Source of the DNA: Minisyncoccota bacterium
GTDB lineage: Bacteria > Patescibacteriota > Minisyncoccia > Phycocordibacterales > CALRHW01
Direction: 5' to 3'
Length of the DNA stretch: 64,000 nucleotides
NCBI GenBank assembly: GCA_046350795.1
Contig: JAXLZT010000002.1
Coordinates: forward strand, 24,293 to 88,292
Part shown: piece after piece, positions 1 through 64,000 of the stretch
Layout: each line of letters starts with the position of its first letter
Numbering within the stretch: the first letter of the stretch is position 1
Notes under the pieces: model-generated
What the model was told of the DNA's origin: nothing
Databases searched by the model: none
Seen by the model: only the letters and a program-made list of their open reading frames with translations
Position numbers and translations under genes: made by a program

Positions 1-1404
1 TGTTGCTTATATACGTCTGCCAAAGAAGCTGCACGACGGACCACTTCATCTGCCAGGCGGTTTTTTCGACTGGATCGGCATAATCGATTGATGAGTAGAT
101 TTTTTCAACATGCTCCTTTCGTATCCTGTTTCTTTCCTCGCTTTGCTTTCGATATTTTTCTGGATTTTTCTTCATGTCCTCCATTTGCTCTTGCAGATCA
201 ACGAAGCGGGCATACTCGTTTGGATCGGCAATAGAAACTAAGAAAAGGTTGGCACGGTCCATATAATCATCTGGCAGCCAGAGGCGATACACATCGTACT
301 CATATTCCTCCTCGTATTTGGCTTCCGAGCCGTCGATAAAAATAAACGACTTTATTAAACCTTCTTTTTGAAACTTTCCGATCATGCGGTAAAGCTGGCT
401 TCGATCAACACCGCAATCGTCAAAATCAGAAGCCGCAATATCAACCATGCCATCGGAATACACACCGAGCTTGAACTCGGCGCTGATCTTTTCGAGAACG
501 CATAACTGTTTTTGTTCGGGAGTTTTGGCAGAAGAATTGCTAGACGTAATCGGCTTTCTTGTTTTTCCATCAATGTAATCCTTTAGATTTTTGAGAACGG
601 TAGGAGTGTCGAGGGTAGGTATTCTGACAATAAGCTGGCTGTCCAAATCATGCTCGGTGAGGGAGAGGGTTTCAAGATAATCCTTTTTCGTAGGTATATT
701 ATCCGCACGGACCGAGAACTCTTTACCACCGATTTTCTTTTTCAGCTCGTCGTTTGAAACAGTGATTATCCCGTTTTCTTCCACTCCGATTTTTCCGAGG
801 ATCTTTTTTACTTCATCGAGACTGAAACCTGCACGCTCGTATGCTCCAAACCCGATTTTATTATAGGTAAGACGGTTGATGCCGGTAATCTCTAATTCTT
901 CGAGTGTGATGGTGATTACCTTTTTGAAGCGTTCAAGGTTGCTATCTGACAGTGTGTCGAGCCAGATAAGTTTCGGTGTAATTTTTTGAGTATCAGCAGG
1001 CGCAGATTTTTCTTCAGTCTCAGTGGATACTCCTGCGCTCATAAACTCTGCCAACCCGAGAGTTGTTTTATCGTCTACTTTTCCTTGAGCGGACCACTCA
1101 AAAACTTCATATACTCTGTCGAAGGTTGGTTTTCGTAGTTCAAGCAAATGGCCCGATGGTTTTACCCCAGATACTCGGGCAGTCAGCGTGTCAAACGGAA
1201 AAGGATAGACGTCTTTAGCGACGTCTATTGATCTAGTTACGGTCAGCAATCGTATTGCACGGCGCTGGTCATCAACTGTGGGTTTATTTTCTCCGGTAGT
1301 GTACTCAAAATGGATATGCTCGCTTCGAGCGGTAGACATCTCATCTTTTTTCAGTTCTTGCAGTAGCCACCAGACGTCCTTTTTGAAACGCTCCTCTGTG
1401 TTCA
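1..1404 (-). CDS. hypothetical protein, partial. N-terminus MNTEERFKKDVWWLLQELKKDEM; the 3' end runs off the window, so it is absent from the ORF track.
   Basis: Hand translation of the minus strand from the ATG at 1402-1404 gives an open frame down to position 1 with no stop (over 460 aa). No recognisable motifs. Confidence 0.45.
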
Positions 1405-1508
1405 TCGTAATTGTAATTTAGGCTCACAATCGCATCCTAGCATTTTTTGACTAATAAATTAAGTGTGTTCATTAGGATTTTCAAGCTAATTTTGCTACAC
1501 TTGATCTC

Positions 1509-1640
1509 GTACCCCATAGTGTTTCAATAATCGTGCTACAAGTCCCCGAAAGGACTGTTTCTTCTTACCTGTTATAGGCAAAGAGGGGCAGTCCGAGTTC
1601 CATAACAGGAACCTTTCGGGGTAGCACCATTATGGGGTAC
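1509..1640. other. Long nested inverted repeat of 4 stacked helices with asymmetric internal loops. Candidate structured RNA or regulatory element between the divergent hypothetical gene and Type III mod.
   Basis: Perfect complementarity in four pairs: GTACCCCATA (1510-1519) with TATGGGGTAC (1631-1640); GTGCTAC (1533-1539) with GTAGCAC (1621-1627); CCCCGAAAGG (1544-1553) with CCTTTCGGGG (1611-1620); CCTGTTAT (1568-1575) with ATAACAGG (1602-1609). 14-nt bulges occur only on the left arm. Confidence 0.4.
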
Positions 1641-1704
1641 AAGCTCGGCTGTCCCTTTTTGCCGTTTCTATACAACTAGGCGACCGAGAACATAGCTGTA
1701 CCCT

Positions 1705-3441
1705 ATGTCTCAAACAGAAAAAGAGCTACACGCTCAAATCGCGGATTTACAATCCGAGATCAAAAAATTAAAGAACCGCAAAAAATACGGACTCGTTTGG
1801 GAAGACAAACCCGAGGATGTCGTTTTGCAGTGCCAAGAGAACATTCCAATTCTCAAAGAAGTTAAAACCAGAAAATTAGTTTCTGATAATTCGCTCCCGA
1901 CCAACATCTTGATCGAAGGAGACAATTACCACTCTCTTTCTGTTTTGAACTATACCCATCGCGGCGCAGTCGATGTTATTTACGCTGATCCGCCATACAA
2001 TACTGGATCGACTGACTGGCGATACAACAACGATTACGTCGATAAGACCGATAGCTTTCGGCACAGCAAGTGGATCTCTTTTATGGAAAAGAGATTGCGC
2101 CTTGCAAAAAATCTCCTGAAAGAAGACGGGATTATTTGCGTTACGATTGACGATTACGAAGTCTCAAGACTTATTCTTTTGATGGAAGAGATTTTCGGTG
2201 AGTTTAACCACCTTGGAACTGTACCAATCAGAAACAATCCAGCTGGACGTTCAACGACGAAAGGAATATCGATTACTCACGAATATGCAGTCTTTTTTGG
2301 AAAAACAGATAAGGCATTTGTATCACGTTTGGACCGTAATCAGTCGCAGCGAGATCGATATGATGAAGCCGACGACAAAGGCACTTTTGAGTGGGTCAAT
2401 TTTCGCAAGCCAGGCAGTATGCGAGAAGAGTCACCTAAAATGTATTACCCGATTTTTGTAACTTCTCATTCTATCCGGCTTCCAAAATTAGTTTGGAATG
2501 AGGATGAGAGCGATTACAAATTATTAGAAAAGCCCAAAAAAGGAGAGGAAATAATTTACCCGATTGATGAGGATGGAAAACAAAGACGATGGCGCTGGGG
2601 TATTGAAAGGTTTGTAAAAGAGCAAGAGGATTTAATGCCTCGAATATCTAAGGGTAAACTCCACGTCTATGTAAAAGGCCGAATGAATGACGAAGGAGTG
2701 CTCCCAATGACATGGTGGGATAAAAAAGAGTATTCATCTACCGCGTACGGAACGAACTTACTCAAAGACATTTTTGCCGAACTTCAAGTATTTTCTTATC
2801 CAAAATCTCTATATGCCGTGATGGATAGCATCCGAGTTATGAGTGATAAGCGAGACGCTGTTATTCTTGATTTTTTTGCTGGATCTGGAACAACCGGTCA
2901 TGCAGCTTTGGAATTGAACAAACTAGATGGGGGTAAAAGAAAGTTCATACTTTGTACCAATAATGAAAACAAGATTTGTGAAGAAGTAACTTACGAAAGA
3001 ATTAAACGAGTCGCCAAGGGATATAAAAACAGAAAGGGAGAAAAAGTCGAAGGACTCGGCGGTAATTTATCTTATTTCAAAACTGACCTCGTCAGTGTTG
3101 ATAGACTGCGCCGTATTTCAGATGAGTCCAAAATCAAAGTTACGTACCAAGCTGGTGAGATGATTGCTCTGCGCGAGGATACTCTAAGCGAAATTGAGAG
3201 GAATGAGTGGTGGCAGATTTTTGAGGGCAATGGAAAACTGACGGCCATTTACTTCACAGAAAATAAAACAAAACTTAAAGAACTTCTAAAATTATTAGAG
3301 AAGAAAGATAAACCAGCGACGCTCTACATATTCGGCTGGGGTAAAAACGAATACAAGAACGATTATTCGACTCACAAGATCCGTGTCGAGGATATTCCTG
3401 AGCCAATTCTTGAAGTTTATAAAGAAATTAACCGCATATAA
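1705..3441 (+). CDS. mod: Type III restriction-modification system methyltransferase (Mod), N6-adenine/N4-cytosine class
   Basis: Catalytic DPPY motif (VIYADPPYNTGS), an AdoMet-binding FxGxG-like motif (DFFAGSGTTGHAA), and length typical of Mod. Confidence 0.85.
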   Translation: MSQTEKELHAQIADLQSEIKKLKNRKKYGLVWEDKPEDVVLQCQENIPILKEVKTRKLVSDNSLPTNILIEGDNYHSLSVLNYTHRGAVDVIYADPPYNTGSTDWRYNNDYVDKTDSFRHSKWISFMEKRLRLAKNLLKEDGIICVTIDDYEVSRLILLMEEIFGEFNHLGTVPIRNNPAGRSTTKGISITHEYAVFFGKTDKAFVSRLDRNQSQRDRYDEADDKGTFEWVNFRKPGSMREESPKMYYPIFVTSHSIRLPKLVWNEDESDYKLLEKPKKGEEIIYPIDEDGKQRRWRWGIERFVKEQEDLMPRISKGKLHVYVKGRMNDEGVLPMTWWDKKEYSSTAYGTNLLKDIFAELQVFSYPKSLYAVMDSIRVMSDKRDAVILDFFAGSGTTGHAALELNKLDGGKRKFILCTNNENKICEEVTYERIKRVAKGYKNRKGEKVEGLGGNLSYFKTDLVSVDRLRRISDESKIKVTYQAGEMIALREDTLSEIERNEWWQIFEGNGKLTAIYFTENKTKLKELLKLLEKKDKPATLYIFGWGKNEYKNDYSTHKIRVEDIPEPILEVYKEINRI

Positions 3442-3443
3442 TT

Positions 3444-5747
3444 ATGTTCGCGCTCAAACCATTTCAAGAAAATGCCATCTCTCAGCTCAAGGAAAAGTTC
3501 CTAACGCTTTGGAAACTTGGCGATCACAATCTCAACCTGACATTCAAATCACCTACTGGTTCCGGTAAGACCATTATGATGGCGCAGTTCCTTCGAGACA
3601 TCGTATCGGACCCGCGATTTCAAAATGCGGATGTTGGATTTCTTTGGATTACAAACTCCGACTCGCTTGCCATGCAGTCAAAGGATAAACTTTTTTCATA
3701 CTATGGCGGCGCTAGTGAAAACCCTCTGCTCGATCTTAACGATTTGAGCGATGGCTGTATTCCAAAGAGCGGGGTATTTTTTATAAACTGGCAGAAGCTC
3801 GTATCTCGTGCTCAGACGAACCGTAAACTTCGTACCGAGGGAGAACTAAATGTAACATTCGATCAATACCTAAACGCAACTCACGAAAAAGGCCGCGAAG
3901 TTATTTTGATTATCGACGAGGAGCATATTGCTTCATCGACCGTGCTGGCGAGCGATCTGATACAAAATGTCATCAAGCCGCGAATAATTATTGGTGTTTC
4001 CGCTACGCCTCAAACGAAAGGAGTAACCGTGGAAGTAGCGCGTACAGATGTGGTTCGGGAGGGACTCATCAAAGAGAAAACTGTTTTTCAAACCGAGGAA
4101 GATCTGCAAAGAAAAGAGTTCGCGGGAATGGACCAAGACGACATCCTATTGACCCTGGCCTTCGATAAACGCACGGAGCTTGCAGGATACTATAAAGCTC
4201 TCGGTATCGACATCAATCCGCTTATCCTCATTCAGCTCCCAAATGACGATAAGGCAACGAAAGGATCGACTGGTACGACTAAACAAGAGTTGATTATATC
4301 CTTCTTGAAATCAAAAGGTGTATTTGAGCACGAAATTGCCGTATGGCTCTCAGAAGACAAGATCAACCTGGACGATGTCGAGAAGAACAATTCGCCGATC
4401 TCTTTTTTGCTTTTCAAACAAGCGGCTGCGACCGGATGGGACTGCCCGCGTGCGAGCGTTCTGGTTATGTTTCGTGAGATCAAAAATCCAACATTTGCTA
4501 TTCAAACCGTGGGACGTATTCTCCGTATGCCGCTCGGTACACACTTTCCAAGACCAGAACTAAACCTTGGCTACCTATATACCAATTACAAGCGAAATGA
4601 AGTTATTACTGGTTATGCTCGATCTGCGGAAAATCGTCCTGCTATCTACGGAAGCTACCGAAAACAATCCGTTGAACCAATTATGATCGACTCTGTGTTT
4701 ATGAGCCGTACTGACTACAACGATCTTGGCGACAGTTTTCAAGATGTTTTCAAAAAGGTTGCTGATAAGTATTTTTCTATCACAGAAAAAGACAGTGAAA
4801 AGGCAATCCAGAAAAGTTTTGTAACAACCGGTTTCGACACTGAGTCTTCAGTCACAAATGGTCTTATTACAGGAGTAGAAATTGATGACTACGATAATTT
4901 CAAGCAGGAGCTTTTGTCGGAAGGAGGAAGCCACGAGCAAGAAATATCCCAGTATGATCTTGAGCGGCTCTATAACTTGCTTTGTTTCAACATTGTCGCA
5001 AAGCAGACTGACGAGAATAAAAAGTTTGCCCCTGAGCGTTCATGGGGAAAGCTGAAAACGGCGCTCAATGTATGGCTCCTCGGTCATTTGAACGCGTCGC
5101 GCTCCAAGGTCTACTCTATGATCGTGGGTGATCTTATAAAGTCCACAAGCGTACTCGCGCCTCTTATTGGTAAGGCGCTGGAAGCGTATCGTCCAATCCG
5201 CGAGCAGGAAGTAAACCGCAAGTCTGAACGCGCCAAGCGTACTGAAAAAATTGAAATCCCTCGCCAGAGTATTTTTTATACCGATCAGTACGAAGAGATG
5301 GACGTTAAAAAGTCTGCAATGGCTCCATTCTATATTGAGAAGGACTACAAGGGAGAGGATAATGAAAAAGAGTTCATCAAGTTCATGGAGGAGAGCAAGA
5401 GTGTTATCTGGTGGTACAAGAACGGCGATGCTGGCAGCGAGTTTTTCTCCATCTCGTATTTCAATCCCGACGAGAACAAGGAAAAACTCTTTTATCCCGA
5501 TTGGATCGTAAAGACGAAGGATAAAACCTGGATCATTGATACCAAGAAAGGTGCAACCGCAGAACTCGCTGACACGGCCTATAAAGCCGAAGCGCTCCAA
5601 GAATGGCTCAAAGGAAAGAAGGGGCTGGCAGGTGGAATTGCAGTGCAGGACGGACCGAATGGATGGAAGACAAACTCAAATACCAAATACTCTTACTCGC
5701 CAACATTTAAGGGCTGGGTATCTCTCGCAGACGAGTTGAAAAGTTAG
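3444..5747 (+). CDS. res: Type III restriction enzyme Res subunit (SF2 helicase-nuclease)
   Basis: Walker A motif SPTGSGKT, a DEAH-like box (IIDEEH), a start immediately after mod (coupled), and size consistent with Res. Confidence 0.8.
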   Translation: MFALKPFQENAISQLKEKFLTLWKLGDHNLNLTFKSPTGSGKTIMMAQFLRDIVSDPRFQNADVGFLWITNSDSLAMQSKDKLFSYYGGASENPLLDLNDLSDGCIPKSGVFFINWQKLVSRAQTNRKLRTEGELNVTFDQYLNATHEKGREVILIIDEEHIASSTVLASDLIQNVIKPRIIIGVSATPQTKGVTVEVARTDVVREGLIKEKTVFQTEEDLQRKEFAGMDQDDILLTLAFDKRTELAGYYKALGIDINPLILIQLPNDDKATKGSTGTTKQELIISFLKSKGVFEHEIAVWLSEDKINLDDVEKNNSPISFLLFKQAAATGWDCPRASVLVMFREIKNPTFAIQTVGRILRMPLGTHFPRPELNLGYLYTNYKRNEVITGYARSAENRPAIYGSYRKQSVEPIMIDSVFMSRTDYNDLGDSFQDVFKKVADKYFSITEKDSEKAIQKSFVTTGFDTESSVTNGLITGVEIDDYDNFKQELLSEGGSHEQEISQYDLERLYNLLCFNIVAKQTDENKKFAPERSWGKLKTALNVWLLGHLNASRSKVYSMIVGDLIKSTSVLAPLIGKALEAYRPIREQEVNRKSERAKRTEKIEIPRQSIFYTDQYEEMDVKKSAMAPFYIEKDYKGEDNEKEFIKFMEESKSVIWWYKNGDAGSEFFSISYFNPDENKEKLFYPDWIVKTKDKTWIIDTKKGATAELADTAYKAEALQEWLKGKKGLAGGIAVQDGPNGWKTNSNTKYSYSPTFKGWVSLADELKS

Positions 5748-5802
5748 TTGCTATTAGTAGCTCGAAAGTAAACTAAAATCAAAGATAGTTTCTATCTGAT
5801 GT

Positions 5803-7038
5803 TTAGTGGTCGTGCATCGGTATTGTCTCATTGCCGACAGGAGAAAAGATGTCCGGATTTGGATCGCCGGTAACATCAAGCACAGCCCATGCGCCTTTGT
5901 TCATACGAGCAAGTGCGTGATCGACAAGAAGATACTTGCCTGGCACGTTGAGCGTAAACTCCACAATACTTGAACCGCCTGGAAGTACGGCCGTCGTCTG
6001 TACATTTTTTTCTATTGTTCCTCCGATGTTTCCTTCGGGATAGACGGTGTCAAAAACCTCGCCAATGACATGGAAGGAGGAAATGAGATTGACACCGCCG
6101 TTGCCAACATAGATGCGGATCTTATCGCCGACTTTGGCATGCATACGCGGAGCACTCTCAATCTTACCGTTGAACGTGACGTACGTCGGATTTCCGTCAA
6201 GCAACTTATCAGAGTCAAAAGCCACCAATCCTTTTTTGCCGAGCTGACCGACGGTGTAGAGTTCGCCTTGAACGATATAAAACTCTTTATCTACTTTTGG
6301 CAGTCCTCCTTTAGGCTCAACGAGAATGAGTCCATACTGGCCGTGCGAGTTGTGGGTTGATACATTCGGCATGGCGCAGTGATAGATATACAGGCCTGGG
6401 TTGAGCGCTTTCCATCGGAAAGTTTTTGTTTCGCCTGGCAGAACTTCAGTAAGCGATGCGCCGCCGCCTTGACCCGTTACTGCGTGGAGATCAATGTTGT
6501 GATGGTGGAGACTGGTCGGATCATTCGTGAGCGAAAGTTCTATCGTATCTCCCTCGCGTACGCGGAGCATCGGTCCTGGCGTCTGACCGTTATACGTCCA
6601 GTAGTTGTAGTAAATGCCAGGGGCGATTTGCGAGATTACTTCCTTCACATCGAGGTGTATTCGCACAATGCCGTCAGCATCTGGTTTCTGTGGTTCGGCT
6701 GGAACAGCATTCGGATCTGCGCCAATATCTGCTACGCGCTCAAACTTATTTTCATACAAAAAGAAATCGAGGATTTTATTGAAAGGAATTGATGCTGGTA
6801 CGCCGCCTGGCGCGTGTGAATGCATAAATGCAGGCATGGCAAATGTCGGGGGATAGGTGCGGTTAGCCAGGAGTCCAGAGAAAAATGCGATCACGAAAAG
6901 ACAGAGTGGGATAAGAACCGCTTTATGCTTAAAAAAACGCATGAAGTGCGTGCGTTTCTGGAGCTGATACAAAATAAAAATGACTGCGATTGCGCCGATC
7001 ACTGCTGATAGCAATTCGAGAAGCATGTATGTAAGCAT
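5803..7038 (-). CDS. Membrane-anchored two-domain multicopper oxidase, copper nitrite reductase (NirK)-like
   Basis: HHHNIDLHAVTG resembles the NirK HNxDFHAATG type1/type2 Cu ligand motif. YIYHCAMPNVSTHNSHGQYG resembles the NirK HC...H...M segment with Gln in place of the axial Met. Two N-terminal TM helices. Confidence 0.6.
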   Translation of the reverse strand: MLTYMLLELLSAVIGAIAVIFILYQLQKRTHFMRFFKHKAVLIPLCLFVIAFFSGLLANRTYPPTFAMPAFMHSHAPGGVPASIPFNKILDFFLYENKFERVADIGADPNAVPAEPQKPDADGIVRIHLDVKEVISQIAPGIYYNYWTYNGQTPGPMLRVREGDTIELSLTNDPTSLHHHNIDLHAVTGQGGGASLTEVLPGETKTFRWKALNPGLYIYHCAMPNVSTHNSHGQYGLILVEPKGGLPKVDKEFYIVQGELYTVGQLGKKGLVAFDSDKLLDGNPTYVTFNGKIESAPRMHAKVGDKIRIYVGNGGVNLISSFHVIGEVFDTVYPEGNIGGTIEKNVQTTAVLPGGSSIVEFTLNVPGKYLLVDHALARMNKGAWAVLDVTGDPNPDIFSPVGNETIPMHDH

Positions 7039-7191
7039 AATTTTATTTTATCACTAATAATTTTTTTCCACACTTGCTCTCCGCATCGCCGCGGGAGTAT
7101 ACTGATATTCCAACTAGTTGCAAAGTTTCGCAACTATGAAATTAGTATACTCCAGGCGTTTGTCGGACGCAATAGGGGGAGGAAATGATTT

Positions 7192-7737
7192 ATGAATAAT
7201 TATGTAAAAAATTGGTTCAAGTTTGTGCTCGGGTTTATTGTGTGTTTGCTTATACGCCTCATTCAATTTCGTCCCCCGAATATCGAGCCGATTATGGCGA
7301 CTGCTCTGCCTTTCGGACGCGCCTACGGTAAAGGAGCGGGGTTTCTCTTTCCCTTTGCAAGCATGGTCCTCTTTGATCTTGTAGTCGGCAAAGTAGGCGT
7401 ATGGACCCTTATCACTGCGCTTGCCTACGGCTTTGTGGGGCTTGGCGCAGCCATCTATCTCCAGAGCAAGAAGAATACTGCCTGGAACTATGCAAAGTTT
7501 GCCATCATTTCGACGCTCTTTTTTGACGCCGTTACTGGCCTGACAGTCGGACCGCTATTCTTCGGCCAGTCACTTACTGCCGCTTTCTTCGGCCAGATCC
7601 CGTTTACCACTCTGCATCTCCTCGGCAACGTATCGTTTGCCCTCGTCCTTTCTCCTGCCCTTTATGCTTTTGTTATTGAAAATAAGCGCCTCGAATTGCC
7701 GAACCTTTTTATCAACCTTAATCCAAAACACGCATGA
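7192..7737 (+). CDS. Small polytopic membrane protein, possibly an ECF-type substrate-capture (S) component (cobalamin-related by context)
   Basis: 181 aa, about 5-6 hydrophobic helices and a GGAGG SD. Lies directly upstream of and overlapping nrdJ. Function is inferred from context only. Confidence 0.35.
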   Translation: MNNYVKNWFKFVLGFIVCLLIRLIQFRPPNIEPIMATALPFGRAYGKGAGFLFPFASMVLFDLVVGKVGVWTLITALAYGFVGLGAAIYLQSKKNTAWNYAKFAIISTLFFDAVTGLTVGPLFFGQSLTAAFFGQIPFTTLHLLGNVSFALVLSPALYAFVIENKRLELPNLFINLNPKHA

Positions 7738-10010
7738 AAAAATTACAAGAAGAAAAAATCGTCAGCATACAAAAGCGCGACGGCTCAATCGTTCCCTTTG
7801 ATGCTTCGCACATTACTCGCGCTATCTTCCGAGCGCTTTCGGCAACCGGCGAAGGCGGAGAACCGGAGGCCGAGCGCGTTACGGCCGCAGTAATGAAATC
7901 GCTTTTTGCGCTCAAGAAAGAACGCAAGGCTAAATACTCGGTCCCGCATGTGGAGACGATTCAGGATGTCGTCGAGAACGAACTCATTGCTGCGCGTTTC
8001 GGACAGACGGCAAAGGCATACATTCTTTACCGCAAAGAGCGTGAGCGTTCACGTAAAGAGCACGGGGCGGTTTCGGAGAAGGTAAAGAAGCTCGTCGCCG
8101 AGAGCAAGAAGTATTTTCGTAATCCGCTTGCCGAGTTCGTGTACTACCGCACGTATGCGAAATGGATCAGCGAGGAAGGTCGCCGCGAAACATGGATTGA
8201 AACGGTAGACCGTTACGTCAATTTTATGAAAGAAAATCTCGGCTCGGGCTTTACAGAAAAAGAATACGAAGAAGTGCGCGAGGCCATTCTCAAACAGGAA
8301 GCTATGCCGTCTATGCGCCTCCTTCAGTTCGCAGGCAAAGCAGCCCGCAAGCAGAACGTCTGCGCATATAACTGCTCCTTTATCGCTCCTCGCTCATTCC
8401 AGGATTTTGCCGAGATTATGTACATCTCCATGTGCGGTACGGGAGTCGGTTTTTCCGTTGAGAGCGAAAACGTCCAGGCATTGCCGCAGATCCAAAAGCA
8501 GACAGGCAAAAAGCTACCTACTCACATCATTGCTGACAGTCGTGAAGGATGGGCAGATGCGCTCGCGCTCGGCATGAAGACATGGTACGAAGGCAGTGAT
8601 ATTGATTTTGATTTTTCTCAAATACGTCCTGCCGGTTCGCGTCTCAAAACAATGGGTGGTAAGAGTTCTGGTCCCGACCCGCTTCGCTCTTTGCTTGGCT
8701 TTGCTCGAGAACGCATCCTGCGACGACAAGGTAGACGGCTCTCAAACATCGACGCGCACGACATTATCTGCAAGATCGGCGAGTGTGTAGTCGCTGGCGG
8801 AGTCCGCCGTTCAGCTATGATCTCGCTTTCCGATCTCGACGATGAAGCGCTCCGCGATGCCAAGAAAGGCCAATTTTATTTCACCGAAGGCCAGCGTATG
8901 CTTGCCAACAATTCTGCCGTCTATCTCGCAAAGCCGGATACCCAGACGTTCCTCGACGAGTGGACCGCGCTCGTAAAATCCGGTTCCGGCGAACGAGGCA
9001 TTTTCAACCGAGGCGGACTCGCGCAAACACTTCCGAAGCGCCGTCTCGATCAGTGGGAGGATGGGGCGTATCCCTCTTTCGGAACCAATCCGTGCGGCGA
9101 GATTATTCTTCAGTCAAAGCAATTCTGTAACCTTTCGGAAGTTGTTGTACGTGCAGACGACACAGAAGAAACGTTGCTCAAAAAAGTACGAGTGGCAGCA
9201 ATGCTTGGTACATACCAGTCCTCCCTTACATACTTCCCATACCTCTCCCGCGAGTGGAAGAAAAACTGCGAAGGTGAACGTCTACTCGGCGTTTCTATTA
9301 CCGGCCAGTGGGATTGCCCGCTCGTGCGTGATCCAGAGATGCTTGAAAAAATGAAAGCAGTGGCAATCGAGACGAACAAAAAGTTTGCCAAGCGCCTCTC
9401 TGTGAGCCAGTCTACCTGCATCACGTGCGTAAAACCTTCCGGCACTGTCTCCCAGACTGTGGACTGTGCTTCCGGCATGCATCCGCGCCATGCGCCGTAT
9501 TACATCCGCCGCATCCGCATTTCCGCCACTGATGCGCTTTTCAAAATGCTCAAAGATCAGGGAGTGCCGTACTTTCCCGAAGTCGGCCAGACTCTTGAAA
9601 ATGCCACTACATTCGTACTTGAGTTTCCGGTCAAAGCGCCGGACGGTGCGCTCTGCAAGGACGACGTTTCTGCACTTGGCCAGCTCGAACATTGGAAGAT
9701 CGTAAAGAAACACTACACCGAGCACAATCCGTCCGTTACGATTTCTGTCGGCGATGATGAATGGATCGCCGTTGCAAATTGGATCTATGAAAACTGGGAT
9801 CTTGTCGGCGGCCTCTCGTTCCTTCCTCGATCTAATCACGTCTATCAGCTTGCGCCGTACGAAACTATCAACAAGGAGCGCTACGAAGAACTCTTGAAGC
9901 ATGTTGAGAACCTCGATTTCTCGAAAATTGTTACGTACGAAACGGTCGATGAGACAGAAGTTAAAAACGAACTCGCATGTGTGGCAGGTGTGTGCGAGAT
10001 AGCACTTTAA
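7734..10010 (+). CDS. nrdJ: Class II (adenosylcobalamin-dependent) ribonucleotide reductase with N-terminal ATP-cone
   Basis: ATP-cone-like N-terminus (VSIQKRDGSIVPFDASHITRAI), the NPCGEI active-site motif, and 758 aa. Confidence 0.8.
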   Translation: MKKLQEEKIVSIQKRDGSIVPFDASHITRAIFRALSATGEGGEPEAERVTAAVMKSLFALKKERKAKYSVPHVETIQDVVENELIAARFGQTAKAYILYRKERERSRKEHGAVSEKVKKLVAESKKYFRNPLAEFVYYRTYAKWISEEGRRETWIETVDRYVNFMKENLGSGFTEKEYEEVREAILKQEAMPSMRLLQFAGKAARKQNVCAYNCSFIAPRSFQDFAEIMYISMCGTGVGFSVESENVQALPQIQKQTGKKLPTHIIADSREGWADALALGMKTWYEGSDIDFDFSQIRPAGSRLKTMGGKSSGPDPLRSLLGFARERILRRQGRRLSNIDAHDIICKIGECVVAGGVRRSAMISLSDLDDEALRDAKKGQFYFTEGQRMLANNSAVYLAKPDTQTFLDEWTALVKSGSGERGIFNRGGLAQTLPKRRLDQWEDGAYPSFGTNPCGEIILQSKQFCNLSEVVVRADDTEETLLKKVRVAAMLGTYQSSLTYFPYLSREWKKNCEGERLLGVSITGQWDCPLVRDPEMLEKMKAVAIETNKKFAKRLSVSQSTCITCVKPSGTVSQTVDCASGMHPRHAPYYIRRIRISATDALFKMLKDQGVPYFPEVGQTLENATTFVLEFPVKAPDGALCKDDVSALGQLEHWKIVKKHYTEHNPSVTISVGDDEWIAVANWIYENWDLVGGLSFLPRSNHVYQLAPYETINKERYEELLKHVENLDFSKIVTYETVDETEVKNELACVAGVCEIAL

Positions 10011-10014
10011 TCAT

Positions 10015-10536
10015 ATGCACCTTGCATTTACAGGCAATGGAAAAGGAAAAACAACAGCAGCCATCGGCAACGCAATCAGAGTTATTGGAGCTGATAAACG
10101 CGCTCTCATGGTTCAGTTCATTAAGGGACCCTGGATATCTGGAGAGGATAAGTGTGCAGAGCGACTGGGACCGGATTTTAGAATTGTGAAAACAGGCAAA
10201 GGGTTCGTCGGTATTCTTGGAGACACGCTTCCGATCGAAGAACACCGAAATGCTGCCGAAGAAGGACTACGGATTGCAAAGAAAGAGATCGCCAGTGGCA
10301 AGTGGCATCTCTTAATTCTCGACGAAGTTCACAATGCCATCTCACTTGGCCTGCTTTCAGAGACGGTCGTCAGTACGTTTTTGGATTATGCAAAGAGTAA
10401 GGTTGAACACATCATCACGACTGGCCGCGATGCACCAAAACAAATCATCGAACATGCCGATCTGGTAACGGAGATGAAAGAAATCAAGCATCCGTATCAG
10501 ACGGGGCGGTTCGCAGAGAAAGGGTTAGATTTTTAA
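10015..10536 (+). CDS. cobO: ATP:cob(I)alamin adenosyltransferase (CobO/CobA/BtuR family)
   Basis: P-loop TGNGKGKTTAAIG followed by VQFIKG, both diagnostic of CobA/BtuR. About 173 aa. Confidence 0.8.
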   Translation: MHLAFTGNGKGKTTAAIGNAIRVIGADKRALMVQFIKGPWISGEDKCAERLGPDFRIVKTGKGFVGILGDTLPIEEHRNAAEEGLRIAKKEIASGKWHLLILDEVHNAISLGLLSETVVSTFLDYAKSKVEHIITTGRDAPKQIIEHADLVTEMKEIKHPYQTGRFAEKGLDF

Positions 10537-10547
10537 CAGCATATTGT

Positions 10548-10685
10548 CCCGATCGGGGAAGCAGGGTGTAATTCCCTCACAGTGCCGCTACGGTGAAAGT
10601 CCGAATGCCGATCAGGATATAATCCCGAGCAGGAAGACGCGCATATATGCGACGGCAATACTCCTCTCGGCAGAGGAGTATTTTT
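10548..10685 (+). promoter_or_regulatory. Probable cobalamin (B12) riboswitch with terminator-type expression platform
   Basis: GGGAAGCAGGGTGTAATTCCC...CACAGTGCCGCTACGGTGAAAG matches the cobalamin aptamer core consensus (GGGAAG..GGTG.AA.TCC...C.G.CCCGC.AC.GT.AA). The hairpin TACTCCTCTCGGCAGAGGAGTA plus TTTTT (10659-10685) abuts the ATG at 10686. Confidence 0.6.
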
Positions 10686-11159
10686 ATGACTAACAATAAA
10701 AAGATATATAGTGGGTTCATTGTTCTGGCGATACTTATTTTCGCCATTCTGTACTTTGGAGCACATAGAACAGAAGCCCCGTCGGTTTCAGTACCGGCAG
10801 TTTCAGAACAGGTACAAAGTCCTGTTCCCGAACAAGCGGTTCCTCCGGCCAAGAACGAACCTGTTTCTGCGCCGGAAGTTTCGAGCGCATTCAATGTTAC
10901 GGCTGGCACGGCAACACTTTCTCTTTCAACAACCGGCGGATCGTTTCTTTCTATTCTTTCTGCGGCAAAGGAGCGCGGAGAGTTGGCTTTTTCCGGCAAG
11001 GATTATCCTGGACTCGGATTTTTTGTAACGGAGATCGGCTCTTTGAAAGAAGGAAATGGCAAGCATCTCATGTACTACATTAACGGCACAGAGGCGTCAG
11101 TCGGCGTTTCTCTCTATGTTCCAAAAGCTGGCGATACCGTCGTCTGGGAACTCAAATAA
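10686..11159 (+). CDS. Membrane-anchored DUF4430-like protein (transcobalamin/intrinsic-factor C-terminal beta-domain-like); start corrected to MTNNKK
   Basis: N-terminal TM helix and a Pro/Val-rich linker. The C-terminal segment ...GKHLMYYINGTEASVGVSLYVPKAGDTVVWEL resembles the DUF4430 signature (GWMYxVNG....Y.LKDGD.I.W). The track start at 10647 would overlap the riboswitch terminator. Confidence 0.5.
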   Translation: MTNNKKIYSGFIVLAILIFAILYFGAHRTEAPSVSVPAVSEQVQSPVPEQAVPPAKNEPVSAPEVSSAFNVTAGTATLSLSTTGGSFLSILSAAKERGELAFSGKDYPGLGFFVTEIGSLKEGNGKHLMYYINGTEASVGVSLYVPKAGDTVVWELK

Positions 11160-11161
11160 GT

Positions 11162-13117
11162 ATGAAAAAACTTCTTGCAGTATTGTTTCTTTTTTGCGCC
11201 GTTAGCTTCGGAGTTCGTGCTTATGCCGACGATGTTCCTCTGGACACTCCAGTAGATCCTGCTCCTATTGTGGATGAGACACCGCCAGCCGAAGATCCTC
11301 TCCCGCTTCCGACTGCGACACTCATTATCCGCTCGGGAGACACGGTGCTCTACAGTGGCAGTGTTTCCATTCCTGAAGAGAGTTCCGTAGAGATTGCCGA
11401 TAGTACCGGCGCTCTGCATTCTGTTTCCGCGCGGAGCGTACTTGCACTTCTTACGGCGCTTGATGCTTCCAATGATGACTTTGCCATAACCAATCTCACA
11501 TACTATCCTTCGTTTTCTTCTTTCTATCTCAAATGTCTAACACCGAGCGGAGAAATTGAACAATGCGATAACTGGCAGTATGCTGTCGGCAGTACGACCC
11601 CGTCTAGCAGTATTGATACCACTATTCTTTCTGGCGGCGAAACGGTGGGACTATACTTCGGTTCTCCGCACCGAGTTTCTTTGAGTGCGACTTCTGTTAC
11701 AAAAGGCGATGCGTTTATCGCCACCGCGCAGTCCTACAATTATGCGGACAACACCTGGAATGCGCTCTCTGGCGTTACAATCGGAGCAACTGTGCCAAAT
11801 CCAGCCGATCCCTGGACTCCGATAGTGGTAACAACACAAGCAGTAGACGCAGATGGTAAAGCGACGATCACGCTTTCGGATGCCGGAAGTTACTCGGTCG
11901 GCATCGCGGAGGATTTCTACTTTCCTTCGTATGCGCTCTCGGTTACTGAACCGGCTCCTGTCGGCGGCGGTGGAGGTAGCATACCAATCCCAACATTCAG
12001 CGTTGATCGCGCACTTTCATATCTCTACTCGGTCCAGAATGCAGACGGATCTTTTGGAAGTGATCTCTATACTGATTGGGCAGGTATTGCGTATGCGGCA
12101 AGCGGCGCATCACAAAATGCAAAAACTTCACTCATTGGATACCTTTCTTCTCACTCGCAAATAAGCTCTTTGCTTACAGATAATGAACGTAGAGCGGTAG
12201 CACTGCTTTCACTGGAGCAAAATCCATACACGTTTAGCGGGACTAATTATATCTCTCCGATAGTTTCTTCTTTCGATGGGACACAGTTCGGCGATCCGTC
12301 GCTTGTAAACGACGACATCTTTGCACTCTTGCCACTCTCTGCTTCTGGCTATTCCGCGAGCGACGACATGATTGCAAAAGACATTCAGTTTCTGGTAAGC
12401 AAACAGCGACCAGACGGATCATGGGAAGGCAGTGTTGATCTTACTGCATCTGTCATACAAGCACTCCAAGCATTCAACGCCGCACCTGACTCTGTCGCAA
12501 AGGCGATCGCATATTTGCAAACAAATCAGCAGAATGACGGCGGGTTTGGATCAGTGTATTCGACGAGCTGGGCAATGCAGGCCGGAGCGACATGGAGCAA
12601 GAACGGAAAAGCGGGAGCTGATTATCTCGCCTCATCGCAAGCGCCAGACGGTGCGGCCATTCCTGGGAGCGAAAGTACGAACAATCGAGTATGGGCGACG
12701 AGCTATGCCATCCCCGCAGTGCTCGGAAAATCTTGGAGCACTATCATGCATCCAGTTCCAAAGCCACAGGTTGTGTCAACCGGATCTTCTTCTGCCACAC
12801 AGACCGAAACAGCAAAGACGCCGGAAGTAATTATCCAAAAGACAGAGGAATCTAAACCCGAGGAACTGCCCGTAGAAGTAGCGCCAAAGGTAGCGGAAAC
12901 TCAGATCACTCTTACTCATACTGAAAAACCTAAAATAACGCCTCAAGTTGAAAACAATATGGAAGAAATTAAGACCGAGAAACCAGTAGAGTCGACTTCT
13001 CTTGCAGCCGCCGCAGGAGAAAGCAAGACCGACATACCAACTCCGGTAGTTGCCGTATCGCTCGCCGGAATTGGGGTCCTGGCGCTTATTGCGCGGAAGA
13101 TCTTTTTGAAGTTCTAA
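11162..13117 (+). CDS. Cell-surface protein with alpha/alpha-toroid (prenyltransferase/squalene-cyclase-like) repeats; candidate cobalamin-binding (transcobalamin N-domain-like) protein
   Basis: Signal peptide. Repeated QW-like motifs (SVQNADGSFGS, SKQRPDGSWEG, TNQQNDGGFGS, SSQAPDGAAIPG). Pro/Glu-rich stalk and a C-terminal TM anchor (VAVSLAGIGVLALIARKIFLKF). Translationally coupled to the DUF4430-like gene. Confidence 0.5.
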   Translation: MKKLLAVLFLFCAVSFGVRAYADDVPLDTPVDPAPIVDETPPAEDPLPLPTATLIIRSGDTVLYSGSVSIPEESSVEIADSTGALHSVSARSVLALLTALDASNDDFAITNLTYYPSFSSFYLKCLTPSGEIEQCDNWQYAVGSTTPSSSIDTTILSGGETVGLYFGSPHRVSLSATSVTKGDAFIATAQSYNYADNTWNALSGVTIGATVPNPADPWTPIVVTTQAVDADGKATITLSDAGSYSVGIAEDFYFPSYALSVTEPAPVGGGGGSIPIPTFSVDRALSYLYSVQNADGSFGSDLYTDWAGIAYAASGASQNAKTSLIGYLSSHSQISSLLTDNERRAVALLSLEQNPYTFSGTNYISPIVSSFDGTQFGDPSLVNDDIFALLPLSASGYSASDDMIAKDIQFLVSKQRPDGSWEGSVDLTASVIQALQAFNAAPDSVAKAIAYLQTNQQNDGGFGSVYSTSWAMQAGATWSKNGKAGADYLASSQAPDGAAIPGSESTNNRVWATSYAIPAVLGKSWSTIMHPVPKPQVVSTGSSSATQTETAKTPEVIIQKTEESKPEELPVEVAPKVAETQITLTHTEKPKITPQVENNMEEIKTEKPVESTSLAAAAGESKTDIPTPVVAVSLAGIGVLALIARKIFLKF

Positions 13118-13144
13118 TCGGTAAAGATTGCTTTTTTTGCCGCA

Positions 13145-13492
13145 TTGTTGCATACTTTTGAAACTAGTATGCCTACGAAAAAATCATCAAAGAAAATAAA
13201 ACAGCCTCTCCCACGAACTGCGTACCGACGCAACGCCGAAACCTATAAGATCCTCGCTAATCCGAAGCGCCTTGAGATCCTGAACCTTCTCCGTGAGCAG
13301 GAAATGTCAGTAGAAGAACTGGTAAAAACCCTCGGCATATCAAAGGCCAATGTTTCCCAGCATTTGGCGCTCCTTCGCCATGCTGATCTCGTGACAGTCC
13401 GCCGCGAGGGACTCAACGGGTACTACAACATCATCGATCCTCGCATCGTAGAGCCATGCCGCATTCTCCATCAGCTTGCTTTGGCTCGATAA
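13145..13492 (+). CDS. ArsR/SmtB family transcriptional regulator
   Basis: HTH segment LEILNLLREQEMSVEELVKTLGISKANVSQHLALLRHADLV. Confidence 0.7.
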   Translation: MLHTFETSMPTKKSSKKIKQPLPRTAYRRNAETYKILANPKRLEILNLLREQEMSVEELVKTLGISKANVSQHLALLRHADLVTVRREGLNGYYNIIDPRIVEPCRILHQLALAR

Positions 13493-13695
13493 AGGCGAAA
13501 ACCCTTGTATTTATTAGCCAACTGCCTGCCAATTAGCCACAAACGCGAACCGATTTAGGTCCGAAATGATCATTAGTGCGGTTCTGACTTCATCTAAGCC
13601 CCGCAGCCAATTTGAGCTAGGACGAGATGCGTATGGATCTCATGCGCTCGAAGTGCATCGTTTAGCAAATTTTGTAGAAGCGATACAATACAACT

Positions 13696-14073
13696 ATGTT
13701 GCATCAGATGAAATTACAACCAAATCCGTTTGAGAAAATAAAGAATGGAAGCAAGACTTTAGAGCTTCGTCTCAACGACGAGAAGCGGCAACTCATTAAG
13801 GTTGGCGACGAGATTGAATTTTCTCTTGCGACGGAACCTGAACAGAAGATGCTTGCAGTCGTCGAAGACTTGTATCATTTCCCGACATTCAAGGATCTCT
13901 GTTATTCATTTGAGCCTGCTGAGTATGGCAGTCTTGATAAGGAAGAGTATGTAGAGATGTATAAGTATTACTCAAAGGAAGATGAGACAAAGTACGGAGT
14001 CTTGGGTATACGCGTAAGGCCTCACAACGGTCCAGTAATTAAGATTTCCCACTACCGAGTTCCAACAAAATAA
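13696..14073 (+). CDS. ASCH (PUA-like) domain protein
   Basis: MKLQPNPFEKIKNGSKTLELRLNDEKR matches the ASCH N-terminal pattern. 125 aa. Confidence 0.5.
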   Translation: MLHQMKLQPNPFEKIKNGSKTLELRLNDEKRQLIKVGDEIEFSLATEPEQKMLAVVEDLYHFPTFKDLCYSFEPAEYGSLDKEEYVEMYKYYSKEDETKYGVLGIRVRPHNGPVIKISHYRVPTK

Positions 14074-14171
14074 GGTTCTTGCTCTAAGCGGCCAGCCAGG
14101 TTGAGATAGATTCGGAGTCCGAGGGGTATCATATTTTTCTCTAATAATGAAGTTTCTGATATAATCTAAAA

Positions 14172-14807
14172 ATGACAATATTCCTCGCACAATTTCTAAC
14201 AGTGGCTCTGGTACACTTCCTCGCTGTTGTAAGTCCAGGTCCTGACTTTGCGATGGTCACTCGAAATAGCATCATCTACTCTCGAAAAACGGGAATCTAT
14301 ACCTCGATAGGAATTGCGGTAGGAATTCTCGTCCATGTTGCATACTCGCTTTTGGGAATTGGTTTCATAATTGCTAAATCAATTGTTCTCTTCAACATCA
14401 TTAAATTCATAGGAGCTGGATACCTTATTTATATCGGTTATAAATCTTTTCGTGCAAAACCTTTTGTCCAGACAGAAAAAGATGTAAATGTTAAAAACAA
14501 AGATATGCGTCCCTGGGCATCATTCAAGATTGGATTTCTTACCAATGCACTCAATCCTAAGGCGACTCTTTTCTTTCTAGCGTTGTTCACCCAAGTCATT
14601 GATCCTGCTACTCCCAAAACTATTCAGCTTGCCTATGGCATTGAGATGATGGTGATCACATTCGTCTGGTTCGCTCTAGTGTCACTCTTTTTCTCAAACT
14701 CACTTATTAGAAGTAGGATTGGCAAAGTGCAACATTATGTCGAAAGAGTTACGGGAGTAGTGCTTATTACGCTTGGTATTAAGGTGGCATTAGCTAGTCA
14801 TAAATAA
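14172..14807 (+). CDS. LysE/RhtB family amino-acid exporter
   Basis: 211 aa and 6 TM helices. FLTNALNPKATLFFLALF is typical of LysE translocators. Confidence 0.65.
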   Translation: MTIFLAQFLTVALVHFLAVVSPGPDFAMVTRNSIIYSRKTGIYTSIGIAVGILVHVAYSLLGIGFIIAKSIVLFNIIKFIGAGYLIYIGYKSFRAKPFVQTEKDVNVKNKDMRPWASFKIGFLTNALNPKATLFFLALFTQVIDPATPKTIQLAYGIEMMVITFVWFALVSLFFSNSLIRSRIGKVQHYVERVTGVVLITLGIKVALASHK

Positions 14808-14928
14808 CATGACATTTTGCGTGAATAAGTTCTAACGCCATTATGTGTGGCCGTTTAAAATAGTGGGGGAATTGGACGCTCGAACTTCTCTACTCATTTA
14901 CCTCACATTATTGTAGAGTAATAATAAT

Positions 14929-15507
14929 ATGAAAAAAGTATTTATTGTGCATGGTTGGGGTGGTATCCAGGAAGGAGGGTGGTTTCCGTGGTTAAAGAAA
15001 GAGCTTGAAGCAAAAGGTTTTGCTGTTTTCATTCCTCAACTTCCCGATGCTGAAAATCCAAGAATTGAAAAGTGGGTGCCAGTATTGGCTAGCGTTGTCG
15101 GTGACCCAGATGAAGAATGTTATTTTGTTGGACATAGCATGGGTTGTCAGACTATCGCTCGATACCTCGAATCATTAAAAGATGGTGTAAAGGTTGGTGG
15201 TGTGGTTTTTGTCGCTGGTTTTTTCAAACGCCTTACTAACCTTGAAGAAGACGATGCTGTAAAGGAAACGGCAAGATTGTGGCTTGAGGCACCAATTGAT
15301 TTACAAAAAGTGAAGAGTCACATACTTAACAGTGTGGCAATATTTTCAGACAATGACACATATGTTCCTTTGGACAATCAGGATGATTTCCGAGATAGAC
15401 TTGATTCAGAAATTGTTATCGAGCACGATCTCGGTCATTTTAGTGGCAGTAATGGCGTCGCAGAATTACCGATAGTGCTTACAAAAATTATTGAGTTTGC
15501 AAAGTAG
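14929..15507 (+). CDS. Alpha/beta hydrolase (YdeN/RBBP9-like serine hydrolase)
   Basis: VHGWGG near the N-terminus and the nucleophile elbow GHSMG. 192 aa. Confidence 0.6.
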   Translation: MKKVFIVHGWGGIQEGGWFPWLKKELEAKGFAVFIPQLPDAENPRIEKWVPVLASVVGDPDEECYFVGHSMGCQTIARYLESLKDGVKVGGVVFVAGFFKRLTNLEEDDAVKETARLWLEAPIDLQKVKSHILNSVAIFSDNDTYVPLDNQDDFRDRLDSEIVIEHDLGHFSGSNGVAELPIVLTKIIEFAK

Positions 15508-15592
15508 GTTCTAACGGCATTATCGCCCTGTCTTTTATTAGCGCCAAACCGTAAATGAAAGAGTTTCTTTTAAAGGGTATATAATATAAAAC

Positions 15593-16198
15593 ATGTCATT
15601 ATCAAAATCACAACTAGGCGTCCTTGCGTTTAGTCTACTTTATATACTCATCGGTGGTTTTTATTTTCTGCGAGATTTAAATTTCGAATTTGTCATATAC
15701 GTTGGAGTGATCATTGCTGTATTTGCTCTACTTTTTGGTACGCTGAGAAAGACACATTTTCCGACATACATTTTATGGCTCATTTCTATCTGGGGACTGC
15801 TTCACATTCTTGGTGGATCTGTGCAGACACCGGATGGAGTTTTATTTGCTTACCGTATTTTTCCTTTCATTGATCTTGGTGGTGATTTTTATATTCTAAA
15901 ATACGACCAGCTGGTACATATGTATTTGTACGGAGTGATGTCGCTTGTATTTTTGCATTTGATACGCTCAACATTGCGTGCTAGCGGACCCGCATGGATT
16001 ATTTTTCTCATCGCTATCATGGCTTCGATGGGAGTGAGCGCTCTCAATGAGATCATGGAGTTTTTTATCGCTGTTACTCTAGAGCGAAACGGTGTGGGTG
16101 GATATGAAAATGCTATGCTCGACCTCGTATTCAATTTTGCTGGCGCTATTATCGCGCCGATTGCGTTGTTTTTGAAGAGAGAGGTTAAGACACATTAA
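15593..16198 (+). CDS. Polytopic membrane protein, function unknown
   Basis: 201 aa with multiple hydrophobic helices. Confidence 0.5.
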   Translation: MSLSKSQLGVLAFSLLYILIGGFYFLRDLNFEFVIYVGVIIAVFALLFGTLRKTHFPTYILWLISIWGLLHILGGSVQTPDGVLFAYRIFPFIDLGGDFYILKYDQLVHMYLYGVMSLVFLHLIRSTLRASGPAWIIFLIAIMASMGVSALNEIMEFFIAVTLERNGVGGYENAMLDLVFNFAGAIIAPIALFLKREVKTH

Positions 16199-16208
16199 TT
16201 GGTATAAT

Positions 16209-17465
16209 GTGTACATGGAAATCTTAAAGCCCCAAACTCTAGAAGACCTAAACAAGATTTTATGCGGAAACAGGCTGTATGCTAATGGAAAAAATAAGAA
16301 GGTTGATCATTTTTATGAAACTGTTGCTAATTCAAAATGGAGCCTAGAAAATTTGTGGGGCATCTATTTGGCTAAACCAGAGTATGTCTGGATGGCGCTG
16401 TGGATGGCGGTAACTTCCAGAGAAAAGCTTAAGAAAAGACAAATAAGATATATTTTACCCAAAGAAGGTGATTGTATTGGTAGTGTGGAGATTTACAATC
16501 CAGATAAATTAAATCTGGATGATATTTTTTCCAAAGAAGCGTATTTATATCTTTTCGAATTGGATAAATACCAAGATGTTGAAATTGTAGATTTATATAA
16601 AGATCCCAATCTTATAGATGATTTCTTTAGTGTAGAAAAGGTAGAAAAAAGAGGTGTGGTGCAAGATTGTTTTGTGCCAAAATTTAAAAATAAGGCGGTG
16701 ATTGTTTTTGATAGCTGGCAAGTTGCTCTCACTAATTTTGAAAAAATAATTCCAGACAAGGAGATTGTTTTAACAGATAATCTTATAAAAGAATTGTCTA
16801 ACAGGGTAACTTTTGTAGACACAGAAATTGGAAAAAACTATATTAAACCATTCCAGATTAAAAGAGTTCTTTTTGATCTGGATGGCACACTATGGGATAC
16901 TCAGAAATTTCATGCTTCGGCAGAAATTGAACTTATGCGAGAGCATGGTGTATCAGTCTCCGATGAAGAAATAAGTGCCAAATATGCTGGAAGACCAACT
17001 GAAAAAGTATTTATGGAAGTACTTGGGTGCGATGAGGCCATGGCTTTATCTTTATCGAAACGCAAATGGGATAAGATTTTTCCTCTGGCTACTCACGCCA
17101 AAGAACTCTGTCAAATTCGCGATTTATTTTTAGCTCTTAAACAACGAGGCATCGCTATCTCTATAGGCACAGCATCGCCAGCACGGTGGGCTAAAGATCT
17201 CTTACAAACTCATATTTTAGAGGGGTTAATAGAAGAAACAGATATCATTGGTGGTGATATGGTGGAGAGTGGAAAACCTAGCCCAGACATATGGCTTCGG
17301 GCAGCAAAAAACACTCCTCTTGTTAATTGTTTGGTTGTTGAGGATGGTCTGGCAGGAATCGAAGCAGCTGTTACGGCGGGGATACCTTGTGCGCTTATAC
17401 TTCCTAAGAAGCACCCAAAAGCATTTCAGATTTTTTCAGCGAGTGATATTCTTGATTTTATTTAG
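16209..17465 (+). CDS. Two-domain protein: unknown N-terminal domain plus C-terminal HAD-superfamily hydrolase (beta-phosphoglucomutase-like)
   Basis: HAD motif I LFDLDGTLWDT and motif IV VVEDGLAGIEAAVTAGIPC in the C-terminal half. Confidence 0.6.
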   Translation: MYMEILKPQTLEDLNKILCGNRLYANGKNKKVDHFYETVANSKWSLENLWGIYLAKPEYVWMALWMAVTSREKLKKRQIRYILPKEGDCIGSVEIYNPDKLNLDDIFSKEAYLYLFELDKYQDVEIVDLYKDPNLIDDFFSVEKVEKRGVVQDCFVPKFKNKAVIVFDSWQVALTNFEKIIPDKEIVLTDNLIKELSNRVTFVDTEIGKNYIKPFQIKRVLFDLDGTLWDTQKFHASAEIELMREHGVSVSDEEISAKYAGRPTEKVFMEVLGCDEAMALSLSKRKWDKIFPLATHAKELCQIRDLFLALKQRGIAISIGTASPARWAKDLLQTHILEGLIEETDIIGGDMVESGKPSPDIWLRAAKNTPLVNCLVVEDGLAGIEAAVTAGIPCALILPKKHPKAFQIFSASDILDFI

Positions 17466-17589
17466 ATAAAAGACTTGCAGTGTTAATTTGTACAAGAAGC
17501 AAAAGGAGTAAATAGTCCATTAAGAGTGAGATCTACAGATTATATAATCTTTTCATCTCTTTTAAAAAACAAAGTAAAATAAGTACATA

Positions 17590-18141
17590 ATGAAATACTA
17601 TGTCGTTTTAATACGAGGCATCAATGTCGGAGGTAAGAACAAGATACCGATGTCGAAGTTGAAGATATGTCTGGAGGATATAGGTTTTTCAAATGTCACA
17701 ACATATATTGCGAGCGGTAATGTCATCGTCGGCTCAAACAAAAAAGCCGATCAGATAAAAAGATTGATTGAAAAATCACTACCTAAATATTTCAAACTAG
17801 ACAGCAATATTCTCAAGGTTTTGGTACTGACAAAAAGCCAGATACAAGCAGTCGTTTCTCATAAGCCAAAGGGTTTTGGAGATGAACCAAAGAAATATCA
17901 CAGCGATGTCATTTTTCTTATGGAAATTACAGCAACTAAAGCTATAAAAGTATTTACTCCTAAAGAAGGTGTCGATAAAATTTGGAAAGGCAGAGGTGTT
18001 GTCTATTCGCAAAGACTAAGCGCACTCCGTACCAAAAGTCGACTAAATCGGATTATGATGGCTCCGGAGTATAAAAGCATGACTATTCGTAACTGGAATA
18101 CGACCACTAAACTTGCTCAGTTGATGGGAGATAAGAGTTAA
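17590..18141 (+). CDS. DUF1697 family protein
   Basis: N-terminus MKYYVVLIRGINVGGKNKIPMSKLK is characteristic of DUF1697. Confidence 0.55.
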   Translation: MKYYVVLIRGINVGGKNKIPMSKLKICLEDIGFSNVTTYIASGNVIVGSNKKADQIKRLIEKSLPKYFKLDSNILKVLVLTKSQIQAVVSHKPKGFGDEPKKYHSDVIFLMEITATKAIKVFTPKEGVDKIWKGRGVVYSQRLSALRTKSRLNRIMMAPEYKSMTIRNWNTTTKLAQLMGDKS

Positions 18142-18226
18142 TAAATATTACTCCAATACTACGTGAGGGGTGATGATTTTGGTATGGGTTAGAATAAATA
18201 ATTTTGCTATAATCAACCCATAAACT

Positions 18227-21200
18227 ATGGGTGATTTTTCGACTAAAAAATTTTTTCTAAAAACAGTTTTCACACTGTTTGTCTTTTTATTTTTTACTTC
18301 ACAGGTGTATGCTGCCACTATTTATTCAAATAGTAGTACAGGAAATGATTCTACTGGTGATGGTACTAGTGGTTTACCATATCGTACATTTCACAAAGCA
18401 TATACCGTGGCGAGCGCTGGTGACACTATCAATCTCACCGGTACATTTACATGGACTGATGCATCTGAAACAGGTGACGCGTCTCCAGCTGGATATACAA
18501 TAGGAAAAAATCTTACTATTGTCGGACAGGGTGCAGATGAGACTATCGTGCAATCTGCCACAGCATCTACTACGGGTGATAGACGTGTGTTTACTGTGTC
18601 TGCCGGCATAGTTGCTAATTTTGATAAATTAAACATAAGACATGGTCGTGTGACGGGTTCTGTATATGGCGGTGGTATTTATAATAGCGGTACCACTACG
18701 GTGACAAATTCGGATATAAACAACAACTCTAGTCCATCATATGGTGGAGGCGGTGTTGCAAACTACGGCATTTTTACTATCGAAGATAGTTCTATACGAA
18801 ATAATACTGGATATTATGGTGGTGGAGGTATTAGAAATATGGATTTGCTGGCAGATCTTTTTATCACAAATACCACCATTACTGGAAATCAGCAGATGTC
18901 GAGCACTGGGTATACCGATGGAGGAGGTATAGATGCGAGATATGGAGATGTGACGCTCACAAACTCTGCGATTGTTTACAACTCAGCGTATGGCACGGGT
19001 GGACTTTGTATGTGTGATACCACCGGTACTTTGACGATAAAGAATACTATTATTGCCAACAACTTAAAAAAAGGCGGTGGCTCTGCATACGATTTTTATA
19101 AAAATAATGTAGGTAGTACTGTAACTGATAATGGAAAAAATATTGTTGGAAGTTCAAATGGTAGTTACACGTGGGTGGGCTCTGGTGATTGGACGGACAC
19201 TGATTTAAACGGAAGTTTTACACTATACAGTGTCGGTACTACTGGCTCCTTAAATATGGAATCTACATCAAGCACAAATGATGATCCAGATGGTACATAC
19301 AATCACGCTATTTTTGCAAGCTCTATTGCAATAGATAATGGAGCCACTGGTGCAAACGGTGCCACATCTACTGTACCCACACTAGATCAGCGTGGTGCTA
19401 CACGTAATAGCACTACAGATATTGGTCCTTTTGAATACAATGGGGGTGGTCTTTCTATATCAGCTCCCACCACCCAAGCATCTTCTGTAACTTTTAGTTC
19501 CGTTGAATACAACAGAATGACTGTGAGTTGGACAAATGGTAACGGCTCACGACGTGTAGCTTTTATGAAAGCAGCTAGTAGCGGTACGGCGTCACCAGTA
19601 GATGGTACATCATATGCCTCAAGCTCTGTGTTTGGAAGTGGTGATCAGATCGGCTCTTCAGGATGGTATGCGATATATGATGGACTTGGGTCTAGTGTGA
19701 CTGTTACAGGACTTACACAAGGTGTTACATATATAGTGCAAGTATTTGAATACAATGGAGTTTCTTCTGGTACAGCAGATTATCTTACTGATACAGCTAC
19801 AAACAATCCAAACACACAACAATCACATGCCGTTGTTACTTTGTATGTAAATAGTTCCACAGGAAATGATTCTACCGGCGATGGATCAAGTGGAAGTCCG
19901 TATCTCACTTTTCACAAAGGATATACTTCTGCTAGTGCAGGCGACACTATAAATCTTACAGGTACTTTTACATGGACTGATTCTGGAGAGACGGGTGACT
20001 CTGCCACTACGGGTTACACACTTTCAAAAGATTTAACTATTCAAGGCAATGGTGCAGATGACACTATACTTCAGTCTGCCACAGCATCTACTACTGGAGA
20101 CAGAAGAATATTTACTGTTTCATCTGGAGCTACCGTAACTATTGATGACATTATGTTGAGAAATGGTCGTGTGACAGGCTCTGTGTATGGAGGAGCTATT
20201 GATAACAGTGGAACACTTACTATTACTGATTCTGATATCAATAATAATTCCAGTCCTTCGTATGGCGGTGGAGGAATTGTAAATTACAGCACGCTTACTT
20301 TGGACAGAGTGTCTATGTGGAACAACACTGGATATTATGGTGGTGGTGCGATTAGAAATCTAGATGCCAACGGTGATATTTTTATTACAAACTCAACGCT
20401 TGCCTATAATCAACAAATGTCTAGTGGTGTATATACCAACGGTGGAGCTATAGACATGAGGTATGGTGATCTTACTTTGACAAATTCGGTAATAGCTTAC
20501 AACTCAGCGTATGGTGTCGGTGGACTTTGTATGTGTGATACCACAGGTACTTTGACGATAAAAAATAGCATAATAGCTAGCAATCTAAAAAAAGGCGGTG
20601 GCTCTGCATATGATTTTTATAAATCAAACGCAGGTAGCACTGTAACTGATAATGGAAAAAATATCGTCGGAAGTTCAAACAGTAGTTATACTTGGGTGGG
20701 CTCTGGTGATTGGACGGACACTGATTTAAATGGAACCTTTACACTATACAGTGTCGGTACCACAGGTTCTTTAAATCAGAGTAGTACGCTAGCTACAAAC
20801 AGTGCATTAAATAATACTTACACTCTTGCTATTACTTCGGCTAGTTCAATAGCAAAAGATAATGGAGCTACAGGAACAAACGGTACCATATCTGTACCTA
20901 CCACAGATCAGCGACAAGGCACTAGAAACGGTACTACCGATATAGGTGCATATGAGTATGGTGCAACTTTTGGAGATACTACTGTGCCCACCGTGTCTGT
21001 GACGGCTCCAAGCTCTGATGCAACAGTCTCTGGCGCTAGTGTTTCTTTTACAGCAGATGCTAGTGACGATGTGGCTGTGGCGGGAGTAAAATTTTATGTA
21101 AATGGAGTATTGCAGGGAAGCGAAGACACGACTTCTACATATGGTATTACATGGGACAGTACAGCGACTACTTCGGGTGCTTATACTCTAGTAGCCGTCG

Positions 21201-22453
21201 CTCGTGATAGTTCAAATAATTATGCTACTTCTACGAGTGTTTCTTTTAATGTGTTGAATACTGGACCAACACCCACATCTGTAGTAGCTACAGGATCTGA
21301 TAATGGAGCTACTATTACTTGGACTACTGCTGATGCAGCTTCATCACGTGTATATTTTGGTCCTACCACAAGCTATGGTTCTTCTACACCAGAGACAGAT
21401 ACATCACCACGTGTTACTAGTCACTCTGTTTCTGTTTCCGGTTTACCATCCTGTGCTTACTATCATTATTATGTTGAAAGTAAAAATACTGCTTTAGATA
21501 CTGCTACTAGTTCTGATTACACTTTTTCTACTACTGGTTGCACAAGTAGTGCGTCTATTACTGCCAGCGGAAATGGCACCATAGCTACGGCTTCTGGCGG
21601 TACTTTGACACAGGGGGATATTACACTTACTGTGCCTACTTCTTTTACCAATGCATCAAGCTCTGCTATTTTTCAAGCAAATCAACTCAACTCTACGACA
21701 TTCTTTTCTGGGATAACAAATCCAAGTGGTCTTAATGCTGTTGGAGATTCTGTTTTTCATCTTTCTGCTTTCATTGATGCTACCACTACCATCTCCTCTT
21801 TTTCTGCGCCTATTTCTGTAAGGCTTGCTTATACTTCTGCTGATGTTGAAGACATAGATGAAACAACTTTGTGGATATATAGATATGATGGTTCGTCTTG
21901 GTATGCACTTAATGATTGCTCTGTAGATACATCTGGCATGACCGTCACCTGTACTACTACAAATTTTTCTGATTTCGCACTCTTTGGTGAGGGGGTTGAT
22001 AGTAGTGGGGGATCCAATAGTGGTTTTTCTGCCAATAGCCAAGTTGTAAATCTGATCAATATGGGTAAGGTGCATGACGCGGTTTTAATTATTCAAAAAT
22101 ATCCATCTATATTAAACGATAAAAATGTTCTAGATTTTTTGAAAAAATATTTAGATAGTATTGCTCTAACACAAAATGTTGATTTATCTGGGCCGAATAT
22201 TTTGATAGAAAAAGATCTCTATCTTGGTTCAGAGGGTGAAGATGTAAAAAAATTGCAGACGTTTTTGATAGCACAAAATAAAGGTCCGATTTCAAAAGAA
22301 CTCGCTCGTGTGGGTGTTACTGGATATTTTGGTCAATACACAAAAAATGCTTTAGGTGAGTTTCAGAAAAGTGTTGGTATAGTGCCGTATTCTGGATATT
22401 TTGGTCCAAAGACCAGAGCTTTTGTCAGTGATTTAAAAAATACAAAAGAATAG
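18227..22453 (+). CDS. Giant secreted surface protein: two tandem ~500-aa right-handed beta-helix modules, FN3/Ig-like domains and a C-terminal peptidoglycan-binding domain
   Basis: Signal peptide. The 500-aa unit (YSNSSTGNDSTGDG...CMCDTTGTLTIKN...GSSNGSYTWVGSGDWTDTDLNG) appears twice. Gly-rich pectate-lyase/Pmp-like turns. The C-terminus (EDVKKLQTFLIAQNKG...GYFGQYTKNALGEFQKSVGIVPYSGYFGPKTRAFV) resembles PG_binding_1. Confidence 0.6.
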   Translation: MGDFSTKKFFLKTVFTLFVFLFFTSQVYAATIYSNSSTGNDSTGDGTSGLPYRTFHKAYTVASAGDTINLTGTFTWTDASETGDASPAGYTIGKNLTIVGQGADETIVQSATASTTGDRRVFTVSAGIVANFDKLNIRHGRVTGSVYGGGIYNSGTTTVTNSDINNNSSPSYGGGGVANYGIFTIEDSSIRNNTGYYGGGGIRNMDLLADLFITNTTITGNQQMSSTGYTDGGGIDARYGDVTLTNSAIVYNSAYGTGGLCMCDTTGTLTIKNTIIANNLKKGGGSAYDFYKNNVGSTVTDNGKNIVGSSNGSYTWVGSGDWTDTDLNGSFTLYSVGTTGSLNMESTSSTNDDPDGTYNHAIFASSIAIDNGATGANGATSTVPTLDQRGATRNSTTDIGPFEYNGGGLSISAPTTQASSVTFSSVEYNRMTVSWTNGNGSRRVAFMKAASSGTASPVDGTSYASSSVFGSGDQIGSSGWYAIYDGLGSSVTVTGLTQGVTYIVQVFEYNGVSSGTADYLTDTATNNPNTQQSHAVVTLYVNSSTGNDSTGDGSSGSPYLTFHKGYTSASAGDTINLTGTFTWTDSGETGDSATTGYTLSKDLTIQGNGADDTILQSATASTTGDRRIFTVSSGATVTIDDIMLRNGRVTGSVYGGAIDNSGTLTITDSDINNNSSPSYGGGGIVNYSTLTLDRVSMWNNTGYYGGGAIRNLDANGDIFITNSTLAYNQQMSSGVYTNGGAIDMRYGDLTLTNSVIAYNSAYGVGGLCMCDTTGTLTIKNSIIASNLKKGGGSAYDFYKSNAGSTVTDNGKNIVGSSNSSYTWVGSGDWTDTDLNGTFTLYSVGTTGSLNQSSTLATNSALNNTYTLAITSASSIAKDNGATGTNGTISVPTTDQRQGTRNGTTDIGAYEYGATFGDTTVPTVSVTAPSSDATVSGASVSFTADASDDVAVAGVKFYVNGVLQGSEDTTSTYGITWDSTATTSGAYTLVAVARDSSNNYATSTSVSFNVLNTGPTPTSVVATGSDNGATITWTTADAASSRVYFGPTTSYGSSTPETDTSPRVTSHSVSVSGLPSCAYYHYYVESKNTALDTATSSDYTFSTTGCTSSASITASGNGTIATASGGTLTQGDITLTVPTSFTNASSSAIFQANQLNSTTFFSGITNPSGLNAVGDSVFHLSAFIDATTTISSFSAPISVRLAYTSADVEDIDETTLWIYRYDGSSWYALNDCSVDTSGMTVTCTTTNFSDFALFGEGVDSSGGSNSGFSANSQVVNLINMGKVHDAVLIIQKYPSILNDKNVLDFLKKYLDSIALTQNVDLSGPNILIEKDLYLGSEGEDVKKLQTFLIAQNKGPISKELARVGVTGYFGQYTKNALGEFQKSVGIVPYSGYFGPKTRAFVSDLKNTKE

Positions 22454-22478
22454 TCTCGTCTCTTCATGTGATAATATA

Positions 22479-22934
22479 TTGTATATGACGATCACAATTA
22501 TTATAGGTATTATCGGTGCGATTATTAGTGCAATTATTGGAACACTTTGGTATAGCGACAAAAGTCCGATGGGTAGGTTGCATATGAAGTGTCTTGGTTT
22601 TGATAAGTTGTCTCAAGTTGAAAAAGATGCTTTGAAAAAAGAGGCAATGCCAAATATGTGGAAAGTATATAGCCTGCAAATGATACTTTCGTTGATCACT
22701 TCGCTCTTTATTGGTTTCGTAACTTCATACACAGTATTAAATGGTGGTCCTGCAAATGCAGTTTACTTTTATGTCGTGTTCATATGGGCTTCTTTTACTG
22801 TTCCGATAATTGGACAAAGTTTACTTTGGGGAAATGTAGATCGATCGCTAGTTTGGAAAAAGTTTTTCTCAGATATTTCTTATAATCTGCTAACTTTTAT
22901 CATTATCGCTTTTGTTGCAACAATTTTAATTTAA
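22479..22934 (+). CDS. Membrane protein, unknown function
   Basis: 151 aa with 4 predicted TM helices. Confidence 0.45.
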   Translation: MYMTITIIIGIIGAIISAIIGTLWYSDKSPMGRLHMKCLGFDKLSQVEKDALKKEAMPNMWKVYSLQMILSLITSLFIGFVTSYTVLNGGPANAVYFYVVFIWASFTVPIIGQSLLWGNVDRSLVWKKFFSDISYNLLTFIIIAFVATILI

Positions 22935-22938
22935 TCTT

Positions 22939-23520
22939 GTGAAAGAGCTCTTTGCTATTATCGCAGTTATCTTGGCTTTTGTAGGTAATATTTCCTACCT
23001 TAAAGATACTTTTAAGGGGAAAGTAAAACCGCATCCATATACTTGGTTTATTTGGTCTATTGTCTCAATGACCACTTTTTTTGGTGGTTTGGTAAAAGGG
23101 GCGGGAATAGGTGCACTGCCGACAGGTATAGCCGAAGCTTTCACTATCATCATTTTTCTTTTTTCTCTGAAATATTTGTTTCAAGGAAAAGCGGGTCACA
23201 TCAGAATGATAGATAATTATTTTCTTGCTATATGTCTTTTGGGTTTGATACCTTGGGCGCTGACAAAAGATCCGACAATATCGGTTGTGATTGTAGTGAT
23301 TATCGACATTATCGCTTTTGTGCCAACACTTAGAAAGACTTGGGCGCATCCAAATACCGAAAAACCTCTTTTATATGAAATGAATGTAACGCGCCATATT
23401 TTGACACTCTTTTCTATCCAAACATACAACGTTGCCACAACTTTTCACTCTATAGCAATGATTTGCACCAACATTTTGATGACTGTTTTTATATATAGAA
23501 AGAAAATTGGTAAAAAATAG
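22939..23520 (+). CDS. Membrane protein, unknown function
   Basis: 193 aa, polytopic, immediately downstream of the previous gene. Confidence 0.45.
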   Translation: MKELFAIIAVILAFVGNISYLKDTFKGKVKPHPYTWFIWSIVSMTTFFGGLVKGAGIGALPTGIAEAFTIIIFLFSLKYLFQGKAGHIRMIDNYFLAICLLGLIPWALTKDPTISVVIVVIIDIIAFVPTLRKTWAHPNTEKPLLYEMNVTRHILTLFSIQTYNVATTFHSIAMICTNILMTVFIYRKKIGKK

Positions 23521-23537
23521 CAAAACGACCGTGTATT

Positions 23538-24500
23538 TTGGTCAAGTATGAAGGGGGTGGTCTAAGTGTGGTAAAATGGTTGTATATGAAAAAATCAATA
23601 ATAGTATTGGTGATCTTATTATTAGCGGGCTTTGGAGTTTACTATTTTACAAAAGGTGGTGATGTTAAAAAACCTGTAGAAAATAATCCTGTTGTAGAAG
23701 AGACGCCTGTAGCGCCAGCTGAAACAGAAGTAAAAGATGATCAGAAAAATGCTCCAGAAGTTTCTATTGGTAAATCTGTAGATGGTAATGATATAAAAGC
23801 ATATCGTTTTGGAACTGGTGAAAAAGAGATTTTGTTTATAGCGGGTATTCATGGAGGATATGCTTGGAACACAGTTTTGTTGGCACAACAAATGATGGAT
23901 TATTTGAAAAAGAATGCGACAGCTGTGCCTTCAAATGTAAAAGTAACTATCATTCCTGTATTAAATCCTGATGGTCTAAAAAAGACAGTGGGTACTACTG
24001 GCACATTTACACAATCAAATGTACCAACAGATACAGCAAAGACAGTGGCTGGAAGATTTAATTCAAACGAAGTAGATCTAAATCGAAATTTTGATTGTGA
24101 TTGGCAAGATTCTGGTGTATGGCAAAACAAGAAAGTGAGCGGTGGTAGCAGTGCTTTTTCTGAGCCAGAAACTTTAGCTCTAAAAAATTATATTGATACG
24201 AATAATCCTACAGCCGTAGTCGCTTTCTATAGTGCTGCTGGTGGAGTGTTTGCATCAAGTTGTCACAACGGTGTATCTACAGAGACAAATTCTATTTTGA
24301 AAAAATATGCTGATGCTTCAGGATACAAAGCTTATGCTGATTTTGATTTCTATGAGATTACTGGAGATATGGTAAATTGGCTTGCTAAAAAGAATGTTCC
24401 GGCTATCAGTGTTCTCCTTACAAATCACACAGATACTGATTGGACAAAAAATCTCGCTGGTCTAAAGGCTTTGATTGATTATTACAGCAAATCAGAATAA
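23538..24500 (+). CDS. Membrane-anchored M14/AstE-AspA-superfamily zinc carboxypeptidase-like protein (paralog 1, possibly catalytically altered)
   Basis: TM anchor. GIHGGYAWN has Ala where paralog 2 has Glu. Also has IPVLNPDG and DLNRNFDCDW (an M14 NRN motif). Confidence 0.5.
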   Translation: MVKYEGGGLSVVKWLYMKKSIIVLVILLLAGFGVYYFTKGGDVKKPVENNPVVEETPVAPAETEVKDDQKNAPEVSIGKSVDGNDIKAYRFGTGEKEILFIAGIHGGYAWNTVLLAQQMMDYLKKNATAVPSNVKVTIIPVLNPDGLKKTVGTTGTFTQSNVPTDTAKTVAGRFNSNEVDLNRNFDCDWQDSGVWQNKKVSGGSSAFSEPETLALKNYIDTNNPTAVVAFYSAAGGVFASSCHNGVSTETNSILKKYADASGYKAYADFDFYEITGDMVNWLAKKNVPAISVLLTNHTDTDWTKNLAGLKALIDYYSKSE

Positions 24501-24503
24501 ATA

Positions 24504-25391
24504 ATGATCTCTAATTTTAAAAAAACCACAACCCTTATTTTTCTTGTAGTTGTGGTTTTTGGTCTTGCTGTCGCTACTTTTTTCTTTTTAAATAAAAAAG
24601 AGGCGGTGGCTCCTGTAAAAGTAGAAGAAAGTAAAAAAGAAGAAATAAGGAGAGAGGTGATAGGAAAGTCAGTACAAGGTAGGGATATAGAAAGTTTTAC
24701 ATATGGTTCCGGTCAGAAAAAGTTGGTCCTTGTGGGCGGTATCCACGGTGGATATGAGTGGAACAGTGTTTTGCTCGCATATCAGGTAATGGATTATTTA
24801 GAAAAAAATCCCGCAGTGATTCCATCCAGTCTCAGTATTTCTGTAATACCTTCTGCCAATCCTGACGCTGTTTATAAGGTCGTGGGCAAGGAAGGTAGAT
24901 TTGAGGTAGGGGATGTTTCAAAAGATGAAAATATTCTAGTGTCTGCACGTTTCAATGCAAATCAGGTTGATTTAAACAGAAACTTTGATTGCGATTGGAA
25001 ACCAGAAGCTACATGGCGTTCAAAAAAAGTAAGTGCTGGTACTGAGCCTTTTTCCGAACCAGAATCAAAAACTCTACAACAGTTTTTTGTAAAAAATAAT
25101 CCAGTCGGTGCTGTTTTTTGGCATAGTCAGGCAAATGCTGTGTATGCCGGAGATTGTAAGGGTGTTATTTTACCTAAGACGCTCGAGATAATGGATCTGT
25201 ACGCCAACGCTTCTGGGTATGTAGCTCAAAAGACTTTTGATAGCTATGAAGTAAACGGTGCTTCTGATGGTTGGCTTACTACTATTGGCATCCCCACACT
25301 TACTGTAGAATTAAAAACTCATGAGTCGGTTGAGTTTGATCAAAATTTACTGGGAGTAAAAGCTCTCATAGAATACTATGGCAAAAACTAA
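24504..25391 (+). CDS. Membrane-anchored M14/AstE-AspA-superfamily zinc carboxypeptidase-like protein (paralog 2)
   Basis: GGIHGGYEWNS (His/Glu metal ligands), IPSANPDA and DLNRNFDCDW. A tandem paralog of the upstream gene. Confidence 0.5.
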   Translation: MISNFKKTTTLIFLVVVVFGLAVATFFFLNKKEAVAPVKVEESKKEEIRREVIGKSVQGRDIESFTYGSGQKKLVLVGGIHGGYEWNSVLLAYQVMDYLEKNPAVIPSSLSISVIPSANPDAVYKVVGKEGRFEVGDVSKDENILVSARFNANQVDLNRNFDCDWKPEATWRSKKVSAGTEPFSEPESKTLQQFFVKNNPVGAVFWHSQANAVYAGDCKGVILPKTLEIMDLYANASGYVAQKTFDSYEVNGASDGWLTTIGIPTLTVELKTHESVEFDQNLLGVKALIEYYGKN

Positions 25392-25818
25392 ATTACTTCA
25401 GTTTGATACGTATTTGGCTATGATTGAAAATTCTGTTGGTTCTTATATGTTTAAGAATCTTTTTATCGAGGTGGACGGAGTGAAAAAAGATGCAACAGAA
25501 GACGGTGATTTATCATGCGCTTTTTTTGTATCGTCTGTTTTGTTTTTATGTAAATATATAGATTCTCCTCATGCCACAGTGGAATCTACTGTGAAAAAAT
25601 TAAAAGACAGTGGCTGGCAGACTATAGATGAGCCTGTGGTGGGTAGTGTGGTTGTTTGGAAAAAGAAAGATGGCCATTCGCACATTGGTTTTTATGTGGG
25701 TGATAATAAGGTAATAAGTAACAGCGACAAAGACAGGTGTCCAAAAAAGACAGATTGGAAGTTTGATGGAAATAGGGAAATAGATATGATTCTTTGGAGA
25801 TCAGATATAATACAGTAG
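25378..25818 (+). CDS. CHAP/NlpC-P60-like cysteine peptidase domain protein
   Basis: A candidate Cys (DLSCAFFVSSV) and a downstream His (GHSHIGFYVGDNKVISN), in the order expected for CHAP. 146 aa. Confidence 0.4.
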   Translation: MAKTKLLQFDTYLAMIENSVGSYMFKNLFIEVDGVKKDATEDGDLSCAFFVSSVLFLCKYIDSPHATVESTVKKLKDSGWQTIDEPVVGSVVVWKKKDGHSHIGFYVGDNKVISNSDKDRCPKKTDWKFDGNREIDMILWRSDIIQ

Positions 25819-25831
25819 AACCATTATAATC

Positions 25832-26434
25832 ATGGAGACTCTGCAAAATATTATTATTGCTTCAGGATATCTCGGCATTTTTGTCACCATCTTTGCTGAG
25901 TCTGGATTTTTGCTAGGAATATTTTTGCCGGGGGATTCTCTACTCTTCACTTTAGGACTTTTTGCATCAAAGGGTTCCTTCTCTATATTAATTCTTTGGA
26001 TTTTATCTGTGTCTGCGGCGATTTTGGGAGATAGTTTTGGTTATTTTTCTGGTAGAAAGTTTGGTCCAGCTATTTTTAGCAAAGAAAATTCTTTATTTTT
26101 TAGAAAAAGTTATTTGGACAAGACTCAGGCTTTTTATGACAAATATGGAAAGAAAACAATAATACTTGCTAGATTTGTGCCTATCGTGCGCACACTAGCT
26201 CCTATTTTTGCCGGTGTTGCAAATATGAATTACAGGACTTTTGTCTCTTACAATATTATTGGAGGAATACTTTGGCCTTCAATTATGCTTTTCTCAGGAT
26301 TTTTCTTGGGAAATATTTTTCCGGGTATAAAAAATTATTTATCGGAAGTGATACTGATAATCATTTTCCTATCTTTCTTGCCGGTTATATTTGAGCTGGT
26401 GAAAACATATAAAAGTAGAAGAATTAAATCTTAG
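25832..26434 (+). CDS. DedA/SNARE-associated family membrane protein
   Basis: ESGFLLGIFLPGDSLLFTLG motif and 200 aa. Confidence 0.7.
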   Translation: METLQNIIIASGYLGIFVTIFAESGFLLGIFLPGDSLLFTLGLFASKGSFSILILWILSVSAAILGDSFGYFSGRKFGPAIFSKENSLFFRKSYLDKTQAFYDKYGKKTIILARFVPIVRTLAPIFAGVANMNYRTFVSYNIIGGILWPSIMLFSGFFLGNIFPGIKNYLSEVILIIIFLSFLPVIFELVKTYKSRRIKS

Positions 26435-27777
26435 TTTATCGGTAGCTTTATTGTAAATGTTGACCCCTCGTCTATTTTTGATTCTAACTCTATTTCTCCG
26501 TTCATTGAGTTGACCATCTTTTTTGTAAGATAAAGGCCTATACCAGTACCAACTTGTTTGGATTCAGTTGCTTTTTCTGTTCTAAAATAACCTTCAAAAA
26601 CCTTTTTTATATTTTCTTCGGCTATTCCTTGTCCTTGATCTTTTATTTTAAAAATATGCCACTTTTCATTTTTTGAATAAAAGATATCTATATTTGTATT
26701 TGGTTTTGAATATTTGATTGCATTGCCTAGTAAATTGGTAAAAATCTGGCGTAGATTTTTTTTATCTGTAAAAATACTGTATTCGTCTGCTATCTTATTT
26801 TTTATATTTACAGATACTTTGTGTTCAAGCGCACTTAGGGTTAGACTCTCTTTTAGTTCTTCAAAGAATTTTTTTATATTTACGTCTTCTTTTTTCAGAC
26901 TTCTCTTTATTGCTTCGTTTGGTGTGTTTATACTGAGTAGGTCGTTGGTATCTCTGATTAGATTTATGCAGTTTATGTATATTAAATCTAATGTTGATCG
27001 TGTATTTGTGTCCATTGAAGAATCTTTTTGTTGTATGTCTTCAAGTGCCCATTTTATGCCTACTAGAGGTGTGCGTATTTCATGGGACGCTATGGAAACA
27101 AACTCTTCTTTCATCCTTAGGTATTTTTCTTCTTTGTTTTGCGCGTATCTCAAAAAATAGATAGTCAAAAGAATAATAAGTGAAATTAAAATAGGGATAG
27201 AGGCGAATGCTATGTTGTTTAGTAAATATTCTACTGCCGGTATATCCATTCCGACCATAGCTATCACTTTTCCGTCATAGTTTTTTATTGGTGCGTAGCC
27301 AGAAAACCATATACCCCACCTATCCCTAGAAGGACCCTCTGATCTACTTTTACCGTCTTGAAATATGAGGTACATATAATCTGAGGCCTCTTGATAACTT
27401 TGTCCTGGTGGGGAATAGTCTACAGAATTCGGATCTTCTGAGTCGGCATAGAAAAAAAGTTTTTTTGATTCATCTTGACCAATGAGATATATAAATCTTA
27501 TATCTGTATTTACTTTCCTAATATTTATTAAAATCTTTTTAAGATTATTGTACGAGTCTTTTTTTAAGTCTTCTTGGCTAGCTGAAAGGTCAAGTATGTC
27601 TTCTTTTGATAAGATTTCAGCAATGGTATTTACTCTCTCCATCAAATGATTACTCTGAGATGAGTCTGTTCTGTTGTAGAGTAAAAAAGAGGATAAGATT
27701 CCTGAGATTAAGAAAAAAGATCCTATAGTCATATACAACAATCTATAGGGTCTTTTTTCTTTTTGTTTTGGAAGCAT
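26431..27777 (-). CDS. Sensor histidine kinase (2 TM helices, periplasmic sensor domain, HisKA + HATPase_c)
   Basis: H-box SIASHEIRTPL, N-box NLLGNAIKYS and G-box GTGIGLYLTKKMV. Confidence 0.8.
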   Translation of the reverse strand: MLPKQKEKRPYRLLYMTIGSFFLISGILSSFLLYNRTDSSQSNHLMERVNTIAEILSKEDILDLSASQEDLKKDSYNNLKKILINIRKVNTDIRFIYLIGQDESKKLFFYADSEDPNSVDYSPPGQSYQEASDYMYLIFQDGKSRSEGPSRDRWGIWFSGYAPIKNYDGKVIAMVGMDIPAVEYLLNNIAFASIPILISLIILLTIYFLRYAQNKEEKYLRMKEEFVSIASHEIRTPLVGIKWALEDIQQKDSSMDTNTRSTLDLIYINCINLIRDTNDLLSINTPNEAIKRSLKKEDVNIKKFFEELKESLTLSALEHKVSVNIKNKIADEYSIFTDKKNLRQIFTNLLGNAIKYSKPNTNIDIFYSKNEKWHIFKIKDQGQGIAEENIKKVFEGYFRTEKATESKQVGTGIGLYLTKKMVNSMNGEIELESKIDEGSTFTIKLPIN

Positions 27778-27791
27778 ATAATAATTTTAAA

Positions 27792-29915
27792 CTAATCCCA
27801 ATCTTGTATCATCAAAAGATCTGTCTTTTCACATGGCATGTGTGACCAAATCTCTTCTGTAATAAATGGCATGAAAGGGTGGAGGGTTATCAAAGATTTT
27901 CTAAGTATTTCAAGAAGGGTATTTTGTCTAGAAAGTTTTGATTCTAAGTCTGAGCCAGATAATATCGGTTTACTTTCTTCTAGTATGACGTCTGCAAAAC
28001 GGTTCCATATATAGTGGTAGATTTTTTCTGATGCTAAATGAAAGCGGAATTCATCAAAATCACTTGTGATTTCTTTTAGAATATCTGAAAGTTCACGCAA
28101 CAATTCTTTGTCTTTTTCTGTCGTGATATTTTTTGTGTCTAAAGTAATACCTTCTGTATTTGAAAATACAAAGCGTGAAATATTCCAAACCTTGTTTGCA
28201 AAGTTTTTGTAGCCCTTTATTTTATTTTCATCGAGTGACGTATCTGAGCCCGGAGGGTTGGCTACCACAAGAGCCATGCGCAGTGCATCTGTGCCGTATT
28301 TTGCAGTCATATCGAGCGGATTGATGACGTTTCCTTTACTCTTACTCATCTTTTTGCCCTTTGAGTCGTTTACAAGCCCGTGCATGTAAACGTTTTTAAA
28401 AGGCACATCGCCGGCTAGATATAGGCCAAAGATAACCATACGAGGAATCCATTTAAAAATGAGATCGTAGCCAGACTCCATTACGTCAGTAGGGTAGAAG
28501 GCCTTGAAATCTTTTCCTTCTGGAAAATCGAGTGTCAAAAGTGGCCACTGACCAGAAGAAAACCAAGTATCAAAAGTGTCTGTGTCTTGCACAGCTTCAC
28601 CATCACACTTTGGACATTTGGATACGGTATTTTTAAGATCAGGAAAACCATGCCCGCATTTTGTGCAGATTTTTGCGGGTATTTGTATACCCCAAACTAT
28701 CTGACGGGAAATATTCCAGTCTATTGTGTTTTGCATCCAGTAGGTAAATATTTTTTTGTAGTTGTCAGAGTAAAAAGTAATACGACCATCTTCTACTGCT
28801 TGTAGGGCTTTGTCTGCAAGAGGTTTCATTTTTACATACCATTGTGGTAGCTGGCGGGGCTCTATGGTCGTGTTGCATTTATAGCAAGTCGGTACTGGAT
28901 GCACGTAGTCTTCTACTTTTTCTATGAGACCCATAGACTCGAGATCGGCTACGACTTGTTTGCGAGCCTCTGCTATTTTTATGCCAGCGTATTTACCAGT
29001 CTTTTCATTTAGCTTGCCCAGCTTGTCTATGACTTCTACAGATGGCAGACCATGTCGCTCCGCCAGCTCAAAATCATTTTTATCATGGGCTGGTGTGATT
29101 TTTAGCGCACCAGTACCAAAATCTTTTTCTACCATTTCATCGCCGACGACACGTAGGGTCATTTCACCGATAGGTGTCTCCACCACGATATCTGTGCCGA
29201 TGAGCTTTTTGTATCTTTTGTCTGTTGGATTGACCGCTACAGCCACGTCACCAAACATAGTCTCTGGACGCACAGTCGCTACGGTGAGCGGTCCGTACTT
29301 TATATAGTAAAGTTTGTCAGACATTTCTTTTGTTTCTGTCTCTACATCTGAAAGGGAAGTCTGATGCTTTGTACACCAGTTGACCATTCTATTGCCACGG
29401 TACACGAGACCGTCGTCGTACATTTTTTTAAATGTCTCGCCCACTTTTTTTATGACCTCTGGATCAAGAGTAAATTTTTCGCGAGACCAGTCACATGACG
29501 CACCCATAGATCGCACCTGATTTTCCATCGTCGCTTTGTTGGCAATAGTAAAGTCGTAGATCTCTTTGTATAGGTCCTGTGGGTCCATCTTGAAACGAGA
29601 GCGACCCTCTTTCTCTAGCTTTTTTTCATATACTATCTGTGTCTCAAAGCCTGCATGATCTGCGCCAGGTATCCAGAGAGCGCGATATCCTCGCATTCTT
29701 TTGTAGCGGGTCATGATGTCCTCTAGGGTAATGAAAAGAGAATGGCCTACGTGCAGGTCGCCGTTGGCATTTGGTGGAGGCATGATGATGGTAAAAGGAT
29801 CTTTGTGTCGAGCGGGTAAATTGTCGGGATTGAAAAAACCAGAGCTTTCCCACTCTTTATATATCCGTCCTTCTGTCGACTGCGGGTCGTAAGGTTTTGT
29901 AAATTTGTCGTCCAT
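27792..29915 (-). CDS. valS: Valyl-tRNA synthetase (short form; probable start at MDDKFTKPYDP)
   Basis: HIGH-region PPPNANGDLHVGH, a KMSKS motif (KMSKSKGN) and an editing-domain-like middle. The ORF extends to 30017, but the N-terminal extension looks non-native and would overlap dgkA. Confidence 0.75.
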   Translation of the reverse strand: MDDKFTKPYDPQSTEGRIYKEWESSGFFNPDNLPARHKDPFTIIMPPPNANGDLHVGHSLFITLEDIMTRYKRMRGYRALWIPGADHAGFETQIVYEKKLEKEGRSRFKMDPQDLYKEIYDFTIANKATMENQVRSMGASCDWSREKFTLDPEVIKKVGETFKKMYDDGLVYRGNRMVNWCTKHQTSLSDVETETKEMSDKLYYIKYGPLTVATVRPETMFGDVAVAVNPTDKRYKKLIGTDIVVETPIGEMTLRVVGDEMVEKDFGTGALKITPAHDKNDFELAERHGLPSVEVIDKLGKLNEKTGKYAGIKIAEARKQVVADLESMGLIEKVEDYVHPVPTCYKCNTTIEPRQLPQWYVKMKPLADKALQAVEDGRITFYSDNYKKIFTYWMQNTIDWNISRQIVWGIQIPAKICTKCGHGFPDLKNTVSKCPKCDGEAVQDTDTFDTWFSSGQWPLLTLDFPEGKDFKAFYPTDVMESGYDLIFKWIPRMVIFGLYLAGDVPFKNVYMHGLVNDSKGKKMSKSKGNVINPLDMTAKYGTDALRMALVVANPPGSDTSLDENKIKGYKNFANKVWNISRFVFSNTEGITLDTKNITTEKDKELLRELSDILKEITSDFDEFRFHLASEKIYHYIWNRFADVILEESKPILSGSDLESKLSRQNTLLEILRKSLITLHPFMPFITEEIWSHMPCEKTDLLMIQDWD

Positions 29916-29960
29916 TTTGGGTATTATAGCAAATAAATGGGGATTTAATATAATAGAGGT

Positions 29961-30335
29961 ATGAATAATGGAACAGAGAGATTTTCTATAGAAAAGAGGG
30001 TAAAAAGTGTGGGTCACGCTTGGCGTGGGCTGAGGCTATTTTTTAAAACGACACATAATGCTTGGGTGCATGTTTTTCTATGTCTGATTTCTTTTGGGGC
30101 TGGCTTTTATTTTCAAGTAACATCAGTAGAATGGCTGGCACTTGTGATTGTAGCAGGACTTTTGTTTACAGCCGAAGCTTTCAATACTGCCATCGAAATA
30201 GACATGGATCTGACTTCTCCTGATTTTCATCCCCATGCAAGAGATACAAAAGACGTTGCTGCTGGCGCCGTGCTCATATCCGGCATACTAATGATCCTCA
30301 TAAATATTCTTGTTTTTGCTACAAAAATACAGTAA
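29961..30335 (+). CDS. dgkA: Diacylglycerol kinase (prokaryotic DgkA family)
   Basis: 124 aa and 3 TM helices. EAFNTAIEIDMD matches the DgkA E..N.AIE motif. Confidence 0.7.
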   Translation: MNNGTERFSIEKRVKSVGHAWRGLRLFFKTTHNAWVHVFLCLISFGAGFYFQVTSVEWLALVIVAGLLFTAEAFNTAIEIDMDLTSPDFHPHARDTKDVAAGAVLISGILMILINILVFATKIQ

Positions 30336-30345
30336 TCTCAAGTCT

Positions 30346-31848
30346 ATGTCTAAACCCGGAAGCAAAGAAGATGTAGTTTTGCGCTTTGAGGAAGTGAGCT
30401 TTGATTATGGGCACAACAAGCCGATACTCGATGAAGTAGATTGTTCGGTTCGTCGTGGTAGCAAGATTACAATAATGGGACAAAATGGCGCTGGCAAAAG
30501 CACCATTTTTCAACTTATCACCAAAGAGCTCAAGCCTGCGAGCGGAAAAATAATCGTCTCAAATGGAATGACTATAGCTACAGCGCATCAGGTCATACCT
30601 CGCGATGAGTTAGAGCTATCTGTGCGAGATTTTTTTCTCAAAGCTTTTGAGGATGCCGTAAAGGCCGGTTTGCGAAAAGGTAGTGGAAAAATATATGATA
30701 TCGATCCTAAAATAGATGCGGTGCTAGAAGTGGTCAATCTGCATGCTCCACACGATAGGCTTATAAAATCTTTTTCTGGTGGTCAGCAGGCGCGTCTACT
30801 ACTTGCTGCAGCTTTGATACAAGATCCAGATATTTTACTCCTCGATGAGCCTACAAACAATCTAGATAAGGCCGGTATAGAACATTTGACTCAGTTTCTC
30901 ATTTCATATGATAAGACGGTGATAGTGATCTCCCATGATGCGGATTTCCTCAATGCTTTTACAGATGGTGTCCTTTACCTCAATGTGTTTACAAAAAAGA
31001 TAGAGCAGTATGTCGGCAACTATTTTGACGTAGTAGCTCAAATCACAGCACGTGTAGAAAAAGAAAACAGAAAAAACGCTCAGCTGGCAAAAGAGATTCA
31101 GGCCAACAAAGACAAAGCCAACTTTTTCTCAAATAAAGGAGGACAAATGCGACTCGTAGCTCGTAGAATGCGCGATAAAGCAGAAGAGCTGGAGGAGGAA
31201 ATGGTAGATATCAGACGCGAAGATAAAGTCATCCGCTCTTTTCGCATACCACATCAGCCAGAGCTTGTGGGTGATATTTTAAATATATCTTCTTTTGGCA
31301 CAATCAATCTAAAAACTCATAAGCCACTTCGTCGAAAGACAAAAATAACCTTGCGACGCAATAAGCATCTTTTGCTCAAGGGCCCAAATGGAATCGGTAA
31401 GAGTACTTTGCTCGAGGCCATAGCAAATGGCACAGAAGAGGGTACTACAATATCAGAGGGTGTGCGAGTGGGATATTATAGACAAGATTTTTCTACGCTT
31501 GATTTCAACCAAACTGTGTATGACTCATTACTTTCTGTGATGGATAAACACATAGAAGAGACAATGCGATCTGTAGCGGCTGGATTTTTGATTACAGCAG
31601 ATATGATTCATACAAAAATAGGGGATTTGTCCGAGGGGCAAAAAGGACTCGTGGCTTTTGCGCGACTGGTACTACAAAAGCCTGGGCTTTTGATTCTCGA
31701 TGAGCCGACCAATCATATAAACTTTCGACATTTGCCGGTGATAGCTGAGGCGCTAGATAAATACGAGGGCGCGATGGTGCTAGTGAGTCACGTGCCGGAT
31801 TTTGTAAAGAAGATAAGAATAGATGAAGTGTTGGATCTAGAAAAATAA
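30346..31848 (+). CDS. ABC-F family ATPase (tandem ABC domains, no TMD); start set at MSKPGSKED
   Basis: Two Walker A motifs (GQNGAGKST, GPNGIGKST), two signature motifs (LSGGQQARL, LSEGQKGLV) and an inter-domain linker. Confidence 0.8.
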   Translation: MSKPGSKEDVVLRFEEVSFDYGHNKPILDEVDCSVRRGSKITIMGQNGAGKSTIFQLITKELKPASGKIIVSNGMTIATAHQVIPRDELELSVRDFFLKAFEDAVKAGLRKGSGKIYDIDPKIDAVLEVVNLHAPHDRLIKSFSGGQQARLLLAAALIQDPDILLLDEPTNNLDKAGIEHLTQFLISYDKTVIVISHDADFLNAFTDGVLYLNVFTKKIEQYVGNYFDVVAQITARVEKENRKNAQLAKEIQANKDKANFFSNKGGQMRLVARRMRDKAEELEEEMVDIRREDKVIRSFRIPHQPELVGDILNISSFGTINLKTHKPLRRKTKITLRRNKHLLLKGPNGIGKSTLLEAIANGTEEGTTISEGVRVGYYRQDFSTLDFNQTVYDSLLSVMDKHIEETMRSVAAGFLITADMIHTKIGDLSEGQKGLVAFARLVLQKPGLLILDEPTNHINFRHLPVIAEALDKYEGAMVLVSHVPDFVKKIRIDEVLDLEK

Positions 31849-31854
31849 AATACA

Positions 31855-31955
31855 AAACAAAGTATCTAAAAAGGGTACGGACTTTTTGAAGCTTCAAAAA
31901 GTCCTGAAGCGTTCGCGCCGTCGCGCTCACGACCCCCTTTTTAGATACTTTGTTT
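31855..31955. repeat. Structured intergenic repeat element, copy A (family shared with 43505-43625), at a convergent-gene junction
   Basis: 21-bp perfect outer stem (AAACAAAGTATCTAAAAAGGG / CCCTTTTTAGATACTTTGTTT). Conserved core GGGTACGGACTTTTTGAAGCTTCAAAAAGTCCTGAAGCGTTCGCGCCGTCGCGCTCACGACCCCC. Confidence 0.6.
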
Positions 31956-31962
31956 ATCTGTC

Positions 31963-33261
31963 CTATTTTTCTAAAACCTTAGCAGCGTTCGAACCAGCCA
32001 CAAAACCAGTTGTCCAGCATAGTTGCAAGCTATATCCTCCAGAAGGTCTGTCTATATTTAAAACATCTCCTACAAGATAAAGATTTGAGAAAATGCGTGA
32101 TTGCATTGTTTTAAAATCAACTTCATCTAGTACGACTCCGCCGTTTGTAATAATTGCTTTGTCTGTTCCTAGGAGTGTATCTACGTTGAGTTTTAGGCCT
32201 TTTAAAAGGTTTATAAGACGCATTCTTTCTTCTCTCGTTATGCTGTTGCATTGTATATCTGGATCTATGCCGGAAAAATCTACAATTACTGAAGCTATGG
32301 CAGATGGCAGTAATTTATTTAAAGAGTTTTTGAACTTTTTGTTTGAATTTTCTTTAAAGATTTCTTGAAGTGTTGTGTTTAGTTGTCCGTGGTCTAGGCT
32401 TGGTATTAAATCTAGCGAAATCACAACTTCGCCGTATTTTAAGAGTTCACCAATCTCGCTACTCATGTTTAATATAGCCGGTCCACTTAGTCCGACGTGT
32501 GTGAAAAGTATCTTTCCTTTGTGAACAGCTTGTCTTTCTCCATTTTGGAAAGTCGTTATTTTTGCATTAGGCAAACTCACTCCAGCTATTCTAGAAATCC
32601 ATTTGTCTTTTACGGCTATTGGTACGAGAGACGGAGTTGGATTTATTATTGTATGTCCTATTTTTTTAAGCCATTTATATCCATCTCCGGTAGAACCAGT
32701 TTCTGGACGGGAAGTGCCTCCGGTCGCGATCACTATATTTTTGCCATATATCACATCTCCGCTCTTTGTTTTTACGCCGACAATTTTCTCTAAAGCGCCG
32801 GCGAGATTTTTCTTTACCGCCAGCACCTCTTTGTCCAGGACTATCTCTGTGACGGGGGAGTTGGAGAGCACTTTGACGTCGCCGGCGCGAACATAATCTA
32901 CCAGCACATCCCAGACAGATTGAGCACTATCACTTACAGGGAAAACACGCCCTTCATTTTCCACTTTTGTATCCATTTTTCTTATATGGAAAAAATCTAG
33001 AGTTTTTTCTACATCCCATTGTGAGAAAGCAGAAAACAAAAACTTTGCATTGTCTTTATATTTTTCTAAAAACTTTCTGACGTTTAGTTGTGCGTTTGTA
33101 ACATTACATCTGCCGCCTCCTGTAATCAGAAGTTTTTTGCCTAGAGAGTCATTTTTTTCAATCAACAATACCTTTGCACCAAGCTCTCCTGCACGCCCAG
33201 CTGTCATCATTCCAGCGGGTCCACCACCTACTACTATGACATCCCACTGTTTACTTTCCAT
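31963..33261 (-). CDS. HI0933-like (BaiN/aminoacetone-oxidase family) FAD-dependent flavoprotein
   Basis: N-terminal Rossmann DVIVVGGGPAGMMTA and the HI0933 motif LLITGGGRCNVTN. Confidence 0.75.
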   Translation of the reverse strand: MESKQWDVIVVGGGPAGMMTAGRAGELGAKVLLIEKNDSLGKKLLITGGGRCNVTNAQLNVRKFLEKYKDNAKFLFSAFSQWDVEKTLDFFHIRKMDTKVENEGRVFPVSDSAQSVWDVLVDYVRAGDVKVLSNSPVTEIVLDKEVLAVKKNLAGALEKIVGVKTKSGDVIYGKNIVIATGGTSRPETGSTGDGYKWLKKIGHTIINPTPSLVPIAVKDKWISRIAGVSLPNAKITTFQNGERQAVHKGKILFTHVGLSGPAILNMSSEIGELLKYGEVVISLDLIPSLDHGQLNTTLQEIFKENSNKKFKNSLNKLLPSAIASVIVDFSGIDPDIQCNSITREERMRLINLLKGLKLNVDTLLGTDKAIITNGGVVLDEVDFKTMQSRIFSNLYLVGDVLNIDRPSGGYSLQLCWTTGFVAGSNAAKVLEK

Positions 33262-33265
33262 ATTT

Positions 33266-34966
33266 TCAGCCTATATCTTTTATTTTCTTTGCTAAGTATC
33301 TTTCTCCGCCCTCCATTTCTTCTGAAAGTTCTACGAATATTTTGTATTCTTCCTCTGTAAGCTCTCTCTTTGAGCTAGCTTTTTCAAGCATCTTTAGGTA
33401 TCGTCTCAAGTCTTTTTTGAGTAATTCAAATACTGCATGCATCTCTTGTTCTGTTTCTGTCTTATCTTTTTCCATCTCACGCTTTAGGTTGTGTGATTTT
33501 CTGATGATGAATAGTATTAATAGGATAAATAGAAGTATCAATACCAGAACAGTTATACCTATTGAGATTATTTGTATTGTTTTTGTACCAAACCACACCG
33601 CCTTTGTTTCCCTTACATTTACAAAGACTTTCTCTGAAGGATCGCTTTTTACTTTGTCTGTTCTTATTGTTTCTGCCCACACTGATACATTACCGATGTT
33701 TCTTATTGGTTCTGTATTAAATGAGAATATGCCATCAGGATTGGATTTTACTGTGTAGCTTTTAGCTTCAAGTCCTTCTTCTTTTATCCATACGACTATA
33801 TCTGACTCTCCGTAGAATGATTTTCCTTGGACTTCAAATTTTGAGTCTACCTGTATGAATTCTGGGTAAGTAGTGATTTTTGGTATCTTTGTGACAGGTG
33901 AGTTTATAGAAACTGTTGATTCTGTGTTGTTGCCAGCCTTATCAAACACTTTTACAGTAATATCTTTTCTTCCTGAAGGTAGAGGAGATAAGATTATTTC
34001 TTGTTCAGAATCAGACTCAACATTTGCTTCTGCTATTTTTTCTTCTCCTAAATATACTTCGTATTTAGATACTCCAGATAGTGCATCTTTTGCAGATACT
34101 GAAAGAGAAATTGTGTCTTCTTCTGTAGTTTTTGAGTATATATTTAGATCTGTTGGTTTTGTAAGATCTATTTGTATTTTTCTACTTGCTATAGGTCCAA
34201 ATCCAGATGAGTTTCTAAATCTAGCGTTTATGAATAGTTTTCCTTCCGGTAGATTTTCAAGGGTCTTTGTCTTTATTGCTGGCTGATAATTTACGTACGG
34301 TACTGTGTCAGAGAATTTACTCAATACGAGCTGAACAGCTAATACTCCAGAAGGTATATCCCAAGTAAAGTTTCCAGATGTTGTGTTGTACCAAGAATCA
34401 GCGTTAGGCATATCTGGAGAGGTTATATTTGGAGCTTTCGGTAGTGAAACAGGGGTTGTTGGTGTCACAGGCACAGTCACGGGTGTTCCAGAGACTGTTA
34501 TAGAGCCACCTCTGGCTTGTGAAAATACATTTGTTCCTTTTCCATCATTTGCTCTAATTGCAGATGAGCCAAAAGATAAGCTAGCAACACCTGCTTTTTT
34601 TGCTCTAAAGTTTACTTTTAATATATTTCCAGTCTGTCCAGAATATCCAGGATTGGGTACGCCACCATTGAAAGATACTATTCCGCTTGTGTTGGAAAAT
34701 GTTGGTTGTTCAATCCACATTGTCATGACTGAGCCAGCTGTGGTGACAGAATCAACACTCAATGTATCAGCAGGGAAGAATAGACTTCCTTCTGCGTTGT
34801 TTACTTTTACTTCGTCAGTCGATATGTATACGGTTGCTGTAAAAGTACCATTTATTGATACTTGGGATTTGTCCAATACCAAGTACATATCTGCTGCACT
34901 CGCTATTGATGGAAGGATAAAAGATAGGCAGAGTATTATTGCATAGATAAATATTTTCCTTTTCAT
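33266..34966 (-). CDS. Membrane-anchored surface protein with N-terminal cohesin-like domain and Ig/FN3-like modules
   Basis: Signal peptide. Cohesin-like segment LVLDKSQVSINGTFTATVYISTDEVKVNNAEGSLFFPADTLSVDSV...GNILKVNFRAKKAGVASLSF. C-terminal TM helix followed by a charged coiled tail. Confidence 0.5.
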   Translation of the reverse strand: MKRKIFIYAIILCLSFILPSIASAADMYLVLDKSQVSINGTFTATVYISTDEVKVNNAEGSLFFPADTLSVDSVTTAGSVMTMWIEQPTFSNTSGIVSFNGGVPNPGYSGQTGNILKVNFRAKKAGVASLSFGSSAIRANDGKGTNVFSQARGGSITVSGTPVTVPVTPTTPVSLPKAPNITSPDMPNADSWYNTTSGNFTWDIPSGVLAVQLVLSKFSDTVPYVNYQPAIKTKTLENLPEGKLFINARFRNSSGFGPIASRKIQIDLTKPTDLNIYSKTTEEDTISLSVSAKDALSGVSKYEVYLGEEKIAEANVESDSEQEIILSPLPSGRKDITVKVFDKAGNNTESTVSINSPVTKIPKITTYPEFIQVDSKFEVQGKSFYGESDIVVWIKEEGLEAKSYTVKSNPDGIFSFNTEPIRNIGNVSVWAETIRTDKVKSDPSEKVFVNVRETKAVWFGTKTIQIISIGITVLVLILLFILLILFIIRKSHNLKREMEKDKTETEQEMHAVFELLKKDLRRYLKMLEKASSKRELTEEEYKIFVELSEEMEGGERYLAKKIKDIG

Positions 34967-35839
34967 TTATTTATTTTTGTAGAATTTCCAAAATCCAAAA
35001 AATACTATCAATATAAATATGATTATACTAATAATTTTCATCCAAGGCTTGCTGTTTTGTGGATTAAAGGTTGATGTCCTTTCGTTACCCGCATTATCTA
35101 TTGCTTTTACTGTAATAAGACTAGAGAGACTCTGGTCTTGTAAAACATAAGGACTTCCTGATCTCACTGGTGCGCGATTTCCTTCTGTTATTTCGTATCT
35201 GTTTATTCCAGAGTCGTTATCTGTAGTAAAGAAACTGATAAAATATTTACCATCAAATAGAGAATGGGTGCTTCCAAAATCTATATTAAATTTATTTGGT
35301 GGAGTTTTATCGTTATTTGTGAGCGACACGAGTTCATTTTCGTTTGTTCCTGATATTTGCACTGGTATTTGAATAGAGTCACCTGAAACTGCGGTTTTTG
35401 TACCTTTACCGTCATTTAGAAATGCTGTTGCATTTACTAGGTTTATTTTTATTGGCTCTGTGTTTGTTGGTTTTACTGCTATTGTGAAAAGTCTCAGAGA
35501 TTTTCCATATACTCCAGCTGTGGTACCACCAACGAAAGATATTTTGTCGCTATTAATATCTAGTGATGGTTTTCTTGGCCATAAGTCAAAGATTGATCCA
35601 CCTGTATTTATAGAAACCACATCTTTTGGTGTACTAAACTTTATTTCACCTTCTATTGCGTTTATTTCTTCGGCCGTATCAAGCATTACTTTTATGATAC
35701 TTGTGTTGCCAACGCTGATTGGTTTTTCTGGTAGGTCAACAAATATTTTTGCTGCATTTGCATAAGAGGGTATTGCAAATACGAAAAGTAATGTTATGGC
35801 TATGCGCGCGGTGATCTTTTGTAAAAGTTTTTTATTCAT
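34967..35839 (-). CDS. Membrane-anchored cohesin-like domain protein (start set at MNKKLLQKIT)
   Basis: Signal peptide. IKVMLDTAEEINAIEGEIKFSTPKDVVSINTGGSIFDLW...LRLFTIAVKPT parallels the cohesin-like segment of the neighbouring gene. C-terminal TM anchor. Confidence 0.5.
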   Translation of the reverse strand: MNKKLLQKITARIAITLLFVFAIPSYANAAKIFVDLPEKPISVGNTSIIKVMLDTAEEINAIEGEIKFSTPKDVVSINTGGSIFDLWPRKPSLDINSDKISFVGGTTAGVYGKSLRLFTIAVKPTNTEPIKINLVNATAFLNDGKGTKTAVSGDSIQIPVQISGTNENELVSLTNNDKTPPNKFNIDFGSTHSLFDGKYFISFFTTDNDSGINRYEITEGNRAPVRSGSPYVLQDQSLSSLITVKAIDNAGNERTSTFNPQNSKPWMKIISIIIFILIVFFGFWKFYKNK

Positions 35840-35849
35840 GATTTTCAAT

Positions 35850-38450
35850 TTATATAACACTTCCGGAAGTGCCCCATTGTGAAAGAAGTATTGAGAAATC
35901 AACAGAGTTGACTGTGCTGTCTTGATTTATATCTACACATTCGTTTTGAAATGGCGCTATATTTTTCCAAAAAGCAAGCAAGATAGAGAAATCTACAGAG
36001 TTTACTATGTTGTCGGAGTTGAAATCTGCACCTTTACATGAGCCGGTATTACCTGATGATGAACTTCCGCCACCACTACTTCCGCCGCCACCACCGCCAC
36101 CGCCGGAGCTACCACCCCCACTGACTGTGAATGTTCTAGATGATCCTGAAGAATCTGTACCGAAGTACACTATGAGTTTGAAATAATAATCTCCTGCAGA
36201 ATCAACTGTCGCTGTAAGGTTTGTATTCCAATCTTCTCCTGGGTTTATAAATTTAGCACCTGTTGCGTGATATTCATCGTCTCCACCGCCACAAGAGTTT
36301 GATGCGCTAGATACAACGCACCATTCGTATTGGTATTCATATCCAGCTAGACCTTCGTTTGTAATTGTTACGTTTGCGCTGATATCAGAGACTGAGTTTG
36401 CTGTAACACTATTTATAATTACCTGAGCAGGGGAGCCAGCTACTAGCCAGTAATCGTTGTTTGTAAGTGTTTTACCACTTTCAACTTGTGTACTTATAAC
36501 ACTTTCCCATACGCCCTGAGTCGCACCAGAGGCTACAGAATATGTGTATTCATATATACCGGTTCCTACAGATGACATCGCAACATTTGATACTGTTACA
36601 TTTCTGAGAGGATCGTAAAGTGTGATTGTTGGTGTAGCAAATGGGGAAGTAGGAACACTGTTGTTATTTCTGATTTCAATTCTAGCTCTGTATGTTTCGC
36701 CAGCTTGAACTTCGTTGAAGTCTGACATTACTGTTGTCCAGCCAGAGCTTCCGCCGATTGCGCTTATCGCTGAAGCAAGAGATGTACTAGCAGTTAAAAC
36801 GCTACTATTTGTATTACTATTCACAGCACTTGTACCAGCTGTGATCGCTGAAGCCAAACTACTTGTCGCTGTCTGTACGTCAGACAATGTTGCGAGACTT
36901 CCGCTTGTGAGTGCTCCGCTTGTTAGAGTACGTACAGAGTTTGACCAGACATCAGACGCAAGTGTGCCGAAAGAGGTGAGTGTTCTACCACTATATGACC
37001 AAATCACTGCAGGAATTGTTGCAAACAAGCTTGATGAAGCTGTTGCGATCTCTGCGTCAGTGTTTGCGTTTACATCAGTCACTATATTCGCTGTCGCACT
37101 ATTGGTATTTGCGTTGATTACAGCAGCCAAACTAGATGTAGCTGTTGTCACCACTGAGCTTGTGTTGCTGTTTACAGCACTTGTACCAGCTGTGATCGCT
37201 GAAGCCAAACTACTTGTCGCTGTCTGTACGTCAGAAAGTGTTGCGAGAGAGCCAGATGTGAGCGCTCCACTTGTTAGAGTACGTACAGAATTTGACCAGA
37301 CACTAGATGTCACATCAGCTACGAGCGTACCAAAAGATGTAAGTGTTCTTCCGCTATATGACCAGATTGTTGCGGGAAGTGTAGCGAATAGAGATGATGA
37401 GGCCGTTGCAATCTCAGCATCAGTGTTTGCATTTACGTCAGTTACTATGTTTGCAGTAGCGCTGTTTGTGTTCGCATTAATAACCGCGGCTAGACTAGAT
37501 GAAGCTGTTGCAACCCTTGAGTCAGTGTTTGAGTTTACGACAGCAGCCAAACTACTTGTCGCTGTCTGTACGTCAGACAATGTTGCGAGACTTCCGCTTG
37601 TGAGTGCTCCGCTTGTTAGAGTACGTACAGAGTTTGACCAGACATCAGACGCAAGTGTGCCGAAAGAGGTGAGTGTTCTACCACTATATGACCAAATCAC
37701 TGCAGGAATTGTTGCAAACAAGCTTGATGAAGCTGTTGCGATCTCTGCGTCAGTGTTTGCGTTTACATCAGTCACCATATTCGCTGTCGCACTATTGGTA
37801 TTTGCGTTGATTACAGCAGCCAAACTAGATGTAGCTGTTGTCACCACTGAGCTTGTGTTGCTGTTTACAGCACTTGTACCAGCTGTGATCGCTGAAGCCA
37901 AACTACTTGTCGCTGTCTGTACGTCAGAAAGTGTTGCGAGAGAGCCAGATGTGAGCGCTCCACTTGTTAGAGTACGTACAGAATTTGACCAGACATCAGA
38001 AACTAAGCTACCAAAGGAGCTAAGTGTACGAGTAGTACTGTTCCAAACAGCATTCGCTATGGTACTTGTAGCAGCTATTGTCGCTCCGACTGTAAAGGTT
38101 TTATTTACTTTCACTAAATCACCGTTAGAAATGTTCCCACACGTCATATAAGTAGGCCAATTGCCCTCACTTTCTCCAGCACCAATAGAAAAATTGTAGT
38201 ATGTCCAACCATTTGCATTGGCTGTCATTGCACCAGCGTTTAATTTTACGCTTCCAGAAGGATCGTAGATAGTCAGAGTACAGCCAGCAGTAGTTGTTGC
38301 TACAAAATCATCATCATAAACAAACTCACCTATAGTAATAGTGTCACCAAGAGAAGCTCTTTGATAGTCCGCTTTTGCTGTATTTGAAAAAGACAAAAAC
38401 AACCCAAAAAATAAAATGCAAAATGCAAAAAAGGGTAGTGTTTTTTTCAT
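35850..38450 (-). CDS. Large secreted dockerin-containing repeat protein (start set at MKKTLPFFAF)
   Basis: Signal peptide. Four or more ~110-aa tandem repeats (WSNSVRTLTSGALTSGSLATLSDVQTATSSLA...NANTDAEIATASSSLFAT). A Gly/Ser linker. A C-terminal type-I dockerin pair (DFNSDNIVNSVDFSILLAFW, DINQDSTVNSVDFSILLSQW) with canonical Ca-loop positions 1,3,5,9,12. Confidence 0.7.
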   Translation of the reverse strand: MKKTLPFFAFCILFFGLFLSFSNTAKADYQRASLGDTITIGEFVYDDDFVATTTAGCTLTIYDPSGSVKLNAGAMTANANGWTYYNFSIGAGESEGNWPTYMTCGNISNGDLVKVNKTFTVGATIAATSTIANAVWNSTTRTLSSFGSLVSDVWSNSVRTLTSGALTSGSLATLSDVQTATSSLASAITAGTSAVNSNTSSVVTTATSSLAAVINANTNSATANMVTDVNANTDAEIATASSSLFATIPAVIWSYSGRTLTSFGTLASDVWSNSVRTLTSGALTSGSLATLSDVQTATSSLAAVVNSNTDSRVATASSSLAAVINANTNSATANIVTDVNANTDAEIATASSSLFATLPATIWSYSGRTLTSFGTLVADVTSSVWSNSVRTLTSGALTSGSLATLSDVQTATSSLASAITAGTSAVNSNTSSVVTTATSSLAAVINANTNSATANIVTDVNANTDAEIATASSSLFATIPAVIWSYSGRTLTSFGTLASDVWSNSVRTLTSGALTSGSLATLSDVQTATSSLASAITAGTSAVNSNTNSSVLTASTSLASAISAIGGSSGWTTVMSDFNEVQAGETYRARIEIRNNNSVPTSPFATPTITLYDPLRNVTVSNVAMSSVGTGIYEYTYSVASGATQGVWESVISTQVESGKTLTNNDYWLVAGSPAQVIINSVTANSVSDISANVTITNEGLAGYEYQYEWCVVSSASNSCGGGDDEYHATGAKFINPGEDWNTNLTATVDSAGDYYFKLIVYFGTDSSGSSRTFTVSGGGSSGGGGGGGGSSGGGSSSSGNTGSCKGADFNSDNIVNSVDFSILLAFWKNIAPFQNECVDINQDSTVNSVDFSILLSQWGTSGSVI
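36830..38000. repeat. Near-identical tandem DNA repeats (about 690 bp x2, each containing about 330-bp sub-repeats) inside the dockerin protein gene
   Basis: Blocks such as TCAGACAATGTTGCGAGACTTCCGCTTGTGAGTGCTCCGCTTGTTAGAGTACGTACAGAGTTTGACCAGACATCAGACGCAAGTGTGCC recur verbatim near 36880 and 37570. The shadow ORF 36715..38151 repeats identical peptide blocks. Confidence 0.7.
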
Positions 38451-38541
38451 GAGAATATTTGATTCAATAATATTTGATTCAAACTGATTAGTAAAGAAAT
38501 ATATCCACAGATTTTTCATTTATTTGTTCAAATAACATGTT

Positions 38542-39153
38542 ATGATATTTATAGTTTTTATGTTTTCCTTTGCACCAAATAAATTTTCTTTTCGTTTAAT
38601 TAGGAAAGGAAAAATAAAAAAAGAAAACGGTGAAAGTGTACCGGCTATTGGCGATTTCGATAAGCGCCTTTTCTTGAAAGTACTTGGTACAGCTGGAGTA
38701 GGTGTGTTTGCTGCAACAATGTTTCCCAAGAAAGCAGACGCTCTCATCATGGGAAGCACTCCTTCTTCTAGTGTTGTTGGGTTAAAAGATGATTCAAATA
38801 CTCGTATAAATCCAGCCACAGAAGAAAGTTTGCAGAGTTTGCTAAGCGGTCAGGGGGTAAACAAAATCACAACAAGCCTGAGCTCGTCTGGCACGGTGGT
38901 TACACCATCTTCTGGTAAAAAGTTGCGTATATATAGTACACGTTTTTCTTTGAGTGCTGATGCCACTTATGTTTCTTTCCGTTTTACATCTGGTGGCACA
39001 GATAAAGAAAAATATATTTCACCAAAAACTGGTGGTTTGTATGGTTCCAACAACCATCCCAACTATATAGAAGGTGGTGTGAATGAAGTTTTTTATTGCG
39101 CTATCAGTGGTACGACTACTGTGCAGATAAATGTGGATTATTTAGAAGTATAA
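38542..39153 (+). CDS. Secreted protein with Tat-like signal (KRLFLK + hydrophobic core + ADA), unknown function
   Basis: DKRLFLKVLGTAGVGVFAATMFPKKADALI resembles a twin-arginine (here K-R) signal peptide with an AxA cleavage site. The start codon is uncertain (no in-frame ATG nearby). Confidence 0.4.
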   Translation: MIFIVFMFSFAPNKFSFRLIRKGKIKKENGESVPAIGDFDKRLFLKVLGTAGVGVFAATMFPKKADALIMGSTPSSSVVGLKDDSNTRINPATEESLQSLLSGQGVNKITTSLSSSGTVVTPSSGKKLRIYSTRFSLSADATYVSFRFTSGGTDKEKYISPKTGGLYGSNNHPNYIEGGVNEVFYCAISGTTTVQINVDYLEV

Positions 39154-39174
39154 TAGTGTATAATTAAAAAAATT

Positions 39175-41835
39175 ATGGCGAAAAGAGCGATAGAACATTT
39201 ATTTACCGGCACGACAACACCGTATTCCGTCTATGATTCTACAAAAACAGTTTTGGGTGACTTGATTCAGCAATACACAGGCGCGACTTCAACAGACAAA
39301 TTTGCCGGACCAACAAAAATCGGTGTCGCTAGACCCAACGAAACCGGTACAGCTATACCAGCTATTTATCCACACGTTATTTCTTGGGCTGATAAGAGAG
39401 GTTATTATAGCACTGGTACTGTATCTGCTTCAGGCACCTCTGTAACAGGTAGTGGTACATCATGGATTTCAAACGGTGTACCAATCGGTGCGCAAATTGG
39501 TTTTGGCAGTACAGATCCAGGGTCAATCACAACCTGGTATACCATAAGCACTGTTCCTTCAAATACTTCTATTACAATATCCTCTTCTGCTGGCACAATA
39601 GCTGGCGGAACATCTTACGTTATAAATAAAGAATTACAAAAAGATTGGGTATTTTTGGCTGACAACGCCACAGCGGCTGCCACTCGTCGTATTACTTGTT
39701 TTGAATACAATAGATCGACATCACTTTTTTCTTGGAGAGGTTTTATTACCATTACATATCCTTCTGGAGGAGGTAATCAAACCATCAGAGGTATGCGTGT
39801 GATATATGACACATACACCACAGGAACAGTCGGTGTTTCTGGTGCTACGGTGACAGGTAGCGGTACTACTTGGTCTGCTGATCGTATTGCCATTGGTTCA
39901 AGAATTGGTTTTGGTAGTACAGATCCCACTCAAATATCTACTTGGTATTATATAAATGCCGTCGGTGGCGATACTTCTATTACTATTCAAACAAACGTTA
40001 CTGCCAGTGGTACTGGAGGTACTGCTGCAAACATTTCCATAGCTTCAAGCACTGCTTATGTTATAGAAGATTTAAAGGTGCTGACAGCCACCACTGCTGT
40101 GGTGGTTGCTGCTGGAGGTTTGGCGGTGGTAAATGGTCTCTCTTATGATGATTTTGCTGTTGGAGGTACTACTATCGCTGCCGCGACTACAGTAGACAAA
40201 ACAAAAGCTGTATATTGTTTGGTTGATTTGGACTCTCTATATTCTACTGGTACCGTAACAGTGCCTTCTTCTACTACAGTTACAGGAAGCGGTACTTCTT
40301 GGGCAGCTGCAACACACTTGGGTTGTATGATTGGTTTTGGATCTACAAATCCAGCTTCTATTACTACTTGGTATACTATTACGGCGGTTGGTTCTACTAC
40401 ATCACTCACCATTTCTTCTGCAGCAACAGTTTCTGGAGGTACTGCGTATGTGATAGTGGGTGGAAACGGTATTTCTGGTGGTTTGGCTATTGATGATAGA
40501 GTGAGTTGGACTGAACAACATGCATATATTATTGAGGTCCAGGCTGGTACGACACCTCAGGTATATAAATACAATTTTCGTGCAAATTTAAACACATTAG
40601 GAAACGTGGCAGCAGGTAAGTCGGCTTGTGGCTGGATGCTTACTACTGGTACACAGACTGTTACAGGTACAGTTTCTCAGACAAACAACGGAAGAATAGG
40701 AACTTTGTCCCACGGTCCAGGATCTGGTGTTAAATGTTTATATTTTGCTGCCACAACTCGTATTCATAGGGCACCCCTTTCTGCTATTGTTCAGGGAAGC
40801 TCAACGTGGGTATCTGATTCTATGACCGAAATACCTACTGGAGGTACTGGTACATATACCGCTTCGAGTCTTATGACATCTGTAGAAATTGCTGATCAAA
40901 TAGACAGACTTATTATCACATCTACAGGTGCTGGAGGTACTACAGCTCACCATCGTGCTTATATTACAAAGTATGATTCTTCTGGTTCTTATGTTTTTGA
41001 TCACATATTTTTGACAGATAGTGCCCAGCAAGATCAATCTACAGCAGATTCTGATTCTACACCTCATCCAAATCCTCAGGGTGCTGCTTTGTCTGTATGG
41101 TCACAGGGAGGATTGGTATATATGGCACGTACTGGTACAGCTTCTACTACAAACATAATGTATTCAGTACCACTTGGTGCTGATTGGCAGTATGCTGACG
41201 GGACGGTAAAACAAAGACTTGTTACACCTGAGCTTTCTACCACAAACGCTACAAAACTTTCTCGTGTGTATATCAACGATGTCGGATATTTGGGATCAGG
41301 TGGTCTCACTATGCCTACAGAGCCGATTCGTATTTATTATAGAACTACTGGAATAGATGATGATTCTGGAACTTGGACACTAGTAGATCAGACGGGGGAT
41401 TTGGCAGAAGCAACACCAGCATCTACTGTACAATTTGCTATAGAGTTTAGATTAATTGGTGCCACATGTATACCAAATAGAGTTTTCAATTTGTGTTGTA
41501 CATACGAGGACAATACAACAGACAGTCATTATCAGCCGTCTGTTGCGCAATCTTCGATTACAAGCAAGCGTTTTGCATGGAGATTTTCAACAGCGTTTGG
41601 TGGTACTGTGCCGACTCTCAGAATACGACTATATAATGCAGAGACAGATGGTTTGATTTTGGATGATACAACCACAGCATCTGCTTCTGGAACATTTGAG
41701 AAGTCTACTGATGATGGTCAAAACTGGGGTTCATACAATACAACAGACAAGGGAAATGAAACTACTTACATTCGTTATACACCGACATCTTTGGCTGATG
41801 ATATAAAAGTAAGAGCCCTTTTAACTCAAAACTAA
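39175..41835 (+). CDS. 886-aa protein with three ~70-aa Trp-containing internal repeats; unknown function (surface/fibre-like)
   Basis: Repeats: GTSVTGSGTSWISNGVPIGAQIGFGSTDPGSITTWYTIS; GATVTGSGTTWSADRIAIGSRIGFGSTDPTQISTWYYIN; TTVTGSGTSWAAATHLGCMIGFGSTNPASITTWYTIT. Ser/Thr/Gly-rich with no recognisable catalytic motif. Confidence 0.45.
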   Translation: MAKRAIEHLFTGTTTPYSVYDSTKTVLGDLIQQYTGATSTDKFAGPTKIGVARPNETGTAIPAIYPHVISWADKRGYYSTGTVSASGTSVTGSGTSWISNGVPIGAQIGFGSTDPGSITTWYTISTVPSNTSITISSSAGTIAGGTSYVINKELQKDWVFLADNATAAATRRITCFEYNRSTSLFSWRGFITITYPSGGGNQTIRGMRVIYDTYTTGTVGVSGATVTGSGTTWSADRIAIGSRIGFGSTDPTQISTWYYINAVGGDTSITIQTNVTASGTGGTAANISIASSTAYVIEDLKVLTATTAVVVAAGGLAVVNGLSYDDFAVGGTTIAAATTVDKTKAVYCLVDLDSLYSTGTVTVPSSTTVTGSGTSWAAATHLGCMIGFGSTNPASITTWYTITAVGSTTSLTISSAATVSGGTAYVIVGGNGISGGLAIDDRVSWTEQHAYIIEVQAGTTPQVYKYNFRANLNTLGNVAAGKSACGWMLTTGTQTVTGTVSQTNNGRIGTLSHGPGSGVKCLYFAATTRIHRAPLSAIVQGSSTWVSDSMTEIPTGGTGTYTASSLMTSVEIADQIDRLIITSTGAGGTTAHHRAYITKYDSSGSYVFDHIFLTDSAQQDQSTADSDSTPHPNPQGAALSVWSQGGLVYMARTGTASTTNIMYSVPLGADWQYADGTVKQRLVTPELSTTNATKLSRVYINDVGYLGSGGLTMPTEPIRIYYRTTGIDDDSGTWTLVDQTGDLAEATPASTVQFAIEFRLIGATCIPNRVFNLCCTYEDNTTDSHYQPSVAQSSITSKRFAWRFSTAFGGTVPTLRIRLYNAETDGLILDDTTTASASGTFEKSTDDGQNWGSYNTTDKGNETTYIRYTPTSLADDIKVRALLTQN

Positions 41836-41836
41836 T

Positions 41837-42445
41837 ATGATTCACATAGAAAATAATTCAGAGATTATAGAGAATAAAAATTTAAGAGTCGCTTCTCCTA
41901 CAGGTGATTATGAAGACACTGCTCTTGTAGATTTCTTTGATATTAGTAAGCCGGGTATGGTAGCTGGTTCTTTTCAGGCTCAATATATAAAATATGGCGG
42001 TCTCGTTTATAAATTTAACGAGCCATCAGAGCTCGGTGAAGCTATTTTAAAAGTAGACCCAGAATCTACACATTCAGCGGCATCTTATGTGCGCATGAGC
42101 AAGGAGCTTTTGGCTCAGATGAATGGTGGCACCCTAGATTCTTCTTCTCTTGATCAAATTAGGGTTGAAGAAAAAAATATTGTAGAAGAATCAGAGCCTG
42201 TAATACAAGAGCCAGCAGTACAAGATCCTGTTGTAGAAAAACCAAAAAAGCCAGAAAGGACTCGCAAACCAACACTTTCTTCTATGGACGGCGCTTTGTC
42301 TACTACCACTCCAGTTACCACCACATCATCTGATAACATAATAGAAGATGTCCAGTCTGTGGTAGAAGATGTTACCGTAAAAGCAGAACAAATCTCTAGA
42401 ACAGCAGAAAAAATATCAGATGTTGTAGAACAAATCGTTAGATAA
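41837..42445 (+). CDS. Acidic hypothetical protein with Pro/Glu/Thr-rich low-complexity tail
   Basis: 202 aa. The start overlaps the preceding stop (translational coupling). No motifs recognised. Confidence 0.4.
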   Translation: MIHIENNSEIIENKNLRVASPTGDYEDTALVDFFDISKPGMVAGSFQAQYIKYGGLVYKFNEPSELGEAILKVDPESTHSAASYVRMSKELLAQMNGGTLDSSSLDQIRVEEKNIVEESEPVIQEPAVQDPVVEKPKKPERTRKPTLSSMDGALSTTTPVTTTSSDNIIEDVQSVVEDVTVKAEQISRTAEKISDVVEQIVR

Positions 42446-42449
42446 AAGC

Positions 42450-42629
42450 TATGGCTCTTACAGATGTAAATTTTAATGAGGGTGAGGTGCAAGATTTTTT
42501 ACTGGAAATACCAACCGCTGTTTACTCTGGATCTTTAGAGGATGTCTTGGTGGAAGAGTCAGGTAGTCAAACATTGATGTCTGAGATACCAGAAGCCTCT
42601 GGCGGAAATATCTTCATAATGTCAGAATA
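42450..42629 (+). CDS. Small acidic hypothetical protein (59 aa)
   Basis: An ATG 5 nt after the previous stop and an uninterrupted frame (MALTDVNFNEGEVQDFLLEIPTAVYSGSLEDVLVEESGSQTLMSEIPEASGGNIFIMSE). Confidence 0.3.
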
Positions 42630-42634
42630 GTGGG

Positions 42635-43366
42635 GTGGATGGATTAAAAGAAAATTTTAAAAAGTTTCTACCTTATTTAGAGGATTTACGTAGGAAGCTC
42701 TATTTTTCTACAATATTCTTTCTTGCTGTTTTTATAATAGGTTTTTTCTCTTCTGCTTTTATTATTAAAAGTGTAGTAGATATCTTTAGAATGAGTGGTG
42801 TGGTTATTGCCACTACTTCTCCATTTCAATTTGCAGATGTTGCAATGGATATCGGCTTTTTTTCAGCCATTATTTCAACTCTACCAATAGTGGTTTTTCA
42901 GATTTTCTCTTTTGCTTCTCCGGCACTTACCAATAGAGAGAAAAAATGGTTTTTTCTAGCTGTACCTATTAGTATTATATTTTTTCTGTCAGGATTTTCT
43001 TATGGTTTCTTGATTCTTTATTATTCTTTTGGTCTTTTAGCAAAAATAAATAGCGGTCTTGGTGTGCAAAATATATGGGACGTAAGCTCTTTTTTGTCAC
43101 AGATTTTTATTACGTCATCACTTCTTGGTGTGGTATTTCAATTTCCAATTATACTAACGGCTCTAATAAAAATCGGTATTATTAGTCGAGACTTTTTAAG
43201 TCAAAAGAGGCGCTTTGCTTACTTCTTGGTGTTCGTTCTGGTGTCTTTACTTCCACCTACTGATGGGCTATCATTATTAGCAATGGGATTGCCATTGGTT
43301 TTTTTGTACGAATTTACAATTTTAATTAATATTAAAAAACAACAACATGTTTGGATTAGGAACTAG
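42635..43366 (+). CDS. tatC: Twin-arginine translocase subunit TatC
   Basis: 243 aa and 6 TM helices. The N-terminus LEDLRRKLYFSTIFFLAVFIIGFF is typical of TatC. Confidence 0.7.
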   Translation: MDGLKENFKKFLPYLEDLRRKLYFSTIFFLAVFIIGFFSSAFIIKSVVDIFRMSGVVIATTSPFQFADVAMDIGFFSAIISTLPIVVFQIFSFASPALTNREKKWFFLAVPISIIFFLSGFSYGFLILYYSFGLLAKINSGLGVQNIWDVSSFLSQIFITSSLLGVVFQFPIILTALIKIGIISRDFLSQKRRFAYFLVFVLVSLLPPTDGLSLLAMGLPLVFLYEFTILINIKKQQHVWIRN

Positions 43367-43505
43367 AGAGCTCATAATACTTGCGATAATCTTCATTCTA
43401 CTTTTTGGTGCAAAGAAGATTCCAGAACTTTCAAAGAGTATAGTAGAGGCTATCAGACACATGAGAGGTGCTTTCAAGGATATTGATGAGCCGAAGAAGA
43501 AGTAG
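43347..43505 (+). CDS. tatA: Twin-arginine translocase subunit TatA/E (52 aa; below the ORF-track length cutoff)
   Basis: MFGLGTRELIILAIIFILLFGAKKIPELSKSIVEAIRHMRGAF matches the TatA consensus (MFG.G..ELIII..I.LLFGAKKLPELG...G..IR.F). Overlaps the tatC 3' end. Confidence 0.65.
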   Translation: MFGLGTRELIILAIIFILLFGAKKIPELSKSIVEAIRHMRGAFKDIDEPKKK

Positions 43506-43625
43506 GTAACAACAAAACAAAAGACCTTCTCAGGGTACGGATTTTTTGAAGCTTAAAAAATCCTGAAACGCTCGGCTCGACAGCCTCGCGACCCCCTTCG
43601 AAGGTCTTTTGTTTTGTTTGTTACC
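43505..43625. repeat. Structured intergenic repeat element, copy B (same family as 31855-31955), spanning the whole convergent tatA / pseudouridine-synthase junction
   Basis: 25-bp outer stem (GGTAACAACAAAACAAAAGACCTTC / GAAGGTCTTTTGTTTTGTTTGTTACC). Core GGGTACGGATTTTTTGAAGCTTAAAAAATCCTGAAACGCTCGGCTCGACAGCCTCGCGACCCCC. Internal hairpins change in a compensatory way relative to copy A. Confidence 0.6.
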
Positions 43626-44419
43626 TAAAATCCCAAACCTTTCATAAACACATTGAGTTCTTCTCCTTTTAGCTCGCGGTAGCTACCTTTTGGTAATTTG
43701 CCAAGCTCTAGATTCATGATGCGCACTCGCTCTAGATCTACCACGTCGTTGAAAAGTGCAACGCACATGCGGCGGATCTGATGTTTTTTTCCTTCTGTAA
43801 GTATGATTCTAAACAAGTGATCGTTTATTACTTTTACTTTACAAGGCTTCGTCGTGTAGCTTTCTGTACCTTCTATGCGTACACCAGATTCCATTTTTTC
43901 TTTAAAATTTGCACGCAATTTTTCGCGAGTTTTTACAATGTATTCTTTTTCGTGAATATAGTCAGGGTTTAAAAGTTTGTCTGTGATACGGCCGTCATTG
44001 GTAAGTATTAAAAGTCCGTGTGAGTCCTTGTCGAGTCGGCCGACAGGGAAGACGCCATTTAGTTTTGTAGCACTGAGGACATCTTGCTCACCACGCTGAG
44101 GGGAGTGGGTGATCACTCCAACCGGCTTGTTGTATATGTAGTAGACATATTTTTTTGTTAGACTTCCTCCGCGCACTTCTACTAGATCATTTTCTTGTAC
44201 TTTGTCGCCAAGCACTGCAAGTCGGCCGTTGATATAAACTTTCTTTTTTTCCACGAGTTCATCGCCACCTTTTCGGGTAGCGTATTTTTTCAAAGCTAGA
44301 TATTTATTTATTCTCATTGGAAATTCTGGCTTTAATGGTTCGTTTATTTTGTTTGTTTTAGATGTTTTCATGTTGGCACTATAGCATATAAATAGCACAT
44401 AAATGTTTAAGGACCCCAA
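43625..44419 (-). CDS. rRNA pseudouridine synthase (RsuA/RluB family) with N-terminal S4 domain
   Basis: INKYLALKKYATRKGGDELVEKKKVYINGR (S4-like) and the catalytic-region motif GRLDKDSHGLLILTNDG. Confidence 0.75.
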   Translation of the reverse strand: MGSLNIYVLFICYSANMKTSKTNKINEPLKPEFPMRINKYLALKKYATRKGGDELVEKKKVYINGRLAVLGDKVQENDLVEVRGGSLTKKYVYYIYNKPVGVITHSPQRGEQDVLSATKLNGVFPVGRLDKDSHGLLILTNDGRITDKLLNPDYIHEKEYIVKTREKLRANFKEKMESGVRIEGTESYTTKPCKVKVINDHLFRIILTEGKKHQIRRMCVALFNDVVDLERVRIMNLELGKLPKGSYRELKGEELNVFMKGLGF

Positions 44420-44492
44420 AAATCTCGGGGTCCTGGTGTTGTGATGAGTGTCGACGCACGATCATGATTGAGTGGGTGAGGTGATTGAGTCT

Positions 44493-44852
44493 TCAGTTGT
44501 TGCTCACATCATGGCGTGACGCATTCTGTCGTTTCACCTCTCGTACGATTTCCTCGGAAGCCTCATCAATTAGAGCTTCCACCTCATCCAGGATCTCTCC
44601 GGCGGTCTTCTCGAAGTCGATGACGCCGTTGCTGGTGGTCGTCTTCCGTGGGAGATGAGACATCACTGATTCCATGAGATGACGCACCTCCTCAATCACA
44701 ACCTTGCCGTCATCCCTTGCCTTCTTCAGGATTGGAATGGCGTCTTCTTGGTATCGGAACCGGACACTTTCAGTCTCGTCGGAATACTGGAAGTGTCCCT
44801 CAACGATGCACATGCTTCGCACATATTGTGCTGGCCTGATGATCTTGCTCAA
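44493..44852 (-). CDS. GC-rich acidic hypothetical protein (about 120 aa) with TTG start and strong SD
   Basis: AAGGAGG lies 5 nt upstream of a TTG start (rc of 44850-44852). Coding-like composition (MSKIIRPAQYVRSMCIVEGHFQYSDETESVRF...EILDEVEALIDEASEEIVREVKRQ). The local GC content is much higher than in flanking genes. The track gives a longer ORF ending at 44936. Confidence 0.45.
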   Translation of the reverse strand: MSKIIRPAQYVRSMCIVEGHFQYSDETESVRFRYQEDAIPILKKARDDGKVVIEEVRHLMESVMSHLPRKTTTSNGVIDFEKTAGEILDEVEALIDEASEEIVREVKRQNASRHDVSNN

Positions 44853-45137
44853 GTGAGCCTCCTTGCAAAAGTGTAGGTGTGGTGTCGGGGAATGACGATG
44901 ATGAAGAACAAGCTTGGTACGCTCAATAACATACACTATATTTCAATATTGTCAAGCGGATGTAGAGTCTATGCATGTATACTTATAGCTTATTTCCTCG
45001 CTAGACTTGACATTTTTCCCATAATCGTCTATGCTTGGGCGCGTAAGAGTTATCTACTAGAAGAACGTAAGACTTGTTTCTTTGTTCGATATAGGGGATT
45101 CGAATCTTACGTTTTATTCATAAGCCCATAATTTATA

Positions 45138-45413
45138 ATGGCAAAGAAGTTATATGTTGGTGGTATTTCATACAATACTACTGACCAAGGATTATCAGAT
45201 GCGTTCGCAAAAGCAGGAACAGTTGTTTCAGCAACTATCATCACTGACAAAATGACAGGCCGATCAAAAGGCTTTGGTTTCGTAGAGATGAGTTCAGATG
45301 CAGAAGCAGATGCTGCTATCGAGATGTACAACGGAAAAGAACTCGATGGACGAAATTTGACAGTTAACGAAGCTCGACCAAAAGAAGATCGACCTCGTAA
45401 CAACTTCCGATAA
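45138..45413 (+). CDS. RRM-domain RNA-binding protein
   Basis: RNP2-like KLYVGGISYNTT and RNP1-like KGFGFVEM. 91 aa. Confidence 0.8.
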   Translation: MAKKLYVGGISYNTTDQGLSDAFAKAGTVVSATIITDKMTGRSKGFGFVEMSSDAEADAAIEMYNGKELDGRNLTVNEARPKEDRPRNNFR

Positions 45414-45436
45414 TTTATTATCAGGAGTTATCTACA

Positions 45437-45468
45437 AAAGACCGCCTTCACTGGCGGTTTTTTGTTTT
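45437..45468 (+). terminator. Rho-independent terminator after the RRM gene
   Basis: AAAGACCGCC TTCACT GGCGGTTTTTTGTTTTG gives a GC stem followed by a U-run. Confidence 0.6.
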
Positions 45469-45566
45469 GTATTCTCATTTGCTTTTATATTTTTGTTAGG
45501 TATTGTTTTTAAGGCGTAAGACTTGTTCTATCCGATTTACTGGTCTACCCACTGAGGAGCCATACT

Positions 45567-45806
45567 ATGACGAGCGAAGAGCTGAGAGTCGAGACCGTCA
45601 AACCGACCAGGCTGGTGTGCAGTGTCTGTGGCACTGAGTTTGCTGCGGGGTCGCCACAGATTTGTTCGATGTGTGATCCGCCGGAATCACTGCGTGTGGG
45701 TGCATCCGGAGATATCCAATCGATCACACCGCCGATCTGTAGTGAGTCGTGTTTCAAGAGGCATTGCAAGCAACACCACTCTCGGTCCACGCGTAGTGGC
45801 GGATGA
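45567..45806 (+). CDS. GC-rich small Cys-rich (zinc-ribbon-like) protein, 79 aa
   Basis: A GAGGAG SD 6 nt upstream of the ATG. CSVCGT...CSMCDP...CSESCFKRHC Cys pairs. Followed by a strong terminator. GC-rich relative to its neighbours. Confidence 0.45.
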   Translation: MTSEELRVETVKPTRLVCSVCGTEFAAGSPQICSMCDPPESLRVGASGDIQSITPPICSESCFKRHCKQHHSRSTRSGG

Positions 45807-45824
45807 AATGGGGGGGATCGACAT

Positions 45825-45860
45825 CTGAGCCCGAGCGTCAAAGACGCTCGGGCTCTTTCA
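45825..45860 (+). terminator. Rho-independent terminator (13-bp perfect GC-rich stem + T-run)
   Basis: GAGCCCGAGCGTC AAA GACGCTCGGGCTC TTTC. Confidence 0.7.
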
Positions 45861-45905
45861 ATATACATTGACAATATAACAGTTTTATTATATTCTTACG
45901 TCTAT

Positions 45906-47270
45906 ATGCATCCAAAAGGATCTACAAATAAAGGCCCATTTAAAGGGCGGACATCGAGCTCGGCCCGCCCACATGGTGGTCATAGCCGTTTTGGTGTACC
46001 TAGTCGTCCGGGAGGTACTAGCTCTATAGCACCGGGAACAGGAGCGTCTTCTAGTCGTTTTTCTAGAAGTCGTGGCAATTTTAGCAACCGAGGTGCTGGC
46101 CGTGGTAGCTTTGGTGGCGGTGGATATCGTGGCGGAGGAAGGGGTCGCGGTCGCGCTGGCATGGGAGAGCGTATTGACGTCTCAAAATTTATAAACAAAA
46201 CAGTTATCTCTGAAGAAGTAGAAGTTTTTATTCCCGACCATCAGTTTGCTGATTTTCATATTAATGACACGCTAAAAAAAGCTGTTATCGCAAAAGGTTA
46301 CACTACTCCTACACCTATTCAAGACAGATCTATTCCACATATTCTAAAAGGCGCTGATCTAGTCGGTATCGCAAATACTGGTACAGGAAAAACTGCCGCT
46401 TTTCTTATTCCTCTTATAAATAAAGTTATTTTAAATCCACGTGAGCAAGTGATGGTAATAGTGCCTACACGAGAACTCGCTATACAGATAGACCAAGAGC
46501 TTAAAGGTTTTACAAAAGGAATGAAAATCTTTTCTGTGGTGGCTGTGGGCGGTGCTCCTATTGGTCCTCAGATTCGTGAGCTTAAATATCACAATCAATT
46601 TATCATCGGAACTCCGGGAAGACTAAAAGATTTGATTGATAGAAAAATGATTCGTCTTTCATTATTTAAGTCTATTGTTTTAGATGAAGCTGATCGAATG
46701 CTAGACATGGGATTTATAAATGATATGCGTCTCATAATGTCTGGTATGCCAAAAGAAAGACAAACTCTTTTCTTTTCTGCGACACTTTCTCCTGAAATTG
46801 AAAAATTGATTGGTGAGTTTTTGCGTGAGCCTGTGCGTATATCTGTAAAGACTCGTGACACTTCAAAAAACGTAGAACAAGATATAGTGCGAATACAGCG
46901 CGGAATAAACAAGCTTGATGTGCTTCACGATCTTTTAAATCAAGAGGGTTTTAGTAAAGTGCTTATCTTTGGGCGCACAAAACATGGTGTAGAAAAGCTT
47001 TCTACAGCACTTGTAGCTAAAGGTTTTAAATCAGAATCAATACACGGTGACAAAAATCATTCAAAAAGACAAAAAGCCCTAAAGCTTTTCAAAGATAACC
47101 AAGTAAAAATACTCGTAGCTACAGACGTGGCTGCTAGAGGTTTGGATATTTCAGATATTACTCATGTGATCAACTATGATTTGCCTGCAACATACGAAGA
47201 CTATGTTCATCGTATAGGCAGAACTGGTCGTGGAAGTAAAAAAGGTAAAGCTCTGACTTTTATTGAATAA
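45906..47270 (+). CDS. DEAD-box ATP-dependent RNA helicase with N-terminal Arg/Gly-rich low-complexity extension
   Basis: Q-motif region, Walker A ANTGTGKTAAF, DEAD (VLDEADRMLDMGF), SAT, and motif VI HRIGRTGRG. N-terminal RGG repeats (GRGSFGGGGYRGGGRGRGRAG). Confidence 0.85.
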   Translation: MHPKGSTNKGPFKGRTSSSARPHGGHSRFGVPSRPGGTSSIAPGTGASSSRFSRSRGNFSNRGAGRGSFGGGGYRGGGRGRGRAGMGERIDVSKFINKTVISEEVEVFIPDHQFADFHINDTLKKAVIAKGYTTPTPIQDRSIPHILKGADLVGIANTGTGKTAAFLIPLINKVILNPREQVMVIVPTRELAIQIDQELKGFTKGMKIFSVVAVGGAPIGPQIRELKYHNQFIIGTPGRLKDLIDRKMIRLSLFKSIVLDEADRMLDMGFINDMRLIMSGMPKERQTLFFSATLSPEIEKLIGEFLREPVRISVKTRDTSKNVEQDIVRIQRGINKLDVLHDLLNQEGFSKVLIFGRTKHGVEKLSTALVAKGFKSESIHGDKNHSKRQKALKLFKDNQVKILVATDVAARGLDISDITHVINYDLPATYEDYVHRIGRTGRGSKKGKALTFIE

Positions 47271-47274
47271 AAAT

Positions 47275-47460
47275 ATGGCAACTCCTGTTTTAAAAAATAA
47301 TAAAAAGCACGATATGAAGACTCTTTCAAAAAAGACTTTTCAAAGTGCTGGAAAATGGATAGAAAAGCCAAGAGTTTCAGAGATATTGGTTTGTGCTTGT
47401 GGCAATAAATATATAAAGACTCGTAAAAATCAGACTGTTTGTGTGAGATGTATGAGATAA
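47275..47460 (+). CDS. Small basic Cys-containing protein (possible zinc ribbon), 61 aa
   Basis: An ATG 5 nt after the helicase stop. CACGNKYIKTRKNQTVCVRCMR. Low certainty that it is expressed. Confidence 0.3.
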   Translation: MATPVLKNNKKHDMKTLSKKTFQSAGKWIEKPRVSEILVCACGNKYIKTRKNQTVCVRCMR

Positions 47461-47516
47461 GTGTTTTTTTCTACTTTTGATATAATGTATCTATTAGTAG
47501 TTTAGATTAAAAAAAT

Positions 47517-47870
47517 ATGGGAGTTGTTTATCTTGTAGGACACATTGTTTTTGGAGGATATTTCCTAATGAATGCATATAATCATTTGATAAAAAATAAA
47601 GGAACTATCGGATATGCGCAGTTTAAGGGGGTGAAACATGCAAAGATGAAGGTGATTGTTTCTGGCCTGCTACTACTTGTTGGAGGAGTGTGCTTTGTGG
47701 GTGGATTTAGTTATTTCTGGGGAAGTCTCGCACTACTCGTTTTCATGATCCCGGTAACTTTCAAAATGCACGCTTTTTGGAAAGAGACAGATCCTCAAGC
47801 AAAGATGAATGAGCGTGTTAGTTTCTATAAAAACATGGCTATAGTGGGTGCACTCTTGATGATGCTCTAG
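47517..47870 (+). CDS. DoxX family membrane protein
   Basis: 117 aa and 3-4 TM helices. N-terminal pattern typical of DoxX (YFLMNAYNHLIKNK...). Confidence 0.6.
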   Translation: MGVVYLVGHIVFGGYFLMNAYNHLIKNKGTIGYAQFKGVKHAKMKVIVSGLLLLVGGVCFVGGFSYFWGSLALLVFMIPVTFKMHAFWKETDPQAKMNERVSFYKNMAIVGALLMML

Positions 47871-47971
47871 TCTATTGACTGAATAATTTTTAAATCGTAT
47901 TCTGTGGAAAGAAATGTGGCTACGTATGCCACGTTCTTTCGTTTAATGCCAACACGCCGAGGAGGTGATAA

Positions 47972-48487
47972 GTGTCTGAAGAATTTATCCGTATCAAAAC
48001 ACTCGGTCGCTTGGCACGCCTTGCCGACCAGATCATGGAACCCGTCATGCGCTTTGGTGCTGGTAAGGATGCTCAGGATGAAGCTCCGCAAGAGACTCAT
48101 CGCTGGAACAACCATCACCTGGATCGTAGTCTGATTAGGCTTTTGGACATACATCCCAAAAAGCTTGTGTCGGTCTGCGGTGATCCAGACGCCTGTCGGA
48201 GAGGAGCCTTTCGTTTCCACATGCCGAGATTTGGTGGATGGAGGAGGTATGTGGTGATCTCACCTGTGCCTGATTCGTCACTGAAGCCTTGGTACATCGG
48301 CTGGATTTCGGACGAAGTCTTTGGAGTCTCTCGACTGCCACTGTACGGTCCTGTGCGTGTACTGAGGGGGCCTCAAACCACCCACTTTTTCGGTATCTCC
48401 TCTGCTGGATCACAGATTAGGGTCCAGTGGTTTGGTGAAGGAGAGATCGGGAAGGGGGGTCCTTTTTCGAGAGTCAGACTGCGCTGA
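47972..48487 (+). CDS. GC-rich hypothetical protein (171 aa), GTG start with strong SD; coding status uncertain
   Basis: GGAGGTG SD (47961-47967) 4 nt before the GTG at 47972. A GC-rich island with overlapping ORFs in several frames. The translated product is Arg/Trp/Gly-rich, and nothing in it is recognisable. Confidence 0.35.
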   Translation: MSEEFIRIKTLGRLARLADQIMEPVMRFGAGKDAQDEAPQETHRWNNHHLDRSLIRLLDIHPKKLVSVCGDPDACRRGAFRFHMPRFGGWRRYVVISPVPDSSLKPWYIGWISDEVFGVSRLPLYGPVRVLRGPQTTHFFGISSAGSQIRVQWFGEGEIGKGGPFSRVRLR

Positions 48488-48562
48488 GCGAGGTGGTGGG
48501 ACTACAGCTCAAGCAACGAGTGAGAGTGACCGGTGAGATAAAGGGCAAACATGAGTAAAAAT

Positions 48563-48598
48563 GAGCGCCGCGACCAAAAGTCGCGGCGCTTTATCTTT
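48563..48598. terminator. Strong bidirectional intrinsic terminator
   Basis: AGCGCCGCGAC CAAAA GTCGCGGCGCT followed by TTATCTTTT on the + strand. The complementary strand also carries a T-run. Confidence 0.65.
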
Positions 48599-48822
48599 TA
48601 TCCTTTTGTAAAAGAAAATAGATACTCAAAGTTGGTATCTATTTTCGTAATGCACAAAGTTTATGAGTCTCTTGTGATAATATCGCATGAAGTGACTGTA
48701 CTACTTCATAGCTTTTAATATTATTAATCATAGACTTTGGCATCTGGGCCGAGTCGACCTCTCTGGCTCTGTGTAGATTGTTACAAATGATTAATAAAAT
48801 ATTTATAAAGAAGCGATAAAGA

Positions 48823-49515
48823 TTATGCTAAGATTTTGTATCCTCTTCCAGGTACACTAACTATTAGATTTTTATTCATATCACGTATCTTTTTTCTAAT
48901 GTTCATTATGTGTGTTTCAATGGTATTTGAAAAAGGATTTATCTCTAGATTCCAGACGTGTTCCAATATCATTCCACGAGAAAGAACGTGCCCCTTATTT
49001 CGCATCAAGTATTCCAAAAGCGCAAACTCTTTTTTTGTAAGATAAATTTCCTTATCTTTGTAAGTTACTACTTGTTTTGTTGTCTCTAATTTTATGTTTT
49101 CTACTTGCAAAACATGACCATGTATATGTCGCGCTCTTTTCATAATGACTCTTATGCGTGCCAGTAGCTCATCAAAGGAAAATGGTTTAAGTATATAGTC
49201 ATCGGCTCCGGCATTAAAACAATCTATTTTGTCATCAAGCTCTCTGCTTTCTGAAAGAACAATGATTGGTGTATTTCTACCTATGGCTCTGATTTCTTTA
49301 CATATTTCTATTGCGTTTTTTTCTGGAAGGAAAAATTCGGATATGATCAAATCATAGTCATTGGTGCGAGCAATAAATGAAGCGTTTTTGCCATCTTCAG
49401 AGGTGTCGACAGCAAAGCAGGTGGAAAGTAAACTTATTTCCAAAAATTCTCTCATTCTTTTATCATCTTCTATTATCAATACTCTCATATAGGCCTTGTA
49501 CCAAAAATTGGCCAA
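48823..49515 (-). CDS. OmpR-family response regulator (REC + winged-helix); likely start MRVLIIEDD at 49488
   Basis: REC-domain Asp pocket (LIISEF...), K-box, and a C-terminal winged-helix (GHVLSRGMILEHVWN). Confidence 0.8.
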   Translation of the reverse strand: MANFWYKAYMRVLIIEDDKRMREFLEISLLSTCFAVDTSEDGKNASFIARTNDYDLIISEFFLPEKNAIEICKEIRAIGRNTPIIVLSESRELDDKIDCFNAGADDYILKPFSFDELLARIRVIMKRARHIHGHVLQVENIKLETTKQVVTYKDKEIYLTKKEFALLEYLMRNKGHVLSRGMILEHVWNLEINPFSNTIETHIMNIRKKIRDMNKNLIVSVPGRGYKILA

Positions 49516-49617
49516 GATATTAGAGTAGCTTTTTGAAAAATAATGGTCAAGGTAAAATGTGGATAATTTCTTTATAATTTTTTTATATAGTTTTTAATCG
49601 TTTATTATTATGTTATT

Positions 49618-52600
49618 GTGGTATTAATAATTTATGAAAAAACCACAAATTTTATGAAAAATCTCTTATTTATTGGGGCAAGAGGGCAAAAACACAGTCT
49701 TTTATCAAGGTTTTTTATTAAATCGACAGCAGGGCTGTTGATTTTTTTATTTGCTTTTCCGGTGGGGGTAGTTTGGGGAGAAGATCACAGTATCGATAAA
49801 AACCACAACAGATCAGCTGAAAAAACAGATACAATAAAACCATCAGACCCAGAAAAACACGATGTTGGTGTTGTACCAACTATATCTGAAGTAGCTCCAT
49901 CTCATAGATCAAAAAAGGATTCTAGAGATGAATCTGATAAGGAGGTGGTTCCACAGTTATTGCTTGATGAAGATGCAAATAATATAGTAGAAAATCCTAG
50001 TTCAATAAAAAGTTTATTGCCTGACGTTGATACTTTTTCTGGATCTCTTGTTTATAAATATCCAATAGTTTTGCCAGCTGGTCGCAACGGTCTTACCCCA
50101 AGTCTTGATCTTACATACAATAGTGGTTTGTCATTAAATAATAGTATTTCTGGATACAACTGGTCTCTTTCTATTCCTTTTATAGAACGTATAAACAGAA
50201 AAGGTGCTGACAAGCTTTACTCAAGGAATGATTTTGTATCGTCTCTTTCAGGTGAGCTTGTAGCAGAAAATGGTACCACTAAATATACAGCAAAAGTTGA
50301 TGAAGGTTCTTTTCTAGATTATACATTCACAAATGATACTTGGACTGCTGTAGATAAACAGGGAACAAAATATACTTTCGGCTCTACTACTCAGTCACGT
50401 TTAAACAATGCTTCTAACGCATCAGAAACTTATCGTTGGATGGTGGAAGAGATTCGTGATAAAAATGACAATTTCATTAGATTTGAGTATGAAAAAGACA
50501 GTAATCAAATCTATCCTTCAAATATTTTTTATACAGGATATGGAAGTACGGACGGTATTTTTGAAGTAAATTTTAATTATGAAAATAGAGAAGATGAAAC
50601 CAATAGTTTTGCATCAAGATTTGAGATGGTTACTTCAAGGCGTCTTGAGAACATAGAAATAAATATAAACGGTGTTTTATCAAAGAAATATTCTTTAGCA
50701 TACATCGCTGGTCACAACACCGTCAGATCTTTATTAAAATCAATCACTGTGTCGGCTGGAACCACCACATTGCCTGCAACGGAATTTGAATATCAGACTA
50801 TACCAAAAAAATTAGAATTTAAACCTGATGTTTTTCAGTCACCATCATTTTACAGGCCATCTACATCAGATTATGCTTTTATTGAATTAAAAGAGAGTCC
50901 TGAATCTACAAATAGACTTGTTGATGTCAACGGCGATGGTCTTTTGGATTTTATACGTACTTCTAATAGCGAAAACAGTGATGGTATTGTTCATGACATA
51001 AATAATGATTTGCCTCGCGTTTTCCTAAACACAGGTCATAGTTGGGAATTTAATCCAGATAAATACCAGTTACCTTCTTATTACCGACCTAGTACAAATG
51101 ATTATAAGTATATGGTTCTAAATGATGTCAATAAACTCATTGATGTTAACGGGGACAATTTACCAGATTTTATTCATACTTCAGATGTAGCTGATGCTGA
51201 TGGTGTGATCACTAACAACAATGATGGTTTCCCGAGAGTCTATTTAAATACTGGTAATGGTTGGGAATTTAATCCAGATAAATATCAATTACCTTCTTAT
51301 TACCGACCTAGTACAAATGATTATTTTTTCTTTCAGACAAAAGAAGAGGAGCACGATGTTACGCAGATAATAGATGTCAACGGTGATGGGCTACCAGATT
51401 TTGTGCGTACATCCGACGATGAGGATGCTGATGGTGTTGTTCTTAACAATAACAACTCTGCTCCTCGTGTATATCTAAATACTGGTAACGGTTGGGAATT
51501 TAATCCAAATAAATATCAACTTCCTGTTTATTACAGACCTAGTACAAATGATTATTATTTTATGGCACTTAAATCTGTCCCAGGATCTACAAACAGACTT
51601 ATTGATGTCAATGGTGATGGGTTAGTAGATTTTTTGAGAACAAATGACACTGAGGATGCTGATGGAGTTGTTTTAAATAACAACGGTGATGCACCACGTG
51701 TTTATCTAAATACTGGCAACGGCTGGGAATTTAATCCAGATCACTATCAGCTTCCTGTGTATTACAGACCGCCTACAAATGATTATCATTTTATGGCACT
51801 TAAGGAGTTTACACAGCTTGCTGATGTAAATGGCGACGGTTTGCCAGATTTTGTCCGTACAGACGATGGTGAGCATGCGACGGGTGTTATAACAAATCTA
51901 AATGGTGATGGTCCACGTGTTTATCTAAACACAGGAAATGGTTGGAAGTTTGATCCCGATTTGTATCAGTGGCCGGCATTTTACAAGCCAGCTACAAACA
52001 ATTATGAGTGGAGAGCTTTGAAGACTAGTAATCAGCTCATAGATATAAACGGTGATAATCTATTGGATTTTGTGCGCACATCTGCTGGTGAGGATGCTGA
52101 TGGACTAATACTTAATAATAATGGTGATGGATCTCGTGTATATATAAATACAGGAAAAGGTTGGGAATTTAACCCTGATTTATATCAATTACCTTCGTAT
52201 TATAGACCGTCTACATCAGACTATTATTTTATGCAACTTTCATATTACTCTAAATTTGCTGATATAAACAACGATGGATTGCAAGATTTTATTAAGACTA
52301 CAAGCGAATTTGATTCTGATGGTCTTATTCTGAATAATCTAAACGATGGTGCAAGAGTATACCAGAATGTTGGGGAAACCGCTGATTATTTAGCAGCTGT
52401 TATTTTTCCAGAGGGTGGAGAGGCACATTTCGATTATCAACTTGAAATAATAAACGGCAGAAATCCAAGTAGTCCATATTATTCTCAAAATGTTTCTGTG
52501 CTTAAAGATATTGTCATAGATGATGGTCTGGGGAATCTAGCAACAAGTACATATAAGTACAAAGATGGAGAGTATTTTTATCATAACGATCCATTTAAAC

Positions 52601-55600
52601 AATTTACAGGATTCAGTAAGGTAGAAAAAACAGACGCTCTAGGGAATTTAACAAAATCATATTTCCATCAAGGTAACGCTTCAGCTACAAGTACCGGTGA
52701 ATACGATGATCACATTTCAAAAATGGGAAAGATGTATCGCACAGAGCAGTACGATGCAAACGGCAATCTTTTTTCAAAGACCATAAATAAGTGGGATCAC
52801 TTTGATACTTTGACTGCTGCGGGTGCGACTTCTACTTTTGTAAAACTCGTAGATACTGTGGAGTTTGCATATGACGGAGATTCTGATCATAGAGAGAAAG
52901 CAGAAAGTTATGCGTATGATAATACCAATGGTAATTTGTCACAAAAAATATCTTGGGGTGAGGTAAATGGTAATAATGATGGCACTTTTTCAGATACTGG
53001 AAGCGACAAAACTACGACTAGTATGACATATGCCACAAGCTCAACTACCAGTGTTTTACCATCAAGCTTCTTACCGTCTCGTGAACTCGTTGTCGATCAA
53101 TATGGCGCTGTAGTACGTGATACAAAATCATATTATGACAATCTCTCTTTTGGATTAATAGATAAAGGTAATCTAACAAAGCAGGAAATGCTAAAAAGTG
53201 GTTCGTCATATATCGATGTAGAAAAGATCTACAATAGCTACGGTCTTGTGACACAGGAAAAAGATCCACGCGATAAAGCAACGAGTTACTCATACGATCC
53301 TTTCAACTTATATCCAGCAACTACTACAAATCCTATAGGACAAACGACGAATGCTTTGTATGATTATTCGTCAGGCAAGCCAAAGCAGATTACAGATGCA
53401 AATGGGTGGGTGTTTCAGATAATATACGACGGTCTAGGAAGAATAATAGAAGAAAAACAGCCAGATACAGTATCGCCCGCAACTCTTGTTACAAAATCCT
53501 CCTATGTTTATGAGGACGACACTTTCCCTACGAGTGTAATGAAAACGGATTATTTAAATGGCCTATCTACTTCTTCGTCTACCGTTGATTCGTATAAATA
53601 TTTTGATGGTTTGGGTCGCGTAATACAAGAGCGCCGACGTGCAGAAGATAGTAATACATATAGTGTAAAAGACACACAGTATGGTCTGACAGGACAAAAA
53701 TCTCGTGAGTCACTGCCATACTTTAGCACCGGATCTGCACGTACTAGTGCGACTGGTACAAATTCACTTTGGAACAATTTCACTTACGATGCACTTGGAA
53801 GGATAAAGACTATTGCAAACTCGGTTGGTACAATAACAAATACGTATGATGATTGGAAACTCACTGTTACCGACGCAAATGGTAAATCAAAAGATTTATA
53901 CAAAGACGCGCGGGGTAATCTGGTGCAAGTAGACGAACACAATTCTGGTGATACATATAGTACATACTATGAATGGAATCCACTTGGTAACCTGACAAAA
54001 ATAACAGATGCACTCGGTAATATTCGCAACTTCACATATGACAAATTGGGTCGTCGTTTGACAGCAGAAGATTTACACTATTCTGGCGATGGTAATTTTT
54101 CTACTTGGACCTATACATATGATGATGCTGGTAACACAACTTCTGTAGTTGATGGAAAAGGGCAAACCGTAAACCATACATATGATGATATCAACCGCGC
54201 ACTTACAGAAGACTTTACTGGTGAAAAGGGAACAGAGATTACATATGGATACGATATTTGTAGCAACGGAAAGGGAAAAATTTGTTTTGCTACTAGTACT
54301 GATGCTCTGGCTGGTAGGACGGTAGTATCATATACATATGACGCACTCGGTCGCACATCTAGTGAGGCAAAAAATATTGCTGGTACAACATACCAGACAA
54401 ATAATGAATATGATCGCTTGGGCAACCAGACACTTGTTACTACCCCAGACGGAGCGCAAATAAAATACGAATACAACTCTGGTGGAATGGTAGAAAAAAT
54501 AGCTCGTAAGGGAGCGGGAGCGGGTTCATTTGTAAATGTGGTTGAGGATTTTGACTACTCTCCAGAAGGAAAAATAGTATATCAAAACAATCACAATGAA
54601 ACTGCGACAACAAATACATATGATGCTAGTCACCTGTATCGTCTAACTGATAAATTTACCGATGGACCAGCATGGGGCATCACAAATGTCCTTCAGGATT
54701 TGCACTATACATATGACAATGTAGGCAATATCACACAGTTGTCTGATACTTCAGAAACAAACAACAGTAAAACTATAGTTTACACTTATGACGATCTTTC
54801 ACGGCTCACTATGGCTTCTAGTACTGCTGTGGGTGACGGTCCAGCATACAAAGAGACTTACACATATAACGCCATCGGCAACATTCTTACAAAAAGTGAC
54901 TTAGGTACATATCTATATTCCGGTGCCACATCTACTACTCTCTTTACCAATCCTCACGCTGTCACGTCTGTAAACGGTACAGCGTACACCTACGACCGCA
55001 ATGGCAATACCACACAGGCAGGTACGGCCACAAGTAGCTGGAACTATAGAAACCAAATGATAAGTATGAAAGTGGGAGCGACTACCACCACCTACGTCTA
55101 CGACCATACGGGTGATCGTGTAAAATACACTAACAAACTTTCTACTATCGTATATCCCAACAAGCTATACAACATAGAGATACCAGTTGGTACTTCTACT
55201 ATGGCTACTACCACCGCAAGTCATATTTTCCTAGGTGACACCATGATAGCTACAGTAGAAAAGGTGGGTACTACCACAGAAGCTATACACTACATACACA
55301 CAGATCATCTCTCGGGTGCCAACATATCTACAGACAAAGACGGCCTTGTCACTGAAATCACCGATTTCTACCCATATGGAGACCAGAGACTAAACAAGAG
55401 CTACAATGGTAACTTTAAAGAACAAAGGAAGTTTACAGGGCACGAGTATGATGAGGATACGGGGTTGAATTATATGGGGGCGAGGTATCAGAATGGGAAT
55501 ATCGGGAGGTTTATGAGTGAGGATCCGGCCTTTCTCAAATTTGACCCAAATACTTCAGAAGGAAAGATGATGTTAATGGATCCACAACATCAAAACTCCT

Positions 55601-56316
55601 ACTCGTACGCTAGAAACAATCCGCTTGTATACACAGATCCAGATGGAGAGTTTGCACAGATTATCGCGGGTGTAGCAATTGGTGCCGCAGTGGGAGGTGT
55701 TATTGGAGGAACTGTATCAGCAATATCAGGAAATAGTTTCTGGTCGGGTGCAAAGTATGGAGCTATATCTGGAGCTACCGCAGGTCTCGTTATCTCTACT
55801 GCTGGTATGGGAGCGGCCGCTCTAGGTCTTACTTCATCAGAGGCCATAATCGGAGGATCTGCCGTTGGAAATGCATTAGGAAACGTGGCTGCTCGTGCCG
55901 CTGATGGACAATCTACTACTCCTGGCGATGTGGGAATGGATCTTGTAACTGGTGGAGCGGCTGGCATATTGAATGTGGGATATCTTAAAACACAAGGAGT
56001 TATTGGTAAAAATGGAAATTATATACCGACCATGTCAGCAAAAGATCTGCCGGCAGAGGCAAAAGCATTACTGGGTGAATACAACTCAAATGGTTGGTCT
56101 AAGGCACAAAGTGGACCAACTGGTGATCCACACACCTGGCAAAATCACGCTGGCGAACTTCCTTCTAGGGCAACAATATTTGACGCACAGTACAGTACGG
56201 GGCGGAGTCGAGGTTTAGAAAGGTTTGCGAATACTGGAAATAATGTTTATTATTCAAATACGCATTATGGTCAAGTCCCTAGAGGATCAAATCCATTCTT
56301 TAAATTAAAAAAATAG
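49618..56316 (+). CDS. Giant TcB/TcC-like polymorphic toxin: SpvB-like N-domain, 8x FG-GAP-like propeller repeats, RHS/YD-repeat shell with RHS core, variable C-terminal toxin domain
   Basis: SpvB-like region PDVDTFSGSLVYKYPIVLPAGRNGLTPSLDLTYNSGLSLNNSISGYNWSLSIPFIERINRKG. Repeats DVNGDGLPDF...PRVYLNTGNGWEF occur 8 times. Many YD motifs (YTYDALGR, YDKLGRR). RHS core end GHEYDEDTGLNYMGARYQNGNIGRFMSEDP, followed by a Gly-zipper and a unique 200-aa tail. Confidence 0.8.
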   Translation: MVLIIYEKTTNFMKNLLFIGARGQKHSLLSRFFIKSTAGLLIFLFAFPVGVVWGEDHSIDKNHNRSAEKTDTIKPSDPEKHDVGVVPTISEVAPSHRSKKDSRDESDKEVVPQLLLDEDANNIVENPSSIKSLLPDVDTFSGSLVYKYPIVLPAGRNGLTPSLDLTYNSGLSLNNSISGYNWSLSIPFIERINRKGADKLYSRNDFVSSLSGELVAENGTTKYTAKVDEGSFLDYTFTNDTWTAVDKQGTKYTFGSTTQSRLNNASNASETYRWMVEEIRDKNDNFIRFEYEKDSNQIYPSNIFYTGYGSTDGIFEVNFNYENREDETNSFASRFEMVTSRRLENIEININGVLSKKYSLAYIAGHNTVRSLLKSITVSAGTTTLPATEFEYQTIPKKLEFKPDVFQSPSFYRPSTSDYAFIELKESPESTNRLVDVNGDGLLDFIRTSNSENSDGIVHDINNDLPRVFLNTGHSWEFNPDKYQLPSYYRPSTNDYKYMVLNDVNKLIDVNGDNLPDFIHTSDVADADGVITNNNDGFPRVYLNTGNGWEFNPDKYQLPSYYRPSTNDYFFFQTKEEEHDVTQIIDVNGDGLPDFVRTSDDEDADGVVLNNNNSAPRVYLNTGNGWEFNPNKYQLPVYYRPSTNDYYFMALKSVPGSTNRLIDVNGDGLVDFLRTNDTEDADGVVLNNNGDAPRVYLNTGNGWEFNPDHYQLPVYYRPPTNDYHFMALKEFTQLADVNGDGLPDFVRTDDGEHATGVITNLNGDGPRVYLNTGNGWKFDPDLYQWPAFYKPATNNYEWRALKTSNQLIDINGDNLLDFVRTSAGEDADGLILNNNGDGSRVYINTGKGWEFNPDLYQLPSYYRPSTSDYYFMQLSYYSKFADINNDGLQDFIKTTSEFDSDGLILNNLNDGARVYQNVGETADYLAAVIFPEGGEAHFDYQLEIINGRNPSSPYYSQNVSVLKDIVIDDGLGNLATSTYKYKDGEYFYHNDPFKQFTGFSKVEKTDALGNLTKSYFHQGNASATSTGEYDDHISKMGKMYRTEQYDANGNLFSKTINKWDHFDTLTAAGATSTFVKLVDTVEFAYDGDSDHREKAESYAYDNTNGNLSQKISWGEVNGNNDGTFSDTGSDKTTTSMTYATSSTTSVLPSSFLPSRELVVDQYGAVVRDTKSYYDNLSFGLIDKGNLTKQEMLKSGSSYIDVEKIYNSYGLVTQEKDPRDKATSYSYDPFNLYPATTTNPIGQTTNALYDYSSGKPKQITDANGWVFQIIYDGLGRIIEEKQPDTVSPATLVTKSSYVYEDDTFPTSVMKTDYLNGLSTSSSTVDSYKYFDGLGRVIQERRRAEDSNTYSVKDTQYGLTGQKSRESLPYFSTGSARTSATGTNSLWNNFTYDALGRIKTIANSVGTITNTYDDWKLTVTDANGKSKDLYKDARGNLVQVDEHNSGDTYSTYYEWNPLGNLTKITDALGNIRNFTYDKLGRRLTAEDLHYSGDGNFSTWTYTYDDAGNTTSVVDGKGQTVNHTYDDINRALTEDFTGEKGTEITYGYDICSNGKGKICFATSTDALAGRTVVSYTYDALGRTSSEAKNIAGTTYQTNNEYDRLGNQTLVTTPDGAQIKYEYNSGGMVEKIARKGAGAGSFVNVVEDFDYSPEGKIVYQNNHNETATTNTYDASHLYRLTDKFTDGPAWGITNVLQDLHYTYDNVGNITQLSDTSETNNSKTIVYTYDDLSRLTMASSTAVGDGPAYKETYTYNAIGNILTKSDLGTYLYSGATSTTLFTNPHAVTSVNGTAYTYDRNGNTTQAGTATSSWNYRNQMISMKVGATTTTYVYDHTGDRVKYTNKLSTIVYPNKLYNIEIPVGTSTMATTTASHIFLGDTMIATVEKVGTTTEAIHYIHTDHLSGANISTDKDGLVTEITDFYPYGDQRLNKSYNGNFKEQRKFTGHEYDEDTGLNYMGARYQNGNIGRFMSEDPAFLKFDPNTSEGKMMLMDPQHQNSYSYARNNPLVYTDPDGEFAQIIAGVAIGAAVGGVIGGTVSAISGNSFWSGAKYGAISGATAGLVISTAGMGAAALGLTSSEAIIGGSAVGNALGNVAARAADGQSTTPGDVGMDLVTGGAAGILNVGYLKTQGVIGKNGNYIPTMSAKDLPAEAKALLGEYNSNGWSKAQSGPTGDPHTWQNHAGELPSRATIFDAQYSTGRSRGLERFANTGNNVYYSNTHYGQVPRGSNPFFKLKK

Positions 56317-56334
56317 TCAGGTAATATAAAAAAT

Positions 56335-56691
56335 ATGAAAGAATTCAAATTTGATTTCGTCGGTAAAAAAACAGAAAATGATTTTGCTGAACATTTCTAT
56401 AGATCTTTGAACGAATTAACAGGTCTGCCTCTTCTTGTTTTGCCCAGCATTCATCCCGATGGTCTATATGACGATTTGTTCGGATTTCTATCCAGTAAAG
56501 AATTTATAGGTAAGTTTGGAAAAGATATTTACTTTGTTCTTCAAAATACAAATGAGCTAAAACAAGAAGAACCAAAAGTATTAGAAAATACACTGTTGGC
56601 TCTTGAGGAAACAAAAAAAGAATTGAAAGAAAACCAATATCTAAAAAAAGATGAGAAAACTATAAATTTCAACTATTCTATAGAGAACTAA
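56335..56691 (+). CDS. Candidate cognate immunity protein for the RHS C-terminal toxin
   Basis: 118 aa, cytoplasmic and acidic, starting 19 nt after the toxin stop. This is the position typical of RHS/CDI immunity genes. No recognised domain. Confidence 0.4.
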   Translation: MKEFKFDFVGKKTENDFAEHFYRSLNELTGLPLLVLPSIHPDGLYDDLFGFLSSKEFIGKFGKDIYFVLQNTNELKQEEPKVLENTLLALEETKKELKENQYLKKDEKTINFNYSIEN

Positions 56692-56723
56692 TAATCAAAG
56701 ACATCTAAGACAACCAAAAACAG

Positions 56724-56752
56724 CACTTGAGTGCTGTTTTTGGTTGGACGCT
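56724..56752 (+). terminator. Intrinsic terminator hairpin (member of a 2-copy direct repeat)
   Basis: CCAAAAACAGCACTTGAGTGCTGTTTTTGG. Confidence 0.6.
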
Positions 56753-56835
56753 TATTTGGTCGAGCCTATTAGAGATAATTGCAAAAGATGTTAAAATTGA
56801 AGCAATAAATTAAAGAGCTTTAACGTAATTTCTTT

Positions 56836-57048
56836 ATGAAAAAACTTCCCTTAGCATTGATTCCATTTGCATTGATTGTGATAGTAATGCTTGTGTTTGC
56901 ACTAATTATTCCTCAAGGAGGGGATCTAATTTCTGCTTCCGGAGACGGTGTGCTTGGTGGTATCTTGAGTATGGCATTTATCGCTTGTGCAGTTATCGAT
57001 ATTAAAAGATATAGAGAAAGAAAAAGGAACTCAATCAGTAACAGCTAA
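56836..57048 (+). CDS. Small hydrophobic protein (70 aa, 2 TM)
   Basis: MKKLPLALIPFALIVIVMLVFALII...LGGILSMAFIACAVI. Flanked by near-identical terminator hairpins. Confidence 0.4.
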   Translation: MKKLPLALIPFALIVIVMLVFALIIPQGGDLISASGDGVLGGILSMAFIACAVIDIKRYRERKRNSISNS

Positions 57049-57061
57049 ATGCTTCAAATCA

Positions 57062-57088
57062 AAAACAGCACCAAGTGCTGTTTTTGAT
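57062..57088 (+). terminator. Intrinsic terminator hairpin, second copy of the 56724 repeat
   Basis: AAAAACAGCACCAAGTGCTGTTTTTGATTTG. Confidence 0.6.
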
Positions 57089-57162
57089 TTGTCATTATAG
57101 TGGTTTAAGTCCGCCTGTATGGGACAGTCGCCCACGTCTAACCAACGCGGGCTTCTTTTTTA

Positions 57163-57636
57163 ATGTATAATGTCAAACAAGTTATTGTTTTAATCATAAA
57201 AATGACCAACCACACACAACAATCAAACATAAATACTATTTTAGAAATTCTCAAAAATGAGATTGAGGGGGACGTGAATGCTGCGCTTGAAAAAATGACC
57301 GATGATTACTCGATGACGTGGGTATACAAACGGCGTGATGGTGTATTGTTCCCATCTGTTTTGGCACAGGATGTGCGCGCCGCTATGAAGGATGTGTATG
57401 TGATAAAAGGTCGTCAATACGATATCAAGCACATTGTCTCCGGCGGAGATGTGGTCATGGCGGAACTTGTTGAAAGTTATCCCGATGAGAAAGATGCTTC
57501 TGTTGTGTATCGAACCCCAATGGTTATTGTGTGGGAATTTAAGGATCAGAAAATCCGTGCTGGACGTCACTATTGTGATCCACAGCTTTCTTATGAAAAC
57601 CTGACAGAGGAGCAGGTGAGGGGGTTGTTTAAGTAG
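57163..57636 (+). CDS. NTF2-like/SnoaL-like fold protein (unknown function)
   Basis: About 145-157 aa. The alpha+beta cone pattern (hydrophobic core with conserved Asp/His) is weak, and the assignment rests on size and composition only. Confidence 0.3.
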   Translation: MYNVKQVIVLIIKMTNHTQQSNINTILEILKNEIEGDVNAALEKMTDDYSMTWVYKRRDGVLFPSVLAQDVRAAMKDVYVIKGRQYDIKHIVSGGDVVMAELVESYPDEKDASVVYRTPMVIVWEFKDQKIRAGRHYCDPQLSYENLTEEQVRGLFK

Positions 57637-57777
57637 GTTATTGATTTTCCCTGAGTGAGTAGGGGGTGCAAGCAGATTAGAGATGATAAGGTTTTTTTAA
57701 TTTGTCTTTCCGGATTTTTATCTGTTTACAAGTCGGGTAGATAATAAAATATTTTTTTAATATAATCTAACTTATAT

Positions 57778-58170
57778 ATGTCAAATCATTTCGGTGAACA
57801 CCTCACTTTAGATGGATATGGTGGCGAAGAAAGACTCTTGGACAGTCAAGAAACAGTTTTACGTGCTCTAAACGAACTTGTTGATCTTTTGGGTATGAAG
57901 ATACTTGCTGAGCCACAGGTTTATTTTGCCGAATCAAATGAAATAAAAGACCCTGGAGGATGGACTGGAGTCGTGGTGATTATGGAAAGTCACATTAGTA
58001 TACACACCTTTCCAAAGAGAGGATTTGTAAGTGCTGACGTTTATACTTGTCAAAATGGTTTAAACACGGATTTGATAATTTCCTATTTTAAAAAAGCTTT
58101 CAATCTGAAAGATGTCGAAACGAATTTTATAAAAAGAGGGATAAAGTATCCAGGTCAGAACATTTACTGA
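57778..58170 (+). CDS. speH: S-adenosylmethionine decarboxylase proenzyme (SpeH, class 1b)
   Basis: Self-processing site motif VVIMESHISIHTFPKRGFVSADVYTC (ES cleavage, Ser to pyruvoyl). 130 aa. Confidence 0.8.
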   Translation: MSNHFGEHLTLDGYGGEERLLDSQETVLRALNELVDLLGMKILAEPQVYFAESNEIKDPGGWTGVVVIMESHISIHTFPKRGFVSADVYTCQNGLNTDLIISYFKKAFNLKDVETNFIKRGIKYPGQNIY

Positions 58171-58184
58171 TATAATTTATAAGT

Positions 58185-58406
58185 ATGATAAACACAGAAA
58201 ATAAATCTATTATTTTAAATTGGGTCGTCATCTTGATTGTATTGTTGAGTCTTATCTTTACTTACTATCGTAGTTTTATATCGAAAGACTATGAAATTAT
58301 ACCAATTGAAGATAATGAAGATTCTGTTTTAGAAGAGGGAGTGCAGACAGGAGATGTAGAAGAAACTGTTGGAGATGATTTAAGCGTTGACCAAGTCTTT
58401 GAGTAA
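58185..58406 (+). CDS. Small membrane-anchored acidic protein (73 aa)
   Basis: One TM helix followed by an Asp/Glu-rich tail. Overlaps the 3' end of the convergent DHS-like gene. Confidence 0.3.
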   Translation: MINTENKSIILNWVVILIVLLSLIFTYYRSFISKDYEIIPIEDNEDSVLEEGVQTGDVEETVGDDLSVDQVFE

Positions 58407-59510
58407 GTACCCTTTCTTTTTTGTAAAAATTTTACTCCAGCCCCAACTCTTTCTCTTTTTCCAGTTTTTATTGTGATAAAGATAACTTGCCATAAGCGGA
58501 AGGGCAGCAGTAGCTTCGGCAAAAACCATTTGTTCGTATTCATGGTGTACCTTACCCCATGAACCAGCTTCTTTCAGTGTTGAGCTAGAGCAAGCCCCAT
58601 CTCGCACATCGGCTACGCTTATTTGAATAGCGTACTTATGCATTGGGACATCATGTCCCAGTATTTCTGCACACACCACCGTATCTTGTGCGAAATTTTT
58701 TGGAGTGCCTCCTCCGATAATGACAACACCACTAGTTTTTGCTTCTATTTTGATTTGTGTTAGTTCATGGAAATCTTTTACAGAATCTATTGAAAGGTGT
58801 TTTTCTGGATTCTTTACTTGATGTAGTACGAGACCAAATCCAGCACTACTGTCAGAAAAGGCTGGGCAGAATATTGGAACATTGTGTTCGTATGCTGCTT
58901 GAACAAGAGAATTTTTCTTTACAGATTTTTTTGATAGATATTTTCCCATTTCCCATATGAACTCTCTTGATGAGTATGGTCGTCTTTCTAGAGAGTCAGC
59001 AATTTCAGCTATGGCAGCGTCACATTTTTGTAGATCGTCTTCGTCTATGTATGTATCATAGATACGATCTATATAATGACCTCGTAGAAGTCGGTCATCG
59101 ATATGAGGAGTACCTTGGTAGTGTTTAAAACCAAGTGCTTCGAAAAAATCCATATCGACAATGCTTGCGCCAGTGGCAACTATCACATCAACCATGTTAT
59201 TTTTTACTAAATCAGTATATATATCCATGCAACCACCAGCACTTGTACTTCCAGCCAAGGTTAGAATAATAGTACAATCCTTATCTTTCAGCATGTTGTC
59301 ATAGATTTTTGTTGCATTTGCTAGATCTCGAGAGGTGAAAGACATTTTTGACATGGCTTCTATTAGATCTCGAGTATCAATCTTTTTAATATCTATATGT
59401 TCAACAGTCTTGGAAAGCAGCTGTTTTTTTGTTGGTTTTTGTGGCATAGTTATATTTGTAGGTATTAAATTGGTCTTTTTGATAATACCACTTAAGTTTG
59501 TTTTTAGCAA
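58380..59510 (-). CDS. Deoxyhypusine synthase-like (DHS/homospermidine synthase family) NAD-dependent aminobutyl transferase
   Basis: DHS-family patterns: TLAGSTSAGGCMD, VDVIVATGASIVDMDFFEALG, VIIGGGTPKNFAQ. About 355-376 aa. Confidence 0.6.
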   Translation of the reverse strand: MLKTNLSGIIKKTNLIPTNITMPQKPTKKQLLSKTVEHIDIKKIDTRDLIEAMSKMSFTSRDLANATKIYDNMLKDKDCTIILTLAGSTSAGGCMDIYTDLVKNNMVDVIVATGASIVDMDFFEALGFKHYQGTPHIDDRLLRGHYIDRIYDTYIDEDDLQKCDAAIAEIADSLERRPYSSREFIWEMGKYLSKKSVKKNSLVQAAYEHNVPIFCPAFSDSSAGFGLVLHQVKNPEKHLSIDSVKDFHELTQIKIEAKTSGVVIIGGGTPKNFAQDTVVCAEILGHDVPMHKYAIQISVADVRDGACSSSTLKEAGSWGKVHHEYEQMVFAEATAALPLMASYLYHNKNWKKRKSWGWSKIFTKKKGYLLKDLVNA

Positions 59511-59519
59511 GGATTTGTA

Positions 59520-60023
59520 ATGAATATTAAATCTATTTTGGGACGGGTTTTAAATTGGGTAACTGGTGGAACAGCTTACTATGTTTTTGTTTGGCTTTAT
59601 GATTATTTTGTCTTCTCGTATGTTATTTGGAGGTTCGGTGCTATTTGGGGTGGTTTGACTATGATTTTTGTAACTTTTCTTGTGGATGTGTTGACCATGA
59701 AGTTTTATGACTGGTCTAAGAGAGACTGGCTTGCTATTGAGACGATAAAAGACTTAGGGGAAACTAATAACTGGTTTGGAAGGTTGTTTAGGTGGTTAAA
59801 TGATAGAGGTTTTTTGCTTATTGTGGTTTTTTTGTCTTTAAAATTTAATCCATTCATTGTTACTGCCTATTTAAGAAGGGGATCCCATAAGTATAATGGT
59901 TTAAGCAAGAGGGATTGGTTTATTTTTTGCGGTAGTTCGATGCTAGGTGGAATTTATTGGATTATTGTTATTGCTACTGGAGTCTCTTTAGTGCAATATA
60001 TAAGAGATATTCTTGTGTTATAA
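59520..60023 (+). CDS. Membrane protein, unknown function
   Basis: 167 aa with 4 TM helices. Confidence 0.4.
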   Translation: MNIKSILGRVLNWVTGGTAYYVFVWLYDYFVFSYVIWRFGAIWGGLTMIFVTFLVDVLTMKFYDWSKRDWLAIETIKDLGETNNWFGRLFRWLNDRGFLLIVVFLSLKFNPFIVTAYLRRGSHKYNGLSKRDWFIFCGSSMLGGIYWIIVIATGVSLVQYIRDILVL

Positions 60024-60037
60024 AATCATTTATAAAT

Positions 60038-60874
60038 ATGCCAGAAGAAGCCTTTAGTTCAGTAGATTTAGTCGCTCAATGTTTAATTGATGAACCACGT
60101 TCATTAGCTTTTGAGGCTGCAATAAAAGAAGTAGTTAAACCGAATCATAAAGTAATTGATTTAGGCACTGGCTCTGGCCTTATGGCTATGTTTGCTGCCC
60201 GCGCTGGCGCATTAGATGTTAAGGCTTTAGAATTCGATCCTTTTATTGCTAAAGTAGCTAATCAAAACATTTCCACAAATGGTTTTTCTGAAAAAATTGA
60301 GCTGTGGCTTGGGGACGCTCGAAGTTTTGATTTTCCTGAAGGAGTTAATTTTGATGTGGTGATAATGGAGATGCTTACCACTGCTATGGTAGACGAGTTT
60401 CAGGTTCAAGCTGCAAACAACCTGCAAGATAGAAAGGTTGTGTCAGAAAAGACAGTGTTTATTCCCAAATCACAGCAGACTTTTGTAGAATTGGTAAATA
60501 AAAATTTTGAAATATATGGCTTTGTTTTTAAAATGGTTAAGCATTTGTGGAATAATCTTTCAGAAAATCAAAAATATGAAGTTTTAAGTGAAAAGTCCTT
60601 ACTCAATGACATACACTTCAACAGAAAGAATGATGAATATTTCGATAAAGTCATAGAGGTTAAATCAGTAAAAGCGGGAGAAGTGAATGCCGTCAGACTT
60701 TCCAGTCGAGCGTTTTTAACAGATAAAATAATACTTGATGATACTGAGACGTTTAATGCGCCAGTTATTATTCCTATAAAAGAGACAAAAATAGAAGCTG
60801 ATGCTGTAATTAAACTCAGAGTTCGGTATCGTTTTGGTTTTGGGTATCAACACCTTTCTGCTGAAATTTTGTAA
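60038..60874 (+). CDS. Class I SAM-dependent methyltransferase (PRMT-like fold); start set at MPEEAFSS
   Basis: Motif I VIDLGTGSGLMAMFAARAGA and an acidic post-I residue (ALEFD). The upstream part of the ORF overlaps the previous gene. Confidence 0.6.
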   Translation: MPEEAFSSVDLVAQCLIDEPRSLAFEAAIKEVVKPNHKVIDLGTGSGLMAMFAARAGALDVKALEFDPFIAKVANQNISTNGFSEKIELWLGDARSFDFPEGVNFDVVIMEMLTTAMVDEFQVQAANNLQDRKVVSEKTVFIPKSQQTFVELVNKNFEIYGFVFKMVKHLWNNLSENQKYEVLSEKSLLNDIHFNRKNDEYFDKVIEVKSVKAGEVNAVRLSSRAFLTDKIILDDTETFNAPVIIPIKETKIEADAVIKLRVRYRFGFGYQHLSAEIL

Positions 60875-60897
60875 TTATCTGTAGTATAATTTAATTT

Positions 60898-62577
60898 ATG
60901 TCAGAGTTTTTATGCCCATGGGAGGCAGCCCAATATTTTATATATTCAAGTAATGTACCTACACTTTTGTATTATTCTCACATTCCGTCGATAATTGCTG
61001 CACTCGCTATTGTTCTTCTTGTACTTCCCAAAACAAAAAGAACACTTGTAACCAAGTTGTTATCTATAATGTTTTTTGTGTTTATCGCTTGGTCTATAAG
61101 TGATTTAATTTTGTGGGCAACGAATCGTGCTGATGTTACCGTGTTCTTTTGGTCGACTCAGATATTGTTGGAGGTTTTGGTATATGCACTGGCATTTTAT
61201 GTTAGCTACGTGTTTATTTTTAATGAGGACCTGAGTTTCCGTAATAAATTTTTGTTAACCATGCCTATCGCAGTGTTTTCATTATTAATTCCAACAAATT
61301 TTACCATTACGGGCGTTGAGCTTGGAACATGTTATGCAATTGAAAATCCAGTAATAATTTTTTTGAGTTATATTTTTGAGGCTTTTTTCATTATAGCAAT
61401 TGCTATAATGTCCCTAAGAGGTTATCGCACGGTTGCTCAGAATAAGAAGAAACAGATAATCGGTTATTCTTTGGGAATAATAGTTTTTCTTCTGGCACTA
61501 ACCTACGGTAATATGATCGGTAGTTTTTCAGATGATTGGGTTGTAGCACAGTATGGTTTGTTCGGTATGCCTGTATTCATTGCTTTTCTTACTTACACAA
61601 TTGTCAAATTTAGACTTTTTGCTGTAAAGCTTCTTGGAGCACAGGCATTAGTCGTTACTCTTTGGGTTCTGATTGGATCCATGTTGTTGGTTGTCCAGAG
61701 TACTGCTTCTAGATCCATTGTTGTTTTTACTCTCGTTCTGTCTTTTATGTTTGGTATCTTTTTAATCCGCAGTGTCAAAAAAGAAGTCACACAACGCGAA
61801 CAAATCGAAAAACTAGCCGTAGATCTGCGACACACCAATAGCAACCTCGAGCACGCCAACGATCGGCTAAAAGAACTCGATAAACAAAAAACAGAATTCG
61901 TGTCTTTTGCTACGCATCAGCTACGCAGTCCTCTCACCGCAATGAAGGGTTATTCTTCGCTAATTTTGGAGGGTGACTACGGTGAAATAAGTCCAGACCT
62001 GCGTGACGCTGTGCAAAAAATTCATGAGTCTACCAACACACTTACAAACGTTGTTAATGACTACCTAAACATTTCTCGCATAGAGCTTGGTACAATGAAA
62101 TATGATTTTAAGTCACTTGATCTAAAAGATGTTGTGAGAGAGGTGGTGGGTGAGTTACAGCCAAATATGGACAAAGCGGGAATAAAGTTTTCATTTGAAG
62201 TGGATGCGCGTGCAAAATATCTAGTAAAAATTGATATTGATAAGTTCAAGCAGGTCCTTGCAAATATTATAGACAACTCTATAAAGTACACACCATCTGG
62301 ATCTATTGTTGTTTCTGTAAAAAAAGATACATCAAAAAATACCATTACTTTTGCAGTAAAAGATACTGGTATCGGTATGGCAGAAGGTGTGATACCAAAA
62401 CTTTTTGCAAAGTTTAGCCGAGCTGAGAATGCAAACAAAGTAAATATCCGTGGCACAGGACTCGGTCTCTTTGTTGCAAAGGAAATAGTAAAAGCTCACG
62501 GCGGAAAAGTCTGGGCGGAGTCAGAAGGCGAGGGTAAAGGCTCACAGTTTTACGTAGAGTTGCCAGCAGAGAAGTAG
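60898..62577 (+). CDS. Sensor histidine kinase with N-terminal 7TM (HisKA_7TM-type) sensor, HisKA and HATPase_c
   Basis: Seven hydrophobic helices, a coiled-coil, H-box FATHQLRSPLTAM, N-box NIIDNSIKYT and G-box GTGLGLFVAKEIV. Confidence 0.8.
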   Translation: MSEFLCPWEAAQYFIYSSNVPTLLYYSHIPSIIAALAIVLLVLPKTKRTLVTKLLSIMFFVFIAWSISDLILWATNRADVTVFFWSTQILLEVLVYALAFYVSYVFIFNEDLSFRNKFLLTMPIAVFSLLIPTNFTITGVELGTCYAIENPVIIFLSYIFEAFFIIAIAIMSLRGYRTVAQNKKKQIIGYSLGIIVFLLALTYGNMIGSFSDDWVVAQYGLFGMPVFIAFLTYTIVKFRLFAVKLLGAQALVVTLWVLIGSMLLVVQSTASRSIVVFTLVLSFMFGIFLIRSVKKEVTQREQIEKLAVDLRHTNSNLEHANDRLKELDKQKTEFVSFATHQLRSPLTAMKGYSSLILEGDYGEISPDLRDAVQKIHESTNTLTNVVNDYLNISRIELGTMKYDFKSLDLKDVVREVVGELQPNMDKAGIKFSFEVDARAKYLVKIDIDKFKQVLANIIDNSIKYTPSGSIVVSVKKDTSKNTITFAVKDTGIGMAEGVIPKLFAKFSRAENANKVNIRGTGLGLFVAKEIVKAHGGKVWAESEGEGKGSQFYVELPAEK

Positions 62578-62600
62578 TGCGTGTATAATGTTAGTCTTAT

Positions 62601-64000
62601 ATGAAAGAAGAAAGAAATTTTACTTTTTCTGATGCTCTTTTTGGTTTACGTAAAATAATATCTTATGTAGCAGGATTTCGTAGGGAGTTTATAATTCTTT
62701 GTTCTCTAGCTTTTATCTCTGCTGTTGTAGATCCTCTTACTAGCTACTTTTTTTCAAGAATAATTTACGGCGTTACAAATCCGGGCTTGTTTTTCGGTAG
62801 TATTCCATATGCAATAGGTTTCTTTGTAATATGGTTCATATTTGCACTTGCGGCCATCTTGATTGAAAGAAAGGCTCAACTCCGAGGGAGAATAGTAGAT
62901 GAAAAAGCCAGAATAGAGTTTTTCTCCAAGACAAATGATTTTATATTACATTTGCCCATTTCTTTTCATAAGACTAAAAAATCAGGAGAAATTTGGGACA
63001 AAGTATTTCGCGCTGGTAATGCAATAAATGATCTTTTTTCTCAAGCCATAGTGCCTATAGCGCCTCAGCTTTTGTCTATTGTGATAATGCTCACTATATC
63101 TTTCTTTGTAAATTGGATTTTTGGTTTGATTTTTCTTGTTGGTGTTACGGTTTTTCTTATTGCCTTTAAAAGTTTTGCAATACCAAACGCTCATTTACAG
63201 AGAAAAATGCAAGAAACGTATTCTGTTGCTAGGGGTCATGCTACTGATGCCATATCAAACATCCGCGCTGTAAAAGACTTTACTGCTGAGGATTATGAGC
63301 ATGCAAAAAATGTTGACCTGTATAGAGAAAAGGGTCTTGCTGGCTGGATCAACTATATCACTCACGTTATAAGAACAAGTCTGGTGCAAAGAATGATTGT
63401 CTTTACTACTCGAGGTGTAACACTTTTGTTTTCTCTAATCCTGATTTTGAAAAATCAGATGAATCTAGCTGACATGGTTCTCCTCAATGCCTATGTTGGT
63501 AGTATTTTTAGTCCACTTCAACAGCTTGCTGGTAGTTGGCGGATGATTCAGAATGGCGTGATCGCTGTAGAAGATGTAGATGAAATCTTGGAGGAAAAAC
63601 CAGAAAACTATGCACCAAATAAAGATTTTAATAAGACTGAAATCGTAGGTGAGGTTGTTTTTGAAAATGTTTCTTTTGGATATCAAGAGGGACAAAATAC
63701 CTTAGAAGATGTGAGTTTTGTTGTAAAACCAGGAGAGGTGGTGGCTTTGGTGGGTGAATCTGGTGTGGGCAAGAGCACTCTGATGGACCTTATCTCTGCT
63801 TTTTATTTTCCAACATCTGGCTCTGTAAAAATAGATGGTTTGGATACTAGGATGTTTCCTCTTTCTTTTTTGCGTAGTCATATAGCGGTGGTGCCACAAG
63901 AGACGGTACTTTTTAACGATACGATATTTAATAATCTTCGTTACGGTAATTTTGAAGCCACAGAACATGAGGTGAAGGATGCTGCTCGCAAAGCCCATTG
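62601..64000 (+). CDS. ABC exporter, fused permease-ATPase (partial, continues past window end)
   Basis: Hand translation from the ATG at 62601 gives 6 TM-like segments, then Walker A GESGVGKSTLMDL. No stop before 64000. Absent from the ORF track because it is 3'-truncated. Confidence 0.65.
   Translation, partial: MKEERNFTFSDALFGLRKIISYVAGFRREFIILCSLAFISAVVDPLTSYFFSRIIYGVTNPGLFFGSIPYAIGFFVIWFIFALAAILIERKAQLRGRIVDEKARIEFFSKTNDFILHLPISFHKTKKSGEIWDKVFRAGNAINDLFSQAIVPIAPQLLSIVIMLTISFFVNWIFGLIFLVGVTVFLIAFKSFAIPNAHLQRKMQETYSVARGHATDAISNIRAVKDFTAEDYEHAKNVDLYREKGLAGWINYITHVIRTSLVQRMIVFTTRGVTLLFSLILILKNQMNLADMVLLNAYVGSIFSPLQQLAGSWRMIQNGVIAVEDVDEILEEKPENYAPNKDFNKTEIVGEVVFENVSFGYQEGQNTLEDVSFVVKPGEVVALVGESGVGKSTLMDLISAFYFPTSGSVKIDGLDTRMFPLSFLRSHIAVVPQETVLFNDTIFNNLRYGNFEATEHEVKDAARKAH

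Follow-up and report, generated by a model that had tools for sequence, protein, structure and literature searches.

An interspersed palindromic repeat with a conserved branched core in Parcubacteria-group bacteria

Two pairs of converging genes in the window, by which we mean the whole 64,000-nt stretch of DNA that was analysed, end at long non-coding palindromes, here called copy A and copy B (Table 1). Copy A fills the whole 114-nt gap between an ABC-F gene on the plus strand and a HI0933-like gene on the minus strand, both of which, by our own reading of the sequence, terminate in ..LEK*. The first-pass annotation had described this gap as one extended palindrome with a second copy at about 43505-43625, and this was confirmed by the 22-mer that it proposed as a probe (2 matches, against 0 expected by chance), by folding and by the inverted repeats. 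Outside the perfect arms of copy A, weaker outer arms (inverted repeat I19, 13/15 complementary) lie within the last codons of the two genes. Since, in addition, the HI0933-like protein ends in AKVLEK* in the window and in AKQK* in its Baikal-G202 orthologue (locus L036), it is suggested that the palindrome of copy A grew into the coding end. In copy B, the arms at 43511-43535 and 43594-43618, extended to 43503-43627, take in both TAG stop codons. Folded as RNA, copy A reaches −50.5 kcal/mol (z −9.1) and copy B −54.1 kcal/mol (z −9.5); on both strands the two copies adopt one common structure, with energies from −50 to −58 kcal/mol and z from −9.1 to −10.0, and with DNA parameters z ranges from −8.4 to −11.0. 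No third copy was found in the 64-kb window by a covariance-model search, even with the filters off.

Table 1. Coordinates of the two copies, of their neighbouring genes and of two related palindrome families (window positions, unless a locus is named).
Feature	Position	Strand	Remarks
Copy A, whole palindromic element	31855..31955	+	inverted repeat I2, 100% complementary; covariance model R1, 114 bits
Copy A arms, perfect, 21 nt	31855-31875 and 31935-31955		inverted repeat I2
Copy A core, 65 nt	31873..31937	+	GGG-UAC-hairpin 1-UGAAG-hairpin 2-ACC-CCC three-way junction; orthologous to L036:5702-5765
Copy A hairpin 1	31879..31904	+	GGACTTTTTGA/AGCT/TCAAAAAGTCC, conserved AAGCTT apex; from fold
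Copy A hairpin 2	31910..31931	+	CGT-TC-GCGC-CGTC-GCGC-TC-ACG; from fold
Copy A outer weaker arm	31833..31847	+	inside last codons of ABC-F gene; pairs with 31964-31978
Copy A outer arm partner	31964..31978	+	inside last codons of HI0933-like gene
Copy B, whole palindromic element	43503..43627	+	inverted repeats I1 and I10; R1, 127 bits
Copy B core, 64 nt	43533..43596	+	
Copy B hairpin 1	43539..43563	+	from fold
Copy B hairpin 2	43569..43590	+	CGC-TC-GGCT-CGAC-AGCC-TC-GCG; from fold
ABC-F-type ATPase gene, ends at copy A	30310..31848	+	Pfam ABC_tran matched twice; two-domain
HI0933-like flavoprotein gene, ends at copy A	31963..33261	-	Pfam HI0933_like
tatA, ends at copy B	43347..43505	+	tatC at 42635-43366
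S4 + PseudoU_synth_2 pseudouridine-synthase gene, ends at copy B	43625..44419	-	
Diverged core 'var3'	L045:8635-8756; L077:2109-2229; L082:2684-2805		
Third palindromic repeat family	L079:275-423, 4949-5115; L069:7466-7623, 9877-9955; L005:5179-5366; L082:about 2850-3110		

The cores of the two copies, which had been taken to be identical over 64 nt, match in 52 of 65 columns (80%), and the differences are mostly compensated: ten of the 13 make up five compensated base pairs, and one is an additional C, by which hairpin 1 gains a pair. In copy A, as in the family at large, hairpin 2 carries an invariant 2x2 UC/UC internal loop, which reads GA/GA on the opposite strand.

Both window palindromes are copies of an interspersed, apparently undescribed, non-coding palindromic repeat of Parcubacteria-group (CPR) bacteria. 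A gapped pattern of the core was run against one genome per GTDB species, and a looser pattern against JGI metagenome contigs; together with the covariance model, the pattern scan recovered 88 occurrences of the core, 53 of them less than 97% identical to each other, and the expectation of a genome-wide or wider family was thus borne out. Among the species representatives the pattern matched 40 times, at 39 loci of ten metagenome-assembled genomes; apart from one known only as 'uncultured bacterium', these carry the labels Patescibacteria, Parcubacteria, Paceibacterota, Vogelbacteria or Saccharibacteria. The hosts include Vogelbacteria RIFOXYB1_FULL_42_16 and RIFOXYD1_FULL_46_19, Paceibacterota SO_2016_GW1_87, Parcubacteria Baikal-deep-G202 and TrH-25oct19-271, a Patescibacteria-group bin, two Saccharibacteria-labelled bins and the 'uncultured bacterium' bin. 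So far the element is restricted to the Parcubacteria group. The metagenome contigs added 56 further loci, and two copies that the pattern had missed were recovered with model R1, as were weaker matches to diverged or truncated copies. Each genome has few copies, about 10-30, and up to 12 were counted in a metagenome-assembled genome. Viral contigs scanned with the pattern gave no match, and a phage origin was rejected on this ground. The Rfam scan that had been recommended matched no family: with Rfam 15, nothing on the element reached the gathering threshold, and at E up to 10 it attracted only miRNA-hairpin noise of at most 21.5 bits. Moreover, no description of such an element was found in the published literature on CPR repeats, terminators, RNA motifs and mobile DNA.

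The element is a stem of 20-45 bp, A-rich in its 5' arm and T-rich in its 3' arm, which carries the conserved core at its apex. As folded, the core reads GGG-UAC-[hairpin 1]-UGAAR-[hairpin 2]-ACC-CCC, a three-way junction that caps the long outer stem; its closing stem is the 3-bp GGG/CCC, and the two hairpins, different and unrelated in sequence, give it the shape of a T. Hairpin 1 has 9-11 bp and a loop containing AAGCUU; by our own reading of the alignment, this AAGCTT loop, the same on both strands, is present in 51 of the 53 copies. Hairpin 2 consists of CGY, the UC/UC internal loop, 4 bp, a CGNC loop and the return strand.

Covariation, proposed at the outset as the check to be made once more copies were aligned, is strong. 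At the 19 core pairs of the 53 copies less than 97% identical, 98.8% of the cells are paired; ten of the 19 pairs change on both sides, with 104 double-changed cells, a level equalled by none of 500 shuffles. When the 3' partner was slid by 1-3 columns either way, at most 2 pairs and 4 cells remained double-changed. In the family alignment four of nine pairs covary in hairpin 1 and six of seven in hairpin 2, and when 22 arm pairs are added to the core, 30 of the 41 do so. Only a single G-U occurs among about 1000 paired core cells, and the unpaired bases of the junction, of the internal loop and of the loops are near-invariant among copies. What is conserved is therefore the structure and not the sequence of the stems, which change from Watson-Crick to Watson-Crick on both sides. 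It follows from the covariation and the near-invariant unpaired bases that constraint acts on a folded single strand and that pairing has to be possible on both strands. Moreover, about 25 unpaired core bases are near-invariant while the genes are only 65-75% identical, and this implies a specific partner, either a protein or a tertiary fold.

The arms fall into two types. In type 1 (the window, Baikal-G202, TrH-271 and SRP135725) they follow the scheme ...AAAAAG-NNCYN-AAAAA|core|TTTTT-...-CTTTTT..., and their sequence varies from copy to copy, although complementarity is perfect over 21-32 bp. An example is AAAAAGACCTCAAAAA|core|TTTTTGAGGTCTTTTTGTTTTT, in which a stem followed by a U-tract is read on both strands, as it also is in copies A and B. 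The short stem between A-tract and core is of 6 bp and GC-rich in the clearest copies (e.g., L017), and more AT-rich in copy A. In type 2 (Vogelbacteria and Paceibacterota SO_2016) the copies have common boundaries, about 150 nt apart, with the terminal inverted repeats TTTAAATTAYAAAACTC / GAGTTTTRTAATTTAAA, as in Vogelbacteria RIFOXYB1_FULL_42_16, and a conserved asymmetric internal loop; in young type-2 copies even the distal differences are compensated. Most mismatches in the arms are transversions (178); those compatible with wobble pairing amount to 43 when the core strand is read and to 86 when the opposite strand is, in part owing to common ancestry of the copies. The form A-tract, stem and T-tract is shared by ordinary hairpin terminators of the window, at 45434-45465 (arms ACAAAAGACCGCC..GGCGGTTTTTTGT), 27710-27761, 56711-56746 and 57055-57091; the arm part of R1 weakly matches the last three, and not the first.

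Palindromes with other cores were met at several loci. An 'alt core' family, containing CGCTTGGCGC, is present at L017:5799-5910 and L008:322-436 with perfect A/T-rich arms of 22-32 nt, and its L017 copy folds with z −7.0 to −8.3. The diverged core 'var3' reads GAGC-AC-GGATATTTTTCTGCTGAAAAATTCC-TCGA-GCTCGCGCCGTCGCGCTC-CCTAG-GCTC and is carried in type-2 arms, as the standard core is. A third palindromic repeat family, with arms AAAAACTTTCTTAATTTCAAAA and apex CCCAGACCCAAGCCCAACCA, is nested within its own copies and also within standard and var3 cores, where it sits in the hairpin-1 loop and splits the core.

Comparison of orthologous sites revealed both retention and turnover. Copy A is retained in Baikal-G202, where identity is 73-81% in the flanks and about 89% in the core, and where every difference in hairpin 1, at the base of hairpin 2 or in the arms is compensated. 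Similarly, L011, L022 and L039 are one common site with an identical core, the flanks of L011 and L022 being 76-86% identical. On the other hand, the recA-efp spacer holds the element in L034 and just a plain A6-GTCTAC/GTAGAC-T6 terminator in L020; the element of L031 and L009 is absent from L014; and in L041 and L082, whose flanks are 97% identical, the former has one standard element and the latter a var3 element plus a reversed standard core, the hairpin-1 loop of which is split by a palindrome of about 150 nt of another family. Between L012 and L030 (flanks 82-87% identical) the core is inverted and the arms and hairpin 2 are different. Finally, at two sites (L024 vs L017, L019 vs L008) one genome has the standard core and the other an 'alt core' T-shaped palindrome. 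Some copies are thus inherited at orthologous sites, and others are absent, replaced by another subfamily, inverted or interrupted in close relatives. Neither a target-site duplication nor a clean empty site could be defined in these comparisons, the junctions of filled and empty sites being too diverged or rearranged. Insertion of the core into the loops of pre-existing host terminators was considered and was not supported as the sole origin of the element: where the core differs between orthologous sites the arms do so too, and L034 retains, beside the element, a relic of the 3' half of the plain terminator.

Copy B lies at one edge of a block missing in L036, which retains sequence resembling only the 3' arm of copy B. 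The block, of about 10 kb (window 33266-43505), is absent from the otherwise syntenic Baikal-G202 locus (L036:7040-7075), and contains large ORFs with few or no Pfam matches, including an 889-aa MG2/dockerin protein, together with tatC and tatA.

Genomic context was scored, with simple ORF calls, on 49 non-redundant copies. Tandem gaps hold 28 of them, convergent gaps 10 and divergent gaps 11, close to a random intergenic placement, and L016:3455-3578 is clearly located between a divergently transcribed gene and serS. Hence the convergent position of copies A and B is not a trait of the family, contrary to the initial description of the element as typical of convergent junctions. Type 1 alone has 6 convergent, 10 tandem and 1 divergent copies, and, with the same simple ORF calls, at least one gene 3' end is faced by 38 of the 49 copies and by 16 of the 17 of type 1. 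Several tandem copies fill the entire intergenic gap, which leaves little room for a downstream promoter. With respect to the GGGTAC strand, 20 tandem copies are co-oriented and 8 anti-oriented with the genes, or about 17 and 7 once orthologues are removed (p about 0.06).

On this evidence, the reading that we prefer, and to which we give about an even chance, is that of a non-autonomous palindromic DNA repeat of the REP/MITE kind, whose long-lived copies at gene ends, A and B included, would work as bidirectional terminators or as mRNA 3'-end hairpins. The element might spread, or be exchanged, by means of a trans-acting activity or through recombination or gene conversion between copies. Selection, intrastrand template switching (quasipalindrome correction) or the two together could maintain the perfect complementarity of its arms, template switching being extrapolated here from the established mutagenesis of quasipalindromes. 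Copies at gene ends would then persist since the whole hairpin may serve as a factor-independent terminator or as a protecting 3'-end hairpin: in the order A-tract, short stem, core, returning stem and U-tract, the design would be the same whichever way it is read. Such a design would also explain the near-absence of G-U pairs, as each of them would be an A-C mismatch on the other strand.

Two of the identities put forward initially are partly retained in this reading. For a bidirectional terminator module speak the A/T-tract arms and the stem and U-tract on both strands; against it count the 11 of 49 copies in divergent gaps, which need no terminator, and the tandem copies that take up their whole gap and so leave little space for a promoter downstream, and a plain terminator role leaves the near-invariance of about 25 unpaired core bases unexplained. 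The MITE-like element is backed by the shared boundaries and inverted repeats of type 2 and by the presence or absence of the element at orthologous sites (L034/L020, L031 and L009/L014, L041/L082), but no target-site duplication was definable and no partner was found. In fact, a tblastn search with E. coli RayT over 0.8 Mb, a weak test of the BLAST level, yielded as its best match one with E 2.1, which lies in a spurious frame of another gene, and a degenerate search for solo type-2 ends of a possible autonomous element in the 8-14 kb around each copy returned only A/T-rich noise.

A tentative proposal, in our judgement rather improbable as it stands, goes further and sees in the core the module by which a novel system, peculiar to Parcubacteria-group bacteria, recognises the element. 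This system might be mobile DNA of a new kind, spreading as a T-shaped hairpin and targeting or building palindromes, terminator hairpins and the loops of other elements among them, or an RNA 3'-end module bound by a lineage-specific protein. If so, modular T-shaped palindromes with interchangeable cores (the standard, the 'var3', the 'alt' and the CCCAGACCC-apex family) would be a whole class of elements that shapes gene ends in these reduced genomes.

Among the alternatives, the one that survives best, although we regard it as doubtful, is a cis-acting structured RNA, in which the three-way-junction core would be the functional part, as a site for a protein or RNase or as an exonuclease-resistant 3'-UTR fold, and the stem would only present it. 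The host would then retain the copies for their part in the processing or stability of mRNA or in the differential expression of operons, and they would not be selfish DNA. The very strong covariation with invariant junction and loop bases is what such an RNA would leave, as are the retention at orthologous sites of a core more conserved than the flanking genes, the copies that exactly fill tandem gaps and the lean of tandem copies to one orientation. Furthermore, the strand opposite GGGTAC folds better, by 6.4 kcal/mol on average, because there UC/UC becomes a tandem G-A motif. However, RNA families normally use wobble pairs, of which the core has one in about 1000 paired cells, and the mismatches of the arms are likewise for the most part transversions, which are not wobble-compatible. 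Further arguments against it are that no Rfam family matched, even when E was allowed to reach 10, that some copies lie in divergent promoter regions, and that decayed and split copies exist. We tried to choose an RNA strand from G-U counts, fold energies and orientation relative to the genes, and the signals conflict: the orientation bias and the more stable strand point opposite ways. L012 and L030, although orthologous sites, carry the core in opposite orientations. Although the alignment covaries as a structured RNA should, the single G-U, the mixed orientation and the flip at one site do not single out one functional strand; together, the near-absent G-U, the strand-symmetric AAGCTT loop and the flip fit an element that works or folds from both strands. 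In particular, a discrete small RNA gene, which had been listed among the possible identities, is not favoured, given that no conserved promoter is apparent, that strand asymmetry is lacking and that the core can be inverted between orthologous sites.

Other candidates were tried and set aside. A promoter inside the core was sought by eye and no acceptable −35/−10 pair was seen; nor is a conserved promoter apparent around the core, since flanks and arms differ from copy to copy. For a ribozyme, the hammerhead core was compared by eye on both strands, and CUGAUGA, GAAA and the cleavage-site context do not fit. A tRNA-like or Y-RNA-like reading was discarded because there is no 7-nt T-loop and the junction is three-way.

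Unlikely, in our estimate, is that the element acts as DNA, with a T-shaped hairpin or cruciform, extruded from either strand, recognised by an HUH/Y1 nuclease, a recombinase or a structure-specific protein; such an enzyme would mobilise the element or use it in replication, recombination or uptake, and any effect on transcription would be incidental. The compensation by Watson-Crick pairs only, the equal foldability of the two strands, also with DNA parameters, and the hairpin-1 loop AAGCTT, which is the same on both, are in keeping with it. So are the flip/flop of the core between its arms, the palindromes of the other family nested in the hairpin-1 loop at three loci, the swap of core families at the same site and the position of copy B at the edge of the 10-kb indel relative to L036. 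By contrast, no candidate enzyme was found (the RayT search, a weak test, was negative), neither a target-site duplication nor a conserved cleavage-site context was seen, and the two core hairpins are mutually unrelated, unlike the left-end and right-end hairpins of IS200/IS605. The low copy number does not favour it either, and the preference of type 1 for gene ends would need an extra explanation. As for a chance palindrome or an assembly artefact, its probability is practically negligible: contigs L040, L031 and L009 do end inside copies of the element, but the same core is found in independent assemblies from many samples, and chance would have to produce a 22-mer with no match expected, folds with z of about −9 and a covariation that beats all 500 shuffles.

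Coming back to the preferred reading of a non-autonomous repeat co-opted as terminator, the closest known systems are the REPINs (PMC3337134) and the terminator-forming MITEs. REP/REPIN elements, described with their RAYT transposases in Pseudomonas and enterobacteria, form long-persisting populations whose copies are individually different yet keep the hairpin, and their flanking A/T runs have been read as co-option for termination (PMC3337134, PMC8049555). Likewise, no two copies of the CPR element are alike, the hairpin is common to all, and co-option as a terminator is suggested by the A and T runs on either side. Nevertheless, a REPIN conserves two inverted REP arms and varies the spacer, whereas the CPR element conserves the apex, a three-way junction of two unrelated hairpins, and varies the arms. 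It also differs in being present in tens and not hundreds of copies, in having CPR bacteria as hosts, and in that no RAYT was found in the 0.8 Mb searched with the weak tblastn test.

Bacterial MITEs that act as terminators or promoters include the Neisseria Correia/NEMIS elements, the enterobacterial ERIC/IRU, the pneumococcal RUP and the Bacillus bcr1. The CPR element resembles them in being non-coding, about 100-150 nt long and intergenic, often at gene ends, with terminal inverted repeats and a stable fold, and in showing presence/absence polymorphism, subfamilies and nesting; the Vogelbacteria type-2 copies, with their shared boundaries and terminal inverted repeats, come nearest. It departs from them because no target-site duplication or parent insertion sequence was found, because type-1 arms are unique to each copy and yet perfectly complementary, and because compensatory changes have preserved the core from genus to genus, a sign that it is constrained by more than the binding of a transposase at the ends.

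With bidirectional intrinsic (Rho-independent) terminators the element shares the A-tract, the GC-containing stem and the T-tract in a strand-symmetric order; it fills convergent gaps and takes in stop codons, and the ordinary terminators of the window resemble its arms. In contrast, a conserved branched insert of 64 nt stands where a loop of 3-8 nt is usual, and copies are also located in divergent gaps. A likeness limited to topology links it to parvovirus/AAV terminal repeats, in which a long stem is capped by two small hairpins and the apex occurs as flip and flop. AAV inverted terminal repeats are the ends of linear single-stranded DNA genomes and serve in hairpin-transfer replication with a Rep nickase, whereas the CPR elements are internal to the chromosome, with no Rep-like gene or binding repeats identified.

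CPR genomes are tiny and gene-dense, and no account of their non-coding repeats, terminators or mobile DNA was found in the literature. A branched core of 64 nt that is better conserved than neighbouring housekeeping genes, and whose stems change only by double substitutions preserving Watson-Crick pairs, is a module of use to the host or else a highly successful parasite of the genome. The element offers a tractable case for studying, in genomes with reduced repair, how palindromes so long and perfect are preserved, inverted and exchanged, and its core is a defined RNA or DNA bait with which to seek a binding partner. The covariance model R1 is a ready tool for annotating gene ends in CPR genomes and, since contigs end inside copies, the element breaks short-read assemblies and can be used as a marker of such breaks.

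Some further features of the window and of related contigs were recorded. The contig L040 (Logan SRR26348419), which is identical to window 31865-36852 and ends inside copy A, is the only public contig found with the exact HI0933-like protein. In L064, L069 and L009, from three CPR genomes, a conserved stretch that may code for an RNA is preceded by a well-conserved sigma-70-type promoter, TTGACAAATTA ... GGGTGTATAATATAGG (alignment columns about 330-385). Window 18317-20674, 36809-38027 and 50920-52241 are occupied by long internal repeats, tandem or duplicated, with periods of 1521, 351 and 219-231 nt, and the repeat with the 351-nt period sits inside the large ORF of the 889-aa protein (35850-38519). 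The only window match at the Rfam gathering threshold is an AdoCbl-II (cobalamin) riboswitch aptamer, RF01689, at 10541-10618 on the plus strand (57.2 bits, E 2.3e-11).

Follow-up and report, generated by a model that had tools for sequence, protein, structure and literature searches.

We describe a three-gene operon in which, as read from the sequence, a Ca-dependent dockerin-cohesin plug likely holds a fibre or adhesin of variable length on two type I membrane anchors. The operon lies in a 64-kb window (the whole stretch of DNA analysed, 64,000 nucleotides) from an ultra-small bacterium of the Paceibacterota (Patescibacteria/CPR). Patescibacteria account for a large share of bacterial diversity, and the lifestyle assumed for most of them is attachment to other cells; to our knowledge, almost nothing is known, apart from type IV pili, of the means by which they keep structures on their surface or make contact with hosts. 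This compact, highly conserved operon, with its recognisable and biochemically tractable modules (dockerin, two cohesins, transmembrane (TM) anchors), provides a directly testable handle.

The three ORFs abut in the order A, B, C, and they and all their parts lie on the minus strand. Gene A (35850..38519; an exact match to NCBI MFO0719035.1, 'hypothetical protein') encodes a predicted secreted, dockerin-tipped fibre protein with Pfam MG2 and Dockerin_1 domains, gene B (34967..35839; MFO0719034.1, 'hypothetical protein') a 290-aa type I membrane protein, and gene C (33266..34966; MFO0719033.1, 'cohesin domain-containing protein') a type I membrane protein of 566 aa with a full-length AF2 model. 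The intergenic gaps amount to 10 nt between the stop codon of A and the ATG of B and to 0 nt between B and C, the ATG of C directly abutting the stop codon of B. The ORF of A has 889 aa, the form used by NCBI, and a start at M24 would give 866 aa. Since MKKTLPFFAFCILFFGLFLSFSNTAKA (residues 24-50; 38370..38450), where hydropathy peaks (residues 22-48), reads as a Sec-type signal peptide, without twin arginine, M24 is the likelier start. Its ATG, at 38450, corresponds to the end coordinate given in the initial annotation.

A type I dockerin had been proposed at the C-terminus of A (residues 826-889; 35853..36044), and profile searches bore this out. Pfam Dockerin_1 (PF00404) matched residues 832-878 with 26.3 bits, above the gathering cut-off of 22.9, and a profile of 35 CPR dockerins matched solved type I dockerins with E values from 1e-10 to 1e-6 (1daq_A, 1e-10; 2mte_A, 2e-10; 4fl4_A, 8e-8). 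The module is a tandem of segments of about 22 residues, DFNSDNIVNSVD followed by FSILLAFW and DINQDSTVNSVD followed by FSILLSQW, each made of an EF-hand-like loop and a helix, the two helices (NSVDFSILLAFW and NSVDFSILLSQW) being near-identical. Both 12-residue loops (D832-N834-D836-N840-D843 and D863-N865-D867-N871-D874) carry Asp or Asn at the canonical liganding positions 1, 3, 5, 9 and 12, which are invariant or nearly so in the 35 family dockerins, and a Cys pair (C828, C861) is also conserved in the family. At the sequence level, these findings establish the C-terminal module of A as a type I-like dockerin whose two predicted Ca-binding loops are intact.

Hydropathy points to a signal peptide and a hydrophobic C-terminal helix in both B and C, the pattern of type I membrane proteins, which is also found in most of their homologues; the AF2 model of C has helices at 2-15, 455-533 and 538-565. 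The membrane anchoring suggested initially for both proteins agrees with these data, and the TM helix plus charged tail described for each was only partly confirmed. B consists of signal peptide, cohesin module, Ig-like domain and TM helix. After this helix (residues ~283-305 in the numbering of the 311-aa ORF; 34988..35056) comes only a short tail, KFYKNK, of 6-7 residues. The long charged tail is a feature of C only, where the TM helix (463-488) precedes 78 charged, helical cytoplasmic residues (489-566; 33269..33580 with the TM helix), retained in 94-98% of aligned homologues.

The N-modules (~135 aa) of B (residues 50-182 of the 311-aa ORF; 35357..35755) and C (residues 25-160, with the family motif NDGKGT; 34487..34894) are paralogous (28% identity, E 5e-13). 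Pfam Cohesin (PF00963) gave no match on B or C, even at E ≤ 1, so that the HMMER check proposed for this domain did not score them directly. The link to cohesins came through their family: the homologue P0001, 38% identical to C, matches PF00963 at 5e-8, and a profile of 46 family sequences, including the B module, reached solved cohesins at about 1e-4 (5g5d_A, 1e-4; 5m2o_A, 2e-4), cohesins making up 9 of its 14 matches. The AF2 model of the cohesin module (pLDDT 97.9) is a predicted nine-stranded flattened beta-sandwich (jelly-roll). In known cohesins, the dockerin-binding face is the 8-3-6-5 sheet. Residues conserved in the family (N33, S56, W61, F76, G78-G79 and N117-T122, module numbering) are placed by the model on or beside strands 3, 5 and 6 and the 8/9 loop. 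The outermost module of both proteins can thus be assigned a cohesin fold, through paralogy and the family profile and HMM for B, and also through the predicted structure for C. In C, a Pro/Thr linker, flexible and disordered (residues 161-180), and three Ig-like beta-sandwich domains (about 181-266, 272-356 and 363-452; linker and domains, 33611..34486) keep the cohesin at a distance from the membrane; in B, one such domain does so. In the full-length model of C (mean pLDDT 88.1), the cohesin is predicted to sit at the membrane-distal tip; Foldseek matched the stalk to tandem FN3/Ig arrays, and weak matches to Big_13, OmpL47 and DUF7743 were found in it. A distant metagenomic relative from outside the locus, P0022, has nine cohesin-like modules and a dockerin.

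The body of A had been described as non-enzymatic, with about four repeats, and both points held. After the signal peptide comes a beta-rich N-terminal domain (residues ~51-157; 38049..38369) that is kept in orthologues (consensus of 38 A orthologues, GEFV..DD..TT.CT..I..P...GWHYY...G.WP..CG..GDL), followed by the repeat region (158-596; 36732..38048), an MG2-type (alpha-2-macroglobulin-like) Ig-like domain (605-682; 36474..36707; PF01835, 36.7 bits vs a cut-off of 32.8) and a Gly/Ser linker (800-825; 36045..36122). In a PDB search, this linker matched synthetic scFv (G4S) linkers. The repeats amount to ~3.75 copies of an Ala/Ser/Thr/Asn-rich unit of 110-121 aa (~117), the four copies having 117, 110, 121 and, for the truncated one, 91 aa; each unit contains two W-x(4-5)-R-T-L-[TS] motifs. 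At the DNA level (repeat families D1 and D2), four copies are spaced by 342-351 nt, and a 300-nt stretch is 100% identical between two of them. Among 38 complete A orthologues, Pfam found Dockerin_1 in all 38, MG2 in 20, and otherwise almost exclusively Ig-like/FN3-type structural domains; no glycoside hydrolase, esterase, lyase, other catalytic domain or CBM was found by Pfam in A and 37 complete orthologues. A is thus a non-enzymatic protein that combines Ig-like/MG2 domains with Ala/Ser/Thr-rich repeats, the latter in variable number. Its domain composition suggests that it most likely serves as a fibril for adhesion or host contact, with a length that would be tuned by the number of repeats.

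We considered the possibility that A is anchored as proposed but is a structural part of the envelope, e.g. the protomer or tether of the layer or fibrillar coat seen at the surface of CPR cells. The lineages concerned have the trio almost without exception, once per locus, and the order A-B-C is fixed across many Patescibacteria lineages, as would fit a housekeeping structure; with 7,572 representatives at 50% identity, the family is very large, and A orthologues have conserved N- and C-terminal domains besides the dockerin. Yet, A orthologues range from 284 to 3,104 aa and contain 0 to 17 W..RTLT motifs, a spread more usual in adhesins or variable surface fibres than in lattice-forming S-layer proteins, and no S-layer domain was detected among their Pfam matches. 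We regard a role as envelope component as possible, with a rather low probability.

A second possibility was that the modules do not pair: each of them, the dockerin of A as well as the cohesin folds of B and C, would bind something else, e.g. host cell-wall glycans, and the genes would be neighbours through a common envelope process. There is a precedent in a Saccharibacterium, where an essential dockerin-domain protein has neighbours that are not cohesins (Wang et al. 2023, PMC10633639). Yet, in 80 related loci from Patescibacteria MAGs (1.12 Mb plus the window; 2,642 six-frame ORFs), 65 of the 66 ORFs with a double dockerin motif, from diverse lineages, were found at most 90 nt upstream of a cohesin-like gene or slightly overlapping it. 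Counted by locus, a dockerin-ended gene stood directly upstream of the two cohesin genes in 65/79 related loci, which answers in the affirmative the question of whether the trio occurs in related genomes; at about half of the 14 others, the upstream gene could not be scored because the contig ends there. The window has one dockerin ORF, and neither there nor in the sequence flanking the 80 loci was a further dockerin protein found. The dockerin and the cohesin are also the best-conserved parts of their proteins: mean pairwise identity is 60% for the dockerin, the most conserved module of all, 48% for the cohesin of C, where it is the most conserved part, and 31% for that of B. Mirror-tree correlations between the dockerin and either cohesin were weak (partial r 0.25-0.27) and confounded by phylogeny. 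Furthermore, the predicted position of the cohesins at the tip is where a partner would dock, and every characterised cohesin-dockerin pair that we know of interacts with its partner type. The gene adjacency is not due to chance and, being strict and phylum-wide, it supports the predicted dockerin-cohesin pairing. Independent binding functions appear quite unlikely.

In the anchored-fibre mechanism that we favor, the dockerin of A would fold round two Ca2+ ions after export and plug into the cohesin of B and/or C, and A would therefore be tethered to the cytoplasmic membrane. Because the halves of the dockerin are near-identical (internal two-fold symmetry) and two different cohesin partners are always present, the dockerin may use a dual-binding mode, docking on one anchor or the other, or may link B and C in a 1:1:1 complex. 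Through its cytoplasmic helical tail, C may connect the structure with the cell interior. As the trio recurs across the phylum, it is probably a general way for these bacteria to hold a surface fibre and not a cellulose-degrading machine.

A minimal cellulosome for complex carbohydrates, the reading of Kantor et al. 2013, would account for the two hallmark modules but is highly improbable given a cargo devoid of enzyme domains and CBMs in all the orthologues analysed, one cohesin per anchor, one dockerin gene per locus, and no carbohydrate-active genes flanking the trio in the window. The term 'cellulosome-like' used initially is thus apt for the two module types and not for the rest, as enzymes, CBMs and a multi-cohesin scaffoldin are absent (B and C have one cohesin each). 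[quoted passage not shown] 2013, PMC3812714). 'Cohesin' and 'dockerin' similarly serve as polysaccharide-degradation categories across a MAG set that includes CPR (PMC7038595). The present findings correct this standing mis-reading, by which cohesin and dockerin matches in CPR are counted as cellulosome-type degradation.

Comparison with known systems brings out what is particular to the trio. Anchoring scaffoldins (C. thermocellum SdbA/OlpB/OlpA/OlpC, 2bm3, 3ul4, 4dh2; A. cellulolyticus ScaC, 4uyp; R. flavefaciens ScaE, 2zf9) are attached to a Gram-positive wall by SLH domains or sortase and carry an enzyme-loaded scaffoldin, whereas in B and C the anchor is a TM helix at the C-terminus and the load would be a single fibre protein, without enzymes or CBMs. 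The CPR dockerins share with dual-binding type I dockerins (C. thermocellum Xyn10B, 1ohz/2ccl; C. cellulolyticum, 2vn5/2vn6) the duplicated 22-residue segment, the EF-hand-like loops and the near-identical helices. They differ from them in the DFSI[LM]L signature of their helices, which is invariant, in the conservation of a Cys pair and of a Trp after each helix, and in being conserved phylum-wide instead of species-specific. Non-cellulosomal pairs, on which a survey by Peer et al. in 2009 is said to touch, include modules of the Clostridium perfringens GH33/GH84 toxin complexes (2vo8, 2w1n, 2o4e) and of Archaeoglobus fulgidus (2xdh). The C. perfringens modules join secreted glycosidases, whereas here two paralogous type I membrane proteins carry the cohesins, a non-enzymatic repeat fibre carries the dockerin, and all three genes form one phylum-conserved operon. 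Fibrillar adhesins and stalks made of tandem Ig-like/FN3 domains (PrgB, 8beg; GhpA, 9flw; a large adhesion protein, 6xi3) resemble C in its ectodomain and A outside its repeats, with beads-on-a-string arrays of beta-sandwiches. Unlike the trio, in which separate fibre and anchor would be joined by the plug, they are single polypeptides with covalent or secretion-system anchoring.

A more far-reaching version of the anchored-fibre mechanism, which we consider unlikely, is that Patescibacteria have a host-contact (or main surface) organelle of which the trio is the core throughout the phylum. The symmetric dockerin would then bind B and C simultaneously, forming with them a heterotrimeric, Ca-dependent socket, the tail of C would couple engagement of the fibre inward, and repeat expansion in A would tune reach or host range. 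The initial annotation had also placed the trio beside tatCA, and this was confirmed for tatC (42635-43366; Pfam E 4.7e-38), which is adjoined by a TatA-like ORF of 52 aa (43347-43505). If such an organelle exists, the conserved divergent Tat-substrate/'tail-fibre-like'/tatCA cluster next door could be part of the same apparatus.

Genes A (35850-38519), B (34967-35839) and C (33266-34966) follow one another head to tail on the minus strand. Their products are identical to database entries: the 889-aa ORF of A corresponds to MFO0719035.1 and B to MFO0719034.1, both recorded as 'hypothetical protein', and C corresponds to MFO0719033.1, a 'cohesin domain-containing protein'. NCBI labels the source MAG Candidatus Paceibacterota bacterium, and its pipeline already names many A orthologues dockerin type I proteins and C a cohesin-domain protein. 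The stop codon of A is separated from the ATG of B by 10 nt and the gap between B and C is 0 nt; this spacing points to a single transcription unit. A scan for promoters and terminators gave counts no better than those of shuffles.

Protein A ends in a dockerin (residues 826-889), as the initial annotation had claimed and as was borne out by the Pfam model Dockerin_1 (26.3 bits for a cut-off of 22.9). This domain comprises two 12-residue loops, with D/N at positions 1, 3, 5, 9 and 12, each followed by the helix NSVDFSILL..W. It is directly preceded by a natural Gly/Ser linker, the (G4S)n-like composition of which explains why the top PDB sequence matches of A are scFv linkers. A profile of 35 orthologous dockerins matched solved type I dockerins with E values down to 1e-10. 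The family consensus is C.GADFN.D.KVNSVDFSILLAFWKT.PPF.N.CVDIN.D.KVNSVDFSILLYQWG, with a conserved Cys pair, and conservation within the trio is highest in the dockerin (mean pairwise identity of 60%, followed by 48% for the C cohesin and 31% for the B cohesin). In A (35853-36044) and across the related loci L001-L080, the cysteines stand four residues before loop 1 and two before loop 2 (C828 and C861 in A), and an invariant W closes each helix. Neither feature is known to be typical of type I dockerins from clostridia. The two cysteines may form a disulfide staple.

The body of A was described earlier as about four Ser/Thr/Ala-rich repeats of 110 aa without enzymatic character. The non-enzymatic nature held, no enzyme domain being present, as did the repeats, but the fourth is incomplete: residues 158-596 repeat 3.75 times a unit of 110-121 aa that has a high content of Ala, Ser, Thr and Asn and includes two W-x(4-5)-R-T-L-[TS] motifs. 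The Pfam model MG2 also matches A (36.7 bits for a cut-off of 32.8). At the DNA level, a repeat search placed the copies 342-351 nt apart, while Tandem Repeats Finder did not detect these 351-nt repeats. Two stretches of 300 nt (36852-37151 and 37545-37844) are 100% identical, the remaining copies being 78-85% identical. This reflects either recent gene conversion or repeat expansion, or possibly a collapse in the MAG assembly, and the real number of repeats in A may therefore differ. A plus-strand ORF of 478 aa (36715-38151) runs opposite the repeats; most likely it is no gene and merely results from the codon composition of the Ala/Ser/Thr repeats.

The true start of A is probably M24 at 38450, where a classical Sec signal peptide begins. 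The 69 nt located 5' of this codon appear to be non-coding and contain, just upstream of the ATG, a perfect 15-nt tandem repeat (38454-38482; consensus AATATTTGATTCAAT, 1.9 copies) that falls within the NCBI-annotated coding part of A. It is possibly an operator or promoter element in a 91-nt divergent intergenic region.

B and C each consist of a signal peptide, an N-terminal module of ~135 aa and a C-terminal TM helix, and their N-terminal modules are paralogous (28% identity, E 5e-13). The proposal that these modules are cohesin-like received no direct confirmation from Pfam, as neither module scored with the Cohesin model, and NCBIfam gave no Cohesin match either. Searching B and C against PDB sequences with phmmer yielded noise only, and a 5-sequence profile of the module did not reach solved cohesins. 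These were reached only by a 46-sequence family profile (E 1e-4 to 2.5e-4), with which 9 of the 14 matches were cohesins. Furthermore, a homologue 38% identical to the C module matched PF00963 at 5e-8, and the AlphaFold2 model of the C module was of extremely high confidence (pLDDT 97.9, pTM 0.90). The profile, the homologue and the model are what links the modules to the cohesins.

The full-length model of C (mean pLDDT 88.1) shows the cohesin at residues 25-159, a disordered Pro/Thr linker and three beta-sandwich domains (181-452), and Foldseek matched this ectodomain to tandem FN3/Ig arrays. The TM helix extends into a long helix (455-533), and another helix occupies residues 538-565. The highly charged, conserved cytoplasmic tail (residues 489-566, 78 aa; 33269-33502, minus strand) forms a helical hairpin in the model, and it is kept in 94-98% of aligned homologues. 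Both anchors had been credited with a TM helix and a charged tail; the helix is present in both, but the tail belongs to C, B being almost tail-less.

The arrangement is conserved well beyond this genome. A scan in which each GTDB species was represented by one genome, based on a closer alignment of 10 sequences (the broad alignment had no conserved stretch), provided 80 loci, nearly all in Patescibacteria MAGs: Paceibacteria/Parcubacteria, Nomura-, Uhr-, Kerfeld-, Doudna-, Wildermuth-, Yanofsky-, Niyogi-, Buchanan- and Gribaldobacteria, some of these MAG labels being coarse or doubtful. In 65 of 79 related loci, the two cohesin genes are directly preceded by a gene with a double dockerin loop at its end. 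Of the remaining 14, about half are truncated at a contig end, so that the upstream gene could not be scored; in several others, an upstream ORF is lacking or shows no dockerin motif by the criteria used. Conversely, a double motif occurs in 66 ORFs of the 1.12 Mb and the window, 65 of which directly precede a cohesin-like gene (median gap 6 nt), and none of the loci has a second dockerin ORF.

The N-terminal module belongs to a large family. An exhaustive HMMER search with its profile found 7,572 representatives (clusters at 50% identity) at E<=1e-3 and 5,354 at E<=1e-10; word-index searches, which gave only 3 (C module) and 7 (46-sequence profile) matches, were too insensitive to reveal it. 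Two main size classes were apparent, B-like (~290-310 aa) and C-like (~560-590 aa). Many proteins of 600-900 aa resemble B-C fusions, and numerous representatives of 530-900 aa (P0004-P0030 and others) have a pair of cohesin-like modules along with internal hydrophobic segments, arranged as B fused to C would be. Whether these are genuine fusions or gene calls that were merged, they provide independent support for a partnership of B and C. P0026 (919 aa) has three cohesin-like modules. A metagenomic protein from outside the window, P0022 (2276 aa), has nine tandem cohesin-like modules of the CPR family and a C-terminal double dockerin motif. This architecture is truly scaffoldin-like and suggests that some relatives build higher-order assemblies. 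P0022 was the only natural fusion of cohesin and dockerin found as a proxy for pairing; not being informative for the trio locus, it was set aside.

We considered the possibility that the trio serves carbohydrate degradation, as in the cellulosome-related reading of an OD1 gene cluster by Kantor et al. 2013 (PMC3812714). The cargo composition speaks against this reading, which we regard as highly improbable. A orthologues range from 284 to >3,000 aa. Apart from the dockerin, their common parts are an N-terminal domain and two C-terminal beta domains, all of them conserved, as well as a poly-Gly linker; between these parts lie 0-17 W..RTLT repeats. Among 38 complete orthologues, Pfam detected Dockerin_1 in all 38 and MG2 in 20, the other matches being nearly all Ig-like structural domains (Big_6, FN3, Big_13 and similar); no glycoside hydrolase, esterase, lyase, protease or CBM was found. 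Having no multi-cohesin scaffoldin, enzymes or CBM, the trio is not a cellulosome. A phage-fibre origin of A was not supported either, since PHROGs gave nothing significant on A, B or C.

The nature of the modules, their topology at the membrane and the strictness with which the genes adjoin one another support instead a dockerin-cohesin plug that would tether a secreted, non-enzymatic fibre of variable length to two type I membrane anchors; the arrangement first noted from the sequence is real, and its interpretation was essentially right. The dockerin of A would bind one, either or both of the B and C cohesins, and the fibre would act as an adhesin rather than as an envelope component. The near-identical dockerin halves and the two constant cohesin partners make a dual-binding or bridging mode an attractive idea. 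The trio is closest to non-cellulosomal cohesin-dockerin systems; in function, anchoring scaffoldins come nearest, but the trio differs from them by its TM anchoring, paired anchors and fibre cargo. The modules are known, whereas the arrangement (a phylum-wide operon for a fibre cargo and a pair of membrane anchors) is uncharacterised, no description of it having been found in the searchable literature. It offers a tractable way into CPR surface biology. An essential dockerin-domain protein has been described in a Saccharibacterium (Wang et al. 2023, PMC10633639), but the genes next to it do not encode cohesins. The Southlakia dockerin protein SEML1_0315 is not part of the same trio, its neighbours being an alpha/beta hydrolase and a tRNA.

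Divergently from A, a plus-strand cluster (38542-43505) encodes proteins of 203, 886 and 202 aa, followed by tatC and a 52-aa tatA-like ORF. The 203-aa protein has a Tat-like signal, DKRLFLK, kept as [KR]R.FLK in 24 orthologues, and, among the 43 loci that extend at least 1.5 kb upstream of A, 24 encode a homologue. The 886-aa protein has no signal peptide, matches PHROG 1591 'tail fiber protein' (E 7e-15) and is ~80% identical in four loci (L002, L003, L004 and L056), where it is better conserved than the trio. This cluster may be a Tat-exported, perhaps hitch-hiking, surface module linked to the trio. Further along the plus strand (49618-56316) lies the gene for a Tc-toxin/RHS-like protein of 2,232 aa that combines SpvB and RHS-repeat domains; in so tiny a genome, it is a candidate for a contact-dependent toxin. 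Elsewhere in the window, 18227-22453 encodes a 1,408-aa protein with Big_7 and PG_binding_1 domains.

Follow-up and report, generated by a model that had tools for sequence, protein, structure and literature searches.

What do four genes of no familiar family do between the gene of a dockerin-bearing surface protein and tatC-tatA? The initial annotation of this DNA, a window of 64,000 nt to which all positions refer, called them secreted or acidic and suggested that they are further parts, cargo or an assembly factor of the same surface structure as the cohesin-dockerin genes. The four products are named here S (203 aa), L (886 aa), A (202 aa) and m (59 aa).

A close-packed array of six genes

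The four ORFs placed at 38542-42629 are all present there on the + strand, and they diverge from the dockerin gene (DOCK; - strand, 35850-38519), as described. S, L, A and m gave zero matches in Pfam, NCBIfam and PADLOC, in agreement with the view that they belong to no recognised family; PADLOC models run against all seven proteins of the locus returned 0 families. The spacing of the last three genes needs a small correction: A and m are separated by 5 nt, as annotated, but the supposed overlap of L and A is a 1-nt spacer (TAA-T-ATG). Proximity of the first gene to tatC and tatA was also pointed out and is real but understated, as the stop codon of m lies 4 nt before tatC. S-L-A-m-tatC-tatA form a single same-strand array with gaps of 21, 1, 5 and 4 nt and a final overlap of 20 nt (Table 1).

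S probably starts at Met7 (38560, giving 197 aa), which matches homologues P0123-P0126. The start of DOCK, judged by its Sec-type signal, is probably Met24 (38450) rather than 38519, which would leave an intergenic region of ~110 bp. Calculated pI values are 9.5 for the S precursor, 5.4 for L, 4.5 for A and 4.1 for m. The flanks contain housekeeping genes (LeuRS-type synthetase, ABC ATPase, HI0933-like oxidoreductase, pseudouridine synthase, DEAD helicase and similar genes). Terminase, portal, capsid and integrase genes are absent from the window, and no tail or defence genes adjoin the block within it.

Table 1. Coordinates of the array, its subfeatures and the dockerin triad in the 64,000-nt window
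Feature	Positions	Strand	Description
c566	33266..34966	-	566 aa; larger paralogue-like companion of c311; Sec signal, C-terminal TM anchor
c311	34967..35902	-	311 aa; Sec signal, N-terminal beta domain whose likeness to cohesin is by eye only, C-terminal TM anchor; neighbour in 47/76 loci
DOCK	35850..38519	-	889 aa; Sec-signal surface protein; Ser/Thr/Ala-rich repeats, MG2, C-terminal dockerin (Pfam MG2, Dockerin_1)
S ORF	38542..39153	+	203 aa; leader-bearing precursor of small jelly-roll protein; likely true start 38560
S leader, residues 1-67	38542..38742	+	N-motif N-K-F-S-F-R-L (residues 13-19), D-K-R-L-F-L-K, h-region, P-K-K-A-D-A↓L
L	39175..41835	+	886 aa; signal-less, all-beta; predicted six-bladed beta-propeller, three inserted ~70-aa repeats, C-terminal beta-sandwich region(s)
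L repeat 1, residues 75-152	39397..39630	+	phage-fibre-like; PHROG 1591 'tail fiber protein', 7.4e-15, 3 stretches; repeat alignment
L repeat 2, residues 213-298	39811..40068	+	PHROG 1591 match, repeat alignment
L repeat 3, residues 351-432	40225..40470	+	PHROG 1591 match, repeat alignment; weak PDB sequence match 8eci 'decoration protein', E 0.024
A	41837..42445	+	202 aa; acidic; conserved ~100-aa N-domain; variable acidic, Pro/Thr-rich tail
m	42451..42630	+	59 aa; acidic; MALTDV...NIFIMSE; found in 66/76 genome loci
tatC	42635..43366	+	Pfam TatC, 4.7e-38; begins 4 nt past m stop
tatA	43347..43505	+	TIGR01411 tatAE, 1.3e-11, under curated cut-off; 20-nt overlap with tatC end

The leader of S

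The description of the block as secreted holds for S only: no signal was found in L, A or m, and the N-terminus of L is conserved from residue 1. The Tat-type signal reported in S, with K-R in place of R-R, is supported by its relatives, 80 of 87 parsed homologues having K-R and 4 having R-R. The x-F-L-K and A-x-A positions are nearly invariant as well, and the K-R motif is not a chance resemblance. D40-K41-R42-L-F-L-K46 (nt 38659-38679) is followed by the h-region VLGTAGVGVFAATMF and by P-K-K-A-D-A67↓L68, in which A-D-A↓L is the predicted signal-peptidase site; the AF2 model of S places a helix over residues 38-60. The h-region, the basic c-region and A-x-A are kept in the homologue alignment, where D-x-x-K-R-x-F-L-K and P-K-K-A-(D/E)-A↓L, like the h-region between them, are near-invariant.

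Against TIGR01409 the leader scores 12.4 bits (cut-off 16.7), the first R of the (S/T)-R-R-x-F-L-K consensus being replaced by K; natural K-R variants of Tat signals and tolerance of R-to-K changes are on record (PMC1182353). The strict pattern [RK]R.F[LIVM]K plus a hydrophobic run, searched in ~1.4 Mb of related loci, identified 60 S orthologues and 0 other proteins. The genome encodes both TatC and TatA, directly after the block. These observations suggest that S is exported via Tat.

In Bacillus subtilis, phoD-tatAd-tatCd encodes a dedicated minimal TatA/TatC translocase beside its substrate. The present locus shares with it a two-component TatAC, a monoderm-type cell, an array that includes a protein with a Tat-type leader, and conserved linkage of the two. 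It differs in that its apparent cargo is a phage-type jelly-roll protein instead of an enzyme whose cofactor is known, in that the leader has K-R, is unusually long (about 67 aa) and carries a second conserved motif, and in that the array also encodes two small proteins and a large partner that has no signal.

Phage relatives of S, L, A and m

The predicted structure of S is a jelly roll whose nearest counterparts are viral turret and cement proteins. The model of L is a six-bladed beta-propeller into which three phage-fibre-like repeats of ~70 aa are inserted; no NHL repeat sequence signature was found in L. These inserts are the only parts of this L that match a PHROG family (1591), and phage copies of L match none. 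A tblastn search of 50,697 GenBank phage records gave zero matches for L, and BFVD matches for L were weak (TM <= 0.2).

Relatives of L are encoded by 133 IMG/VR stretches, and in IMG/VR contigs their neighbours include genes for tail sheath, tail tube, TerL, portal and major head. Fewer of the viral loci also have genes like those of S, A and m; these keep the order S-like, L, A-like, m-like, within structural modules of uncultivated tailed phages. The S-like phage proteins have no leader (for example, L111, with 126 aa and 47% identity to mature S). A has 80 homologues, and its first ~58 residues match phage proteins of 55-64 aa (or 235-242 aa) that are encoded beside L, with 33-34% identity and E values of 1e-5 to 1e-7; in 20 viral loci L is followed by an m-like gene (MALTDI...). 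TatC, TatA, DOCK, c311 and c566 were found in 0 of 80 viral loci. One bacterial locus, L046 from an Armatimonadota genome, has L and m in a region that looks like a prophage and also encodes HNH endonucleases, a transposase and a minor tail protein. A neighbour-joining tree leaves the donor direction between phages and cells unsettled.

By homology and gene order, S, L, A and m are related to a cassette of phage structural genes, a relationship missed by the initial annotation. They resemble phage tail-fibre or appendage cassettes in that L homologues, and in fewer cases those of S, A and m, occupy phage structural modules in the same order, in the PHROG match of the L repeats and in the fold of S. 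They differ from them in the absence of other phage genes here and in the Tat leader gained by S; moreover, the L family is missing from PHROGs and GenBank phage records, and its role in the virion is putative.

Linkage across genomes and proposed function

The linkage survey covered 76 species-level genome loci with L, almost all from Patescibacteria/Paceibacteria. The tat genes lie beside L in 66; of the remaining 10, eight are cut short by a contig end and two come from outside the Patescibacteria. S, L, A, m, TatC and TatA occur together in 53 loci and all nine genes in 41. Scattered orthologues would have spoken against the link to the dockerin genes that was proposed at the outset, but DOCK shares the locus with L in 63 of the 76 and its two membrane-anchored companions do so in 47 and 49. 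Gene order is permuted while linkage is kept: tatCA lies ahead of S (L001, L025, L030) or behind m, and the dockerin triad either precedes the block in divergent orientation, the arrangement of this window, or follows it on the same strand. With the triad co-located in most loci, a functional association of the block with the dockerin surface fibre is well supported on genomic grounds. However, tatC-tatA is the tighter, operon-level partner, which had been overlooked.

DOCK scores 26.3 bits against Pfam Dockerin_1 (cut-off 22.9), and its orthologues range from 300 to 2300 aa. Pfam searches detected no cohesin or dockerin domain in S, L, A or m, Dockerin_1 being confined to the neighbouring 889-aa protein. 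Nor did sequence searches confirm the label 'cohesin' for the neighbours of 311 and 566 aa: neither matches Pfam Cohesin at E <= 0.01, and the 566-aa protein, the one of the two that was searched against PDB sequences, has no match there. The cohesin resemblance is one by eye only. The locus is like cellulosome-type cohesin-dockerin display in that a Dockerin_1 protein is co-inherited with two membrane-anchored possible receptors; it differs in that both modules are absent from S, L, A and m, Pfam Cohesin is not detected in the neighbours and carbohydrate-active enzymes are lacking.

We consider it somewhat probable that S-L-A-m is a cellular version of a phage structural cassette, exported via TatAC and working at the surface with the dockerin fibre. 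S would serve as a jelly-roll adaptor and L as a fibre-like protein built on a beta-propeller, with A and m as small accessory proteins, all wired by Paceibacteria to a minimal TatA/TatC translocase. S would be synthesised with its long K-R Tat leader, and L, A and m without signals. L would fold in the cytoplasm, possibly aided by A and/or m, a kind of help often given by small genes that follow those of phage fibres, and would then join the S jelly roll. The leader would be recognised by TatC, the folded S-L complex (about 93 + 15 kDa) would cross the membrane by the 'hitchhiker' route, and signal peptidase would cleave at A-D-A↓L. Once freed, the complex would act on the cell surface together with the dockerin-bearing fibre, with which it is co-inherited, and the two membrane-anchored partners of that fibre, its likeliest role being that of a binding head (adhesin or receptor-recognition). 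Between species, however, L and S share 75-80% identity, an unusually high value that counts against an adhesin or a phage receptor-binding protein, as these usually diversify. The cassette probably marks an undescribed cell-surface apparatus.

Tat hitchhiking has precedents in PaoABC (PMC4273604) and in Tat heterodimers (PMC10924467). As in hydrogenase small/large subunits, DmsAB and PaoABC, the signal is on the small subunit only and the next gene downstream encodes a much larger partner that lacks one; S and L are adjacent in 63 of 76 loci and also in phage relatives, and the predicted size of S-L is one that known Tat cargo can have. In contrast to these systems, the putative S-L complex has no redox cofactors and appears to be of phage structural ancestry.

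Export of S alone, which we regard as unlikely, would leave L, A and m in the cytoplasm, for example as an S-specific folding or quality-control platform or in an unrelated role, tied to S only by common descent from the phage cassette. The missing signals of L, A and m agree with this, dedicated cytoplasmic partners are frequent for Tat substrates, and the extra conserved N-motif of the S leader is a possible chaperone-binding site; however, an 886-aa propeller conserved at 75-82% is far bigger than known Tat chaperones. Furthermore, homologues of A and m go with L in phages whose S is leaderless, which argues that they serve L and not the signal. The synteny of S-like genes and L in phages implies partnership, and a variant locus likewise pairs a leader-bearing small protein with a signal-less repeat protein of 1183 aa, together with two tatA genes and a DOCK gene. 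That S-L is instead a Tat-exported enzyme requiring cytoplasmic folding or a cofactor, such as a two-part oxidase/lyase like peptidylglycine amidating monooxygenase with its PHM jelly roll and PAL propeller, is very improbable. Cofactors are common in Tat cargo and S has an invariant polar block (P-K-T-G-G-L-Y-G-x-N-N-H-P-N-Y), but the folds are generic, with dozens of unrelated propellers within one Z unit and sequence identity of 7-12%; PHM-type copper sites need more than the single His and single Cys of mature S, and the same proteins occur in phage structural modules.

The nearest relatives being genes of phage virion modules, an exported S-L might also be a phage-defence device, in which a domesticated receptor-binding module occupies or masks the cell's own phage receptor and brings about superinfection exclusion. 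The long, length-variable surface fibre linked to it is a plausible receptor. The lack of PADLOC matches and of defence or prophage neighbours in the window makes this role rather improbable, as does a stable chromosomal locus under strong purifying selection over many species, which is not how a variable defence island behaves. Phage homology and synteny, and the Armatimonadota region mentioned above, would fit a decaying prophage remnant, functionless in the cell and beside tatCA by accident. This has next to no likelihood and is effectively refuted by the survey of 76 loci: the ORFs are intact and 75-82% identical over dozens of species, S has gained a Tat leader that is itself conserved, and linkage to tatCA and the dockerin triad survives rearrangements, in a window with housekeeping flanks and the phage hallmark genes missing.

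Tailocins, extracellular contractile injection systems and gene transfer agents are domesticated phage-derived machines. The cassette resembles them as a set of phage structural genes that purifying selection maintains as a trait of the cell, with no replication or packaging genes. It differs in being a fibre-like module only, with no sheath, tube, baseplate or capsid, and in that it would be released through Tat instead of by lysis or a dedicated secretion system, for which we know of no precedent. Going further than the export model, one may tentatively picture a domesticated phage appendage (jelly-roll adaptor, propeller head and two helpers) re-routed through TatAC by a grafted K-R leader-plus-neck and mounted on a dockerin-anchored fibre, as a partner-cell recognition organelle of the ultra-small, probably symbiotic Paceibacteria; we hold this to be possible but doubtful. 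If true, it would represent a new class of phage-derived surface machine and the chief reason why the reduced genomes of Paceibacteria keep Tat.

The S leader plus 'neck' is fused to different C-termini in Patescibacteria paralogues and appears to be a reusable export module. Since such other leader-bearing paralogues exist, the translocase is probably not strictly single-substrate.

Gene anatomy and conserved neighbourhood

S, L, A and m are transcribed divergently from the dockerin gene, and their open reading frames coincide exactly with those of the initial annotation. That annotation had put the first gene 3.5 kb from tatC/tatA; because the spacers are short (21 nt between S and L, 1 nt between L and A as TAA-T-ATG, 5 nt between A and m) and tatC starts 4 nt after the m stop codon, the block is no island at that distance but supplies the first four members of an array of six genes that ends in tatC-tatA. 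Of the claim that the last three genes overlap or lie 5 nt apart, the A/m interval stands and the L/A overlap does not. Homologues suggest that the real start of S is Met7 (38560). In keeping with the initial annotation, scans of Pfam, NCBIfam and PADLOC gave nothing usable for the four proteins, and a signal is present in S only. A promoter and terminator scan was uninformative, with promoter counts near the shuffle expectation.

Coordinates of the features in the window and at related loci
Feature	Position	Strand	Remarks
N6/N4 DNA methylase and ResIII helicase-type subunit	1705-5747	+	
NirK-like multicopper oxidase	5803-7038	-	Cu-oxidase_3 and Cu-oxidase_2
GC-rich island	~6000-13500		GC 0.47-0.52, 0.32-0.45 elsewhere
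Class II ribonucleotide reductase	7734-10010		
Squalene-hopene-cyclase C-domain protein	11162-13117		
Cell-wall-related run	18227-25818	+	
Dockerin gene	35850-38519	-	Pfam MG2 and Dockerin_1, above curated cut-offs
S	38542-39153	+	203 aa
Second leader motif	38578-38601		S residues 13-20; also in paralogues P0350, P0353, P0360, P0365 and P0379, which have other C-termini
L	39175-41835	+	886 aa
A	41837-42445	+	202 aa
m	42451-42630	+	59 aa
tatC	42635-43366		Pfam TatC, 4.7e-38
tatA	43347-43505		20-nt overlap with tatC end
Two-component response regulator	48823-49515	-	
SpvB/RHS protein	49618-56316	+	2232 aa
Dockerin gene of L001	L001:11276-18193		2305 aa
Armatimonadota locus	L046:4859-15530		MAG, 1.36-Mb contig
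Triple-L locus	L064:10001-17917		
Variant locus	L163:8001-16873		

The 311-aa and 566-aa companions of the dockerin protein have Sec signals and C-terminal transmembrane anchors; a cohesin identity was confirmed neither by Pfam nor, with the 566-aa protein as query, by PDB sequence search. PDB sequence searches with L, S, A and the 566-aa protein gave marginal matches only (8eci decoration protein, E 0.024; EscJ, E 0.044).

The closest relatives, with identities of up to 98-100%, are found in MAGs of Paceibacterota and other Patescibacteria. A scan with one genome per GTDB species yielded 76 loci, whose six-frame ORFs were then all searched with profiles. S was found at 63/76, A at 64/76 and m at 66/76 of these loci, TatC at 64/76, TatA at 65/76 and any tat gene at 66/76; the dockerin protein was found at 63/76, its 311-aa type companion at 47/76 and the 566-aa type at 49/76. 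S, L, A, m, TatC and TatA occur together at 53 of the 76 loci and all nine genes at 41. The ten loci without a tat gene comprise eight on truncated contigs and two outside Patescibacteria, one in Armatimonadota (L046) and one in Dependentiae (L077). Orthologues thus keep their linkage to the dockerin genes instead of being scattered, in agreement with the initial annotation, and tatCA is the tighter partner of the block.

Gene order is permuted between genomes. In L001, L025 and L030, tatCA lies ahead of S. The dockerin protein and its two companions, together the dockerin triad, are upstream and divergent in the window and in L004; in L006 and L010 they share the strand of the block and lie downstream of it. 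TatA or the triad is present twice in some genomes, and some have L as three tandem paralogues. The genes flanking the locus also vary from genome to genome. A linkage that outlasts such rearrangement is strong evidence of a functional unit. The tandem L paralogues (~880, 810 and 945 aa) lie between S and A in L064-L067, L070, L072, L074 and L079-L081, an arrangement that suggests a heteromeric assembly.

The dockerin protein ranges from ~300 to 2300 aa across species. The differences arise from expanded Ser/Thr/Ala-rich units with a recurring V-W-x-x-x-x-R-T-L-T-(S/G) motif, and the protein is predicted to be a length-variable fibre. No PHROG family matched the repeat at E <= 0.001 (marginally phrog_35225, E 0.0033, with the window protein), and PHROG scans found no phage relation for the dockerin protein or its two companions.

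A conserved and reusable leader

The signal of S consists of D40-K-R-L-F-L-K46, the h-region VLGTAGVGVFAATMF and P-K-K-A-D-A67/L68. Among 120 listed homologues, 87 could be parsed with a simple pattern: K-R is present in 80, R-R in 4 and, as scored, K-K in 3, the last being K-K-R sequences that hence retain K-R too. The x-F-L-K stretch, h-region, Pro-62 and A-x-A site show little or no variation. The Tat-type K-R signal noticed in the single sequence is thus a conserved leader. It scores 12.4 bits against TIGR01409, below the cut-off of 16.7, as expected of a K-R variant. A natural K-R Tat signal occurs in Salmonella TtrB, and R-to-K substitutions are tolerated in SufI and TorA (PMC1182353).

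The leader has another conserved motif ~25 residues upstream of K-R, (N/S)-K-(F/Y)-S-F-(K/R)-(L/F)-(I/V). No Tat-signal feature known to us accounts for it; it could be a chaperone-binding or sorting element.

When all ORFs of 80 aa or more from 83 related loci and the window were scanned with a loose Tat pattern, 60 S orthologues and 10 other ORFs matched; the strict [RK]R.F[LIVM]K motif is absent from all 10. Copper oxidases are classic Tat cargo, and the window encodes one with two domains, a NirK-like multicopper oxidase. At its N-terminus lie hydrophobic, TM-like segments and the sequence 'QKRTHFM', which makes no convincing Tat motif, and the protein was set aside as a possible second Tat substrate.

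A profile search with the S alignment over 1.84 billion representatives (E <= 1e-3) found 366 proteins of two classes. One has the S jelly roll without the leader, in phage-like proteins of 115-621 aa. The other comprises Patescibacteria proteins that share the leader and neck (SKYSFRF...KRxFLK...AEA/L.MGSTPSSSVVGVKD.SN.RINPATE) and have a different C-terminus; some carry L-type repeats. At the variant locus L163, a leader-bearing 290-aa S' is followed by a signal-less protein of 1183 aa full of L-type ~70-aa repeats. Also at this locus are genes for a 388-aa protein, two TatA proteins and a dockerin/MG2 protein, and upstream lies a PilM-like gene; TatC did not turn up within 17 kb (an N-gap lies near 13.4 kb). 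The design therefore recurs with different parts, namely a small leader-bearing protein, a large signal-less partner, tat and a dockerin fibre, which favours co-export. S is probably not the only protein to use Tat.

Relatives of the cassette in tailed phages

An IMG/VR scan found 133 stretches encoding L relatives (33-53% identity over the full length), and 80 viral loci were kept for analysis. These 80 loci lack TatC, TatA, the dockerin protein and its companions. They encode m-like (20/80), A-like (12/80) and S-like (4/80) proteins, in every case in the cellular order S-L-A-m. Identity to the phage proteins is 47-55% over 110-128 aa for mature S (E 1e-32 to 1e-37), ~42% over 600-750 aa for L (E 1e-143 to 1e-178), 33-34% over 54-58 aa for the A N-domain (E ~1e-5 to 1e-7) and 33-46% over 41-52 aa for m (E ~1e-6). 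The leader is absent from the phage S-like proteins, which are a bare jelly roll (126 aa in L111) or bear it as the C-terminus of longer proteins, some with coiled-coil-looking N-terminal regions.

By their gene content, the L-bearing viral contigs are identifiable as tailed phages. Genes for tail sheath, tail tube, TerL and portal surround L on a 519-kb contig (L099), a major head protein gene lies immediately upstream of the S-like gene and L in L105, and an AAA ATPase, TerL and portal lie downstream in L093, L094 and L160. At 38 of the 80 loci, the gene directly upstream of L encodes a 'virion structural protein' of variable length (133-2169 aa). This commonest upstream gene was considered as a diverged S, which hmmsearch and hhalign ruled out; it belongs to the phrog_10330/35197 family. 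An upstream family of variable length, unrelated to S, fits L as a distal module hung on interchangeable adaptors.

The L family is not in PHROGs, and tblastn found no match to L in 50,697 GenBank phage records; because L is absent from both, its putative virion role is read from gene position alone. On that reading, L would be a conserved virion-module component in many uncultivated tailed phages, very large ones included, from a large unannotated family without Pfam, PHROGs or GenBank phage entries. Three clear ~70-aa repeats (residues 75-152, 213-298 and 351-432) are inserted in the L chain, with the consensus Y-(S/T)-T-G-T-V...V-T-G-S-G-T-x-W...I-G-F-G-S-T-(D/N)-P...T-W-Y...Y-V-I. They are the sole part that matches a library family (PHROG 1591, 'tail fiber protein', 7.4e-15), and shorter homologues (~710 and ~800 aa) probably have fewer of them. 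Foldseek matches of the L model to BFVD had significant E-values but TM <= 0.2, and were therefore set aside as evidence of a specific viral fold.

Cellular and viral sequences interleave in a neighbour-joining tree of 169 L proteins, where the window's L belongs to a monophyletic clade of 47 sequences whose sisters are viral; the tree gives no direction of transfer, its internal branches being too short. The Armatimonadota locus L046 has L and m without S, A, tat or dockerin genes, together with a transposase, HNH endonucleases, a minor-head-protein-like fragment and a 'minor tail protein', and is probably a prophage with the phage version of the cassette. An IMG/VR contig of 5148 bp (L088) has three tandem L genes whose nearest relatives are the cellular triple-L loci; it is probably a piece of a Patescibacteria genome wrongly classed as viral.

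Proposed export of a phage-related complex and competing readings

The observed gene anatomy, conservation, linkage, folds and phage homology are best explained by a phage-related S-L complex exported by TatAC. From established Tat biology, TatC would recognise the S leader, the folded cargo would be transported and cleavage would follow at A-x-A; L would hitchhike with S, as signal-less partners do in Tat export (PMC4273604, PMC10924467). Such hitchhiker complexes, and TatAC encoded beside its substrate, make the export logic one of a known kind. By analogy with phages, S may serve L as its adaptor, and A and m may help assembly or be small subunits. Linkage suggests that the exported proteins might cooperate with the dockerin fibre and its anchors. 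A binding function, as adhesin or in recognition, is speculation; that S and L vary so little in sequence points to a conserved ligand or partner, not to an arms-race target.

Export of S alone would agree with a signal restricted to S, and is unlikely given that L163 repeats the pairing of a small leader-bearing with a large signal-less protein. Phage-like surface proteins could also serve a receptor-masking defence, a rather improbable role for which PADLOC gave no match. A likeness to the PAL/PHM fold would allow a PAM-like enzyme exported by Tat; we regard the likeness as coincidence and give this reading very little weight. A dead prophage remnant, which the phage homology might bring to mind, is rejected on conservation and genomic context and is effectively excluded.

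The cells of Patescibacteria (CPR) are very small, for the most part uncultured, and presumed to live attached to other cells; outside the Saccharibacteria, almost nothing is known of the molecules at their surface. The locus is a concrete, widely conserved nine-gene candidate for a surface apparatus, and accounts for what Tat may serve in these reduced genomes. Domestication of phage structural genes has precedents too. What is new is the combination: a cassette for a phage appendage bears a K-R Tat leader, shares a nine-gene locus with tatAC and a dockerin-anchored fibre, is spread through Paceibacteria and is built of families that Pfam, NCBIfam, PHROGs and GenBank phages lack. No account of this locus was found in the searchable literature. 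If true, this would be to our knowledge the first phage structural module to be exported via the Tat pathway. On a bolder and less probable reading, the locus would encode a surface organelle of a new class, derived from phages, delivered by Tat and used in partner recognition. Leader function, the S-L complex, co-export and dockerin-fibre binding are testable by standard heterologous assays and structure prediction.

Elsewhere in the window, the GC-rich island, which contains the multicopper oxidase, the ribonucleotide reductase and the squalene-hopene-cyclase C-domain protein, may be horizontally acquired. The methylase and its ResIII neighbour resemble a type III restriction-modification pair. 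The cell-wall-related run encodes a 1408-aa Big_7 and peptidoglycan-binding protein, two M14 carboxypeptidases and an NlpC/P60-CHAP hydrolase. The 2232-aa protein combines SpvB, FG-GAP and RHS repeats in a polymorphic-toxin-like architecture, and its gene adjoins that of the response regulator.

Follow-up and report, generated by a model that had tools for sequence, protein, structure and literature searches.

A Parcubacteria-group family of dispersed gene-end palindromes with a conserved folded core and strand-symmetric pairing

The structured repeat that follows tatA (copy B) belongs to a family of palindromic elements scattered between genes and specific to ultra-small Parcubacteria, of which we found ~55 distinct copies in eight genome bins or more. 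A nearly invariant 64-nt core of three helices tops the long hairpin, and the pairing constraint on this family is strand-symmetric. From its position and anatomy, copy B is best read as a REP-like hairpin at gene ends, acting on either strand as a bidirectional terminator or as a 3′-end protector, a reading to which we give a probability of roughly 0.4. Copies persist vertically with a frozen core and rewritten helices, and with occasional inversion, loss or replacement by a sister core. The "folded RNA" reading is only partly supported, and copy B does not look like an RNA gene read from one strand.

We analysed a 64,000-nucleotide stretch of DNA (the window), in which copy B lies between tatA and an rRNA pseudouridine synthase gene:

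43503..43505, plus strand: tatA stop codon TAG, whose final G opens the copy B palindrome
43505..43529, unstranded: copy B 5′ arm GGTAACAACAAAACAAAAGACCTTC, made up of an A/C-rich tract and a short segment with GC, GACCTTC
43533..43596, plus strand: copy B core, 64 nt, covariance model score 97.4 bits
43533-36 with 43591-96: P1, GGGT pairing with ACCC, with two extra C left over in the second segment
43537-38: J1/2, AC
43539-43563: P2, GGATTTTTTGAAGCTTAAAAAATCC
43564-68: J2/3, TGAAA
43569-43590: P3, CGC-TC-GGCT-CGAC-AGCC-TC-GCG
43600..43625, unstranded: copy B 3′ arm GAAGGTCTTTTGTTTTGTTTGTTACC, with a T-rich tract
43625..43627, minus strand: stop codon of the rRNA pseudouridine synthase gene (CTA; TAG on the minus strand), within the palindrome
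43625-44419, minus strand: rRNA pseudouridine synthase gene, with PF00849 homologues

Every feature that the original prediction had described for copy B is present, including the overlap of the outer stem with both flanking stops, as the tatA TAG and the pseudouridine synthase CTA fall inside the palindrome. The arms are 92% complementary over 25 nt and, counting the stop codons, 80% complementary over 20 nt more. The predicted minimum free energy is −61.1 kcal/mol (z = −9.6), and none of 200 shuffles was equally stable. The second copy in the window, copy A, lies after an ABC-F gene:

31855..31872, unstranded: copy A 5′ arm AAACAAAGTATCTAAAAA, beginning 7 nt past the ABC-F stop codon (31846-31848)
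31873..31937, plus strand: copy A core, 65 nt, P3 subtype GCGC-CGTC-GCGC, covariance model score 93.6 bits
31938..31955, unstranded: copy A 3′ arm TTTTTAGATACTTTGTTT
31963-31965, minus strand: stop codon of an FAD-protein gene, after the 3′ arm

Copy A contains 21-nt stretches (31855-31875 and 31935-31955) that are 100% complementary, and its predicted minimum free energy is −50.5 kcal/mol (z = −9.5; 0/200 shuffles equally stable). Both copies share a core of 63-64 nt built of P1 (GGGU/ACCC), P2 (an AT-rich hairpin), a UGAAR joiner and P3 (a GC hairpin with a UC/UC internal loop). This core caps an A/T-tract hairpin of 21-27 bp that lies directly against both stop codons, and the 58-59 nt between the arms are predicted to fold into two hairpins. 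The paired changes reported between the copies were all confirmed, namely GGAC/GTCC in A against GGAT/ATCC in B, GCGC-cgtc-GCGC in A against GGCT-cgac-AGCC in B, and the Y/R change in CGY...RCG. The outer stem, on the other hand, is not "entirely different": both copies carry ACAAAACAAA / TTTGTTT, and the differences are confined to the inner 8-11 bp. Likewise, the junctions described as identical and unpaired include three segments that pair, GGGT with ACCC as P1, the GG of GGGTACGG as the foot of P2, and CGY with RCG as the foot of P3. The latter covaries between C-G and U-A, and is UUU/AAA in some copies.

A covariance model gave 90 canonical matches in 772 kb (89-103 bits, E below 1e-20). 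A three-block pattern search of species-representative genomes returned 38 stretches, of which 36 were true and all belonged to the Patescibacteria/Parcubacteria group, against a chance expectation that we estimate at ~0.6 in 596 Gb. Several pattern matches (L004, L034, L042, L044, L051, L061, L073, L081 and L091) were discarded on inspection as chance hits in GC-rich genomes. Metagenomes contributed 43 further matches. All canonical matches fall in Parcubacteria-group DNA, and no copy was found in viral contigs, phage records or plasmid records. About 6-11 copies were found per partial genome bin, and two in the 64-kb window. Spare DNA is scarce in the tiny genomes of these CPR bacteria, which nonetheless retain tens of copies of an element 110-150 nt long with a 64-nt core. 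The subfamilies are discrete and do not form a continuum. When the covariance model was broadened (R2), it picked up core 4 (54-63 bits) and missed cores 2 and 3, whose relatedness is based on modules matched by eye (an AT-rich hairpin whose loop is TGCT, and GCTCGCGCC..GCGCTC). There is also a larger, class-2 form with a 118-nt shell and a bulged C in the middle helix. Rfam 15 models gave no family for copy B at gathering score; a permissive scan of 43480-43650 returned only generic long-hairpin matches such as miRNA precursors and leaders, at 9-25 bits against cut-offs of 35-150. Literature searches found no description of such an element in Patescibacteria. The ~55 distinct sequences, together with sister cores that share modules, are ready for biochemical tests.

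The original prediction had proposed selection on a folded RNA rather than a simple terminator. That the structure is under selection, and goes beyond a plain terminator loop, was borne out by alignment of 54 distinct sequences. In total, 96.6% of cells were paired, 19 of the 26 pairs had double changes (208 double-change cells), none of 500 shuffles gave values as high, and slid controls were only 40-63% paired. Double changes were also found in 23 of the 44 pairs of the class-2 form. Nor are the copies recent duplicates with identical flanks, since they occupy different loci in at least eight bins, and orthologous copies are retained between genomes even at a flank identity of just 69-85%. 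Neither result that the original prediction had named as its refutation was observed. For four orthologous pairs the core was identical at 64/64 positions, while flanks were 69-94% identical (below 86% in three of the pairs) and arms 73-91%, with the inner helix rewritten by multi-base compensatory changes. A core that stays 100% identical amid diverged flanks and compensatorily rewritten helices indicates selection on sequence in the core and on structure only in the helices. Positions that are not complementary are also conserved inside the palindromic segments (the UC/UC loop, the two extra C and the class-2 bulged C). That the 64-nt core is more conserved than the adjoining housekeeping genes points to a sequence-specific partner, and the frozen unpaired bases likewise suggest one, either protein or nucleic acid.

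The covariation does not show the asymmetry of an RNA selected on one strand. In RNA helices, several percent of the pairs are usually G-U. Here, wobble cells numbered 4 of 1381 in the 54-sequence alignment and 1 of 880 in the class-2 form. Mismatches in the arms comprised 22 G:T and 38 A:C, with no strand bias, and relative to the mRNA strand our tally was 17 versus 15. Neither cores nor arms thus follow the rule for a one-strand RNA, by which G-U is tolerated and A-C, its counterpart on the other strand, is left unselected. Moreover, both strands fold into mirror-image structures equally well as RNA or DNA (z ~ −9.3 to −10). The claimed "classical signature of a folded RNA" therefore holds as regards a selected, covarying structure, but its single-strand RNA reading is not supported, given the missing wobble pairs, the missing strand bias and the inversions described below; by itself, that signature would mislead for this repeat. 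With strong covariation, no wobble or strand bias and an apex that flips, the family is a clean natural case for separating RNA-level from DNA-level covariation.

Orientation is neither fixed nor random. Among 32 copies classifiable by crude ORF calls, 13 cores were sense and 6 antisense to the neighbouring genes, 7 lay between convergent and 6 between divergent genes; 6 of the 19 co-directional copies are thus antisense, and core orientation is not constant relative to the transcription unit. The core is inverted between orthologous sites next to LemA (L013 versus L029) and S1 (L003 versus L018). Orientation was kept in 11 of 13 orthologous comparisons, and we therefore rejected frequent programmed inversion (an inverton) as the rule. 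On contigs with several copies, all lay on one strand in 9 of 11 cases, MHTH01000013 and L009 being mixed, and 37 of 50 cores sat on the G-rich strand (positive GC skew when oriented by the core). Core-oriented GC skew follows the gene strand and cannot separate replication from a gene-strand effect, so we did not retain a tie of core orientation to replication. The non-random orientation (9/11 contigs, 37/50 cores) leaves room for a strand-specific role. In addition, the reverse strand never gave a full covariance-model match, and in this respect the two strands are distinct objects.

The position of the copies relates them to gene ends. The core starts at a median of 39 nt past a stop codon and 72 nt short of a start codon, and most hairpins overlap the stop codon or begin right at it. 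The genes upstream have housekeeping functions (S1, SecY, EF-P, L9, RecA, GyrA, TrmD, GatB and FtsW; in the window, ABC-F for copy A and TatA for copy B), and the 20 neighbouring proteins examined were all housekeeping, with no transposase among them and no RAYT, the IS200/IS605-type Y1 transposase whose gene REP/REPIN repeats flank. Sites also change over time. A closer relative, L040, lacks the entire hairpin, arms included, at its ABC-F/FAD junction. L018 and L009 have a different core family at the same site. Other seemingly empty sites held different cores with different arms. Insertion of the core into the loop of a pre-existing terminator is unsupported, as the sole clean empty site, L040, lacks the arms too. 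Near-identical copies, arms included, occur at different loci of one genome (for example L003-, L005, L011 and L015 in MHTH01), and contigs break at copies. Reading the flanks, we saw no duplicated target site, nor were there fixed termini beyond the core; the arms differ between copies.

Taken as a REP-like gene-end hairpin, the element would combine arms like the A-tract/T-tract terminator stems of this genome with a tip that is a self-folding cap instead of a small loop. In this cap, the GC clamp P1 would bear two mini-hairpins, the AT-rich P2 and the GC-rich P3 with its UC/UC internal loop, and could hold both arms near each other, so the long stem would still close. The hairpin would act on whichever strand is exposed or transcribed, stopping or attenuating transcription from both directions at gene ends and shielding the upstream mRNA at its 3′ end, as proposed for the REP/BIME elements of E. 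coli. The family probably spread by some copy mechanism. The retention of tens of copies with so conserved a core points to an unstudied layer of gene-end control, or of genome maintenance, in a large uncultured branch of bacteria.

REP/BIME elements of Enterobacteria, including REPINs and IHF-binding BIME variants, are similarly dispersed extragenic palindromes past stop codons and between cistrons. Like the repeat, they fold on either strand, have a proposed role in termination and protection of upstream mRNA, and occur as several families per genome. REPs are defined as simple stem-loops of 20-40 nt whose stem is conserved and which carry a GTAG/CGTC tag at an end, and of the superfamilies so tagged, the CGTC type also occurs without a known transposase (PMC3733652). 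The repeat differs in that its conserved part is a 64-nt three-helix cap, its long stem is locus-specific, a terminal GTAG/CGTC tag is absent (CGAC/CGTC occurs only as the P3 loop), copies number tens and not hundreds, and orthologous cores are frozen over large divergence.

Class-1 copies, A and B included, also resemble bidirectional intrinsic terminators in that a stem containing GC is flanked by an A-tract and a T-tract past a stop codon; like these, A and B separate convergent genes, and their hairpins start at the stop codon. The arms of the window's ordinary terminators follow the design of A and B, with loops of 2-14 nt:

57055..57091, unstranded: ordinary terminator hairpin CAAATCAAAAACAGCAC-caa-GTGCTGTTTTTGATTTG, with the arm design of the copies, a 3-nt loop and no core
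56711-56746 and 27710-27761: similar ordinary terminator hairpins

Several observations speak against the terminator reading. The canonical loop of a terminator is 3-8 nt, whereas the "loop" of the repeat is a conserved 64-nt structured domain, far longer than intrinsic terminators canonically have. Next to the stem, class-2 copies have no proper T-tract, as their only run of four T (AGTTTT) is split from the main stem by an internal loop, and they would thus be poor canonical terminators. Unlike terminators, some copies lie within operons or between divergent genes; the latter are 6 of the 32 copies classifiable by crude ORF calls, and no terminator is needed there. In ~10 co-directional cases 20 nt or less are left before the next start codon, so that full termination would silence the downstream gene. 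Finally, a purely structural role leaves the invariant unpaired bases unexplained.

The manner in which the hairpins change may reflect replication. The wobble-free compensations and core flips could arise by template switching in the palindrome during replication, followed by selection for the hairpin. Template switching can fix the pairing of a stem in one step, invert loops and produce wobble-free compensation at the DNA level (PMC8794818). The repeat shares with these cases one-step multi-base compensation, perfect stems and loop inversions (in its arms and at the two flipped sites). That study treats rRNA and miRNA stems, and the process explains how hairpins change, not the role of the element.

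Less probable than the gene-end hairpin, although conceivable, is a new functional class of structured nucleic acid in Parcubacteria, comprising the 64-nt three-way junction, its sister cores and the class-2 shell, under purifying selection at each locus and read by a partner. It could be an RNA module (protein-recruiting, ligand-sensing or self-cleaving) that would make 3′-end formation conditional, or a cruciform or single-stranded DNA site for chromosome maintenance in minimal genomes.

We consider it rather unlikely that the family is selfish mobile DNA, a non-autonomous foldback (MITE- or REPIN-like) without host function whose single-stranded hairpin would be moved by an enzyme encoded elsewhere, with the conserved core as its recognition site. 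Dispersal (two copies in the window, ~6-11 per partial bin), the near-identical copies at different MHTH01 loci, presence or absence between relatives, different core families at one site, discrete subfamilies and contig breaks at copies all agree with mobility, and the missing wobble pairs suit DNA hairpins. Correia-type and MITE-like repeats are co-transcribed with neighbouring genes, and their long hairpins can terminate transcription or be cut by RNase III. Along with Correia elements of Neisseria, ERIC, RUP, BOX and Rickettsia palindromic elements, the repeat is an intergenic foldback of 100-150 nt. However, Correia and MITE-like elements have conserved terminal inverted repeats and target-site duplications, whereas here the conservation is central, no duplication was seen, and the outermost arms vary and yet stay complementary, which does not match a MITE. 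The 20 neighbouring genes include no transposase, fixed termini outside the core are missing, and the phage, plasmid and viral collections contain no copies. Selection for mobility would also not keep resident orthologous cores 100% identical amid flanks of 69-85% identity, although gene conversion from other copies could mimic this pattern.

A functional RNA transcribed specifically from the GGGUACGG strand, be it a small RNA, a protein-binding module or a new self-cleaving ribozyme, appears improbable. Invariant junction bases and covarying helices around a three-way junction, with a conserved internal loop and bulges, would suit such an RNA, as would purifying selection on sequence, the sense majority (13 versus 6), the 37/50 cores on the G-rich strand and a reverse strand that never matches the model in full. 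The 17-35 bp arms would be RNase III substrates, and a stable small RNA might be freed from the long stem, for example by this enzyme. Against this, the six antisense copies of the 19 co-directional ones oppose the sole expected transcript, two orthologous sites have opposite core orientation, wobble pairs are almost absent and mismatches have no strand bias. In the region scan no promoter-like signal stood out, and reading the arms showed no conserved promoter-like motif; a TCGACA at the P3 loop is similar to a −35 box, yet CGTC variants show that it is unconserved, and no properly spaced −10 accompanies it. A guide-like role of the variable helices was also considered, but the two arms pair with one another. 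No ribozyme or other RNA family matched at E up to 10. Hammerhead junction strands read CUGANGA and GAAA, with UH at the cleavage site. Three helices meeting at a junction with invariant bases are common to hammerhead and repeat, and the C-U-G-A after the first hairpin and the P1-closing U-A, with an unpaired A after it, are reminiscent of positions 3-6, 15.1/16.1 and 17 of the hammerhead. A hammerhead was nevertheless rejected, since the repeat lacks both the second GA of CUGANGA, reading CUGAAAC/CUGAAGC instead, and the GAAA strand, with only one A linking P3 to P1, and matches no hammerhead model at E up to 10; in the repeat, moreover, orientation relative to genes is not fixed.

Of similarly low probability is a DNA-level site, a cruciform or single-stranded hairpin read by a chromosome-handling protein independently of transcription, with a role in replication priming, recombination or nucleoid organisation. 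Strand-symmetric pairing without wobble, the equal folding of both strands as DNA and an orientation that is independent of gene direction and locally concordant on contigs are consistent with it, and the conserved non-complementary positions recall DNA hairpins recognised by proteins. The copies showed no tie to origins, termini or recombination genes, however, the mixed orientation on MHTH01000013 and L009 contradicts a strict replication rule, and the tight placement just past stop codons is better explained by transcription. Two known kinds of recombination site fit poorly. Integron attC sites have R″/L″...L′/R′ boxes and a GTTRRRY core site, and stand in co-oriented cassette arrays near intI. 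The arms of the repeat are CAAAAC...GTTTTG and not RYYYAAC...GTTRRRY, and its copies are single, in both orientations and placed after housekeeping genes. P2 as a 9-7-9 recombinase core site is argued against by its symmetric double changes and by stable synteny.

Chance, or two look-alike ordinary terminators, is scarcely credible: the arms do resemble this genome's ordinary terminators, but fold z-scores near −9.5, the 90 covariance-model matches in relatives (all with E below 1e-20), the covariation of the helices and 36 true among 38 stretches where ~0.6 was expected refute it.

As a side observation, a scan of the window for tRNA and tmRNA genes found none, and its sole Rfam match at gathering score was an AdoCbl-II riboswitch at 10541-10618.

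The structured repeat between tatA and the pseudouridine synthase gene (copy B, window 43505-43625) is one of a group of conserved, strand-symmetric, multi-helix palindromes at gene ends. When the sequence was re-read, the region proved to be laid out as the original prediction had described it, and all the paired differences that it listed between this copy and copy A (31855-31955) were found. A repeat finder likewise bore out a palindrome spanning both stop codons, with 25-nt arms at 92% complementarity.

Copies A and B (window coordinates)
43503-43505, tatA stop codon TAG; its last G is the first base of the copy B 5' arm
43505-43529, copy B 5' arm, 25 nt, GGTAACAACAAAACAAAAGACCTTC
43533-43596, copy B core, 64 nt
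43600-43625, copy B 3' arm, complementary to the 5' arm, GAAGGTCTTTTGTTTTGTTTGTTACC
43625-44419, minus strand, pseudouridine synthase gene; its stop codon overlaps the last base of the copy B 3' arm
31873-31937, copy A core, flanked by an ABC-F gene and, convergent to it, a FAD-protein gene
31855-31875 / 31935-31955, copy A arms, 21 nt, perfect

Copies B and A adopt the same fold (MFE -61.1 and -50.5 kcal/mol, z = -9.6 and -9.5, respectively). Their outer stems had been called entirely different; this is true of the inner 8-11 bp, whereas ACAAAACAAA/TTTGTTT is common to both. Similarly, the junction blocks described as unpaired are in part paired, GGGU/ACCC forming P1 and CGY/RCG the foot of the second hairpin.

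Parts of the three-helix core
P1 (copy B), GGGU/ACCC pairing, with two extra C left over
J1/2 (copy B), joiner AC
P2, AT-rich hairpin of 9-11 bp, loop GAAGCUU, replaced by UGCU in the sister families and the divergent copy
J2/3, joiner UGAAR
P3, 3-bp foot CGY/RCG, 2x2 UC/UC internal loop, 4-bp stem, loop CGAC or CGUC

The covariation persisted with more copies: standard pairs filled 96.6% of core pair cells, and 19 of 26 pairs had changed on both sides over 54 distinct sequences, bearing in mind that copies from related bins are not independent and that sequence counts overstate the number of evolutionary events. None of 500 shuffles reached these values, and sliding the partners by 1-3 columns lowered pairing to 40-63%. 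Three copies have exchanged the P3 foot CGC/GCG for UUU/AAA.

A three-block pattern derived from copies A and B retrieved 38 stretches from the species-representative genome collection. The 36 true copies all lie in Patescibacteria/Parcubacteria-group bins (Vogelbacteria MHTH01 and MHTK01, Paceibacterota JBAYKU01, Parcubacteria SICJ01 and CALRHW01, and a few labelled Saccharibacteria). The same kind of pattern gave 43 true copies in metagenome contigs; seven matches in GC-rich DNA were discarded as chance. When a covariance model built from 37 copies was run over 772 kb, it returned 90 matches at 89-103 bits, then one divergent copy (contig stretch L031) at 69 bits and, below it, a sister family at 33-41 bits. 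Viral contigs, phage records and plasmid records contained no match to the element, no Rfam family matched it even at E up to 10, and no description of such an element was found in the literature. All genomes compared are metagenome bins; the closest relatives of the window are SICJ01, a Parcubacteria bin from Lake Baikal whose proteins at the copy A locus are 76-87% identical, and assemblies with pseudouridine synthases 96% and 89% identical to that of the window.

The flanks of the core come in two forms. In class 1, which includes copies A and B, A5-core-T5 sits within an A-tract/T-tract stem resembling the ordinary terminators of the window, such as CAAATCAAAAACAGCAC-caa-GTGCTGTTTTTGATTTG at 57055-57091. 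Class 2 is a longer unit with a fixed distance of 118 +/- 1 nt between AAAACTY and RAGTTTT. Its internal loop is conserved, whereas its middle and outer helices vary, the middle one around a bulge that is itself conserved; double changes were found in 23 of its 44 predicted pairs.

Sister cores (positions in retrieved contig stretches)
L047 8659-8732, L046 1053-1126, L088 5231-5304, L076 2130-2207: core 4, 33-41 bits with covariance model R1 and 54-63 bits with the broader R2
L009 322-436, L024 3451-3547: core 2 (51 nt), structured apical core of long hairpins
L018 5799-5910, L021 1127-1223: core 3 (68-69 nt), structured apical core of long hairpins

Core 4, with GAGC/GCTC as P1 and UGCU as P2 loop, occurs in the 118-nt class-2 shell that also carries the canonical core. 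Cores 2 and 3 were not recovered by the broader model; as read from their sequences they are probably related to the canonical core, since all have an AT-rich hairpin closed by a TGCT loop and a second hairpin, GCTCGCGCC..GCGCTC.

The core starts at a median of 39 nt past the stop codon, the hairpin itself usually at that codon or overlapping it. Between co-directional genes the upstream stop is nearer to the element than the downstream start in 18 of 19 cases, and in about 10 no more than 20 nt remain before the next start codon (start codons being approximate), which places the element inside the operon. The upstream genes are ordinary housekeeping genes, and none of 20 neighbouring genes examined belongs to a mobile element. 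We classify the element among dispersed gene-end palindromes, nearest in working to REP/BIME or Correia-type intergenic hairpins and bidirectional terminators. However, it has neither the short GTAG/CGTC-tagged palindrome of REP, nor the conserved terminal repeats or target duplication of Correia-type hairpins, nor the small loop of bidirectional terminators. Hammerhead and attC identities were rejected. The novelty lies in the inverted pattern of conservation, with a frozen three-way-junction apex on locus-specific stems, together with persistence at orthologous sites and restriction to Parcubacteria. The probability that the core is a functional RNA or DNA module of a truly new kind is, by our estimate, roughly one in four.

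The element is vertically inherited, its core frozen and its helices free to vary, and is occasionally inverted, lost, copied or replaced. In four orthologous pairs the core is identical at 64/64 positions, whereas identity is 73-91% in the arms and 69-94% in the surrounding, largely coding sequence (<86% in three pairs). In these pairs both sides of the inner arm helix have changed, for example from GTCGGTGC/GCACCGAC to GCCACCAGC/GCTGGTGGC between L001 and L075. By our own arithmetic, an unconstrained core would stay identical in the most diverged pair with a probability of roughly 0.74^63 (~6e-9). Because the 64-mer is unchanged despite 15-30% divergence nearby, its sequence, unpaired bases included, is either under purifying selection or repeatedly restored through conversion from a family consensus that is itself constrained; in the helices only pairing is required. 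Whole P3 subtypes differ in other orthologous pairs, which points to replacement by sequence from elsewhere in the family. Where the window and SICJ01 have copy A, a closer relative (L040) has an ABC-F/FAD junction of 25 nt without a hairpin, and two sites with a canonical core in one genome carry core 2 or core 3 in another, with unrelated arms. Four MHTH01 copies at different loci have ~90% identical arms, indicating recent copying. Such dispersal and turnover would suit a purely selfish foldback element, but we consider this unlikely, as resident cores are frozen and no transposase was seen among the neighbouring genes.

Of the 1381 pair cells in the core alignment only 4 hold wobble pairs, and of the 880 in the class-2 alignment only 1, whereas the helices of RNA families usually contain several percent of G-U pairs. 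The fast-evolving arms contain 1046 Watson-Crick pairs, 22 G:T and 38 A:C, and mismatches relative to the mRNA strand in co-directional settings show no asymmetry (17 versus 15). Both strands give mirror-image folds of equal stability, as RNA or DNA. Crude mechanical ORF calls placed 13 copies in sense and 6 in antisense among co-directional genes, 7 between convergent and 6 between apparently divergent genes. At the orthologous site downstream of the LemA gene, L013 and L029 (flanks 86% identical) carry the core in opposite orientations, as do L003 and L018 at the site downstream of the gene for ribosomal protein S1; orientation was kept in 11 of 13 orthologous comparisons with non-identical flanks. 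These orientation calls are reliable, since the covariance model never matches the reverse strand at full length. Given the near-absence of wobble, the symmetric arms, the equal folds and the mixed and inverted orientations, the pairing constraint acts alike on both strands and needs no fixed direction relative to transcription. This weakens the original prediction of a folded RNA under selection: its covarying helices and invariant junctions stand and, with the majority of sense copies, would fit a strand-specific RNA, but the antisense and flipped copies and the missing wobble pairs make that improbable. A DNA-level protein site would fit the strand symmetry, but we hold it equally improbable.

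We tentatively favour, with a probability of about 0.4, a REP/BIME-like gene-end hairpin with a partner-read core that evolves by template switching. By analogy with REP/BIME, the hairpin would act on whichever strand is transcribed, as a bidirectional or partial terminator and 3'-end protecting structure. The self-folding cap may let the very long stem close, and the invariant unpaired bases would serve a putative sequence-specific partner. Replication template switching in palindromes yields wobble-free multi-base compensations and apex inversions (PMC8794818); followed by selection for the hairpin, it could account for those seen here.

Several further features were observed. Contigs often end in or beside copies, and the 96%-identical relative of the window breaks inside copy B. 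The metagenome contig L060 joins, around 9374, the upstream flank of the L005-locus copy to the downstream flank of the L015-locus copy, and L039, L010/L030, L053 and L089 stop inside or beside copies; these junctions and ends reflect either breaks and chimeras that arose at the repeat during assembly, or genuine recombination among copies. In the window, ~10 kb (33266-43505) of repeat-rich large surface-type proteins, tatC and tatA separates the FAD-protein and pseudouridine synthase genes. As these genes are only ~17-23 nt apart in the relatives L040 and L035/L041, the block looks like an inserted island with copy B as its right edge. Gene packing around copy B is very tight, the tatA start overlapping the tatC end by 20 nt (43347-43366).

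Ordinary terminator-like hairpins lie at 27710-27761, 56711-56746 and 57055-57091 (17-19 bp A-tract/T-tract stems, 2-14 nt loops); two of the three have AAAAACAGCAC as an arm, so that similar copies exist among plain terminators here too. The only Rfam family match in the window is an AdoCbl-II (cobalamin) riboswitch aptamer at 10541-10618 on the plus strand (57.2 bits against a gathering score of 36.5). Long direct repeats at 18317-20674 and 50787-52241, with periods of 1521 nt and 219/231 nt, lie within large-ORF regions and resemble repeats in the coding sequence of large surface proteins. Elsewhere, units of ~115 nt with a conserved inverted repeat ATCCCGTTAGAAAC...GTTTCTAACGGGAT (L005 3878-4114, 5555-5671 and 6984-7094; L031 1087-1205), present in Vogelbacteria and one other bin, look, because of their conserved termini, like a classical MITE, unlike the element studied here. 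Finally, L007 carries at 1700-2104 and 3738-3854 arrays of ~55-nt units with alternating short inverted repeats (gggtgagac/gtctcaccc and ttgcctgac/gtcaggcaa), which may be guide-RNA-like.
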